The notes below the pieces were generated by a model, which was not told the origin of the DNA, made no database searches, and saw nothing but the letters and a program-made list of their open reading frames with translations. A DNA stretch of 64,000 nucleotides from Somniosus microcephalus (Eukaryota): NCBI GenBank assembly GCA_052327205.1, contig JBMRGM010000038.1, positions 9,300,001-9,364,000 of the forward strand, written 5' to 3'. How positions within the stretch are numbered: the stretch's first letter is position 1; each line of letters opens with the position of its first letter. Of the stretch, positions 1-64,000 are shown one piece after another. The position numbers and the translations under genes were made by a program.

Positions 1-105
1 TCCGTAATCCCAACCAAATCATATTCGTTTACCTCTATTTGCGCAGCCAATTCGTCCACGTTATTACAAATGCTCCTCGCATTAAGACACAAAGCATTCA
101 GGCTT
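1..105 (-). pseudogene. CR1 LINE ORF2 N-terminus (APE endonuclease), continues off the window
   Basis: Reverse strand reads LNALCLNARSICNNVDELAAQIEVNEYDLVGIT, the typical start of a CR1 endonuclease. Confidence 0.85.
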
Positions 106-281
106 GTTTTTTAACGCTCTTAGAACTATTAGAATTGTTATTTACTGTGGCCACGTTTGATTTAAACCGTTGATTTCTCTGACTGCCACTTTTGTTTTTC
201 TCCTTCCTATCTTTTGCTTTTATCCCTGTTTCCCTTTCCTCTGTCTCCCTGCTCAGGTTCCCAACCCCCTGCCATTTTAGT

Positions 282-790
282 TTAACCCCCCTGAACAGTG
301 CTAGCTAACCTCCCCGCAAGGATATTTGTGCTGCTCTGGTTCAGGTGCAACCCGTCTGACTCATACAAGTCCCACCTTCCCCAGAAGCAGGCCCAATGAT
401 CCAGGAAACTAAAGTCCTCACTCCTGCACCAACTCTTTAGCCACGCATTCATCTGCTCTATCCTGCTATTCCTATACTCACTAGCACGTGGCACCGGGAA
501 TAATCCAGAGATTACAACCTTCGAGTTCCTGCTCTTTAATCTGCTACCTATCTCCCTAAATACTTGCTGCAGGACCTCATCCCTCTTCCTACCCATGTCA
601 TTGGTCCCAATGTGAACCACGACCTCTGTCTGTTCACCCTCCCCCTTCAGAATGCCCTGCAGCCGTTCAGTGACATCCTTGACCCTGGCACCAGGGGGGC
701 AACAAACCATCCTGGAGTCACGTCTATGGCCACAGAGACGATAGAATCCCCTACCGCTATTGCTCTCCCACTCTTTTTCCTCCCATTTTT
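282..790 (-). mobile_element. CR1 LINE ORF1 fragment (SGNH esterase-like domain)
   Basis: ORF 282..857 has CCPPGARVKDV, VVVHIGTND and DGLHLN motifs of the CR1 ORF1 esterase; it lies directly upstream of the ORF2 start. Confidence 0.85.
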
Positions 791-1139
791 GGAAAGTCTG
801 AATAACCACAATTTCTTCACGTCCTGCTTCCTGTGAGAATTCTACATTGTGCTGCACAGGCTATAAGTTGATAAATCAGCATCATTAACAAATATAATTA
901 GTTGAAGCTATAGCCAATAAAAAGTTTTTGTATAAAAATGTAAGGATGAAATTGGCCTGGGCAGGGACAGTAAAACGGGCGATGGTGAATCGGCAGCCTT
1001 TATGACGTGCCCTCGGTTTACTTTTCCATTTAACACAGTGCTCCATACGGGGTCTGACCAAGGCTCTGTATAACTGAAACATTAATTCCTCCAATTCATA
1101 TTAGAGCTCCCTTGAGATTTGATGTTTAATTCCTCTCAG

Positions 1140-1231
1140 GACACCTTGGAATTGGCACAAATGATGCCTTGCCAGAGCTGCCGACAGACCAAGGAGCAAT
1201 CATTGAAAAAACTGAATTAATCTTTCAAAAA
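1140..1231 (+). CDS. Candidate isolated internal exon (30 codons, HLGIGTNDALPELPTDQGAIIEKTELIFQK)
   Basis: Pyrimidine-rich acceptor ttcctctcAG at 1138-1139, donor GTGAGT at 1232, one open frame. No homology recognised. Confidence 0.3.
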
Positions 1232-3089
1232 GTGAGTATGACATGGTGCAGCTGAAATATAAGTAGCCAAGATTTTTTATTTAATTATTACAAAATACAG
1301 CACCTTAAAATGACAATAGTAGAGGCAGTTCAAACACCAGCGATCACTAACATACACGGATGAGCGATTTGATTTCCATCTTACACCACGTATCTCTCGT
1401 AATCTTCTGCTGTGCCTTTTCTAGTTTCAGTTTTTCTAGAAGTCTTGGACAGCTATCATCGTGGCTTCTTTAACATGAGAACCTCCATAAAGCAACTGAA
1501 TAGGGTTTATGCAACCTGTCATCATAACTTGACCCTATAAGCCCATATAATCATTGTGGTGAATCAGGGCTGTTCCTCCTCCAGAACCATATATATATTT
1601 CCTGAGGTTCGATGACCAAAATTTAATGCAGTACCGCAAATGGGGCCTGGCTTCACTTCCTTTCATTTGTGTTTCAGCCCCCATTAGCATCGAATCATAA
1701 AGCCCTCCAGGCAGCAAGGGAGTGGCAATAAATTGAACCTTGTCAGCATCACCCACAACCCAAGAACCAACAAATAATAGAACGTCTGTATAATTGAAAA
1801 TGTTCAAACCTGTAGTGGTGCAGATGCAATAAAAATGTAAAGATATTTTTATTTCAAAATTACAGAAGATAAATAATCTGTGGCCACTAGTGGAGGCCAA
1901 TTTTACACCAAGAAACTATACATCGATAGCCATTTTAATTTGTATATTAAACTGGTGAATCTCGAGATTTTCTGTGATGCCTTTTCTCTTCACTGCATTA
2001 CAAGAAACCATGGCAAACCTTCAAAGCTAACTTAAATATGAGAACTTACGTAAAGCAAATGCATAAAGCATGGATGACTGAGTGAAAGGCTCACCTTATC
2101 TGATGAATTGCTGCTGCCAAGAGTTTGGGCCTTTGATTAAATAATTTAAAAAACTTTTAGAAACCAGAGATAATATGTGAATACATGGTTTTGGCCAAAA
2201 CTCCAACCAAACAATTTTACAGCTCATGAAGAGGTCAATCTGCTCATTGAGCCTGTGCTGCAGCACTCCATCATTAAACTCACTACCTCTCCCCACAGGC
2301 CGCTATTTTCATTTGTTTCGTATAATTATCCAAATTCGCTTTTAAGGATGCAATGATCTCTTCATTTACCATCCTCTGTAGCAAATTATTCCATGCTCCA
2401 ACAATCCTCTCCTCACTCTCCTGGTGACAATTCTGAATTGGGGCTCCATCGTCACTGACCATACTCCATGCACAGAGGGAATAGTCTTTGATTGTTCACT
2501 ATATCAAAAGAACCTATAAATGTAAAGATCTCTTTAAATTCCCTATTAATCTTGTCTGCTCCCATGGAAATAATCCAAGTATCTCAAATATACTTACATA
2601 GCTATTGTCTCCCATCTCTGGCACCTTCCTGTGCTGTGCTGTTCGCTCTGTATGGCATTAATATCCTATGTATAATGCGATGTCCAACAGTGCATGCAGT
2701 ACTCTAGCTGTATCCTAACCAAAGCTTGGTGCAAAATTATCAGTGCCTATTAGATAGACACAGATATTGACTTAATAGGGATATTAAGATTCAGTCATTC
2801 CGGTCATTATTTAATCCTCTTATTTACAGTATATTTGCATTATATTTAAATATTTTGAATCAGAGTGGTTGAAACAATATCACATTTAAAGTAGCCAAAC
2901 GTGGTTATAAACCTGCAAACTAACAAGTGACGAGAACGTGGAATGCCTCTCTTGCAACCTAACTTTCCATTCAGCCATCCTAGAACAGGATAACACAAGC
3001 CACCTCCCCAGGGGAAAGCTAGACAGCAACACCCCCTTAATCCACCCCACTGACATAGGACCCAGCACTCAGAAGATCATAGCAAGTGT

Positions 3090-3420
3090 TGAATCGAATT
3101 GGCTGAAGACTGGCTTCTGTGATGGTGAGGACCTCAGGAGGAGGCCGATAAGTATCATCCACTCGGCACTTCTAGCTTAAGATGGTTGCAAACACGTCAG
3201 CCTTGTCTTCTGCACTCAAGTGCTGGGCTCCACCATCATTGCGGATGGGGATAGTCATGGAGCTTTCTCCTCCCGTTAGTTGTTTAATGGTACACCACCA
3301 TTCACGACTGGATGTGACAGGGCTGCAGAGATTTAATCTGTTTGCGTGATTATGGGCTCGCTCTCTATAACCTGCCTCATCCACTTTTCAGCATGCATGT
3401 AGTTCTGTGTTGCAGCTTCC
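3090..3420 (-). mobile_element. Zenon-like CR1-group LINE fragment
   Basis: SSREWWCTIKQLTGG...IP..NDGGAQHLSAEDKADVFA; similar sequence recurs at 13255-13990. Confidence 0.7.
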
Positions 3421-3479
3421 CTAACACAACATATAACACATTATTATAGGGACAATAGTAGAGGCAGTTCAAACACCAG

Positions 3480-6400
3480 AGAGTACGATTTTCGGAGCTT
3501 GAGCGGCGGCTGGGTTAACTGCGGTGCACCGTCAGGCTGAGCGTTACGTGGGTAGCACGTTTTAGAGGTGGTCACCCCGCAGCTTAATAGTATGCAGGCA
3601 GAGAGGGAATGGGTGACCACCAGACAGATGTGGAAGACCAGGCAGGTAGTGCAGGAGTCCGCGGAGTGCATTGTGCTCTCCAACCAGTATTCTGTTCTGA
3701 GTACTGGTGAGGGTGATGTTTCCTCTGGGGAATGCAGCCAGAGTCATGTCCAGGGCACCATGGGTGGCTCAGCAGCACAGGAGGGGGGAAGGAAAAAGAG
3801 TGGAAGAGCAATAGTGGTAGGTGATTCGATAGTTAGGGGAGAAGACAGACATTTCTGCGATGTTAGATGTGACTCCACAATGGTATTTTGTCTCCCTGGT
3901 GCCAGGTTCAAGGATGTCACTGAGCAGCTGCAGGACACTCTGAGGGGGATGGGTGAAAACCCAGAGATCGAAAGAGGAATGATGTCCCGCAGGCAGAATT
4001 TAGGGACCTAGGAGAGAGATTTCAAATCAGGACCTCAAAGCTAGTATTCTCCGGATTACTCGTGGTGCCATGTGCGAGTGAATACAGGAATAGGGGGATA
4101 GAATAGAGGAATGCGTGGCTGGAGAGATGGTGCAGGAGGGAGGACTTTAGATTCCTGAGAAACTGGGAATGTTTCTCTGGTAGTTAGGACCTGTACCTGC
4201 CGGACGGGTTACACCTCAACAGAGCTGAGACCAATATTCTCACGGGAAGCTACATTAGTGCTGTTGTCGAGGGTTTAAAGTAGCTTGGCAGGGGTTGGCC
4301 ACCAGCATATAGGAGTAGAGAAGAGCAGTAAGGCGCATAAAGGAGTGAGTGTGTTGGATAGTACTAGAGAAAATAGCAATAGAGGGGGTAACTGCACCAT
4401 ATTAGATAGGAGCAGACTAAAAAGATGTAGAAAAATTTAAAAAATGGGTTTAGAATGCATATACATAAATGCGCAAAGGGCGGTGAATAAGGTTGGTGAG
4501 CTACAGCAAAACTAGCCGTGTGGCAATATGATGTTGTGGCAATAACGGAAACGTGGCTTTAAAATGGTGAGGACTGGGCACTTAATATTCAAGGGTACAA
4601 TGTGTTCAGAAAAGATTGGGAGGGAAAAAACGTAGGTGGGGTGGCTGTGCTGATTAAGGAAGACAATGTCGTTTTGGAAAGAGAGGGTGTTCTGGAGGGA
4701 ACAAGGACAGGATCCAATTGGTTAGAGTTGAAGAGCAAAAAGGGTATCATCTCACTATTGGAGGTATTCTAAAGGCCGTCAAATAGTGAGAGGGGGGTAG
4801 AGGAGCAAATCTGCAGGGAAATCACAGAGAAAAGTAAGAGCTTAAGAGTGGTGATATTGGGCGACTTTAATTACCCAAATATCGATTGGAAAAATGCTGC
4901 GATAAAGGAAAAGTAGTGAGGGGTGTTCAGAAGTTAGTTCAGCAGAATTTCCTTGACCAATATGCTCTTGGACCAACTAGGAAGGAGGCATTTATGGATC
5001 TGGTGCTGAGGAATGAGGAGGGCCATGTCGACCAAGTGTCTGTGGGAGAACACTTGGGTACGAGTGATAATTGTGTCACAAGATTTAGATTAGCAATGGA
5101 GAGGATCAAGGAGCAATCTAGAGTGGAACTTCTAAACTGGAATAGGGCTAAATCAATGGGATGTGAAAGGATCTAGCCAAATACAATGGAAACATAGACT
5201 GATAGGAAACACTGTAACTGAACAATGGGTGATCTATGAGGAGGCGACGCTCCAAGCACAGGCTAGTTACATTCCAAAAAAGGGAAGGGTGAGTAAACCA
5301 AAGCAAGGTCTTCTTGGATGACGAGGAAGATAGAGAAGTCGGTGAAACAAAAAAAAATGGTGTATGATGTATGTCAGATGAATTATTAAAGGGAGAACCA
5401 GTCCAAATACAATAAGTTGAGAGGGGCTGTGAAGATGAAAATAATATTGGAAAAGTGGGAATATGAGAGTAGAATGGCGGTTAACATAATGGGGAACACA
5501 AAATTCATCTAATGGCATGTAAACAACAGCAAGCGGGAGGGGGGGTTGGCGACTATTAGAGACAAAGAAGGTGATATTTGGTTAGAGATGCAGGGAAAAG
5601 CTAGAATGCACAATGAGTACTTGGTTTTGGTGTTTACTAAGGAGGGGAATCCTGACAAAATTTCGGTAGAAGTGGAAAATGTAGAAGCAATGGAAGAGGT
5701 GAAAATTGATAGACAGGATGTACTAGAAAGACTGGGTATGCTCAGAGAGGACACGTCGCCTGGTCTAGATGGCTTGCATCCCAGTTTGCTAAGGAATTTG
5801 GCAGAGGAGATAGCAGAACGGCTTGCCATAATTTTACAATCTTCCCTAAATGCGGGGTTGGAAAGTGGCAAATGTCACACCATTGTTTAAGAAAGGGTGT
5901 AAGGACAATCCTAGTAAGTACAGGTCGGTCAGTTTAACATCAGTGGTGGGTAAAGTTTTAGAAACAATAATCAAGGAAAAAAGTAACAGGCACTTGAAGA
6001 GGTTAAAGCTAATTAAGGAGAGCCAACACGGATTTCCTACGAGGAACAGCACCTCATCTTCCGATTAGGCACTCTGCAGCCTTCCGGACTCAATATCGAG
6101 TTCAACAATTTCAGATCATAACCTCGGACCCTATTACAAATTTTCTTGTAATTTTTTCCACTCCTTTCCCCCCGCTTTCCTTTTGTTTCTCTCTCACACC
6201 TGGCAGCTATCCCTTACCCTGCCAGTACACTTCACACCTAATCTCAGCCTATTACCATCTCGTCTAGCTTCGAATACCTTTTATTGTCTCTTTTATTCCT
6301 TTTGTTTCTTTTACTTCTTTTGTCCGAACGCAGCCCTGCCTTCGATCTATTTTCTTTTCTTTCCAGTTTTGAAGCAGGGTTCGACCCGAAACGTCAACTC

Positions 6401-7622
6401 ATATTTCTCTCCACGAATGTTGCCTGACCTGCTGAGTTTTTCCAGCATTTTCTGTTGTTATTTTGTAAAAGTCAGATCGTGTTTGACTAATCTAATTGAA
6501 TTTTTTGATGACGTAATAGAGAGGATTGATGAAGGGAATGCGATGGATGTTGTCTGCATGGATTTAATAAGGCGTTTGACCAGATACCACATAGAAGGCT
6601 GGTTAACAAAATTGAGGCTCCTGGAACAGATGGGTCAGTGGCAGCTTGGATGAAGAATTGGCTTAAGGATAGAAAGCAGCGAGTTGTGGTAAATGGCTGT
6701 TTTTCAGACTGGAGGATAGTAGACAGTGGTGTTCCCAAAGGGTTATTTCATGGGCCACTGCCTTTCTTGATATATATAAATGACCTGGATATTGGAATAG
6801 AGAGAAGGATTTTTAAATTTATCGATGACACCAAAATGTGGGGTGTAGCAAACAGTGTGGATGATACCAATCGACTGCAATGGGACATAGAACGGCTAGC
6901 AGAATGGGCAGACACGTGGCAGATGGAATTTATTACAGAGAACTGTGAGGTGATGCATTTTGCCATAAGGACATGGAGAGGCAATATACACTTAATGGCA
7001 CAGTTTTAAAGAGTGTACAGGGACAGAGGGACCTGGGGTTTAATGTGCATAGGTCCCTGAATATGGCGGGACATATTGAGAGGGTGGTTTACAAAGCATA
7101 TGGGATCTTGGGCTTCATAAATAGAGGCATTGAGTACAAAAGTAGGTAAGTTATGCTGACCCTGTATAAAGCGTTCTGGGGCTGGGGGATCTTAGCTACA
7201 AGGACAGGTTGGATAAGCTGGTTTTGTTATCGTTAGAGCAAAGTAAGTTGAGGGGTGATTTGATGGAGGTGTACAAGAATTTGACGGGTTTGGATAGGCT
7301 AGATGGTGAAAGGCTGTTTCCACTAGTTGACAGTACAAGGACTGGGGGACACAGATTTAGGGTTTTGACAAGAGATACCCTGGGAATTCGAGGAAGATCT
7401 TTTTTTCACAATGAGTGGTGATGACGTGGAATTCGCTGCTGATGGAATTGGTGGAAGTGGAGACTCTGAATGTTTTCAAGGGGAGACTGGATAGGCACTT
7501 GGGGGGCTACGGGGTTAGAGCGGGCGAGTGGGACTGCCTGGATTGCTCTACAGAGAGCCGACATGGACTCGAAGGGCCGAATGGCCTCCTTCTCTACCGT
7601 TATGACTCTTTGACTCTATGAC
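3480..7622 (+). mobile_element. Near full-length decayed CR1 LINE (ORF1 esterase, ORF2 EN-RT, 3' UTR with (TATGACTC)n-like tail), interrupted by a Penelope fragment
   Basis: ORF1 VVGDSIVRG/CLPGA; ORF2 pieces SPGLDGLHP, ANVTPLFKKG, ESQHGF..SCLTNL, FIDDTK, WQMEF; tail tatgactctttgactctatgac at about 7601-7622. Many stops and frameshifts. Confidence 0.92.
6036..6461 (+). mobile_element. Penelope-like element 3' fragment inserted in the CR1 RT
   Basis: Encodes EQHLIFRLGTLQPSGLNIEFNNFRS* (GIY-YIG C-terminus, also at about 11750-11830) and the pLTR tail. It splits the CR1 motif SQHGF|VK.RSCLTNL. Confidence 0.85.
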
Positions 7623-7681
7623 CTGTATTTGTAGACCGTGGTTCTCTGCTGAGATGTTCTTACTACAGCTCACGGAGCCGA

Positions 7682-7754
7682 GTTCCCAATGTGTAGTTGT
7701 TGTCACGTTCACCTAATACCTGAAATGCCCTCGGTTTGAAACCGAGCAGAAACA
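7682..7754 (+). pseudogene. tRNA-Val(AAC)-derived pseudogene
   Basis: Collinear with vertebrate tRNA-Val (gtgtagt..tcacgttc.cctaa.ac..gaaa...cggtt.gaaaccg.gc.gaaaca), many substitutions, followed by TTTT. Confidence 0.75.
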
Positions 7755-8545
7755 TTTTGCAAAACATTCCCCATTAAAATTGAATTAATATAATATAATG
7801 ACTAATTTTTGTGGTTAAATATGAATTAAATAAATTATCTCATGAAACCCGTGTATTTTCTCTGCACAATTCTGGGCCATAAGCAGCAGTAGAATTGTAT
7901 TCAACCACAATCTGTAGCCTCCTAGCCTGGCAGATCCCTCAGTCTACCATTACCATCAACCCAGGGGACCAAACCTGGTGCAATGAGATGTGTGGAAGAG
8001 CAGGCCAGGAGCGGCACCAGGCGCACCTAAAAATGAGACCATTCCAAACTGCTGAAGCTGGATATGGAACCAAGATGGGCCAATGCAGTTGAGATACAAA
8101 TTATCCAGGATCTAATGGAATGATGGAACAGGGCTGAGGGGCTGAATGGCCTCATCCTGTTCCTAATAAGCTCCCACAATTAAGAAAATGTTACAAAATG
8201 TCTTTCTGGTATCCCAGTGGATGATCTCACATTACTGACATTGTACGCAGTGCTCCAGTTAACCCCTGTGTCCCGGCGCCTGGCTTAATAACAGGACAGC
8301 GTTCATGGGAGGGGTTGTTCAGCTGTGGTCCGATAATAATTTTTAGAATGAGGTTTGTTAGATTAAAGAGCTCTTTTTCTGTTACATTCGATTTACACTC
8401 TGCCCAGTTGTATTTACGAACAGTTAACAATGTTTCCTCGGTGTGGTGTGTTCAATGTTTGTGCAGTAACTCGGTCACCCAGTGTGAGTATGAAAGACAA
8501 TCCCCAGCCTGGGCTCAAACCAATCCAAATGCGCAATCTGTGGAC

Positions 8546-8602
8546 GGTGAGAACCTGGTGCGCATAAAACTCAGCGTGCAGGTTCGATCCCCGTACGGAC
8601 TA
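8546..8602 (+). pseudogene. tRNA-Ile(AAT)-derived pseudogene (3' three-quarters)
   Basis: ggtgagaacctggtgcgcataa...ggttcgatccccgtacggacta resembles tRNA-Ile ggttagagcgtggtgctaataa...ggttcgatccccgtacgggcca. Confidence 0.6.
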
Positions 8603-8969
8603 TTAGAATATTTGATAATTTTACACTTTATCGTAACAATTAAAATACAAACTTTATAAAGCAAGAAATCACATCAGAATCTCATTGGGGAATTATTTGG
8701 ATTAACATCCATTGCACCTTTTCCACCAGGCTGAGCGGAAAGACACATCTTTCTGTTTATTTGTGTTTCTGGGTTTGCTGATGGACAAATACACCAATGA
8801 AATATTCAGCTGGCACCGAGAGAGACAACATCCAGAGAAAAGCACAGAAGGACATAGAGAAACAAAAACATTTCCCATCCTTGATGTCTCTCTATGACTC
8901 AGTGCCAGAGAAAAAAATTCAGTTCAATTCGTGAACCGGACTGGAAAGGAATTTAAATGAACTGAATCC

Positions 8970-9027
8970 TGCCGAAATCCGAGATTAAACCTTTAGTCTA
9001 GCGCTCTCCCAACTGAGCTATTCCGGC
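8970..9027 (-). pseudogene. tRNA-Phe(GAA)-derived pseudogene with two internal deletions
   Basis: Reverse strand gccggaatagctcagttgggagagcgctagact... matches the tRNA-Phe 5' half; the anticodon loop and part of the T arm are missing. Confidence 0.8.
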
Positions 9028-9482
9028 TTCACGGTAAATTAAAATGTGTGTCATCCACTTGGCGAACACAACTCCGGGTGTAATGACACCTCCCGCTCAT
9101 TCCTTACTGCGGTCAATGTGACCCGACCAGATCTCGGAGCTCAGTTTACTTTAATGTAACGCTGGAGTGTTGATAAAGATACAAAGCTGACACAGCAGAG
9201 GCGATGTCACTCTGTTGGACACAGAGTGAAATACAGTGAGATATTCAAATAAAATTACAGAGCACAAAATGTGTGTAAAATTCCCCTTTGTTTTCTCGGC
9301 GCTGATGGGTTGTGAAGGGGCTGACTAACCGAAGTCCCACTGAGCCGCACTGACCCCGAGACAAGCTGACCTTATATCAATATAAAAGCAAAATACTGCG
9401 GAGGCTGGACATCTGAAATAAAAACAGAAAATACTAGAACTACTCAGCAGGTCAGGCAGCATCTGTAGAGAGAGAGAAACAG

Positions 9483-9519
9483 AGTTAATGTTTCAGGTCA
9501 ATGACCCTTCGTCAGAACT
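9483..9519 (-). ncRNA. Minimal hammerhead ribozyme motif in the Penelope pLTR
   Basis: Reverse strand AGTT-CTGACGA-AGGGTC-ATT-GACCT-GAAAC-ATT-AACT: intact CUGANGA and GAAA core, stem II, and stem I (AGTT/AACT). One G>A change at the cleavage triplet. Confidence 0.75.
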
Positions 9520-10373
9520 GGAAAAAGATGGAGTTGTTGGAGATGTAATGGGCTGCCATTATGTGGGATATGTGGAACATTCTTTGTTCCAGTCCTACTC
9601 CAGTCCCCTCCCTCAGCTCTTTTTCCGGTACATTGATGACTGTATCAGTGTCGTCTCCTACTCTCGTCCTGATCTTGAAAATTTCATTCACTTTGCTTCC
9701 AATTTCCATCCTTCCCTCACCTTCACATGGCCCACCTCTGACTCTTCCCTTCCCTTCATCGACATCGCTGTCTCCATCTCTGGGTTTAGGCTATTGACAA
9801 ATGTTGACTATAAGTGCACTGACTCCCCCAGCTACCTGGACAACACTTTCTCCCTTCCCGCTTCTTGCAAGGACTCAATTCCATTCTCCCAGTTTCTCCT
9901 TCTCTGCCACATGTGCTCTGACGATGCCACCTTCCATGCCAATTATTCCGACATGTCTTGCTTTTTCCTCAACCGAGGATTCTCCTCTACCATGGTTGAC
10001 ATGGCCCTTGGCCGTGTCCATTCTATTTCCCACACTTCTGCTCTCACCCCTTCCCCTCCCTCCCAGAACAACTTGACCTCACCTTTCACTCCACCAGCCT
10101 GCACATTCAATGGATCATTCTGCACCATCTACGCCACCTCCAAAGTAATCCCACCACCAATCACATCTTCCTCTCACCTCCGCTTTCAGCTTTCTGAAGG
10201 GATCGCTCCCTCTGCGGCACCCTGGTCCACTCCTCCATCACCCCCAACACACTTTGCCCTTGCCCGGCACCTTCCCATGCAAGCGCAGGAGATACAACAC
10301 ATGCAATTTTACCTCCTACCTTCCCACTGTCCAGGGCCCCAAACACTCCTACCTGGTGAACCAAGGATTTACT

Positions 10374-11530
10374 GGGTGAGGTGAGAGTGACTACACTTGA
10401 TATCAAGGCAGCATTTGACCGAGTCTGGCATCAATGAGCTCTAGTGAAACTGAAGTCAATGGGAATCAGGGAAAACTCCCCACTGGCTGGAGTCATACCG
10501 AGCACAAAGGAAGATGGTTGCGGTGGGTGAAGGTCAATCATCACAGCCGCAGGACTTCGCTGCAGGAGTTCCTCAGGGCAGTGTCCTAGGCCCAACCATC
10601 TTCAGCTGTTTCATCAATGAAATTCCCTCTAAAGTAGGTTAGAAATGGGAATGTTCGCTGATGACTGCACTGTGTTCAGTGCCACTCACAACTCCACTGA
10701 TAATGAAGCAGTCCATGCCCACATGCAACAAGACCTGGACGACAATTAGGCTTGCAGGTAACATTCGTGCCACAGAAGTGCCAGGCAATGAATATCTCCA
10801 ACAAGCGTGAGTCTAACCATCTCCCCATGACATTCAATGCCATTACCATCACCAAAGCCCCCACTATCAACATCGTGGGTGTCACCATCAACCAGAAACT
10901 TAACTGGACCAGCCACATAAATATTGTGGCAAAAAGAGCAGGTCAGATGCTAGGTATTCTGCGGCGAGTGTCCCATCTCCTGACTCCCCAAAGCCTTTAC
11001 ACCATTTACAAGGCACAAGTTAGGAGCGTGATGGAATACTCTCCACTTGCCTGGATGAGTGCAGCTGCAACAACAGGCAAGAAGCTCGACACTATCCAGG
11101 ACAAAGCATCCCGATTGACTGGCACCTCATCCACCACCTTCAAGATTCACTCCCTCCACCACCAACGTACTGTGGCTACATTGTGTACCATCTACAAGAT
11201 GCACTGCAGCAACTCGCCAAGGCTTCTTCAGCAGCACCTCCGAAACCAGCGATCTCTTCCACCGAGAAGGACAAGGGCAGCAGGCGCATGGGAACACCAT
11301 CACCTCCAATTCCCCTCCAAGTCACACACCATCCTGACTTAGAAATATATCGCCAACCCTTCATCATTGCTGGGTCAAAATCCTGGACACTGTGGGAGCA
11401 CTTTCACCACACGAACTACAGCGTTTCAAGAAGGTGGCTCACCACCACCTTCTCAAGGTCAACTATGGATGGGCAATAAGTGACGCCCTTGCCAGCGAAG
11501 CCCAGATCCCATAAGCGAATTTTTATAAAA
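10374..11530 (+). mobile_element. 5'-truncated Zenon-like CR1-group LINE inserted into Penelope
   Basis: LDIKAAFDRVWH, GVPQGSVLGP, FADD, YKAQVRSVMEYSPLAW; same family as 44683-46161. Confidence 0.88.
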
Positions 11531-12098
11531 CTTCTACTTCTGACAATTCAGTATACTGTATTCGCTGCTCACGATGCGGTCTCCTCTACATTGGGGAGTC
11601 CAAACGCAGGTTGGGTGACCGCTTTGCGAAACACCTCCATTCAGTGACCCCGACCTTCCGGTCACCTGTCACTTTAATTCTCTCCACTCCCAGTCTGTCG
11701 TCTCCGTACTCGGCCTCTTACACTGTTCCACTGAAGCTGAACATAAGCTCGGGGAACAGCACTTCATCTTTCGATTAGGCACTTTACAGTCTTCTGGGCT
11801 CAACATCGAATTCAACAATTTCAGCTCATAACCTCGGCCCCTTTCTTGTTATTCTCTCTCTCACATGGCAGCTGTTGATCATCCTGTCGTTGCCATTCAC
11901 ACCTCATCTAGAGTCATCATTTGTTTCTTAACTTGTCCCATTAACATTTCCTTTTGCCTTGCCACCTTATCATTGTTCTCTCTTAATATCTCCTGCCTTC
12001 CATCCTATTGCAGATCTTCCCCTTTGTTCTTCCCTCCTCTCAGCACTCTCCCTGCCCCTATGCTTCCTTAAAAAGCAGTTACATCTCCAACTTTTTCC

Positions 12099-12135
12099 AG
12101 TTCCGACGAAGGGTCATCAAACTGAAACGTTAACT
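12099..12135 (+). ncRNA. Degenerate hammerhead motif in the Penelope 3' tail
   Basis: AGTT-CCGACGA-AGGGTCATCAAACT-GAAAC-GTT-AACT; U4>C lesion and a disrupted stem II. Confidence 0.6.
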
Positions 12136-12469
12136 CTGTTTCTCTCTCTCTAAAGATGCGGCCTGACCTGCTGAGTATTTCCTGCACTTTCTGTAATTAT
12201 ATCAAGTTCAATCTTCAGCAGCGAGATGCTGGAGAGAGACAATAGTTCCAAATCATGGAGTAATATTCTGGTTCTGATGTTGAATCTCATTTATATCAAG
12301 CACCCCTTGAATTCCCAGCTGGGGGATTCAGAGCTGGGGATCGCCTGAGAAATCACCTTAAACACATTGAAACAACAGCCTCTATCCCTCCTCCCTGTCT
12401 GTTATTGCTGGGTGGCAGCTGATGGCTCTGTCCCAGGGGCTCCGCTTGTGAGCAGAGTTTTCAGATCTT

Positions 12470-13160
12470 TCCCGGTGTGGTACTGAGCCCCACACAACAG
12501 AATGTGATCAGTTTCCTTCCTCGGCCTTGGGCCTGTTAGTTTATTGCAGGCGGTGTGGTACTGAGCCCCACAAAGAACAGGGAATGCCCAGGCTCCATCA
12601 CCGGTCTGTGTTGTGTTACTCCATCTCAAGCAGTGTGTTATTGAGCTGCACACAGTAGGAAGGGCCCAGGCACCATCCCCGGCCTGTGGTGTGTTACTCC
12701 ATCTCAAGCAGTGCGGTACTGAGCCCCACAGAGTAGGAAGGGCCCAGGATCTATCCCCGGCCTGTGGTGTGTTACTCCATCTCAAGCAGTGTGTTACTGA
12801 GCCCCACAGAGAAGGAAGGGCCCAGGCTTCATATCCAGCCTGTGGTGTGTGACTCCCTCACAAGCAGTGCGGTACTGAGCCCCACAGAGTAGGAAGGGCC
12901 CAGGCTTCATCCTCGGCCTGTGGTGTGTTACTCCATCTCAAGCAGTGTGTTACTGAGCCCAACATAGTAGGAAGGGCCCAGGCCCCAACCCGGCCTGTGG
13001 TGTGTTACTCCATCTCAAGCAGTGTGTTACTGAGCCCCACAGAGTAGGAAGGGCCCAGGATCTATCCCCGGCCTGTGCTGTGTTACTCCATCTCAAGCAG
13101 TGTGACACTGAGCCCCATGCAGACATGGAAGGGTCAAGGCTCCATTGCAGGCCTGTGGTA
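12470..13160. repeat. 78-bp minisatellite, about 8-9 copies
   Basis: Unit ccggcctgtggtgtgttactccatctcaagcagtgtgttactgagccccacagagtaggaagggcccagg... recurs at about 12601, 12679, 12757, 12835, 12913, 12989 and 13067. Confidence 0.95.
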
Positions 13161-13254
13161 TGTTCGTTGTTCGGTGTGCTCCTGACCCATAAAGTGCAGA
13201 AAGGGCAGCGTCCCATCAGCGGCCTAGTTTTCTGGTGTATCTTTGGACCAAGGT

Positions 13255-13990
13255 GGTAATGAGATCTGGAGCAGTGTGGTCCTGGCGGAACTGAAACTGA
13301 GCTTCAGTGAGCAGGTTATTGGTGAGTAAGAGCCGCTTGCTAGCACGGCTGATGACACCTTCTGTCACTTTGCTGATGATTCTAAGTAGACAAATGAGGC
13401 AATAACTGGCTAGATTCGATTTGTTCTCCTTTTTATGAACGGTCCATACCTGGGCAGTTTACCACTTGTTCATGCAGGTGCCAGTGTTGTAGCTTGGCTA
13501 GAGGCGTGGCTAGGTCTGGAACACAATTCTTCAGGACTACAGACGGGATGTTATCGGGTCCCATAGTCTTTGATTTAGCCAGTACGCTCAGTCGTTTCTT
13601 GATATCACGTGGGATGATTCGAATTGGCTGAAGATTGGCTTCTGTGATGGTGCGGACCTCAGATGGAGGGCGAGATGGATCATCCACTCGGCGCTTCTGG
13701 CTGTGCTCTGCCATCACTGAGGATGGGGATGTTGATGGAGCCTCCTCCCCTCGTTAGTTGTATAATTGTCCACCATCATTCGAGACTGGATGTGCAGGAC
13801 TGCAGTTCTTTGATCTGATGCATTGGATTTGTGATCGCTTTGCATGTTGCTTCTGCTGTCTATAGCATGTTACTTCAGCTGTTTACCATGTATGCAGTCC
13901 TGTGTTGCAGCTGCACCACGTATGCACCTCATTTTATGTCCAGCTGATGCTGCACCTGGCATGTGCTTCTACACGCTTCATTGAACCAGT
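13255..13990 (-). mobile_element. Zenon-like CR1-group LINE fragment
   Basis: MGPDNIPSVVLKNCVPDLATPLAKL; homologous to 3090-3420 and 45900-46160. Confidence 0.8.
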
Positions 13991-15717
13991 AATGCAGAGG
14001 TGGGGGATGTCATTAAAAGGGAAATTAGAGAAGCGTGCAATAAGGGCACAGTAGTCATCATGGGTGACTTTAATCTACATATAGATTGGGAGAACCAAAT
14101 TAGTAACAATACTGTGGAGGAGGAATTCCTGTAATGTTTACCGGACAGTTTCCTGGACCAATATGTCGAGGAACCAACTACAGATCAGGCCATCTTAGAC
14201 TGGGTATTATGTAACGAGAAAGGATTAATTAGCAATCTTGTTGTACGAGGCCCCTTGGGTCGGAACGATCATAATATGATGGAAATCATCATTAAGATGG
14301 ACAATGAAGTAGTTGACTCAGAGACTAGGGTCCTCAATTTAAATAAAGGAAACTATGATGGTCTGAGGCGCGAGTTGGGTAGGATTGATTGGGGAATGTC
14401 ACTCAAAGGGTTGACGGTAGATAGGCAATGGCAAACATTCAAAGACTGCATGGATGCACTACAGAATTTGTTCATCCCAGTTTGGAATAAAAATAAAACA
14501 AAGAAGGTGATTCAACCGTGGCTAACAAGGGAAATTAGGGATAGCATAAGATCCAAGGAGAGGACATATAAATTGGCCAGAAAAAGCAATAAACCTGAGG
14601 ATTGGGAGCAGTTTAGGATTCAACAAAGGAGGACAAAGGGATTAATTAAGAAATGGAAAATAGAATATGAGAGTAAGCTTGCAGGGAACATAAAAATTGA
14701 CTGTAAAAGCTTTTATAAATATGTGAAGAGAAAAAAATTGGTGAAGTCAAACGTAGGTCCCTTGCAGTCAGAATTAGGGGAATTTATAATGGGGAACAAA
14801 GGAATGGCAGACCAATTAAATACATATTTTGGTTCTGTCTTCACAAAGGAGGACACAAATAACCTCCCAGAGGTGAAAGGGAGGAACTGAAAGAAATCAG
14901 TATTTGTAGGGAAATGGTGTTGGGGAAATTGATGGGATTGAAGGACGATAAATCCCCAGGGCCTGATAATCTACATCCAAGGGTACTTAAGGAAGTGGCA
15001 ATAGAAATAGTAGATGCATTGCTGATCATCTTCCAACATTCAATGTAATCTGGAACAGTACCCATGGTTTGGAGGGTAGCTAATGTTACCCCACTATTCA
15101 AAAAAGGTGGTAGAGAGAAAATGGGGAATTACAGACTGGTAAGCCTCACATCGGTAGTGGGGAAAATGCTCGAGTCCATTATAAAAGATGTACTAGCAGA
15201 GCACTTGGAAAACAGTCACAGGATCGGACAAAGTCAACATGGATTTACAAAAGGTAAATCGTGCTTGACTAATCTACTGGAAATTTTTGAGGATGCAACT
15301 GGTAAAATAGATAAGGGAGAATCAGTGGATGTGGTGTATTTGGACTTTCAGACGGCTTTCGATAAGGTCCCGCATAAGAGATTAGTATGTAAAGTTAAGG
15401 CACATGGGAATGGGGCAAGATATTGACTTGGATAGAGAACCAGTTGGCAGACAGAAAGCAATGAGTTGGAATAAACTGGTCTTTTTCTGAGTGGCAGGCT
15501 GTGACTAGTGGGGTACCGCAGGGATCGGTCCTTGGACCCCAGCTACTCACAATATATAGTAATGATCTAGACAAGGGAACTAGATGTAATATCTCCAAAT
15601 TTGCAGATGACGTAAAGCTGGGTGGGCGTGTGTGCAATGAGCATGATGCCGAGAAAAAACAGGATGATTTGGACAGGTTGGGTGATTGTGCAGAAGCATG
15701 GCAGATGCAATATAACT

Positions 15718-16461
15718 TGTATTGTGCCCTTGCAGCGCGTTCCTATGCAGAGCTAGACAGGTAGCTAACAACTTGATATCTTCCCATAAAAATCACAAGG
15801 CTTGACTTTTCTTGTAAACTTTACTGAAAGATTCTTATTGTGAAACTGAAATACAATACAGAAGTGGAAGCATACATTAGTACACAAGCACATAACTGAT
15901 ATGCATACACGTTAAACTTAGGTAAGCATGAGCAACACAGTACATTTGGCATGTAACTTACCAAAACACGTGAAAACACAGCTTACTGTGAATATACATT
16001 TAGCAAACTGAAAGGCATTCTATTACATTCACTTTGAATTAGCCCTGTACATAGTGCATCAAAATAAAGCTACAAGCTAACCAGCTAGACACAGGGAGCG
16101 AGCAATTCACGGCTAGCTGTGTAGGTTTGCTTACACAGAAAGGTTACAAAACTAAACATTTTCTGCAAAATAAAGTGTACACTGATCAACTATAACATTC
16201 TGAACTACTTACAGACAAATAGTGTCCAAGGCCGAAACGTAACAAGAAAATAACTTCCAAGACCATGTGTCAAGCTGCAGGTCTTGTGATATACAGCAAT
16301 TTACTTTACAGCACTTACTTTACTGCACTTTACTGCGCTTTACGGCACTTGCTATGTACCAAATACCCACTAGGTGGCGGCACACAATGGGAATCGACGC
16401 AACTTAATTAAACCCCTGAATTAACTTGAAAACCAACATAAGTTCCTAAAGGAAGGCAGCA
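15718..16461 (-). repeat. BEL/Pao 3' LTR (744 bp)
   Basis: tgtattgtgcccttgcagcgc...ggaaggcagca; near-identical to 20942-21669. Confidence 0.93.
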
Positions 16462-16513
16462 CACTCCCCGCTTGGTACAATTCCATTGCACCACTACAGA
16501 TACAAAATAAAAC

Positions 16514-19500
16514 CTAAAAAAACGTCCTTTGGCTGCAAACATACTCAGAGCCCTTTCTCCAGGTTTCTTCAGAAAGGAGGACTATGATCTCTGAGACTGG
16601 CCTCAGAAACACTTTGACAGTCCCCTCCTTGACAATCTTCACCTCCACCTTGCGGACCCTCTTGCCCCTGCTTGGCAGAGTTTTGACAACCAGTCCCACT
16701 GGCCATTCATTTCTGTGTGCTTGGCTGTCTTACAGCAAGACAACATCTCCCACTTTGACATTTGGCTTGTGTTCTGTCCATTTCCTATGGCTCTGTGGGG
16801 TGGACAAATACTCTCCTCTCCATCTCTTCCAAAAAGGTGTCTGCAAGGCACTGGACTTGCTTCCACTGCTTCCCGTGCAGCTCAGCCATGTCGAATTTTC
16901 CAGAGGGGGCTGAAATGGCACTCATCTTTTGAGTCAGGAGCATCGCTGTGGTGAGGACTGCAGGCATGTCTGGGTCGGTGGGCACCGGCACCAGGGGTCT
17001 TGCATTCATGATCGACATGACTTCAGCCACGAGAGTGCTCAAAACGTCGTGTGAGAGACAATTGGGTCCCGTCCAAAGCAGCACAGCGTCCAGATTTTGC
17101 CTGGCAACACCGATGAGCCTCTCCCATGAACCACCCATGTGGGATGAATGCGGGGGGTTAAACATCCACGTGCATCCTTTCTTTTGCCGGTCTTCGAGAG
17201 CCTTCAAGGACTCCTTCCATAGGTTTCTTTTTGCTTCTTTTTCTGGGAGGAGTGGAGCATCCCACTCACTCTGATCAGATGAGAGCTCCCGTACTAATGC
17301 TTTTCCTTGCATTGTTATGGGAGCTACGAACCCCAGAGGGTCATACAAACTGTTGACTGTGGACAGGACACCACTCCGTGTGAATTGCCTGTCTTCACGG
17401 GACACCAGGAATTAGAAGCTGTCTGTTTCCAGGTTCCAGGAGAGTCCCAGGCTCCGTTGAAGGGGGAGAGGATCCACTCCAAGGTGCAAATCCTTCAGAT
17501 CCTTAGCACGGTCCTCTGCAGGGAAGGCTACCATCACCTGTCCACTATTCGATGCTACTTTGTGTAGTCTCAGGTTGGGCTCTGCCAACATCTCTCTGGT
17601 TCTTGTCAGGAGATCTATTGCTTCTTCAGGTGTGGTAACCGAGGTGAGACCATCGTCAACATAGAACTGTCTCTCAACAAAATGCTTCGCATCGGAGCCA
17701 TATTCCTGCTCACCTTTCTGAATGGCTCACCTCATGCAGTAGATGGCCACAGCAGGTGAAGGGCTGCTTCCAAACACGTGGACCTTCATCCTGTACTCTA
17801 CCACATTCTTGTTGATGTCGTTGTCCTGATGCCAGAGGTAGCGGAGATAGTCCCTGTGGTCTTCTCGGACGACAAAACAATAAAACATTTGCTGCACATC
17901 TGCTGTCGGGGCTATAGGTTCTTTCCTGAACCGCAGAAGAACTCCCAACAAGGTGTTGTTCAAGTCTGGGCCGCTGAGGAGTACATCGTTCAGAAACACT
18001 CCTTCACATTCAGCACTCGAATCGAACACAACTCGTAACTGGTCCAGCTTTTGTGGGTGATACACACCGAATGTTGGCAGGTACCAGTGTTCTTTACCTT
18101 CCTCCAGAGGTGGAGCAGGCTCTGCTTGGTCGTTGTCCAGCATCTTCTGCATGAACTCTATGTAATGGCCCTTCATTTCTAGCCTTTTCTCCAGTGTTCT
18201 CCTGAGTGAGCAGAGGCGCTTCATAGCTTGTTCCCTGTTGCTCGGAAGACGGCGTCTAGGAGAGCGAAATGGTAAGGGTGCCACCCAGCTGTGACCATCG
18301 TCCTGGTAAACCTCCTCATTCATGATGGTTAGGAAAGCTTTGTCATCCACGTATAGTGCAGTTTTGTCATCATCCTTGGACCTTTCATACACAGAGTATC
18401 CTAGTCTGTCTGTGCTCACAGTGAGGCCTGCCTCTTCCTCACAGGCAGAGGAGGATGACCTATGATGCTGCGTCATGCCATCGTAGTCTTCCTTTACCTG
18501 GATCCTGTTTGGGCATGGGCTGAGAAAGGATTGCGACCGTTGTGCAACACGTTTGCTTTATATACGTTGGCATCCACTGGTTTGTGGACTGTTCCCAGGC
18601 AAACACCACCCACAAGGACCCATCCCAGGTCAAGCCGCTGTGCATAAGGAGCATTGTGGGGCCTGTTGATTTGCTCACGTACCTTGTGCACCCATAACAT
18701 GTCTCTTCCCAAGAGCAGGAGGATTGGAGCGTTCGGGTTCACAGCTGGAATCTTGTTGGCAACTGGCTGTAGGTGGGGCTGATGGCGTGCGACCCCTGGG
18801 AAGGGAATTTCTGTCCTATCATCTGGCATCATGTCACACTCAATTAAGGTGGGGAGGGGAAGATGTAGTTTCCCATCCATGGACTCGATTATGAAGTTGC
18901 CAACTCTCCTACCCGTAGTCTCTGTTGTCCCTGAACAGGTTTTTAGCGTGTACGGAGCTGCGCTGGCCTTGACTTCAAAGAGATTGAAGAATTCTGTCTT
19001 CGCCAGAGACTTGTTACTTTGCTCAAGCACTGCATACATCTTGATTGCCTTCTCCTTTCCCTCTGTAGGATATGCTTTAACCAAGCAGATTTTAGAGCAT
19101 GAGCATGGGCTGCTTGCATTTCCACAAACCTCTGTACACTTGGAGGTGACTGAAGAAGATGCGCTTTTGCTTTGCTCCCTGCTATCCTCTTTGTTAACCG
19201 CACCACCCTCGGTGGTCGAAGGAGGAGGACCTGGAAGCATGGCTGCGATGTGTTTTTCACTGTTGTACTTGAAGCACTTGATTGTCGCCTTGCAGTCTTT
19301 TGCCATGTGCATAGTCGATCCACAACACCTGAAGCAGATGCAATTCTCTTTCAGGTACGATTTGCGCTCATCAATAGGCTTGCATCTAAAGCTTCGACAC
19401 TTTTTGAGCGGGTGGGGCTTCTTGTGTATTGGACACTGACGATCTGGGTCATCCACTTTATTCCCAGCAGAACTGGATTGGTTGACTGAGGGTTCGGCTG

Positions 19501-20886
19501 GAACATTTGTTTTGTGCACGCTCACAGAGGCCTTGTTGCTGTACTTCGTGGGTTTCTCTGTTCTCGAAGGAGCGTGACTGCTGGAGGTGGAGAAAGTGAA
19601 ATTTGGATCATTCCTCACCTTTGCCTGTTGTTGGACGAACCTGGAGAAGAGAGAGAAGGGAGGAAATGCCACTCCGTAGTCCTCCTTGTACTTGGATCCC
19701 TTAGCTATCCATTTCTCTTGAAGGTTGTAGGGGAGCTTTTCCACTATTGGGATTACCCCACGAGCTGTATCCAAATACGAGAGACCTGTCGGGTAACCTT
19801 CTCCCTTAGCACACTCCAGTTCGAGGAGAATGTCACCCAGTTCTCGACGCTCGACATTATCTTTGTTGGTTAGCTTCGGAAAGTCCTCAATCTTCTTAAG
19901 CAGTGCGTGTTCAATGACTTCTGGTTTCCCATAACAGTCTTCGAGACATTGCCAAACCATGTTGAGGCCTGCTGTGGGATTGCTGACGTGCACTGGGCGA
20001 ATTCTCTTCGCCTATTCTGACGACTCAGCTCCGAGCCACTTTGTCATCAAATCTAGTTCTTCTCTGGCTGACAGATTCAAGTCCTTGGTGGTACTCAGGA
20101 AGGACGCTTTCCATGACCAATAATTTTCAAGACGGTCATCAAATTCTGGAAGACCTGAACTTAACAATTCTCGGCAGATGAGGTACCTAGCGAGGTTTTG
20201 TGCACCTTGTGGCTCGGGTAAGGACTGCTTGGCTGGATTGGCCGAGTGCTGTGGAGGTCTCTGCAGGTAAGTCTTACTTGCTTCTTCTCTTTTAAGCTCA
20301 GTGTCTCCGAAAACAGGCTGTTTGTTACTGTGGTGAGTAGTTGGTTCTGCATCAAGATACCTGGATATTTTGTGTGAGTCTGCTGGCTTGTGTTTCGATG
20401 ATGCTTCCTTGAAGAACATTTGGAGTGTTGTTGGACATACTCACTTGTACGTTGCACTGGACTGAGGGGCAGTTCCAGAACATATGATTCATGGCTGTGC
20501 TCCCCGCCTTCATTCTGCTCACCTTCTTCATAAGCTGCAGCTTCAGCTTCGGCGGCAGCGGCAGCTCTCTGGCTTTGTAGAATGCGGAAACTGGCGTCGA
20601 GGTCAGCTCTCTGCTTCATCACACTGGCGTCGAGGTCAGCTCTCTGCTTCATCACACTAGCTTCTTTTTCAGCGAAGGACAATTGAGCCTGGGCAGCTTT
20701 TGCCTTGGCATGCGCTTTGGTGGCTGCAGAAGCTGTCGATGACGATGGTCTGCTAGACCGCCGAGATGATCTAGAGGATGCTTTAGAGGACTGTGACTTG
20801 GCATCATTTGCTCGAAGCGGCTCATGCTTCTCAGTTGTCTGGTCGACATCCTCTATGGTATATTGTCTCCATGAGCATAGGCACAT
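16514..20886 (-). pseudogene. BEL/Pao gag-pol polyprotein, frameshifted
   Basis: ORFs 20161..20886, 20012..20419, 18494..19993 (Gag, CPIHKKPH, CFRCC, protease YAVLEQSNKSL), 17727..18476 (RT), 16785..17405, 16514..16921 (IN C-terminus). Confidence 0.9.
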
Positions 20887-20941
20887 GGTAGCTGGGTGCT
20901 ATCTTCTTGTGCTTCAGCCCGCTGTGCTGTTGTCTTTTCAC

Positions 20942-21669
20942 TATTCTGCCCTTGCAGCGCGTTCCTATGCAGAGCTAGACAGGTAGCTAACAACTTGATA
21001 TCTTCCCATAAAATCACAAGGCTTGACTTTTCTTGTAAACTTTACTGAAAGTTTCTTATTGTGAAACTGAAATACAATACAGAAGTGGAAGCATACATTA
21101 GTACACAAGCACATAACTGATATGCATACACAAACTTAGTTAAGCATGAGCAACACAGTTCATTTGGCATGTAACTTACAAAAACACGTGAAAACACAGC
21201 TTACTGTGAATATACATTTAGCAAACTGAAAGGCATTCTCTTACATTCACTTTGAATTAGCCCTGTGCATAGTGCATCAAAATACAGCTACAAGCTAACC
21301 AGCTAGAAACAGAGAGCGAGCAATTCACGGCTAGCTGTGTAGGTTTGCTTACAGAGAAAGGTTACAAAACTAAACATTTTCTGCAAAATATAGTGTACAC
21401 TAATCATCTATAACATTCTCAAGTACTTACAGACAAATAATGTCCAAGGCCGAAACGTAACAAGAAAATAACTTCCAAGACCATGTGTCGAGCTGCAGGT
21501 CTTGTGATATAGAGCAATTTACTTTACAGCACTTACTTTACGGCACTTTACTGCACTTGCTAGGTACCAAATATCCACTAGGTGGCGGCACACAATGGAA
21601 ATCGACCAAAATTAATTAAACCCCTGAATTAACTTGAAAACCAACATGAGTTCCTAAAGGAAGGCAGCA
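20942..21669 (-). repeat. BEL/Pao 5' LTR (about 728 bp)
   Basis: Same sequence as 15718-16461 with scattered substitutions and one fewer 11-bp ctttactgca-type unit. Confidence 0.93.
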
Positions 21670-22689
21670 TAACGTGGATAAATGTGAGCTTATGCACTTT
21701 GGTGGCACAAAAATAGGAAGACAGATTTTTATCTGAATGGCAATAGATTGGGAGAAGGGGAAGTGCAACGAGACCTGGTTGTCCTTGTGCACCAGTCGCC
21801 GAAGGTAATCATGCAGGTGCAGCAGGTGGTTAAGAAGGCAAATGGTATGTTGGCATTCGTAGTGAGAGGGTTCGTGTACAGGAACAAGGATGTCTTGCTG
21901 CAGTTGTACAGGGCCTTGGTGAGACCACATCTTGAGTATGGTGTGCAGTTTTGGTCTTCTTATCTGAGGAAGGATTTCCTTGCCATGGAAGGAGTTGAGC
22001 GAAGATTCACCAGGCTCATACCTAGGATGGCAGGAGTGACGTATGAGGAGAGATTGGGTCGATTGGGCTTTTACTCACTGGAGTTTAGAAGAATGAGAGG
22101 CGATCTCATGAAACTTATAAAATTCTGACAGGACTGAACAGACTAGATGCAGGAAGGATGTTCCCGATAGTCGCGGAGTCCAGAACCAGGGGTCACAGTC
22201 TAAGGATAAGGGGTAGGCCATATAGGTCAGAAATTAGGTGGAATTTCTTCACCCAGAGAGTGGTGAACCTGTGGAATTCTCTACCACAGAAGGCAGTAGA
22301 GGCCAATACATTAAATATATTCAAGAATTAGTTGGATATTTTTCTAAAACTAAAGGGATCAAGGGGTATGGGGAGAAAGCAGGGACCATGTACTGAATTT
22401 GGATGATCAGCCTTGATCGCATTGAATGGCGGAGCAGGCTCGAGGGTCCGAATGGCCTACTCCTGCTCCTATCTTCTATGTTTCTATATTTCTATATTTC
22501 TATGGTTGGTCCCCAGTCTTGATGATAATTGTAGATTGAGTGATATGCCATGCATGAGATTACAGATTGTGCTGGAATACAATTCTGCTGCAGCTGCTGG
22601 CCCACAGCACCTCATGGATATCTGGTTTTAAAGCTGCTAGATCGGTTCCGCATCTCTCTAATTGAGCTCGGTGCTGGTGCTGCACAACT

Positions 22690-23320
22690 CAATTGCATCA
22701 AACCGCTACGACAGACATTAATATGAACAAAACTGCATGGACCCCCCATCATTGACCTAGGTACCAGATTCGGCATTACAACAGCCAGCCCCGTCAACCC
22801 TGCAAACTCCTCGTCACTAATATCTGCGGACATCTACCAAAATTGGAAGAGCTGTCAGCCTGACTTTGTCAAACTCACGGAGGCATAAATTTCTGTTAAC
22901 GTCTCAGACCCTTCCATCAGCATCGCTGGACTTTCCTGACCCACCGGCAGGACAGACCCACCAGATGTGCCTACACATCGGTATCCAGTGAGAAAAAAGT
23001 GGCCCTGGGAGACCTCAACATTGACTCCAGGCCATCGTCTTATGGCATCAGGTCAAACATGGGCAAGCACCCTCCTGCTCATTGTCATATACCGTCCACC
23101 CCTCAGCTGATGAATCCGTGCTCCTCCATGTTGAACATCACTAGAATGAAGCACTGAGCATAGCAAGGGTGCACAATGTATTCTGGGTGGCAGACTTCAA
23201 TGTCAATCACCCCGTGTGGCTCGGTAGCACCACCACTGATCGAGCTGGCTTAGTCCTGAAGGACAGAGCTGCGAGACTGGTTCTCTGGCAGGTGGTGAGC
23301 GAGCCAACACGAGGGAAATA
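22690..23320 (+). mobile_element. Zenon-like LINE 5' UTR and endonuclease fragment
   Basis: Decayed endonuclease motifs (N-terminal NI.G..PKLEELS, DFNV); its start is an inverted homolog of 23330-23500. Confidence 0.7.
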
Positions 23321-23329
23321 GATTCTGTG

Positions 23330-23720
23330 AGTATGACAATGTCAGGCTCTTCCAATTTTGGCACAAGTCCACAGATGTTAGTGATGAAGACTTTGCAGGT
23401 TTGACTGGGCGTGCCATTTTAAAGCCAAATCTGGTTCCTAGGCCAATGCTGGGGGGTCCATTCAGTTTTATTCTTATTAATGTGTTTCATAGTGGTTTGA
23501 TACAACTGAGTATCTTGCTGGACCATTTCAGAGGAAAATTAAGAGTCAGCATGCTGCTACGTGTCGGGAATCACATATGGGTCACAACAGCAGATTTCCT
23601 TCCCTAAACGACATTAGTGAACCAGATGTGTTTTTAAATCAATCCGGCAGTTTCATGGTCAGCACTCCAGAATTATTTAATTGAATTTAAATTACTCAGC
23701 TGCCGTGGTGAGATTTGAAC
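23330..23720 (-). mobile_element. 5' end of the Zenon-like LINE with a tRNA-like (B-box) head, truncated by an LTR
   Basis: Reverse strand starts GTTCAAATCTCACCACGGCAGCTG and runs into the endonuclease start (NICGLVPKLEE). Confidence 0.65.
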
Positions 23721-25161
23721 TGTAGGGGGCCATCTTTTAACTGGTTTACGTTAATTTACCTTCCTTTACCTGTTTACGGTAATTTACCTGGTCATGGAGC
23801 TTTTTTCCGCTACACTCTGTGACCAATTCCAATCAGCGATTTCGAATCGCTAAACCACCCCTTCCAGTTCTGACTGGAGGCACTTATAATTAATGATATA
23901 TAAAAAACGGACAAATGATCTGGATGAAAGAAAGTCAAACTTTATTAACTAAATAAACTACACCACATGATCAATGTAATCACTGTAAAATTGCTTAAAC
24001 AGGGGAGGGAAAACGGGCATAACGAGGGAAAACGACTAAAATAACAACTCTTAACGAAATTCCTACTTTACCCCCCACCCCTAAGCCTATCATAAGTTGC
24101 CTTGTGGAAGGTCAGAAAAATATATGCTCACCACTATAATGCCAGCTACCTCCATGCCCTGCGTTCTTAGTTCTTCACTGCCCAGAAGTGAAAAACACCC
24201 CAGTGTTTTAAAAGTAAACTGCTGGTGTTTTTACTTCTTCAGACAGACTTCCACGCTGTAGAAGGCACACGGAGGCAGGCGAGAGAGGGAGATGCTCTGA
24301 GAAGCTATCTCTTATACCCCAATTTTGGGGCTGAAATGTTCCTGCCCAAATCCAGAAGTTTCTGGGCTAAAACACAAGGACCCAGACCGTCCCCTGTCTG
24401 GGATGGGTTTGAATAAAGTTGCCATTGTCTGTGATGGCTATCGAAAAAACTGCAGGGGTTTTGAATGTGTCTTCATTCTGGGGCAGAAATGTTCCCGCCC
24501 AAATCCAAGTTCATCTGGGCTAAAACAAAAGGATCCAAACCATCCCCCCCCCCTTTGTCTAGCAATGGGTGATTCAAACCCATTCAACCTTAAACTGTTC
24601 CTTTTCTTAGTCTCAAAGTCTCTTCCGTAGTTTGGGTGTGTCTCATGGTGTGTGATGGGTTTTGAATGGAGTTGGGTTACTAGGTAAACAGAAGCCCTTT
24701 GTCCTGCGGTCACTGAAACCGCAGCCTAAGTGGATAATCCTTTATGTCAACATAAACAAACATTGATTGCCTCTGAAGGGAAGGGACACTCCCTTTTTGA
24801 TTGACAGGATCTGACTGCCACTGCTTCAACCCTCCACCTTTTCACAGACATCCATGAGCTGCTTCCAAGCCTCTTTGTCCTGGGCCATGCTTTTCTGACG
24901 GCCATTTTTCAATTTACCAAACTCAAGGGTACAAATTTTAAGAAAATGTACTGTCTTAAAGTGTGCAAGTTTTACGCAAAGTTCCTCAATTCGGGTGTTG
25001 TCCATGCGCTGCCCAGCTCAATGCAGCCTTTCGCAGTTCTGGGCACGTTTTAAACACTGTCCAACCCAGAGACAATTTAAAGTCACACAAAACTTCGTCC
25101 ATGATGTGGATTAATATTTCCTGATCTTCGGGGGCTGAGGGGGATTTTGTGAACCCCTACA
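23721..25161 (-). repeat. 3' LTR of element 1 (1441 bp)
   Basis: 8-bp terminal inverted repeat TGTAGGGG/CCCCTACA; minus-strand TATA-like GGGGTATAAGA near 24315 and AATAAA near 23941. Confidence 0.93.
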
Positions 25162-27139
25162 TTCCACCCTTTCGATACTTCCAACTTGCTTGCAGCATCC
25201 ACTTGAAGAAGTGAGCAGAATTTTCTGACCCCCGACAAACAACCATCCCCTGTATTAACCTATACCTACCTATCACTGATTCCCCGACCTGTCTATTCCA
25301 CTCAAATCTGAGAAAGACCGTGGTACGGTAGGCATCTACAGATACATCAATTACAAAATGTTACAAGAAGGGGTCTCATACCCCTGCACCACTTGTTACA
25401 TTATTTCATATTACAAAATGTTGCAATCTTAGATATATAATGCAATCAAAATGGTCCCAAGCACGGAGAGGGTCCTACGCCGCTGCACCACTTGTAAGTG
25501 TAAAACAAGATACAAAATCTCCATTAAACATACAAAGCAAAATGCTGAAATAAACCCAACCATCACGTGCCAATGATGGGTTGTGAAATGCGAGTGGTTA
25601 TTGCTCCTCCCACCCGGGCAGTAAATGTTCCTTCCACCCACCCTTTAATTGTCTTAAACCTTTAAAACATACAGAATGGAGTTACAGAACAGTCTGATGC
25701 ACCAGCCCCGAGATGTTCCCTTGTCCCTTTGTGGAGGCGGGTACCTCTCATGTTTCATAGACTAAGACCGGAGAGTATGAGATCAAAACTCCCAGTCCCT
25801 CCCCCTCCCATCTTCCCTCGACTTGCTGGAGAAAATGATGGGTGCCTGTGCAGCGGCCCCCACTGGCCCCACACTCACACTAGGATCCCAGATCCAGCCA
25901 CCCACTCATCCTTCCCAGCCACACTTACACTCCAACTTGGTCCATGGGCCCCAGGTGAGTTCCTCCCTTCACAAACGCACACACGCGACACTTGGGTCTC
26001 CGCCTACCCTTTGCAATCTTTCCCAGGCCAACACCACCACTTCAGGGGAATGCGTCCCTATCTGACAAGGCGCCCGCACTTACCCACCATGACTCCTCAA
26101 AAGCGAGGTCTCCCGCAAGCGAAATTCGGTCAGGATAGTGCTGGGTTGAGGGCCATGCCCCACCCAGCTGGGGCAATCTCTTCCACGTAGGATGAGTAGG
26201 CACGTTCCTCTGGACCCTGTCTGGTTTCTCCTGAAGGTTGCTGCGGGGTCTCCTCCTGGATTTGTCCAGTGACGAGGTGGTCCCCAACATTCTGTAACCA
26301 TATCTTCATTCAATGCCCAGCTCGGGCTGGGCGAACAGGGCTGCTCCTTTGTCGACTCTCCTGCAAAAAACTTAAAACGGCATGAAGCCAGGTCTCTCAC
26401 TGACCTGCTGCCTTAGGTGGAGGCATGGTCAGGTCCCTTAACCTCGGACCAAAATACAAGCATTTGGTGCACTTATAAACTTAAACTTTAACTTAAGCTC
26501 AAACTACTAGTAAAAACAAAACTTAAAATTCAAACACCTTAAAAGCAAGTTATAAACTCAAATGTATAATACAAATGCCACTCGTCTCCGGACGGCCAGG
26601 CTAATCTCTGGTGTCACTGTCGCAGATTACTGCTGCCTGCAATGAAGCTGGACTGATTCCAACTTTTGGTCCCTCACAGCTTATGGCTTCTGATTGCAGA
26701 CCTCTGCCCTTTGGCTTCTCCCTGGTTCGGGGGATCAGCCTACTCCACTGTAAAGTGGGTGACCATCTTATCTCGGGCTTGCGGACCCGCTGAGTTCTTC
26801 TGAGCCGCGTCTCTGTGGGGGAAGCTTTGGCTGATGGAACCTGAGCCTGGGTCGCAGCCCTAGCTGGCTGGGAACCTTCTCCCCCTGATGCCAACAGCCT
26901 GCACTGTTTAATATAACTAGCAGTCTGCTAGTACTCCGGGTTTGTCTCCTTTTTCCTACCTACTCCTGTACTGGGGGCAGGTATTCCCTCACCACCCGCT
27001 GCTGATGGCTGAAAATCTTCCTCTCCAGGTCCAAAACCTGGTATCAGCTCCTCCCATTTGTCCCCTGCAAGAGGGATTGCTATCCCCCGTCCCCAGAGTC
27101 CCACACCATAGGGGGAACCAATCTAGAAGCGGGCTGGGA

Positions 27140-27900
27140 GGCTTGTCCCTTTAAACAGGCAACTGTGCCTGCGCAAACCCCCTCCCCGGAGTCCCATGGC
27201 AGAGGCTGTGAAGCCTCTGTCTTCAGACAGGCAACTGCACCTGCGCAAACCTCCTCCCCAGAGTCGCACGTGAAGCCTCTGTCTTCAAACAGGCGACTGC
27301 GCCTGCGCGGGAAAACCGAAGGGGAGCCGCTGGGGTCACAGGCTGGGGAACCGCGCATGCGCGAAGCTCCTCCTGAGAGTCCTGCAGCACAGGCTGCGAA
27401 GCCTCTGTCTTCAAACAGGCGCCAGCGCCTGTGCGGGAACGCTGAGGGGGAGCCGCTGGGGTTACAAGCTGGGGAACTGCACCTGTGCATTCGATTTCAC
27501 TGAAAAAGGTAGGAAGGACCGCTGGGCCTTCCAAGCAGGCTACTGCGCCTGCACGTATAGACTGGGGAGCAGGGACCTTTAAATGGCCGACTGCGCCTGG
27601 ACAAACCTCCTCCTCGGAGTCCTGCGGCAGAGGCTATGAAGCATCTGTCTTCAAACAGGCGACTGCGCCTGCGCAGGACAACTGAAGATGAGGGGCTGTG
27701 GCCAAAGGCTGGTGGTCTGTGCCTGCGCGAACTTGGTGTTTGGAAACCTCTCCCCTCAGGCGCACGACTGCGCCTGCGTGCACCTGGTCTTGGGAAACCC
27801 CTCCCCTCAAGCGCGCGACTGCACCTGCGTGCACCTCTTGTTCAAAAGACTGGGGAATCCCTGTCTCCAGACTAGCAACTACGTATGCGCGGGCAGTCTT
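27140..27900. repeat. Array of about 12 degenerate repeats (core caggcgactgcgcctgcgc) downstream of integrase
   Basis: Repeated tcttcaaacaggcgactgcgcctgcgc-type units; the minus strand encodes recurrent AGAVACLKTEAS. Confidence 0.85.
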
Positions 27901-30900
27901 TTCTGTGAATGAACTCGCAGCAGCTTGCAGATTTCTACTGTCAGGCTGCTGTTTCTCTGTTTCTGAACTAGATAACTGGTTCAAATTTAAACTTTGGCCA
28001 AAACTTAGGTGCCACTGGGGCGGGGAAGTGTCCCAATTCGTAGGCCGGACAACTTTTCCCTTGAAACAAGCCACAATGCCTGTCCTAACAGCCTGTGATA
28101 TTGAACTTGTATGGTCAGATTTATACAATTTGCATTGGTTGGCGTGGAACCACTTTGTGCACCGGGGTAGTTTTACTGAATAGACCATGGGGCTGGCCCT
28201 ATCAACTATACTATAGGGTCCCATGTAGATTGGCTCTAAACTTCCCACCCAGGCATAGTTTCATACCATCACTAGGTCTCCTAACACCCACTGGTGGCTT
28301 CTGCTGGGCTCGAGCAGCAGCTGGTTATTCCCATGATGCTTCCCCATGCTGTCTGCTGCCTGCCCATAAATTCGTTTGAGGTGTTCCAGGAGGGTTCGGG
28401 TGAATTTATCCTGGCTTATTTCCTGCAGTTGTCCTTCAGTGAGGACTAGGGCAAGGACATGAGTGAAGGTCCTCAGAACTCTGCCGGTCATGAGCTCATG
28501 TGGTGAACGCCCTATACTTTTGGACTGGCTAGCCCGGATCCCCATGAGGATCAGAGGTAGGGTCTCTGCCCATTTTTTGGGTGACCCCGCGACCTCTTTC
28601 CTCAGTCTTTCTTTAAGGGTGTGGTTCATACGCTCCATAATCCCTGAGGGCCGCGGGTTGTAGGCTACGTGCCACTTCCCTTGAATACCAAGCAGCCTGA
28701 GGGTGTTCTGCATGACTTGGCCAGTAAAGTGGCTTCCCTGGTCAGACTCCACGAACTGGGGCAGTCCCCACCGCGAGAACACCTCCTTCGCCAAGATCTT
28801 TGCAGTCCCCATTGCTGTGGCCGTCCTTCAGGGGAAGGCTTCCACCCTTCAGGGGAAGGAAAACACATCCACCAGGATGAGGCAGTATTTGCAGCCTCCT
28901 TGGGTGGTGGGCAAGGGCCCTATATAGTCGATCTGGATCGACTGCCATGGTCCCTCCACCTTCCTAATGTGTCCCATGAGTACCTTCCTTTTGTGGGGAT
29001 CGGGGTTATTTGCTGCACACACAAGACAGCTAGCACAGAACTCACGGACATCATCCTGGAGACCTGGCCACCATCCCGCCTGTTCCACCCATTGCCAGGT
29101 GGTCTCAGGCCCGGGGTGTCCCGCTCACAGCCCCTCATGTGCCAGATGAAGCAACTGCCTCCGGTGTTGCTGGGGTACTACCCACTGTTCCCCCTGAACA
29201 GCATGCCGACCCTTATGGAGCGGTGGGCTGCACCGTAAGGGCCTTCTAACTTCCTGCCCTCCACCACTGCACTCATGACAACTTTCAGGACTGGGTCCTG
29301 GGCTTGGACTGTCTTGAGGTCTGGGGCTAACACTACCCCTGAGCTCCCTTGGGTCCCATCCCTACCTCTAACTGCCGCCACGGGCCCAGACTCATACAGG
29401 TCTCAGATAGTGCCGGTGTGTGCGCCCTCCTTGGCCAGCATGTCGGCTTGCTGGTTTCCCTGGCTGCGGGGTTCTGTGGAAGAATGGGCTTTCACCTTAT
29501 GGATGAAAACTGCACCTTCCTCCCACACAGCTGCCAGGATTTTCTCCAGCAGGGGCTTTACTGTCAAGGGCTTCCCGTCGGCGGAGGTATATCCACGACG
29601 GGACCAGATGGCCAGGTACTCCGTACATGAGCTGCAAGTGAACATACTGTCAGAGCAAATCCTATACGGGGTACGGAAGATGTCGGTGTGTGTAACCACG
29701 TACATCATCGTGGACAGTTCAGCCTGCTGGGCACTCATGGTGTTAGGGAGCTTGTTTGCCAAGGTAATGCCTGCCATTGTGTCAAAGATCCCGCAAACCG
29801 TGAGTCGAACCCCAGCGGATACCATGCTGGAACCATCTACATAGACTCCCAGCCCATAAACCTATGTTGAATTCCCATACCCCATCTATGGAACATCAAT
29901 GGGCTGTTCCAGGGTATACCATGTTGGCCGCAAGCTTTGGCTCGCAAAGGCCCTTTACCTTCATATCCATCTGCGAGAGGAGGAGGTTCCAGCGTGCAAT
30001 GCGGGCACTGCTCACTGTCCCATCTTTAATCCTCCCATCCAAAAGCATCTGGGTGGGTGTGTGGTGTGTGAGGAGGGTGATGGGAGAGGTGCCTGTGAAA
30101 ATTAAAGATCTTTTCACAGCCCAATATGTGGCCAAAAGGTGCCGTTCACAGTTGGAGTAGCTCCTCTCCACATCCGCGAGGACTCTGGAGGAGTAGACCA
30201 CGGGCCTTAGCCTGCTCTGCCGCTCCTGGAGCAGCACAGCACTGAGACTATCCCCGCTGGCTGCTACCTCCAAGAAGAACTCCCTTTTCCCATCTATCGC
30301 TCCTAGGGCTGGTGCGGTCTGCAGGTCTCCCTTTAACTTAACAAATGCTGCCTGGCATCCCTCATCCCAGGACCACTCCACTCCCTTGTGTAGGAGATGG
30401 AGCAGAGGGGCTGCTGTGGCTGCATAGTCCTCTATAAAATCCCTGCATTACCCTGTCAATCCCAGGAACGACCTCACCCCTCTTACTGCATTGGGAATCG
30501 GTAACTCCTGGACCACTTCCCTCCTTGCCCTTTCTCCAGTGCAGACGGCCAGACCCAGGAATTTGACCTCCTGCTGGCCGTTCTGCGCTTTCTTTGGGTT
30601 TACCTTGAAACCACTTTTCCTAAGCAGCTACAGCAGTTCAGCTAATAGTGGGCCGTGCTCCTCTCTTTAATCAGTGAACAGGAGCAGGTCATCCACATAT
30701 TGAACCAACTGTGTGGGCTGGCTGAAATCTTTTAAACTATCTGCCATACACTGGTGGAAGATGCTGGTGCTGTTGTGGAAACCTTGTGGCAGACAGTTCC
30801 AGGTATACTGTTGCCCCTTAAAGGTAAATGCAAACTTGTACTGATCCTCCCTTCTTAAAGGGATGGACCAAAACCCATTAGAAATATCCAGCACCGTGAA

Positions 30901-31772
30901 AAAGTTTGCGGATGCTGGAATGATTCCTATCAGGTCGGCAACTGCTGCCACCGTGAGTGCACGGGCTGGAATATTGCTGTTAAGCACCCGATAGTCCACC
31001 GTGGCTCTCCACGTATTGTCCGCTTTTCTGACAAGCTAAAGCGGAGAGTTAACATGGGTGGCTATGGGCCTCAACACTCCCTGCTGCACCAAAGAGGAAA
31101 TGGCTGCCTCCATGTCGGGTTCTGCCTCCTTGGGGAAATTATACTGCCTTTGGGGCTGGGCCATGGGGTCCCCATCCAATCTAACCTCAAACCCTGTGAC
31201 CCTCCCACAGTCATGTTTATGCATGGCAAATGCAGCTAGATTAGCCTGCACGACTGCCTGGAATTCCCCTGGGACACCCTCGACCATGAGCCCGCGGTTG
31301 TAACCTTCTTTAGGCTTCACAGTGCACCGGGTCCCCTTTCCTTCCTTGCTGGGGATGATTACTACACCTTCCTCTCCACCCGTGTTGGCTCCCCACAGGC
31401 AATGATTGCGGAGATCCACGAGGATCCCGTGGCCCAGCAGGACGTCGGCTCCTAGGTTCCCCTTTCCTCCCTCCGCCTCCCACCTTGCCAGGATACACGT
31501 CCATTCGGTCCGGATCGAGCCCAGGCTGATTGAGAGCGGCTTGGTGTATACCCCCACCTGCTGCTGACCGGTGAATCCCGATATTATGTATGGAACCCCA
31601 TTAGCCAGAGGTGGGGTGAAGTGATCGGATTATCCATATGGATCACGGTGCATGATGCCCACATATCCAATAGATAAGTCCCTGTAACCTTCTCTACCTC
31701 CATCTGCACGAGCGGTCTCTTCCATTCATCGTACCGGAGATTACACAGGTAGACAGGCTGTGTGGGCTATAG
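27634..31772 (-). pseudogene. pol of element 1: protease, RT, RNase H-like tether, RNase H, integrase
   Basis: PR YLLDMWASCTVI (about 31670); RT FTVLDISNGFWSIP, LPQGFHNS, YVDD; tether FFLEVAAS..AVLLQ..RPVVYSSR; RH YVDGS (29843), SAQQAEL, SDS, KVKAH, GNQQADMLAK; IN zinc finger, IQIDYIGPLP, SDQGSHF, MERMN, GPY. Confidence 0.92.
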
Positions 31773-33077
31773 TCATAGTGGGGCGGCAGAGGTGGGTGAG
31801 GGGGCTGCAGCATCATTGATGGCTGCTACCTTTCCATGATTGGCCCTGAGGAAAGATCTTATCGACTCCAGAACGGACTCGACTGTATCGGGAGGAGTTT
31901 CTGTCTCTGCCTTCTGAGCTTGGGTTGCGGGGGCCCTGGCTTTATCGTCTCTTCCAGGCTTTTTACAATCACTGCGCCAGTGGCCTTCCTACCCGCACCT
32001 GTAACAAGTGACCATGTTCTGGGAGGGACAGCTCCCCTCCTGGCGCCACTCTTTCTTATATTGAGCCCCAGGTATAACCTCGTAACCTTACCCTTCTGCT
32101 GGTGGGGTCCCACTATTCCTATCATTCACGGGTGGACCGTACCTCCGTTGTCGGAGCGGGTACACTGGTCCTGGTCCCCGCCTGCCTAGCGGGAACTGCT
32201 GGCATTCTCCTACCACCCCATTGCCCATCCCTTCTTGCTGCCAGAGCTCCTCAAAACTCGGAGCTGTGGGCTGCGGTCTTGTGATCTCTAATTCCCTGGC
32301 CAGCTCTGTTCTGGGTGTTACCTGTGGGGCGGTTTGATTTGGGCTGCTGGTACAATCCGGCTGGGCTGCCTTCGGGCTGATCAGGCAAATCATCCCCTTT
32401 CCACCTTTTAAAGCCATCTTAAGGCTTTCTATCTCTGCCCTACAGGGGCCATGATCTGCTCCACTAAACCTTTGTTCGCAGGCCAGCTTATGAGCTGCCT
32501 TTACCTCAGTAACCCTTCCCTCCTGCTCTGTTACGTCTGAGGTGAGGTGGGCATTCTCTTCCCACAGTCTCATCTCGTTACTCTTTGCTTCTGTAGTTTG
32601 GCACTTTAGGAACTCTATCTTGTGCCTCGCATGGGTTTTGCCCTTGCTATCTTCTTATGTGAGGTGTGCATTTTCCTCCTGTAGCCTCATCTCACTGTCC
32701 CTAGCCTCTGTGATTTCCTGCACAAGGCACTCTATCTCTGCCTGGCATTTTGTGACCGCTAGTGTGAGGCGTGCATTTTCTTCACGCACCTTCATCCCAC
32801 TATCTCTGGCCTCATTCACCTCTCTTATGAGGCGTTCTACCTCGGCCTGGCATTTTTCAAACTCAGACTCCCGATTCTTGGTCTCTGTAACCTCCTCCCA
32901 CATCTCACCCTTCTTAACCCAGCCACCTATAACATAACAGGTCAGCTTACACATTGCTGCTAACTTCTGCAGGGCTACCCACAGACTGAAAGCAAGAAAA
33001 GCAAGAGCTGATGCTCTCTCTAGATCCAGAACACTTATCATATCAAAAACTGCCTCCAGTCCTGCCGCGGTCGCCAA
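31773..33077 (-). pseudogene. Gag-region ORF of element 1: hydrophobic segment, coiled-coil repeats, Pro-rich region, CCHC knuckle
   Basis: ASALAFLAFSLWVAL; repeated KCQAE.E.L..E..EARDS.M...EENA.LT; CYRCG*EGHWRSDC near 31970-32010; several in-frame stops. Confidence 0.8.
33058..33076 (-). promoter_or_regulatory. Primer-binding site, tRNA-Arg(TCG)
   Basis: Plus strand agtcctgccgcggtcgcca equals the 3' end + CCA of vertebrate tRNA-Arg(TCG) as recalled; it lies 3 nt from the LTR. Confidence 0.88.
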
Positions 33078-33079
33078 AT

Positions 33080-35213
33080 TGTAGGGGGCATCTTTTACCT
33101 GGTTTATGGTAATTTACCTTCCTTTACCTGGTTTATGGTAATTTACCTGGTCATGCAGCTTTTTTCCACTGCACTCTGTGACCAATTCCAATCAGCATTT
33201 TCGAATTGTTAAACCACCCCTTCCAGTTCTGACTGGAGGAACTTATAATTAATGATATATTAAAAACGGACAAATGATCTGGATGTAAGAAAGTCAAACT
33301 TTATTAACTAAATAAACTACACCACACAATCAATGTAATCACTGTAAAAATGCTTACACAGTGGAGGGAAAAACGGGCATAATGAGGGAAAATGACGAAA
33401 AAATCAATTCTTAACGAAATCCCACTTTACCCCCCACCCCTAAGCCTATCCTAAGTTGCCTTGTGGTAGGTCAGAAAAATGCCAGTTACCTCTGTGCCCT
33501 GCGATCTTAGATCTTCACTGCCCAGAAGTGAAAAACACCCCAATGTTTTAGAAGTAAACTGCTGTGGCTAGAAATTGACTTTGGGGCGGCCAGCTCGCTT
33601 GCGCCCAGAAATTACCGCTGCGCGCGGGGCCACTTGCGCCCACCGGATATTCAGTTTCAGCACCCCAAGTCGAAGCCGGCCGCAAAACTAGGGTTTCGGC
33701 GCCCCCACTTGGGGCGCTGAAACTGAATATCGGCACGCTAAGTGCCGCAGCACCACCTGCTGCGGAGCGGCAGGCTGCGGTACTGCAGGCCTTCCTCCCT
33801 CTCTTAAGGGGGAGGTGCCTGCAACAGCGCAATCGCCACTCGCTAGTGCCGGCAAATGAGCCCGGCACCACGGAGAAGTGCCGGGTCCCGGAAAACAGCC
33901 GGCAATGTCGCGGGGGGGGGGTCGAGGAGGCCGGGGAAGGAGGTGTGGGAAGGCGGCCGCTGAAAAAGCGGCCGGCCGCACATCCGCCTTAACTCGCCCC
34001 ACTACCGCATCAGGTAGGTCCCGTTTTCTGGTCGCTGTATGCGGCCGCCGCGGAAGAGGCGGCCGCAACTCAATATGGCGGTCGGGCCGGTAGCAGGGCG
34101 GTAGCGGGGCACTGCGCACACCGATGACGTCATCGGTGGTGGCGCAGCGCTGCTGGCTAATGCCGCCATTACCGCACCGCTGAATATCGGGGGAAGTTTA
34201 GCAAGTGGCGCAAAAGCCCTCTTTGGGCGAAAACTGGGCGCAAAGCCAACCGAATTTCTAGGCCCTGGTGTTTTTACTTCTTGAGACAGAATTCCACGCT
34301 GTAGAAAGCACACGGAGGCAGGCAAGAGAGAGAGAGAGGGATGCTCTGAGAAGCTATCTCTTATACCCCAATTTTGTGGCCAAAATGTTCCCGTCCAAAT
34401 CCAGAAGTTTCTGGGCTAAAACAAAAGGATCCAAACCCTCCCCTCTCTGGGATGGGTTTGAATAAAGTTGCCATTGTCTGTGATGGCTATCGATAATACT
34501 GCAGGGGTTTTGATGTCTCTTCATTCTGGGGCCGAAATGTTCCCACCTAAATCCAAGTTAATCTGGGCTAAAACAGAAGAATCCAAACCGTCCCCCCTAC
34601 CCTTTGTTTAGTAATGGGTGATTCAAACCCATTCAATCTTAAACTGTTCCTTTTCTTAGTCTCAAAGTCTCTTCCGTAGTTTGGGTGTGTCTCATGGTGT
34701 GTGATGGGTTTTGAATGGAGTTGGATTACTAGGTAAACAGAAGCCCTTTGTCCTCCGGTCACTGAAACCGCAGCCTAAGTGGATAATCCTTTATGTCAAC
34801 ATAAACAAACATCGATTGCCTCTGAAGGGAAGGGAAACTCCCTTTTTGATTGACAGAATCTGACTGCCACTGCTTCGACCCTCTCCCCCTTTTCACAGAC
34901 ATCCACGAGCTGCTTCCAAGCCTCTTTGTCCTGGGCCATGCTTTTCTGACGGCCATTTTTCAATTTACCAAACTCAAGAGTACAAATTTTAATAAAATGT
35001 ACTGTCTTAAAGTGTGTGAATTTTTCCACAACGTTCCTCGATTCCAGTGTTGTCCACGTGCCGCCCATCTCAACGCAGCCTTTTGCGTTTCTGGGCACAT
35101 TTTTAAACATTGTCCAACCCAGAGACAATTTAAAGTCACGCACAGTCTCTGTCCACGATGTGAATTAATATCTCCAGTATCTTCGGGGCTGAGGGATTTT
35201 GTGAACCCCTACA
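33080..35213 (-). repeat. 5' LTR of element 1 (contains a MITE insertion)
   Basis: Collinear with 23721-25161 apart from the 700-bp insert. Confidence 0.93.
33565..34264. mobile_element. GC/CpG-rich MITE, probably PIF/Harbinger type
   Basis: Absent from the sister LTR; imperfect TIR tggctagaaattg / gaatttctaggcc; 3-bp TSD CTG (33562-33564 and 34265-34267). Confidence 0.85.
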
Positions 35214-35850
35214 GCGTCGAAGACAGAGTCGAGGTTAAGGAGATCTTCAAAGTGATCCTTCCATCGGGCACTGACTGCCTCTCTGTCCTTGATGAGTACC
35301 TCTCCATTCTTGGCCCGCAGTGGGGAAGGGCCTTGGGTGCTTGGGCCGTAGGTGGTCTTGACTGCTCTAAAGAATCCACGCACATCGTGGTTGTCAGCTA
35401 GCTGCTGGATCTCCTGTGCTTTCACCACCCACCATCTGTTCTTTTGGCCACGAGTTTTTTGTTGGACCTCGGCCTTCAGGCGTCTGTAGAGCTGCTTTCT
35501 TGCTCTTGAGTTCTGTTGCTGTTTCCAGATCAGGAATGCCTTGTGCTTGTGGCTTATTAGTTCATGGATTTCCTGATCGTTCTCATCGAACCAGTCTTGG
35601 TGTTTCCTGGTCGAGTGACCGAGCGTCTCTTCACAGGTGCTGATTAGGCAGACCTTGAGTTCAGACCAGGCGCTGTGGGCACTCTGGGTCTCTGCATCAC
35701 TGGGAGTTGTCAGGATGTTGGTGAGGCGCAGGCTGAATAGGGCCTTCTTAGCACGGCCTTTGAGTGCACCAGCATTGATTTTCCTGCGCCATTCTTTCTG
35801 TTGTCGCTGCTGATTTGGGGTCACATTGATGTAGCATCTTTGAAAGTGCG
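35214..35850 (-). mobile_element. RTE-clade LINE fragment (EN-RT linker)
   Basis: RKHQDWFDENDQEI, WWVVKAQEIQQLAD, FFRAVKTTYGP, RWKDHFEDLLN. Confidence 0.85.
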
Positions 35851-36382
35851 ATCCAATTAGTCCCACTCTGCTGCTCTTCCCTCATAGCCCTGCTGTCCCT
35901 CTTGCCACTGGAAACAGTTTCCCCCATAATTTTGATCACCTCTATTACATCTCCTATGGACCGTGATTAATGTAGTTCAACGTGGGCAAGTGTCAGATCA
36001 TTCACTTTGGGCCTAAGAAAGATCAGTCAGTGTATGTTCTGAAAACATCATGTCAGAGAATATTTTTTTTCTCTGTGAAATTTAACAAAAGTTGCCCCAG
36101 ATCCCTGCTCTCACAAGCAATGAACATTTTAAGTATTCTCCTAAAATACAACGTGTAAAATGAGATCTGGGTTAGCAGTTCAGCACATGCAAAGAGCAAA
36201 AGAAATGAGTGAAGTTTCGAATGTCCCTCAGTAACCATATTCTCATTTCTTTCATTCTGCAAAAGAAAGTTGTTGGTTCCTTAATGGTGATTAAAACAAT
36301 TCATATTTTATTATGTTATATGCATGTTATTAATTTAATAAACTTTCTTCGCAGTAATTAAAAACGGTGATATCAAATTTAA

Positions 36383-36422
36383 TTCCATAACCGGGAATCG
36401 AACCTGGATTGCAGCACTGATA
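36383..36422 (-). pseudogene. tRNA-Glu-like 3' fragment
   Basis: ttccataaccgggaatcgaacctgg resembles the reverse complement of the tRNA-Glu 3' end (ttccctgaccgggaatcgaacccgg). Confidence 0.5.
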
Positions 36423-37160
36423 GGAATAGGTTATTGCATCATTTAAATGTGCCCTCGAACAATTTGACACTGCTAAATTAAAAGCACGGCTATAATTAGT
36501 TTCGGTGTTGAACAAGGGGATTGAAAATGACAATAAAAACACCAGGCAATGCCCGCAGTGAGATAGGGTTCGAACTCACAAAGAAGTTAGCACTGCAAAG
36601 TAACCACTGAGCTAAAACTGATGCCTGCTAAAAGATGAGAAACCGCTCAATATAAAGGATGAGCTCACACACATCAGGCGCAGTGCAGTCTGGTCAACGT
36701 CAAGCCCCTCCTTTCTTAGTCAGAGACATGAACGGGAGTCAGACACCACAAGCTTTAATTAAAGACATAAATACGGTTAACACTTACTTCCAAATCTTTT
36801 CGCTGTAAAATGTTTTCACTTTTTTTCAAAGCTGACTGCGTAGAATCTGAAAGTCAGCACCATGAGATTTGAAGTTCACTGACTGATTCTATTTTCTGTC
36901 CACGGTAGAAATAACTGGTCCTGTTCAATTTGACAAAAGTTGCCCCGGATTCCTGGTGTCATCAGCAATGAACATTTTAAACCAAACTCCTAAAGTACAG
37001 TGTGTAAAATGAGATATGGGAAACAGCTAACATGCAAAGCAAATGATTGAAGAATCGACTCTCGCTCAGTTATGATTTCTTACATTGTGCAAAAGAAGAT
37101 TATCGGTTAATTGATTAAGCTTTACCGTGAAAGCAACTTAAAAGCTGATCAAAAAGCACT

Positions 37161-37235
37161 CGCCTAACGTGGGGCTCGAGATCCCACGACCCTAAAATTA
37201 AAAGTCTCATGCTCTACCGACTGAGCTGGCATGGC
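37161..37235 (-). pseudogene. tRNA-Lys(CTT)-derived pseudogene, anticodon now TTT
   Basis: Reverse strand gccatgccagctcagtcggtagagcatgagacttttaattttagggtcgtgggatctcgagccccacgttaggcg; disrupted acceptor stem and T loop; TTTTT downstream. Confidence 0.88.
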
Positions 37236-37442
37236 CTGACATGCTTGCATGCCCTTGTCGCTGCTTGCAGCCAGGCACCTGCTAGTTTCGAGCCAGAGGT
37301 TTAACTTGTTCTGCAAACCACGAACCGAATCGCTCTTTCTGCAATAATTTCCTTTCACTAACATTTCTCTGACCGAAACTGCACAACTCAAAAACTTGCC
37401 TTTCAAACTCATTGAACTCCAGAATTTCCTTCCATCTGAATC

Positions 37443-37776
37443 GGTGGCATAGTGGTTAGCACTGTTGCCTCACAGCGCCAGGGACCCGGTGTTCGAATCC
37501 GGCCTCGGGCGACTGTCTGTGTGGAGTTTGCACATTCTCCCTGTGTTTGCGTGGGTTTCCTCCGGGTGCTCCGGTTTCCTCCCACAGTCCAAAGATGTGT
37601 GGGTTAGGTTGATTGGCTATGATAAATTGACCCTTAGTGTTAGGGGGGATTAAATACATGGGGTTGCAGGGATAGGGTGGGATATGTGTTGGGGTTACGG
37701 GGATTGGGTGGGATATGTGTCGGTGCAGGCTCGATGGGCCGAAATGGCCTCTATCTGCACTGTGGGATTTCTGTGA
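37443..37776 (+). mobile_element. HE1-type V-SINE (elasmobranch)
   Basis: tRNA-like head with A/B boxes, V-domain tgtgtggagtttgcacattctcc..gcgtgggtttcctccgggtgctccggtttcctcccaca, CR1/HER1-like tail tcgatgggccgaaatggcct. Confidence 0.9.
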
Positions 37777-39973
37777 ATCAGATGCCTCTAGTTTTGGTCA
37801 CTCAATCCATGTCCCTTTGCAATTTTCTGCTCCCATCCACATTACTTACTGTGCCACTAATGTAGTGTCGTTAAACTTGGTAATGTATGCCTAGAGACGA
37901 ATTTTGGATGACCTTTAATGTTAGCTGGCTTTCTATTCTCATACCCTCTCTTTGCCCCTCTTATTTTCCTTTTCACTTCTCCTCTGAACTTTCTATATTT
38001 AGCCTGATTCTCAGATATATTAAGATAGTTGAAGTCCCCCATTATCACTACTCTGTAGTTCGTAGTCATCGAGGCACAGAGTCATAATGGCACAGAAGGA
38101 GGCCATTTTGCCCATCAATTCTGTTCCAGCTCTCTGTGCAGCAAATACTGTCAGTCGCATTGCTCCGCTCTATCCCTGTAGCCCTGCAAGTTTATTTCCC
38201 TCAAGTGCCTATCCAGTCTCCCCTTGAAATTATTGAGTGTCTCTGTTTCCACCACTTCTGTTGGCAACGAGTTCCAGGTCCTGACCACTCGCTGCATAAA
38301 AAAGTTTTCCTAACGTCCCCCCTGTATCTTTTGCCCAATGCCTTAAACCTGTGTCCTTAGTCCTTGTACCATCAACTTGTGGGAAGTCTTTTCCCATCTA
38401 GCCTCTCCAAACCCATCACAATCTTGTACACTTCTATCAAGTCACCCGTCAACATCCTTTGTCTTACAATAATCCTGTGCAGCACTTTGGGACGTTTTAC
38501 TACGTTAAAAGCCTATATAAATATTTGTTGTTTTAATGAAAGCAAATGCAGCTTCTCCAACCTGTCCTTGTAGCTAAGATACCCCAAACCCGGAACATTT
38601 CTGGTAAATCTCCTCTGCACCCTCTCAAGGGCCTTCACATGCTTCCTACATTGTTGTGACCAGAACTGGATGCAGTACTCCAGTTGTGGCCTAACCAGCA
38701 CTTTATAAAGGTTCAGCATAACTTCTCTACTTATGTACACAATATCTCTATTTATGAACCCAAGATCCCATGAGCTTTGCTAACCACTCTCTCAATATGT
38801 CCTGCCAGTTTCAGGGAATTATGTACATTAACTCCCAGATCCCTCTGTCCCTGCACACTGTTTAAAACTGTGCCATTAAGTGTATATTGCCTCTCCCCGT
38901 TCCTTCTGCCAAAATGCATCACCTCACACTTCTCTGTATTAAATTCCATCTGCCACTTGTCTGCCCATTCTGCTAGCCTTTCTATGTCCTGCTGCAGTCG
39001 ATTGGTATCATCCTCATAAGTTTGGTGTCATCGGCAAATTTAGAAATTCTACTCTGTATTCCAATATCCAGGTCATTTATATATATCAAAAAAAGAAGTT
39101 GCTCCTGAACTGACCCTTAGGGAACACCACTGTCTACCATCCTCCAGTCTGAAAAACAGCCATTTACCACAACTCGCTGTTTTCCATCCTTAAGCCAATT
39201 CCTTATCCAAGCTGCTGCAAATCCACCTATTAAATGAGCCTCAATTTTGTTAACTAGCCTTCTATGTGACACTCTGTCAAACGCCTTCCTATAATCCATG
39301 CAGATAACATCCATTGCATTCCCTTCATCAATGCTCTCTGTTACTTCATCAAAAAAATTCAATTAGATTAGTCAAACACAATCTCCCTTTTACAAATCCG
39401 TGTTGGCACTCCTTCGTTAGTTTCAACCTTTCGAAGTGCCCATTAATTTTTTTCTAAATTGTTGTTTCTAAAACTAAAACTGATGTTAAACTGACCGGCC
39501 GGTAGTTACTAGGATTATACTTACACACTTTCTTGAACAGTTCTTGAACCTCTCTGTAATTTCTCTGCAAATTTGCTTCTCCATATTTTCCCAATCGTTG
39601 GTGACCTATAGGATACACATAGTAGTGCAATGGCACCTATATTATTTCTTAACTCTAGCCAAATAGATTCTGTCCTTGACCCCGCCAGGACAGCCTCTCT
39701 CTCCAGCATTGTAACATGCTCCTTAGCCAATACTGCCACACATCTTTCCTTCCCTATCTTTTTGAACTCCTTATATTCAGGAATATTTGATACCCAATCT
39801 TGCCCGTTTTTGAGCCAGGTCTCCGTTATTGCCACAACGTCATATTCCAATGTGGCTATTTGCACCTGCAGCTCATCAACCTTGTTTACTATGCTTTGTG
39901 TATTCACATACATGTACTGTAAACCTTCTTAGACCATGAAGTGTTCTCTCTTAGTCTCTCCCCACCTAATACC

Positions 39974-41217
39974 TGTAGAAATAGGGGGGGGGGTGTAATG
40001 GGGTTATTGTCTCTGGCCAGTCAGAAGTATCTGAGCTGCTCCAGAGCCCCGTGTCATTTCGAATCGCTCCCCTTTTCTGGTTCTGACCGCCGGAATACTT
40101 CAGTAGCAATATAGACAAAACGAGACTCATGGTTGGGTGCAAAGAAGACCAGCATTTATTGAAATAAAGAATAAATTGAAAATAATGATGAATACAGCGC
40201 ACTTTTGCTTAATACAGCATTTTTTGCTTAATACAGCACACCTTTGCTTGATACAGCACACCTTTGCTTGATACAGCACACATTTGCTTAATACAGCACA
40301 CCTTTGCTTAATACCGCACTTTTAATTAACACAGCACACTTTTGCTTAATAGGGGAGGAGAAATGGACATTTCGAGCAACAATTGACTAAAATAACGATT
40401 TAACAAAATTCACCTTAATTCGCACCCCTAATAGTTATCTAGGTTGCCTTGTAATGGGCCAGAAAGTTTCATGCTCACTAGTAAACGCCTGCTCCGTTCC
40501 CCTGCGCTCGGTCTTGGGTTCTTCACTGCCCCAAAGTAGAGATACCCAGTAGTTCAAAAGTAACTGCTGGTATTCCACTTCTTTGGGCGGGCTATTGAGC
40601 TGTTCTTCTTGTCGGCAGGGCACGGAAGTGAGGCGGCAGAGAGAGAGAGAGAATGGCTTCCTGAGGGACTATCTTTATACCCCATTGGGAGCCGTTGTCT
40701 TTGCACCCAAATCTGCATGCATCTGGGCTATACAAAAGGGACCGAACTGTCCCCATTGATTGTAATGGGTTTGAATGTGTTGGCCCATTCATTTTAACTG
40801 GTTTTCGACCAGTTTGAAATGTCCTACTGAATTTCAGTCAACAGCACTCAAGTGTTTGTAAACAAAGCATTGTCCTGCGGTCACCGCCCAACCGCAATTG
40901 AAATACAGCTTTAAGTACTTTAGCCTTTGATTCATCATTGTAGAGAGTTCTGTAAACAAACATACTTCGTTCTGTGCGTGAAACTTCCTAAGCTGCAGTT
41001 GATTGACAGTTTCAAGTACTTCAACATTCACACAGGCTGGTGTTTTCAAATCCTTTTGTAAGCCAGTGATGCGAGAGGCTGTCTTTGTCTTCTGCAATGA
41101 GGCCTGGCAGCCATTTTGATACCCTGGGTTTTTAAGGTATATTCCACCCAGGTTTTCTTTAATCTAAAATAATCTTCGGGGCTGTAGAAATTTTCCAAAA
41201 TTTTTGCAAACCTTACA
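39974..41217 (-). repeat. 3' LTR of element 2 with an internal 20-bp tandem repeat
   Basis: Collinear with 43989-46658; (cacctttgcttaatacagca)n at about 40190-40350. Confidence 0.92.
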
Positions 41218-42638
41218 GTCCCCCATTGAATACTAAAACTTGCTTGTAGTATCCTGTTCAAAGGTGAGCAATAATTTCTGACCCCCCACAAACAACCTTC
41301 CCTTATGCTTATCGATACCTATCTTGGATCCCCCGACACCTCCATCCCCCTTACCCAGAGAGAATCGCAGCACACGGTAGGCACCTATTGATAGAAAAAC
41401 ATGATTAGTTACAATCATTTAAACATGGAGGGGGTCGAATGCCCCTGCAACACTGAGTATTTACAATAGTTCAAGCATAGAGGGGTCCAATGCCCCTGCA
41501 CCACTTGTGACATAGTTTTAACATGATACAACATCTTTAATGGGATTACCACTAAGCCAAAACATGCCTGATAAAAATACTAATGGAAGAAAACCAGCTT
41601 CCTTTTCTCTTTTTTTTATAATGCAATTGCCTGACACTTTAATAAATGGCACCATTCTTCAGCCATAAATGTATTTCAAATTTCCACAATCTGCAAAAAC
41701 AACAATTCACAGTCATATGCAATTTCTTTTTCAATTGACTCCAAACAAATAGTACAATCTTACAGTTAGGAACCAAATTCACACATTATTTCCTTTGGAG
41801 TTGGGACCAGTACATAATGCAGAATATAAAATGATTAACAAGCTTTTTGTAAACTCTTAATCTTAACCTGAATTTCCAATAACAGTTTAATTGCTGTGGG
41901 CATCTGTCTCCTGCAGACCCCACCCTTCGTGGGCTAGGGCTGCTCCCTTCCCCGAGCATCTAAAGAAACAATGGTCCTCTGCACCTTCCGAAACTCTGAA
42001 AAAGATTTTTTTTAAACACATCTAGCCAGGTTCCCTGGCTCGGGGGAATGTGATCAGGTACCACGACCTCGGCTCATATAGACAACACTCTGGAACGCTA
42101 CCATACTTAAAACTTATACTCTAATAATTTACACTACCGAATTGCAATATAAAATTAAAATTAAAACATTCTAACTTAATCCTCTATACACGTTACTTGA
42201 ACAAATCTATTTACAAGTGCCGCCCATCTCTGGGCGGCCAGCCTAATCACTGTTTGGGCTGCCACAGGCTGCTCGCTGCGGCATGGGTGGACTGATCCCA
42301 AATTCTCGTCCCTCGCACCTTATGGCTGCTGGTTGGGGACTTCTGTCATTTGGCTTCTCCTCTCATGCACACGACTACGCCTGCATGTGCAGTCTGTGTG
42401 AGTGTATGCGCTGCAGGCTGAGGATTTCTATTCTCAGGTTCAATCCCAGCCGCCCATTTCCCTGCCTCCGGCTTAAACAACCTGTAGTGTTTAATATAAC
42501 TGGCAGCCTGCCAGTTCCCCTGTTCTAAATCCTTTCCCCTTACCAGGGCAGCCTTAAAGTTGGAATCTTGGGCCTGGACCTGCTTTTGGCCCGGGGCCAA
42601 AACTATCCCCTGTGTGCCTCCGTTGTCCTGGATTGCTG

Positions 42639-43986
42639 CTACCGAATCTGCTCTACAGGGGTCCCAGAACTCTCCTTCCCTGTCCCCCTGCTTAGCAACT
42701 TACACTGGACATGAATGACTCCTCCCCTAACACAAGCCACAGCGCCTGTCTGTGCAGTCTGTGAGCTTGTACCCGCTGCGGGCTCAGGATTTCTGACCTC
42801 AGGTTCACTCCCAGCTGCCCGTTTCCCTGTGGGTCCCATGAAGCTAACTGGGACCTTTTTAGACCGGGGTGAATTGGTCAGGTCTTCCGAGTGGACCACC
42901 ATGCTGGAAGCTCCAGTGTCCACCGAATATCTCCCCTGCCCCGTCTTCACCCCCATCTTAACATAGGGCCTGCTCCCCTCAGCATTTTCGTGGGGACACA
43001 GGTCGACAGGCTGTGCTGGCTCTAGCCATTGCTGGGAGCGGGATGGGGCAGACATGGTCAAAGCACCAGTGGTGGCTGCTATTTTTCCCTGGCTGGCTAG
43101 GAGGAGAGATCGTAGGGACTGTAAAAATGACTATCGCTGCGGGAGGGATATCTGGCCCTGCCTTTTGGGCTGCGGCTGTGGGATCCTTTCCCTTGTTATC
43201 CTTCCAGGGATTCCTACAGTCTTTTCTCCAGTGACCATCTTTCCCGCACCCATAACAATTTAACCGAGCCTGGGAGGGACGGTTCCCCTCCTGTTGCCAG
43301 TCTGTCTTACTCTGGCTCCCAGGTTTAACCTCATGGACTTTTCCCTTGGTTTGGGGCGTCTCGATACCCCTCATCTTTCTCGGAGCTCTGGGTGGCGGTC
43401 GTGGGACCTCTGATTCCCTGACCAACCTTGTTCTGGGTGTTGCCTATGGGACAGTTCTATTTGGGTTGCCGGTAAATTCCGACTGACCTGTCTTCGGGCT
43501 GATAAGACATATCATCCCCTTTGCCCTCTTTAAATCCATATTCAAGCTTTCTCTCTCTTCCCTACAGGGGCCATGATCTGATTCCTCAAAACTTTGGTCG
43601 CAGGCCAGCTTATACGCTGCCTTTACCTCCCAAACCTTTTCCTCCTGCTCTTTTACTTCTTCTATGAGGCGGGCGTTCTCCTCCCACACACTCATCTCAT
43701 TGCTCTTGGCCTCTGCAACTAGGCACTTCCGGTACTCTAATTCATACCTCGTGTGGCTTTTGCCCTCAATAAACTGGACCACCAGGTGCTCTATCTTGGC
43801 TTGGTATTCTTCAATCTCCCTTTCCTTATCCCAACTCTCTGCTCTAACTTCCCTAAGCCTGTGGGAACCTAACCACAAACAGATCAGTGGGATTAAAAGA
43901 AATCCAATAATGGCTGCTCTCTCCAGACCCAAACCACCGTCTGTCACATCGCAAACTGTTGCTGCTGGTCCTGCCACAGTCGCCAT
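42639..43986 (-). pseudogene. Gag-region + protease of element 2
   Basis: 43444..43986 AAIIGFLLIPLICLWLG + coiled coil; 42979..43425 CYGCGKDGHWRKDC; 42639..43061 YSVDTGASS. Confidence 0.85.
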
Positions 43987-43988
43987 TT

Positions 43989-46658
43989 TGTAGAAATACG
44001 GTGGGTGGGTTCTTTGATTATTGTCTCTGGCCAGTCAGGAGTATCTGAGCTGCTCCAGAGCCCCGTGCAGTTTTGAATCGCTCCCCTTTTCTGGTTCTGA
44101 CCACCAGACTTATTTCAGTAGTGATATAGAGAAAACAAGACTCGTGGTTGGGTGCAAGGAAGACCAGCATTTATTGAAATAAAGAATAAATTGAAAATAA
44201 TGAAGAATACAGCACGCTTGTGCTTAAGACAGCCTACCTTGGCTTAATACAGCACACCTTTGCTTAATATAGCACACCTTTGCTTAATACAGCACTTTTA
44301 CTTAAGACAGCACACTTTTGCTTAATAGGGGTGGAGAAACGGACATATCGAGGGAAAATTGACAAAAATTACAATTTAACAAAATTCCCGTTAATTCCTA
44401 CCCCTAGTACCTATCTAGGTTGCCTTGTAATGGGTCAGAAAATCCTTGCTCACCAGTGAACGCCTGCTCCGTGCCCCTGCATTCTGTATTCTTCACTGCC
44501 CCGAATTAGAGATACCCCAGTAATTAAAACTAACTGCTGGTATTCCACTTCTTCAGGCAGGCTACTGAGATGTTCTTCTTGTAGGCAGGGCATCGGAGGC
44601 AAAGCGGCAGAGAGAGAGAATGGTTTCCTGAGGGATTATCTTTATACCCCATTGGGAGCCGTTGTCTTTGCACCCAAATCTGTTTTTTAATTTTTTTTAT
44701 TAATTGATGGGATGTGGGTGTCGCTGGCTGGCTAGGCCTACATTTAGTGCCCATCCCTAATTGCCCTTGAGAAGATGGTGGTGAGCTGCCTTCTTGAACC
44801 GCTGCAGTCCATATGCTGCAGGTACACCCACAATGCTGTTAGGAAGGGAGTTCCAGGATTTTGGCCCAGCGAAAGTGAAGGAACGGCGATGCAGGTCCAA
44901 GTTAGGGTGGTGTGTGGCTTGGAGGGGAACTTTTAGGTGGTGATGTTCCCATGCGTCTGCTGCCCTTGCCCTTCTAAGTGGTAGAGCTCGCGGGTTTGGA
45001 AGGTGCTGTTGAAGGAGCTTTGGCGAGTTGCTGCAGTGCATCTTGTAGCTGGTACATACTGCAGCCACAGTGCACCGGTGGTGGAGGGAGTGAATGTTGA
45101 AGGTGGTGGATGGAGTGCCAATCAAGTGGGCTGCTTCATCCTGAATGGTGTCGAGCTTCTTGAGTGTTGTTGGAGCTGCACTCATCCAGGCAAGTGGAGA
45201 GTATTCCATCACACTCCTGACTTAGCCTTGTAGATGGGGGAAAGGCTTTGGGGAGTCAGGAGGTGAGACACTCGCCGCAGAATTCCCAGCATCTGGCCTG
45301 CTCTTGTAGCCACAGTATTTATATGGCTGGTCCAGTTCAGTTTCTGATCAATGGTAACCACCAGGATGTTGATAGTGGGGGATTCAGCGATGGTAATGCC
45401 ATTGAATGTCAAGCGGAGATGGTTAGACTCTCGCTTGTTGGAGATGGTCATTGCCTGGCACTTGTGTGGTGCGAATGTTACTTGCCACTTGTCAGCCCAA
45501 GTCTGAATGTTGTCCAGGTCTTGCTGCATATGGACACGGACTGCATCAGTATCTGATGAGTCTGGAATGGGGCTGAACAGTGTGCAATCATCAGCGAACA
45601 TCCCCACTTCTGGCCTTATGATGGAGGGAAGGTCATTGATGAAACAGCTGAAGATGGTTGGGCCTAGGACGCTGCCCTGAGGAACTCCTGCAGTGATATC
45701 ATGTGATTGAGATGAATGACCTCCAACAACCACAGCCAACTTCCTTTGTGCTAGGTATGATTCCAACCAATGCAGAGTTTCCCCTTGATACCCATTGACT
45801 TCAGTTTTGCTAGGGCTCCTTGATGCCACACGTGATCAAATGCTGCCTTGATGTCAAGGGCAGTCACTCTCACCTCACCTCTTGTGTACAGATCTTTTGT
45901 CCATGTTTGGACCAAGGCTGTAAACAGGTCAGGAGCTGAGAGGCCCTGGCGGAACCCAGACTGGGCGTCAGTTAGCAGGTTATTTCTGAGTAAGTGCCGC
46001 TTGATAGCACTCTCGATGACACCTTCCATCACTTTGCTGAAGATTGAGAGTAGACTGATGGGATGGTAATTGTCCGGGTCGGAGTTGTCCTGCTTTTTGT
46101 AGACAGGACATACTTGGGCAGTTTTCCACATTGCCGGGTAGATGCCAGTGGTGTAGATGTACTGGGCTATACAAAAGGGACCGAACTGTCCCCATTGACT
46201 GTAATGGGTTTGAATGTGTTACCCGATTCATTTTAACTAGTTTTCGACCAGTTTGAAATGTCTCACTGACTTTCAGTCAGCAGCACTCAAGTGCTTTGTA
46301 AACAAGCATTGTCCTGCAGTCACTGCCCAACCGCAATTGATTGACAGCTTTAAGTACTTGAGCCTTTGAGTCAACATTGTAGAGAGTTCTGTAAACAAAC
46401 ATTCGTTGTCCTGTGGGTGAAACTTCCTAAACTGCAGTTGATTGACAGTTTCAAGTACTTCAACATTTGCGCAGGCTGGTGTTTTTTTCAAATCCTTTGT
46501 CAGCCCATGATTGAAGATATACAGGCAGGCTGCCTTTGTCTTCTGCCATGAGGCCTGACAGCCACTTTGATCCCCTGGGTTTTTAAGGTATATTCCACCC
46601 AGGTTTACTTTCATCAGAAATAATCTTCGGGGCTGCAGAAATTTTGCTAAACCTTACA
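43989..46658 (-). repeat. 5' LTR of element 2, interrupted by a LINE
   Basis: LTR sequence stops at gcacccaaatctg (44682) and resumes at ctgggctatacaaaaggg (46162). Confidence 0.9.
44683..46161 (-). mobile_element. 5'-truncated Zenon-like CR1-group LINE
   Basis: RT motifs QSGFRQG, LDIKAAFD, GVPQGSVLGP, FADD, MEYSPLAW; A-rich tail at 44683-44705; no TSD. Confidence 0.9.
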
Positions 46659-48076
46659 TACCTTACTATTTTCTTACATTAGTGCTATCCCTTTTTCCAT
46701 GTCCGTTGTGCACCTTGTTTTTTCTTTCTATTGGTACATCCTGGTGACCATACCCATGCCAACTTAATTTTAATTTCTCCCCAACAAGACTAGCAAACAT
46801 CCCCATGAGGAAAGTGATACCAGCTCTGTTGGACTGCAACCCGTGCGGCCTGTACTGGACCTACCTCCCCCAGAACCAGCCCCAAAGCCCCAGGAATCTC
46901 ATCCATCTTTCTACATATGTCATTGGTACCGCTATAGACCTCGAGCTCTGGCTGTTCTCCTTCCTCCCTCCGTATATTCTACAGCTGCTCAGTGACATCC
47001 TTGACCCTGGCACTGGGGAGGCAGCATTCCATCCTGGAGTCATGTCTGTCCTCCTCTCCCCTCTAACGGTCACCCATTCCCTCTCTGTCTGTACACTCCT
47101 TAGCTGTGGGGTGACCACCTCCTGAAACATGCTGTCCATGTACTGCTCAGCCTCATGAATGCACAACAGTGACGCCAGCTGCTGCTCAAGCTCCGAAACC
47201 CAGAGCTTGAGCTCCTCCTATTGACAACACTTCCCACATACGTGGTTGTCCAGGACACGGGAAGCGTCCTGGATTTGTCACATGGCACAGGATGCAGATT
47301 CCGTGGGACTGAGCTGCCCTGCCATGCCTTTATTGATTCTGCTATTAATTAAATTTACAGAAAATTAAGACTAAGATGTACCTAATTAAATGTATTCACT
47401 TCCAGCACACGTGTTCGCCCTGGACACTGAATGTGTCCCTGACTTCCCACCTAGCACAGGAGCTGAGCTGCCTTACCAGGTCCTGCCCTTGATTTATTCC
47501 ATTTACGTCCTCTAAATTAAAGAATATTTGAAACACTAGGGACCTTCTTCACTTTAAACACTACTCACACTAAACTAGAGACCTTACTTTTACTTTAGCG
47601 ACCGGACTGTAGAAATACTCACCAATCAGCTCCTTCCCTGGTTGTGATGTCATTTTAGTGGTTTTGCAGCTGTTGTTGTTGTTTGACTGCTCCTGCTCTC
47701 CGACTCTTTTCTGGGTGTAAAGTAAGAACCAAATCCTACAGAGTGAAAAGTTAGGGAAAGAAAAGGTGAAGCAAGGGAGCTGCTCCTCCTTCCACTCCTC
47801 CCCCACCTAATTCCCTCACTCACCCAACTCTCAGCGCTCTGTGCAGATCACACTGCAAAGCCTGTTTTTAGTGGCCTAGATTCCCTAGTTAACTGCCTTC
47901 AGCTGCTCTGAATTATTCTCTGCCTTCTCCAGGGCTGTAGACTCCTTTCAGTTTGGAATTCAGGAGAACTTGGTTCGTGGTTTGCAGAAACTATGACTTA
48001 GATCAGCAGTTGTGACCGGGCTGGAGCCACCAGGTGCCTGACTGCAATCAGTGACAATGATGTGCAACTTGAGCAG

Positions 48077-48149
48077 GCACGGCCAGCTCAGTCGGTAAAG
48101 CATAAGACTGCTAATTTTAGGGTCGTGGGTTCGAGCCCCACGTTGGGTG
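48077..48149 (+). pseudogene. tRNA-Lys(CTT)-derived pseudogene, anticodon position now GCT
   Basis: gcacggccagctcagtcggtaaagcataagactgctaattttagggtcgtgggttcgagccccacgttgggtg; A and B boxes largely intact. Confidence 0.88.
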
Positions 48150-48572
48150 GCTTATTGTGTAAACTTTTATGCTGCTTTCATGGGAACCTTGTTTTGCACA
48201 ATTAAAGAAATGCTAACTGAGGGAGAATCGATACTTCAATAATTTGTTTTGTGCTTTGCATGTAACTGTTAGCCATATCTCATTTTACACAATGTATGGG
48301 CTACTCCTGCTCCTAATTCTTTCGTTCTTAGGTCCCTACACAGGAGAGCAAACTCGCCCTTGGACATGCATAAACAGCAAGTTCCAACAAAATGATTCCG
48401 CAAAAGGGATAGCTGCCACACTGCGGAATCATCTCCACTTTCAGTACGAGGGCAGCTGGAAATGTTAAGGGAGCAGGTGAACCACTGAATCCCATTTTAA
48501 AAGGATGTTCCAAAGCGCCTTGACAGTGGTGTCAAAACAAATGAGTTCCACTTAGTAATTAAAAGTAAAGTA

Positions 48573-48655
48573 AGTCAGAAGAGGGATTCAAAACCACACA
48601 TCCACAGAAGACTGCGATCTGAGAGCAGCACCTTAGACCGCTCGTCCATTCTGAT
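48573..48655 (-). pseudogene. tRNA-Leu(CAG)-derived pseudogene
   Basis: Collinear with the reverse complement of tRNA-Leu(CAG) including the long variable arm; CAG retained, B box mutated. Confidence 0.85.
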
Positions 48656-49341
48656 GTGTTAATGGCATTTCTGCAGCTCATCACTTCCGCATTGAGAAAG
48701 TTTCAGACTGGGAGCTTGTTCAATGCTGCTCGAAGACTCAGTGGCCGGGATATCATCTCCCCCGGGGTTTTCCTGAGCCTATGTTCGGTGTATGGGGAGG
48801 TTTGGCCCGGGTCCCTGGTATCTTGCAGCCCAGGTATTGACAATAACAATCTGAGCTCTGAAGTTGGGGAAGAGCGAATAATTAATGGGTTTGTTTCTGC
48901 ATCTGAACTGCGACTTAGATCTGTTGGCATTAACGGAGGCCGGGGCTGTGAATTATAACATTTTGTTGTCATTTAATCAGAGGAATATCCACAATCAGGA
49001 GCTGATAAGGATCATGAGCTGAAAAAAACACGACAAAAATGATAAGAAATGTCAGCAATTGTGATAAACCGTTTAATGTGTTTTCTGGTAGCGTATTAGT
49101 TCAAATGTTTTAATCACCATTCATTAACCGATACCATCACTCTGCAGAATGAAAGAAATGCTCAAACTGAGGGGCAGTCAAAACTTCAATAATTTGCGAA
49201 ACATTATTCATTGATGAAGTTTTATCCCCTATCTGAAATTACACACTATGTATTTTAGGAGGTTTGTTTAAAATATTCATTGCTTCTGATACAAGGAACC
49301 AGTTAAATTAATTTCACAGAAAAAATACACTTGAACATAAT

Positions 49342-49436
49342 GGCCCCGAATTTCGGGTCTCCACGGGTGAGTACGCATGGGGTACTCACCCGTAGGCCCA
49401 ATGGAAGTGCCGGTTTTCTGCATGCACTGCGCAGAT
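49342..49436. mobile_element. Probable MITE end truncated by the satellite
   Basis: ggccccgaatttc resembles the TIR of the 33565 MITE; followed by a perfect 12-bp hairpin. Confidence 0.45.
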
Positions 49437-52400
49437 ATACTGACAGACCAGACAGTCCAGAGAGATAGACCGACAGACAGACAAGCCAAAGAGACCAGAC
49501 AGACAGACCAGACAGAACAACATACAGAAAGACAGATAGGCCAGACGTACCGGGCAGAGAGACAGACCGACAGACAGACAGATAGACAGACCGAACGGTC
49601 CAGACAGACAGATAGACAGACAGACAGACCTGACCAGATAGACGTGCAGACCTGACAGAGAGACAGATAGGCCAGACAGAAAGAGAGGCCGACAGGCAGA
49701 GACAGACCATATGCATTAGATAGACTAGACCGACTGAACAACAGACAGACAGACAACCAGACAGCAGACCAGACAGACAGAACGACAGATAGACAGACAA
49801 CTGAGACCGACAGGTAGACTGACAGAGAGGCAGACAGACAAACCAGAAAGACCAGACAGACGAGACAGACGAGAGAGACCTGACAGTCAGACAGACCAGA
49901 CAGACAGACTGGATGACAGGCAGACAGACAGACCATACAGATCAGACAGCGCAGACAGACAGACCAACAGACAGACAGACAGAATGATGAGACAGACCTG
50001 ACAGTCAGACAGACAGAGAGACAGACTGGCTGACAGGCAGACAGGCAGAGAGACAGAGTGGCAGACAGGCTAACCAGGCAGACCAGAGAGACACACAGAC
50101 AGACAGACAGACAGACAGACCAGTCAGATAGACCAACAGACAGACAGAGCGAGAGACCGACAGACAGGCAGACAAACCGACCAACAAAGCAAGAGACAGA
50201 CAAGACCGACCTGACAGTCAGACAAATTACCGACAGACAAGCCAGAAGGCAAACAGACAGACACAGACAGACAAGATAGAGCTGACAGTGAGACACACAG
50301 AGAGACAGACCAGACATACCATCAGACAGACAGAAAGACCAGACAGACCGACAGACAGACAGAAAGGCAAGGCAGACCAGGTGGACAGATATGCAGACCG
50401 CCAAACAGAGAGATAGACCAGAAAACAGAAAGATAGACAGAGTGACAGCCAGAAAGAGACAGACCAGACAGAACAGACAGACAGACGAGACCAACAGACA
50501 GACCGACAGACAGACAGAGAGGCAGACAGATGAACCAGACAGACCAGAGAGACACCCAGACCAACAGACAGACATACCAGGCAGATAGACCAGCAGACCA
50601 GATAGAGCAAAAGACTGAGAGGCCTACAGACAGACCGACAGACAGATAGAAAAGCAAAGCAAGGCAGACCAGGTGGACAGATATGCAGACTGCCGAACAG
50701 AGAGATAGACCAGAAAACAGACAGATAGACAGAGTGATAGCCATAAAGAGACAGACCAGACAGAATAGACAGAACAGACAGGCAGATGAGATCGACAGAC
50801 AGACCGACAGACAGACAGAAAGGCAGACAGACGAAGCAGACAGACCAGAGAGACACACAGACCAACAGACAGACAGCCAGACAGAAAGACCAGACAGATA
50901 GACTAGCAGACCAGATAGAGCGACAGAGAGGCAGACAGATGAACCAGACAGACCAGAGAGACACACGGCCCAACAAACAGACAGACAGACCAGACAGATA
51001 GGCCAACAGAACAGATAGAGTGACAGAGAGAACAGAGAGACAGATCAGACAGAACAGACAGACAGACAGACAAACACACAAAGACAAAGACAAGTCAGAC
51101 CTGGCAGTCAACCAGACCGACAGACAGACAAACAGACCAGACAGAACAAACAGACCAACAGACAGACAGAAAAGACAGACATGACAGTGAGACAGAGAGA
51201 TAGACAGGCCAGACAGACAGACAGGACTACAGGCAGATAGGCAGACAGACAGACCAGACTGAATAGACTGTCGGACAGACTAGTCAGACAGACAGAGTGA
51301 CAGCCAGACAAGACAGTCAGACAGACCAGACAGACAGACCAGACATACAGACAGACCGACCAACAGGCAGACAAACAGACCAGACTGACCAGACAGTTTG
51401 ATAGACTAGCCAGACAGACAGACGGACAGCCAGACCTGACAGACAGACCAGACAAACATACCAGTCATACAGACAGACAGACCAGACAGACCAACTGACA
51501 GACAGAAAGACAAGGTAGACCAGATGGACAGATAGACAGAGCGACAGACAGACAGACCGAAAAACAGACAGATAGACAGAGTGACAGCCAGAAAGAGAAA
51601 GACCAAACAGGCAGCTAGATAGACCAGTCAGAGCAGACATGCAGATAGACAGTCTGACAGACAGAGAGAGATGCAGAGGAACAGGAAACGGATGAGACAA
51701 GACAGACAGACAGACCGACCAGACAGAAGGACTGACAGATGAGATAGATATGACATACAGACCAGATTTGCAGACAGACAGGCCGACAGGCATATAGGCA
51801 GACATACAGACCATACAGATTAGACAGACCAGACAGACAGTCAGAATGACAGACAGAGAGAGAGACTGCAAGACAGACAGACAGGCAGACAGACAGACCA
51901 GTCAGATAGACCAACAGTCCACATAAACAGACAGACCAAGAGACCATATAGACAGATCAGACAGACAGAACAACAAAGGGAGAGACAGAAAGTCAGACCT
52001 GACAGTCAGACAAAGAGACAGACAGACAGGCAGACAGCCATACCAGAGAGGACAGACAGACCAACAGACAGACAAGACAAACATGACAGTCAGATAGACA
52101 GGCAGGCAGACAGACCAGACAGACATACAGACTAGACAGGCAGACAGACTGGACATACAGAGAGAACGCCTGACAGACAGGCCAGACCGGATGGAACATC
52201 AGACAGGCAGAAAGACAGCCAGACAGACCACCAGACAGACAGACCGAAAAACAGACAGATAGAAACAGAGACTGCCAGAAAGATTGAGCAGACAGGCAGA
52301 TAGACAGACCTGACATACAGATAGAGAGTCCGAAAGACACACAGACAGAGACACAGGCTGAATGACAGATGGACCAGACAGAACAGACAGACAGGCAGAC

Positions 52401-54249
52401 AGACAGACATACTGACAGACAGGCAGACCAGGCATATGGACAGTCAGACAGACAGATGAGACAGACATGACAGTAAGACAGACAGACCAGACATACATAC
52501 AGACAGTCCAACAGGTAGACAGGCAGACATAAAGACCATACAGATTTGACAGACCAGACAGACAGAATGACAGAGAGACAGATCGACAGCAAGACAGGCA
52601 GTCCAGACTGAGAGACCAACAGACAGGCAGACAGATCATCAGACAGAATGACTGAGAGACAGACAAGACAGACAGGCAGACAGATATTCAGAGAGAAAGT
52701 AAAGGCAGCCCAGATGGACAGACGGACAGACCATGAGTCAAACAGACAGACAGAACAAAGAAGAAACAGATAGACAGAGAGACAGCCAGACCAGGCAGAC
52801 AAAAGACCAACAGCCATACAGATAGAAAGAGACAGACCAGACACACCAGACACACCAACAGACCAGGCATAACACACAGACCAACAGATAGACAGATAAG
52901 ACTGACCTGACAGTGAGAGAGACAGATAGACCAAACAGATAGAGAGACCAGACAGTCCAGACTGACAGACAGACAATCTAGACAGAAGAGAAAGAGAGAC
53001 CGAGAGGCTGAGAGACAGGCTGACATAAAGATAAGACAGATCAGACAGACAGACAAGCAGACCGACAGACAGGCAGCGAGATAGACAGAGGAGACAGACA
53101 GAACAGACAGACATACAGTCAGACCAGCTGACAGGCAAACATGCAAATAGACAGACAGAGAGCGCAGACAGACAGACACATCAGACAGGCCAGACAGGCT
53201 GACAGACAGACAGACCAACAGACAGACATGCAGATAGACAAATAGACAGAGAGGTCAGACAGGCAAGACAGACAGACTGACAGACAGACAGTCCAAACAG
53301 AGCAGACCGACAGACAGACAGACAGACAAGACAGAACAACAGAGAGAAAGATTGACAGACCAGATGTACCAGGCAGATAGGCAGACCAACAGACAGGCAG
53401 ATAGGTATATCAGAGAGTGCAGAGTGACAGAACAGACAAATAGACCCGACAGAACAGACAGACAGACGGACAGAGAGACCGACAGAAAGAATAACAGATA
53501 CACAGAACGACAGGCCAGACAGGTCAAGCAGAGAAATTGACAGACAGACAATCCCAACAGACCAGACAGACAGACAGAAAGACAGACTGTCAGACTAGAC
53601 AGAACGACATACAGAAAGACTGACAGACCAGACGTACCAGGCAGAGAGACAGACAGACAGCTAGAAATACCAGGCAGTCCAGAGAGACAGAAAGAGAGAA
53701 AGACAAGACAGACTAGGCAGACAGACAAGCAGACCGACAGACAGGCAGACAGACAGAAAGACAGAGAGGCAGACAAATTAACCAGACAGACCAGAGAGAC
53801 ACACAGGCCAACGGACAGACAGACCAGGCAGATAGACAAACAGACCAGATAGACAGACAGACCTGGAGACTGACAGACAGCCAGAGAGTACAGACAGACA
53901 AGCAGACTGACGGACAGGCAGTGAGATAGAACGATGGATAAGACAGTCCAGACCGACATACATACAGGCAGACAATCCAAGCAGAGCAGACAAACAGACA
54001 GACCAGACAGAGCGACAAACAGAAAGACTGACAGACCAGACAGATAGACAGACCAACAGACAGGCAGATAGACATATCAGACAGTGCAGAGCGACAGACC
54101 AGAGAGAACATACAGACAGAGAGAGACAGCCATGCAGATAGACAGAATGACAGGCCAGAAGGGTCAAACAGACAAATTGACAGACAGACAATCCCAATAG
54201 ACGAAACAGACAGACGGAAAGACAGACAGACAGACCAGAGAGAACGCCA

Positions 54250-54330
54250 TACAGAAAATGCTGGACCAACTCAGCAGGTCAGGCAGCATTTGCAAAATGA
54301 GAAACAGAGTTAACGTTTCAGGTCGATGAA
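54250..54330 (-). mobile_element. Penelope pLTR fragment inside the satellite
   Basis: acagaaaatgctgg..actcagcaggtcaggcagcat..gaaacagagttaacgtttcaggtc matches 9420-9500. Confidence 0.8.
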
Positions 54331-54467
54331 TTACACAAACGGAAAGAATGACAGAGCAGACGTACCAGGTGCAGAAAGACTGACAGACCAGATGTACCAG
54401 GCAGAGAGACAGACAGACAGACAGACAGATAGATAGACAGACCAGACAGTCCAGACAGACAGACAAG

Positions 54468-55120
54468 GTAAGCATGCAGGTGCAGCAGGTGGTTAAGAAG
54501 GCAAATGGTATGTTGGCCTTTGTAGCGAGAGGGTTCGAGTACAGGAACAAGGATGTCTTGCTGCAGTTGTACAGGGTCTTGGTGAGACCACACCTTGAAT
54601 ATTGTGTGCAGTTTTGCTCGCCTTGTCTGAGCAAGGATGTTCTCGCCATGGAGGGAGTGCAGCAAAGATTCACCAGACTGATACTTGGGATGGCAGGAAT
54701 GACGTATAAGGAGAAGTTGGGTCGATTGGTCTTATACTCGCTAGAGTTTAGAAGAATGATCTCATTGAAACTTATAAAATTCTAACAGGACTAGACAGAC
54801 TAGATGCAGGAAGGATGTTCCCGATGGCGGGGGAGTCCAGAACCAGGAGTCACAGTCTAAAGATAAGGGGTAAGCCATTTAGGACAGTGATGAGGAGGAA
54901 TTTCTTCACCCAGAGAGTGGTGAACCTGTGGAATTCTCTAGCACAGAAGGCAATTGAGGTCAATTCATTAAATATATTCAAGAAGGAGTTAGATATATTT
55001 CTTAAGGGATCAAGGGATATGGGGAGAAGGCAGGGACAGGGTACTGAATTTGGATGATCAGCCATGATCTGATTGAATGGTGCAGCAGGCTCGAGGGGCC
55101 TATGTTTCTATGTTTCTATG
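54468..55120 (+). mobile_element. 5'-truncated CR1 LINE inside the satellite
   Basis: MQVQQVVKKANGMLAF..LVRPHLEYCVQF; very similar to 21805-22490; ends in (TATGTTTC)n. Confidence 0.92.
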
Positions 55121-58100
55121 AAAGACAAGACAGACTAGGCAGGCAGACAAGTAGACCGACAGGCAGACAGATAGACAGACAGACCAGAGAGACAGACCGT
55201 CAGTCAGAAGAGAGACAGGCATAGAGCCTAGGCAGACCAATCAGATAGACAGGAAGAGAGACCGACAGAAAAACAGACCGACAGACACAGAATACAGACC
55301 GACACACCAGACAGACCAGAAAAAACAGGCAGACAGACTGGCAAGCCAGATCAGACAGAGAGTCAGACAGACAGACCGACAGACAGAGAGACAGACATAG
55401 ACAGACAAACAGAGCAGATAGACAGACCAGACAGACTGGAGAGACTGACTGACAGACATACTGTTAGAGAGAACAGACAGACCAGACAGACAGACAGACA
55501 GAGACAGAATGACAAGACAGGACAGACAGACAAGTAGAGCGACATACAGGCAGGCAGAAAGACAGACAGACCAGACAGCCAGAATGACAGTCAGACTGAC
55601 AGACATAGAGTCCAGACAGACCAGTCAGATAGACAGGCAGACAGACCATCTGAAAAATAGACCGACAGACAGAGAATCCAGACAGACACAACAGACAGGC
55701 TAGACAAACCAGACAGGCAGACAAGGCAGACCAGAAAAAGAGACAGACAGACAGACTGACAGATATACAGACAGAGAGACAGACAAACGGAGCAGACAGA
55801 GCAGGCAGACAGAACAGACAGACAAGACATACCGACAGACAGACAGACAGACGGAGAAGACAGACAGACCAACAGAAATTGACAGACAGACAGAAGGACA
55901 AGACAGACCAGACAGGCGGTCAAGCAGACTGACAATCAGGCAGACAGATAGAATGCCAGACCAGACAGACAGAATGTCAGTCAGACAGACAGACATATAT
56001 AGAGTACAGGCATACCAGTCTAATAGATATACAGACAGAAAGAAAGACCGACAGACAGAGAGAGCATCCAGACAGACAGACACACCAGACTGACTAAACA
56101 AACCAGATGGACAGACAAGCCAGACCAGGAAGAGAATCAGATAGACAGACTGACAAACAGACAAACAAACAGAGCAGACAGACAGAGCAGACAGACTAGA
56201 CAGGCAGACATAGATAACGATTGACAGAGAAGACAGGTAGACAGACAATAAGGCAGACAGACAGACAGACCAAACAGGCCAGGCAGACAGAGCGACAGAC
56301 AGACAATCCAAACACACCAGACATACAGACAGAAAGACAAGACAGACCAGACAGACAGACAAGCAGAACGACAGACAGGGAGAGAGAGAGAGACAGATGG
56401 ACCAGACAGACCAGACAGACAGACATACCGACAGACAGACATAGAGACAGATATAGAGTCCAGGCAGACCAGTCAGATTGATAGGCAAACACATCGGCAG
56501 ACATAGAGACTGACAGACAGAGGAGCCAGACCGACAGACAGAACAGACAGACCAGAAAGAGCAGATAGGCAGCCAGAACAGACAGACATACAGATCATAC
56601 ATGCAAGACAGAGAGTCAGGCAGACAGAGCAGACAGACAGACCAGATGGAAAGAGAGACAGACCAACCGACAGACAGAGAGACAGACAGCCACACCAGAC
56701 AGACAGACAGACCAGACAGACAAGACAGACTTACGAGAGAGACCGACAAACAGGCATACAGATAGACAGGCAGACCAGACAGGCCAGGCAGACAGACCAA
56801 CATACAGACAAACAATCTAAACAGACAAGACAGAAAGAAAGACAGGCCGACAGAGAGAAAGACAAGACAGACCAGACAGACAGACAAGCAGGCTGACAGT
56901 CAGGCAGCGAGATAGACAGGTGGACCAGACAGACATTCAGAGCGACAGAGAGACATACAGACAGGGATAGAGTTCAGGCAGACAAGTCAGATTAACTGTT
57001 AGAGTCACCGACAGACAGACAGGCCGATAGGAAGACAGAGAATCCAGACAGACAGAACAGAGTGACAGGATGGAGCAGACAGAAAGACAGACCAAACAAA
57101 CATATAGCCCGGGAATACCAGACAGAGAATCAGAAAGACAGAAAAACAGACAGACAGAGAGAGAGACAGATAGACAGAGCAGACAGACAGACAGACAGAT
57201 TGAGAGACAGGCAGACAGAACAGACAGACCAGAGAGACAGACAGACAGCCAGACCACACAGGCAGACCAGACCGAGAGAGCAGACATACAGACAGACCGA
57301 TCGACAGGCAGACAGAGAGACCAGACCACACAGGCCTTCAGACAGACAGACCAGGCAGACAGACAGACCGACAGACAGACAGAGAAGGCAAACCAGATGG
57401 GCATATAGACAGACCGCCAGACAAACAGACAGACAGAATAACAGACAGATAGTCACAGAGACAGCCAGAAATAGACAGCCCAGACAGACCAACGGTCAGA
57501 AAGACAGACTGACAGAAAGACCAGACAGACCAGTAGAGAGACAGACAGACAGAACGACAAGGCAAACCAGATGGACAGATAGACCGCAAGTCAGACAGAC
57601 AGAATGAAAAAGAGATAAATAAACAGAGAGACAACCAGACCAGACAGACAACAGTCTGACAGACAGACAGATAGAGACAGTCCCGACAGACCAGACAGAG
57701 AGGCAGACAGACAAACCAGGCAGACCAGAGAGAAACACAGACCAACAGACAGACAGACCAAGTGACCGACGGACAGACAGACAGAACAACAAACAGAGAG
57801 ACAGACAAGTCAGATGCGACAGTCAGACAAACAGACTGACAGACAGACAGACCAGACAGGCAAACAGACAGACAGACAAGACAGACCTGACAGTGATACA
57901 GACAGATAAACCGACCAGACAGATGGACAAACTGACAGGCAGACAGAAAAACAGACAGACCAGACAGACGTACAAGACAGACAGACAGACCAGACAGAAC
58001 AGACCAACAGACCAGACATACAGACCGACCGACCGACAGGGAGACAGACAGAGCAGACCGGGTGGACCAACAGACAAACAGATGGACAGAAAGACAAGGC

Positions 58101-61100
58101 AGACCAGATGGACCGACAGACAGGCTGTGAGCCAGACAGACAGAACAGAAAATAGACAAATAATCAGAGAGACCGCCAGATCAGACTGACAACAGACCGA
58201 CAGACAGACAGATAGAAAGAGACAGACCGACAGACCAGACAGACCAGACAGAAAAAACGGACCAGACAGACAGAGTCATACAGACAAACCAGGCAGACCA
58301 GAGAGACACACAGACCAACCGACAGACAAACAGACCAAGAGATGGACAGACAGTCAGAACATCAAACAGAGAGACAGACAAGTCAGACCTGACAGTCAAA
58401 AAAACAGACCAACAGACAGACAGAGAGACCAGACAGAACAGACAGACCAAGAGACAAACAGACAGACAGACACCCAACCAGGTAGTCAGACCAACAGACA
58501 GAGAGAACAGCGGACAGACAGACAACCAAACCAGACAGAGAGAGAGACAGACAAGACAGACAGACAGAACGACAGGCAGACAGATCTGATTAAACAGACC
58601 ATCAGACAGACAGGCAGATAGACTAGACAGACCTGCAAACAGGCAGACAGACAGAAAGATAGACAGAAAGAAAAGGCATACTAGATGGACAGACAAGACA
58701 GACCAGACAGACCAGAATGACAGAGCGACAGACAGACACACCAGACAGACCAGGCAGATAGACAGAACGGCATACAGACAGACAGATGTACCAGACAGAC
58801 CAGACAGACCAGACAGAAAAGAGAGACCAGACAGTCAGAGAGGCAGACAGACAAACCAGGCAGACCAGAGAGACACACAGACCAACAGACAGACAGATAA
58901 TCAGGCCGAGAGACCGACAGACAGACAGAACAACAAACAGAGAGACAGTCAAGTCAGAACAGGCAGTCAGACAAACAGACCGACAGACAGACCAGACAGA
59001 ACAGACAGACAGATCGACAGACAAACAAACAGACCAGACAGACAAACAAACAAGGCAGACAGACCAGACAGACAGACCAGGCTGACAGACCACACATACA
59101 GACCAACTGACCGACAGGCAGACAGACAGAGCAGACCGGGTGTACCAACAGACAGGCAGAAACAAAAGGCAGAACAGATGGACAGATAGACAGGCCGCCA
59201 AACAGACAGACAGAAAAACAAACAGATAGTCATAGAGACAGCCAGAAAGAGACAGCCCAGACAGATCAATGGTCAGAAAGACAGGCAGACAGAAAGACCA
59301 GACAGACCAGTAGTCAGACAGACAGACAGAAAGACCAGACAGACCAGTAGTCAGACAGACAGACAGAAAGACCAGACAGACCAGTAGTCAGACAGACAGA
59401 CAGAAAGACAAGGCAGAACAGATATCAGACAGACCGTGAGCCAGCCAGACAGACCGTGAGCCAGCCAGACAGACAGAACAGAAAAGATACAAATAGTCAG
59501 AGAGGCAGCCAGATCAGGCAGACAACAGACCGACAGACAGACAGATAGAAAGAGACAGACCCGACAGTCCAGACAGACCAGACAGAACAGACAGCCCAGA
59601 CAGAAAAGACAGACCAGACAGACAGAGGCAGACAGACAAACCAGGCAGACGAGAGAGCCAAACAGACCGAGAGACCGACAGACAGACAGGACAACAAACA
59701 GAGAGACTGACAAGTCAGACCTGACAGTCAGAAAAACAGACAGACAGACAGAACAGACAGACCAACAGACAGACAGGCAGACAACCAGGTAGACAGACCA
59801 ACAGACAGATAGAACAGCGGACAGACAGACAACCAAACCAGACAGACAGAGAGACAGGCAAGACAGACAGACAGATGGACAGGCAGACAGAGCTGACTAA
59901 ATGGACTGTCAGACAGACAGACAGATAGACCAGACAGACTGGCAGACAGACAGACAGACAGAAAGACAAGGCATACCAGATGGACAGACAGACACACCAG
60001 GCAGACCAGGCAGATAGACAGAAGGGCATACAGACAGGCAGACGTACTAGAACGTCCAGACAGACAGACCGACTGACAGACATACCTACAGACATATATA
60101 CAGATAGACAGACCAAAAGACAGACTGTCCAGACAGGTAAATAGACAAATCGACAGATAGACCAGGCAGACAGACAGACGGGCAGACAGACAGACATAGC
60201 AGCGAGTCCAGACATACAGATAGAAAGACAGACAGACAGGTCAGGCAGGCTAGACAGACAGACAGACAAAACAAACAGACCAGATAGACAGACAGACAGC
60301 CCGAACAGAACAGACAGACAGGCAGAAAGAGAGTCCATTCAGACATACAGTTAGAAAAACAGACAGACAAATCAGGCAAGCCTGACAGACATACTAACAG
60401 ACAGACAATCCAAACAGACCAGACAAACAGACCAACAGACAACCAGACAAACCGAACAGAATGGCATACAGAACAACAGACATGCCAGGCTAGCAGGCAG
60501 AGAGACAGACCGACAGACAGATGGACAGAGAGTTTTCACAGACAGACAGAGATACCAAACTGTCCAGACAGATAGGCAATACCAACAGACCAGAAAGATA
60601 GACTGAGAGACCGACAGACAGAAAGACAAAACAGATCAGACAAACAGACGAACCAACTGAAAGACAGGCAGAGAGATAGACAGATGGACCAGACAGACCA
60701 GACAGACATACAGACAGAGAGTCCACACAGATAGACCAGAAAGAGCAGACAGACAGACCAGACATACAGAGCAGATATACCAGACAGAGAGCCCGACAGA
60801 CAGAGAAAAGACAGAAAGACACACCAGACGTACAGACTGAGCAGACAGACAGAACAGACAGACAGACAGATCGACAGACAGAGAGAAAGTCAGAGCAGAC
60901 AAACAGACAGACCAGACAGACCAGACTGACCAGACAGACCAGGCAGACCAGGCAGACCAGACAGACCAGACAGACCAGACAGGCAGGCCGACAGACAGAC
61001 CAGACATGTACATAGACAGACTGACAGACAGTCAGACAGACATACCACAACGACAAGGCAGACAGACTGATGGGCAGACAGACAGACAGAAGTACCAGAC

Positions 61101-64000
61101 AGACCAGACAGACAGGCAGACTGACAGACATGCAGTCAAACATACAGATATACAGTCGAAAACACAGACAGGCCAGACAGACCAGACAGGTACATAGACA
61201 TACCGACAGACAGACCAGTCAGTCCAGACAGACAGAGCGACAGACAGACTGACAGACCAGACAGAGAGACTGACAGAGAGACAAAAAGACAAGACAGATC
61301 AGACAGAGCAGACAGACAGAGAGACATACATAGTGTCCAGACAGACCAGTCTGATAGACAGGCAGACAGACAGAGATTCCACACCGACGGCACACCAGAC
61401 AGACGAGAGAAACCAGGCAGGCAGATAAGCCAGACCAGAGAGAGAGTCAGCAGACAGACTGACAGACAGACAGAGAGTCAAACAAACAGCGCAGACAGAC
61501 CAGACAGAGCAGACAGACCAAACAGACCGACAGACAGAAACATATATAGAAAGATTGGCAGAGAAGAGAGACTGACTACACTTAGGCAGACAGATGGACC
61601 AGACAGGCCAGACAGACAGACTGACAGACATTCCAAAAAGACCAGTCAAGCAGACCGACAGACAGGCAGAGAGATAGACAGATGGACCAAACAGACCAGA
61701 CAGACAGTCATACCGACAGAGAGACATACAGACAGACAGAGAGTCCAGGCAGACCAGTCAGATTTATAGGCAGACAGACAGACCAAACAGGCCAGACAGA
61801 CAGATCGACAGATTGACAGACAGACAGAATGACAAGACAGAACAGACAGGCAGACAAGCAGACCGACAATGAGGCAGACAGATAGAGAGACAGACGAGAC
61901 AGACAGTCTGACAGACAGACGTAAATAAAGTCCAGACAGGCCTGACTGATAGACAGGCAGTCTGCTTGTCTGTCTGTCTGTTCTGTCTTGTCATTCTGTC
62001 TGTCTGTCAATCTGTCGATCTGTCTGTCTGGCCTGTTTGGTCTTTCTGTCTGTCTCTAAATCTGACTGGTCTGCCTGGATTCTCTGTCTGTCTGTCTGTA
62101 AGTGTCTCTGTCAGTGTGACCGACAGAAAAAACAGACCGACAGACAGAGAATACAGACAGACACTCAAGACAGACTAGAAAAACCAGACAGACAGACAAG
62201 CCAGATCAGACAGAGAGTCAGACAGACCGACAGACAGACAGACAGAGAGACCAGAAAAACAGAGCAGACAGAGATGACAGACAGACCAGACAGAGCGGAC
62301 AGAGCAGACAGACCAGACAGACTGACAGACAGACATAGAGAAAGATGGACAGAGAAGACAGACAGGCAGACATACACTTAGGCAGACAGACAGAGCAGGT
62401 AGGCCAGAAAGACAGAACGACAGACAGACAATACAAACAGGCCAGACATACAGACAGAAAGACAAGACAGACCAGACAGGCAGGCACGCAGAACGACAGA
62501 CAGCCAGAGAGATAGAGAAATGGAACAGACAGACCAGACAGACGTACAGACAGACAGACAGAGATAGAGTCCAAGCGGACCACTCAGATTGTTAGGCAGA
62601 CACACCAGCAGACAGACCGACAGACAGAGAGAGGGGCCAGAAAGACAAACAGAACAGACAGACCAGACAGGCAGACAGAACAGACAAACATAAAGACCAG
62701 ATGTACAAGACAGAGAGACAGACAGACAGAGAGACAGACCAACAGACAGGGAGGGAGACAGACCAACAGACAGATAGAGAGACAGAGAGTCAGACCAGAC
62801 AGAGCAGGCAGACAAGACAGGCTTACCAGACAGACATTCTGACCAACAGACAGATAGACAGACAGACAGATATAGGGTCCAGGCAGACAAGTCAGATTGA
62901 CAGGCCGAGTCACTGACAGACAGACAGACAGAGCGACAGGCAGACAGGGAATCCAGACAGACAGGTGAGACAGACCAGATAGAGCCGACAGAAAGACAGA
63001 CCAGATAGACATACAGACCAGACATATCAGACAGAGAGTCAGAGAGACAGACAGGCAGAGCAGACAGACAGACCAGACAGACAAGCTGAACGAGAGACAG
63101 GCAGACAGGTAGGCTGGCAGACCAGACAGACAGACCGACAGGCAGGCAGACCAGACAGACAAACAGACAAGACAGACAGACAAGACCGACAGACCAGACA
63201 TATGGAGAGACCAACCAACAGGCAGAGAGACCAGGTAGACCAACAGTCAGAGAGACAGAAAGACAAAGCAGACCAGATGGACAGACAGCCAGACCGCCAG
63301 ACAGTCAGACAGAAAAACAGACAGAAAGTCAGAGAGACAGCCAGAAAGGGACAGCCCAGGCAGACCAACAGTCAGAAAAATGATAGACAGATAGACCAGA
63401 AAAACTGGTAGTCAGACAGACAGAAAGACAAGGCAGACCAGATGGACAGACAGACAGACCATGTGTCAGACAGACAGAGCGAGAGTCAAACATACAGATA
63501 GACAGGCCAGACAGAAAAGACTTACCAACAGACAGACAGGCAGAGAGGCAGACAGGCAAACCAGGCAGACCAGAGAGACACACAGACAAACAGACAGACC
63601 GATAGACTGCCCAGACAGACAGACAGACAAACTGACAAGGAGACAGACAGACAAACAGACAGACCAGATAGACAGACAAACTAGACAGACAGACCTGACC
63701 GACAGACAAGACATACAGACCAACCGACCGACAGGCAGACAGACAGAGCAGACGGGATGGACTGACAGACAGACTAGACAGAGCCAACAGACCAGGCAGA
63801 CAGACGAGACAGACAGACCAGACCAACAGACCAGACCAACAGACCAGACATACACACCAACCAACCAACAAGCAGACAGACAGACTAGACTGGATGGACA
63901 GACAGACAGAAAGACAAGGCACACCAGATGGACAGATAGACAGATCACCAGACAGACAGACAGAAAAACTCACAGATAGACAGAGAGACAGACAGAACGA

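Follow-up and report, generated by a model that had tools for sequence, protein, structure and literature searches.

The 180-codon open reading frame (ORF) that the initial annotation picked out on the minus strand of the window, by which we mean the whole 64,000-nucleotide stretch of Somniosus microcephalus DNA analysed here, is the front third of a Gag protein of about 553 aa, and its start codon straddles the edge of the primer-binding site (PBS) of an LTR element. The reading that we favour, with somewhat more confidence than doubt, is that this Gag belongs to a lokiretrovirus-like element and is probably started at the PBS ATG, and that in two sub-families without env a predicted membrane anchor has apparently replaced an ancestral soluble N-terminal domain and would tether Gag to internal (ER) membranes for intracellular assembly. 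By analogy, the best reading would be an IAP-like switch to intracellular life, reached independently. The finding would be a known retrovirus-to-retrotransposon route in variant form, and its interest lies in the pattern across the family more than in the single ORF.

The window holds two insertions of the family (elements 1 and 2; Table 1), and both of these copies are broken. The LERA motif, the hydrophobic stretch, the E/K/R/Q-rich heptad region and the DHGPC...KGMICLISPK block described earlier are indeed found in both. The two LTRs of element 2 are 82-87% identical, with an AATAAA about 190 nt upstream of the PBS inside the 5' LTR, and the best heptad register of its predicted coiled coil has hydrophobic residues at 57% of a/d positions vs. 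28% of the others. No intact env was found between pol and the 3' LTR of element 1. Its integrase (window 26607-27900; pol residues 1230-1420 in copy L140) extends into a tail of about 200 aa with internal repeats, and this tail is retained even where pol is deleted. In what follows, F1 and F2 are the sub-families of elements 1 and 2, and F3a-c and F4a-c are soluble-domain relatives in the same genome, found by searching it with two database homologs that have a soluble N-domain instead of the helix.

Elements 1 and 2 occur at equal spacing (window 23718-46666) in five near-identical copies (four places on contig C38, and contig C35), and this part of the window is therefore a segmental duplication. 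The window also contains a further element at 15720-21669, with 742-bp direct repeats at its ends (94% identical) and minus-strand ORFs at 16785-20898, as well as a 15-kb degenerate GACA-type satellite (49300-64000) and a 78-bp tandem array (12475-13164).

Table 1. Parts of elements 1 and 2, with positions in the window.
Feature	Position	Strand	Remark
Element 1 5' LTR	33080..35213	-	interruption at about 33565-34264
Element 1 TTG + tRNA-Arg(TCG) PBS	33059..33077	-	in Gag frame, read as in element 2; spacer ATT; TTG at 33077; PBS 33076-33059
Element 1 in-frame ATG, codon 13	33039..33041	-	likely start in TTG-type copies
Element 1 hydrophobic segment	32949..33014	-	homologous to element 2 segment
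Element 1 gag	31778..33077	-	stops + capsid deletion near 32120
Element 1 pro-pol (PR, RT, tether, RNase H, IN, tail)	26607..31766	-	stops + frameshifts present
Element 1 3' LTR	23718..25161	-	
Element 2 5' LTR	43989..46666	-	pieces 43989-44682 + 46162-46666, separated by later insertions; LTR end = 43989
Element 2 3-nt LTR-PBS spacer, AAA	43986..43988	-	43988-43986; final A = A of ATG
Element 2 tRNA-Arg(TCG) PBS	43968..43985	-	43985-43968; also codes for Gag codons 1-6
Element 2 Gag codons 1-180 + premature stop (ORF of the initial annotation)	43444..43986	-	ATG 43986-43984; stop at 43446-43444
Element 2 predicted transmembrane helix, codons 24-40	43867..43917	-	acidic side before, basic after; predicted N-out/C-in
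Element 2 predicted coiled coil, codons 44-125	43612..43857	-	46% E/K/R/Q
Element 2 junction of 702-nt in-frame deletion, capsid domain removed	43380..43381	-	identical junction in 5/26 copies
Element 2 CCHC zinc knuckle (nucleocapsid)	43213..43260	-	in the ORF's frame; PF00098, E 3e-4
Element 2 protease remnant + C-terminal pol tail	42252..43025	-	RT, RNase H, integrase core deleted
Element 2 short remnant, env 5' end	41901..41982	-	
Element 2 3' LTR	39974..41216	-	

Predicted anchored and soluble forms of Gag

The hydrophobic segment proved to be conserved, with a 19-residue Kyte-Doolittle window of at least 1.6 in 65 of 68 F2 copies and 46 of 47 F1 copies. The F1 helix is the weaker of the two (median 1.74, as against 2.00 in F2), and the soluble-domain Gags tested reach 0.4-1.2 in such a window, i.e., nothing comparable. 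In F2 the core of the helix has a mean hydropathy of 2.66 over 15 residues, none of them charged; the helix includes a proline, is preceded by a tail of about 23 aa and is directly followed by three or more K/R. The F1 tail, counted from codon 13, is only about 9 aa long, the helix beginning about 10 residues after Met13, and F1 variants hold their hydrophobicity despite sequence turnover. Net charge is more positive after the helix in 66/68 F2 and 47/47 F1 copies. Taken with the positive-inside rule, this asymmetry leads us to predict, from hydropathy and charge, an N-out/C-in topology in which capsid and nucleocapsid would stay cytoplasmic. The signal anchor proposed in the initial annotation therefore stands in part: the flanking charges fit it, but it is not family-wide, as the helix is confined to F1 and F2 and the env-bearing relatives have a soluble domain at that place.

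The F1 and F2 helices are homologous, with 27/35 nt identical between copies of the two sub-families (0/2000 shuffles; 48/5000 at the protein level), and two independent gains of the anchor were rejected as the default for this reason. Borrowing of the anchor from the signal peptide or TM segment of env was also rejected, no DNA match being present in 28 long loci, and no anchor-type Gag was found in the protein databases. In a structure model (pLDDT 77), the soluble N-domain consists of four helices that lead into the coiled coil. Fold searches with it (viral, PDB and wide) returned no significant match (best Z 6.0, coiled-coil rows only) and nothing among matrix proteins, and the Atlas gave only unnamed clusters. 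The domain is "matrix-like" by position only, and the missing fold match does not show that its fold is new.

The helix could instead be a remodelled helix of the old N-domain, serving in peripheral membrane binding or oligomerisation and not spanning the membrane, with env lost separately in the same ancestor. The motif ahead of the helix resembles motifs that open helices 1 and 4 in the soluble domain, hydrophobicity is no more than moderate in the F1 helix, and one origin would yield the same correlation between anchor and env. We nonetheless regard this as unlikely in view of the strongly hydrophobic, uncharged F2 core, the hydrophobicity that F1 variants keep through turnover, the asymmetry of the flanking charges and the weak result of comparing profiles with the soluble domain, where the leader drives the probability of 49%.

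Another possibility is that the anchor acts in place of Env by taking Gag to the plasma membrane, allowing cell-to-cell spread in the manner of the FAST-like sORF2 of Drosophila MDG1-group elements. In the available part of its description, sORF2 has an N-out/C-in helix and a basic patch, and its criteria are a stand-alone ORF of 60-210 aa and the motif MGxxxS/T (bioRxiv 2025.03.14.642691). The likeness consists of an env-less LTR element and one N-out/C-in helix (predicted here) with a basic patch after it; the F2 tail, its single helix and the K/R residues that follow agree with the topology criteria in that part of the preprint, and the anchor appears where env is lost. However, sORF2 is a separate small protein that is often myristoylated, whereas the shark helix is fused to Gag without such a motif, the F1 tail is short and no homology was found, all of which makes this a decidedly improbable reading. 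An outright sORF2/FAST-like protein was rejected, as the helix is part of a 553-627 aa Gag and there is no Gly at position 2.

Glyco-Gag is a known product type, and a cleavable signal peptide or a type II anchor would give a lumenal Gag of that kind which does not form a capsid. The TTG-type F1 helix does lie at a distance from Met13 like that of a signal peptide, and Ty1 Gag has been reported to enter the ER lumen (PMC3945221, in the part available). This alternative seems slimmer still, since the charge asymmetry indicates C-in, F2 has no common second start that would yield a cytosolic Gag with the coiled coil, and the capsid and nucleocapsid regions remain under purifying selection. A predicted N-out/C-in anchor with capsid and nucleocapsid facing the cytoplasm is the form of the protein that we adopt below.

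Affinity and loss of env

The arrangement gag-pol-env between two LTRs is seen in the F3 relatives, F1 and F2 being env-deleted derivatives. A tether and a second RNase H (PF17919/PF17917, then PF00075) are present in element 1 and L140, and among named homologs Pol comes closest to a frog "NYNRIN-like" protein (42%). Read directly from the translations, Env of L143 and L146 has a signal peptide, an RXK/RR site, a coiled coil and a TM segment. Its top Atlas match is a PF00523 cluster (Mononegavirales F; score 0.93, 205 features); a Pfam scan and a PDB search found no match of Env to PF00523, the genome family search was blank, as was its control, and thus carries no weight, and the Env structure model has a pLDDT of 27. 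A PDB profile search for a capsid fold like that of MLV/Ty3 CA matched the zinc knuckle only, and what we take to be an MHR-like motif is visible. In the RT and tether tree the lineage forms a clade outside the Gypsy-type and gamma/epsilon-type homologs, in a tree where long branches meet and no named Loki reference is included. Architecture, the F-protein-like Env match, the NYNRIN-like Pol homolog and the position of RT would together fit a lokiretrovirus-like element, which is filed as Loki-like only because no Loki reference was placed in the tree.

In PDB, Pol matches Ty3, MLV-type and foamy RT best (E 1e-52 to 1e-69), with HIV-type RT chains at about 1e-14 to 1e-16. IAP is a mouse class II element with a betaretrovirus-like Pol, and descent from it was rejected because Pol here is closer to the Ty3, MLV-type and foamy RTs than to the HIV-type. 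Ty3/Gypsy (Metaviridae) was rejected too, on account of the dual RNase H and an RT outside the Gypsy-type cluster.

Lokiretroviruses, in the part of PMC7947760 available, share with the shark lineage gag-pol-env between LTRs, a tether plus RNase H, an Env with a signal peptide, an RXXR site and F-protein likeness (here an Atlas match), a NYNRIN-like Pol homolog and an N-terminal coiled coil ("smc"). They differ in that their LTR-adjacent primer sites are of a type other than Arg, with T or A as the preceding base, five of their Gag N-termini have no PBS-coded start or obvious hydrophobic anchor, and one of their Gag C-termini has no CCHC knuckle (PMC7947760, same part). One cartilaginous-fish row of that paper gives lokiretroviruses in 0/3 genomes. 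The available parts of PMC9040795, PMC12440569, PMC8278194 and bioRxiv 2023.10.26.564294 contain nothing on the Gag of this lineage.

In each of the 16 F3 loci examined, 36-100% of an env of about 790 aa is retained; seven of them fall under 60%, so that env decay also occurs in soluble-domain copies. None of the 40 F1 and F2 copies read to the 3' end (20 of each, from 51 loci, the end not being reached in 11) keeps more than an env stub of up to about 110 codons. In F4, env was present in 4/12 stretches, the 3' ends being outside the check. Anchor-bearing copies are without env and soluble-domain relatives have it. This correlation, of more interest than the features noted at first, was missed by the initial annotation. 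Degraded env DNA in F1, together with an F1 RT that clusters with those of env-bearing families, means that env was lost and not originally absent. No small separate TM ORF was found in place of env in eight F1 copies or in element 1. RT is complete in 9/26 F1 loci and 2/25 F2 loci. In L096 (5211-5420) and L150 (5284-5480, both in element orientation) a divergent env starts directly past the F2 3' LTR with near-identical flanks, which is probably an insertion into the env of another family that was later duplicated; being outside the 3' LTR and of a divergent type, it was left out of the counts.

Rooted on the distant homolog, the tree nests F1, F2 and F3 inside soluble-domain lineages (100/98), and the anchor is therefore derived. 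F2 was sister to F3b (97/97) before F4 was added and is unresolved once F4 is included (four rows were dropped for low coverage in the former tree and five in the latter), and monophyly of F1 and F2 is not rejected (AU p 0.51). With homologous helices and that result, a single event in the ancestor may account for the coupling of anchor and env loss. F2 has its leader and the end of its pol deletion in common with F3b and its proximal coil in common with F1; it is likely to be of recombinant origin. Env pieces of this lineage also occur inside skate and sawshark gene models (P0040-P0042) named Niban-like and cadherin-related-like, which would be either exonisation or an annotation artefact.

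Where Gag begins and where it ends

The PBS matches a tRNA-Arg(TCG) gene of the genome plus CCA at 18/18 positions in element 1 and 16/18 in element 2. In element 2 its overlap with the ORF's ATG, as originally described, is confirmed at 43986-43984, the codon being formed where the last A of the spacer joins the TG of the PBS. Chance does not explain this: among the first 100 listed of 315 exact F2 junction matches, 98 have A immediately before the PBS. Conservation and coding constraint extend to both the ATG and the frame that runs open through the PBS: after 4 loci without a match and 6 duplicates were removed from the 75 F2 loci examined, 63 of the 65 distinct copies have the ATG. It is likewise present in 46/47 F3a copies. 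Among the F3 and F4 leaders (67 rows examined, 4 without a PBS, 48 distinct left), 37 measure exactly 71 nt from PBS to second Met, 35 of these with the ATG. In the 11 F4c leaders the PBS is preceded by T, and the frame is lost in 10 of them; 10/11 (e.g., L199, L203, L214) also carry one extra PBS base relative to the tRNA, with L205 retaining the exact 18-mer.

For element 1 the initial annotation calls for a correction: the same frame does run through the PBS with TTG, but TTG is usual in F1 and the ATG lies at codon 13. Of 492 F1 matches, the first 100 listed have T (88), A (10) or C (2) directly before the PBS. An in-frame ATG stands at codon 13 in 46/47 copies of the main, mostly TTG set, and the codon-13 ATG is missing in 5/10 copies with a PBS ATG vs. 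1/47 mostly TTG copies (Fisher p 3e-4, copies not independent). In TTG-type F1 copies, codon 13 is likely to be the start.

Four tRNA-Arg genes (TCG twice, ACG and CCG) each match one PBS type at 18/18 positions, and the first six Gag residues therefore vary with the primer; all four PBS types are free of stops in the Gag frame. A distant Gag homolog from another source, 33% identical, also opens with a PBS-coded peptide. The PBS-overlapping ATG, common to F2, the soluble-Gag sub-families and the distant homolog, is a trait of the lineage. Other features of this region can be recorded here. At the third PBS position, 13/65 F2 copies and many F1 copies have A in place of G, which is not a CpG change. 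A Cys near codon 12-13 recurs in F2, F3, F4 and homolog P0002 and not in F1, and is possibly an acylation site or an RNA constraint. Contig C35 holds, at about 1.58-4.4 Mb, a tandem array of tRNA-Arg(TCG) genes with a unit of about 1.6 kb (341 exact matches genome-wide); the arrayed tRNA is the primer for F1 and F2.

Use of the PBS ATG for translation is likely when its conservation, the maintenance of frame, in-frame indels, the substitution pattern and codon-13 reciprocity are taken together. Over the first 113 codons of F2, the two indels shared between copies (+3 nt, 16 copies; +21 nt, 6 copies) preserve the frame, and every frameshift is a singleton. Non-CpG pN/pS over seven Gag regions gave 40 synonymous and 50 non-synonymous shared substitutions vs. 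178 and 578 singletons (Fisher p 6e-5), amino-acid changes being rarer among shared than among singleton substitutions overall, with the helix alone not significant (5/3 vs. 12/25, p 0.23); these p-values are overstated because copies are not independent, and the copies were chosen for long open frames. The next in-frame Met of F2 lies mostly at codon 56-57 or about 98, downstream of the helix. The 200 nt upstream of the PBS hold no conserved ATG except one in 14 copies, and an ATG common to many copies lies 190-400 nt upstream. Two raw RNA runs under another organism label, low in depth, on both strands, mostly <95% alike and of opposite strand bias, had no clear 5' end and were not used as evidence.

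Very improbably, the ATG is a passive, unused by-product of a spacer ending in A and Gag begins downstream. The ATG is dispensable in most F1 copies and in F4c, soluble-domain Gags keep a second Met 24 codons downstream, and integrase processing may fix the spacer base. Yet where the ATG exists the frame is kept and where it is absent the frame is lost, the F1 PBS ATG is reciprocal with that at codon 13, and F2 has no other common start ahead of the helix. A Gag started in the PBS remains our reading. The earlier contention that such a start leaves no room for a packaging leader was overstated, as R-U5 gives a 5' UTR of at least about 190 nt and Ty1 packages from within GAG. In the available part of PMC5454406, the PBS and packaging signals of Ty1 are inside GAG; with its PBS already within gag, the missing post-PBS leader is not itself new. 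The literature search, with Repbase and subscription journals outside its scope, found no description of this family, of a TM-anchored fish Gag or of a PBS-overlapping gag start, and a conserved start codon inside the primer site was thus not found in print.

At its other end, the frame does not stop at 180 codons. The 6.4-Gb genome was searched with the element 2 ORF (150 scored matches of 19,594 candidates) and 26 distinct element 2-type copies were compared, a count that omits four near-identical duplicates of the window's own insertion. Full copies contain the coiled coil, then a capsid-like region and the CCHC knuckle, and the Gag length given for the lineage is 553-627 aa. The 180-aa length is peculiar to the window insertion, in which a stop and the capsid deletion cut Gag short. 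A spliced intron was rejected as an explanation of the deletion, whose ends are without GT-AG in register. The same capsid-less deletion recurs in L011, L012, L020 and L027, where it fuses anchor, coiled coil and zinc knuckle, and the copies that have it form an amplified capsid-less derivative. Beyond Gag, pro is in frame after TGA-CTAG or TGA-CTGG in 40/44 gag-pro junctions found (copies L091-L188). We take TGA followed by CTAG or CTGG to be a readthrough context, and the junctions point to UGA readthrough for Gag-Pol. The separate 180-aa accessory membrane protein implied by the initial annotation, with which the stop at 180 aa in the window copy and its four near-identical duplicates would agree, is effectively refuted by the 24/26 distinct copies that are open at codon 181 and continue to capsid or nucleocapsid.

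A probable variant of a known route

The closest parallel is the mouse IAP, in which a change of the Gag N-terminus coincides with env loss while the env-bearing IAPE persists, and the new signal takes Gag to the ER membrane via SRP without translocation (PMC2791754, PMC4643047, PMC3945221 and PMC12992720, in the parts available). In the shark lineage, too, Gag has acquired a hydrophobic N-terminus, env has been lost, and relatives in the genome that retain env have a different Gag N-terminus. It differs in being an unrelated lineage in an unrelated host, in the Gag start in the PBS and in the long coiled coil that follows the anchor, and its ER targeting is only predicted. Ty1, with its PBS at nt 95-104, a 53-nt 5' UTR and Gag taken to the ER by SRP (PMC5454406, PMC3945221, in the parts available), likewise has the PBS within the GAG coding region and ER targeting of Gag (predicted here), but its PBS lies about 40 nt downstream of the AUG and does not overlap it, its Gag has no TM segment and it is a Copia-type element.

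We propose the following course of events. The PBS codes for Gag codons 1-6 with the ATG in an A(-3) context, and ribosomes would start there, or at codon 13 in TTG-type copies, as conservation suggests. The helix would then insert with capsid and nucleocapsid on the cytoplasmic side. Among the copies compared, the anchor goes with absence of env and the soluble domain with its presence; if the analogy with IAP holds, retargeting of Gag would have made Env useless, with spread by retrotransposition. An annealed primer tRNA would cover the start codon, and priming and Gag translation would then be mutually exclusive on each RNA. A tentative extension, to which we give rather less than even odds, is that a switch from translation to packaging is provided by the primer tRNA: the ATG and the first six codons of Gag would be re-copied from host tRNA-Arg and also covered by it. 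It is a long shot that this switch is combined with an env-less integral-membrane Gag whose anchor replaces Env, particles passing between cells without a fusion glycoprotein.

Lokiretrovirus-like elements may extend to cartilaginous fish, for which the row of PMC7947760 mentioned above, in the part available, shows none. The PBS start codon makes it possible to test directly whether Gag translation is gated by the primer tRNA or by host 3' tRNA fragments, and it offers a testable example of a viral N-terminus that shifts in sequence with the primer isoacceptor. If the anchor targets internal membranes, a lineage and host very remote from those of IAP would have taken the same route independently, and the presence of env-bearing relatives, env-less autonomous copies and pol-less copies in one genome suggests that the gain of an ER anchor may be a general route.
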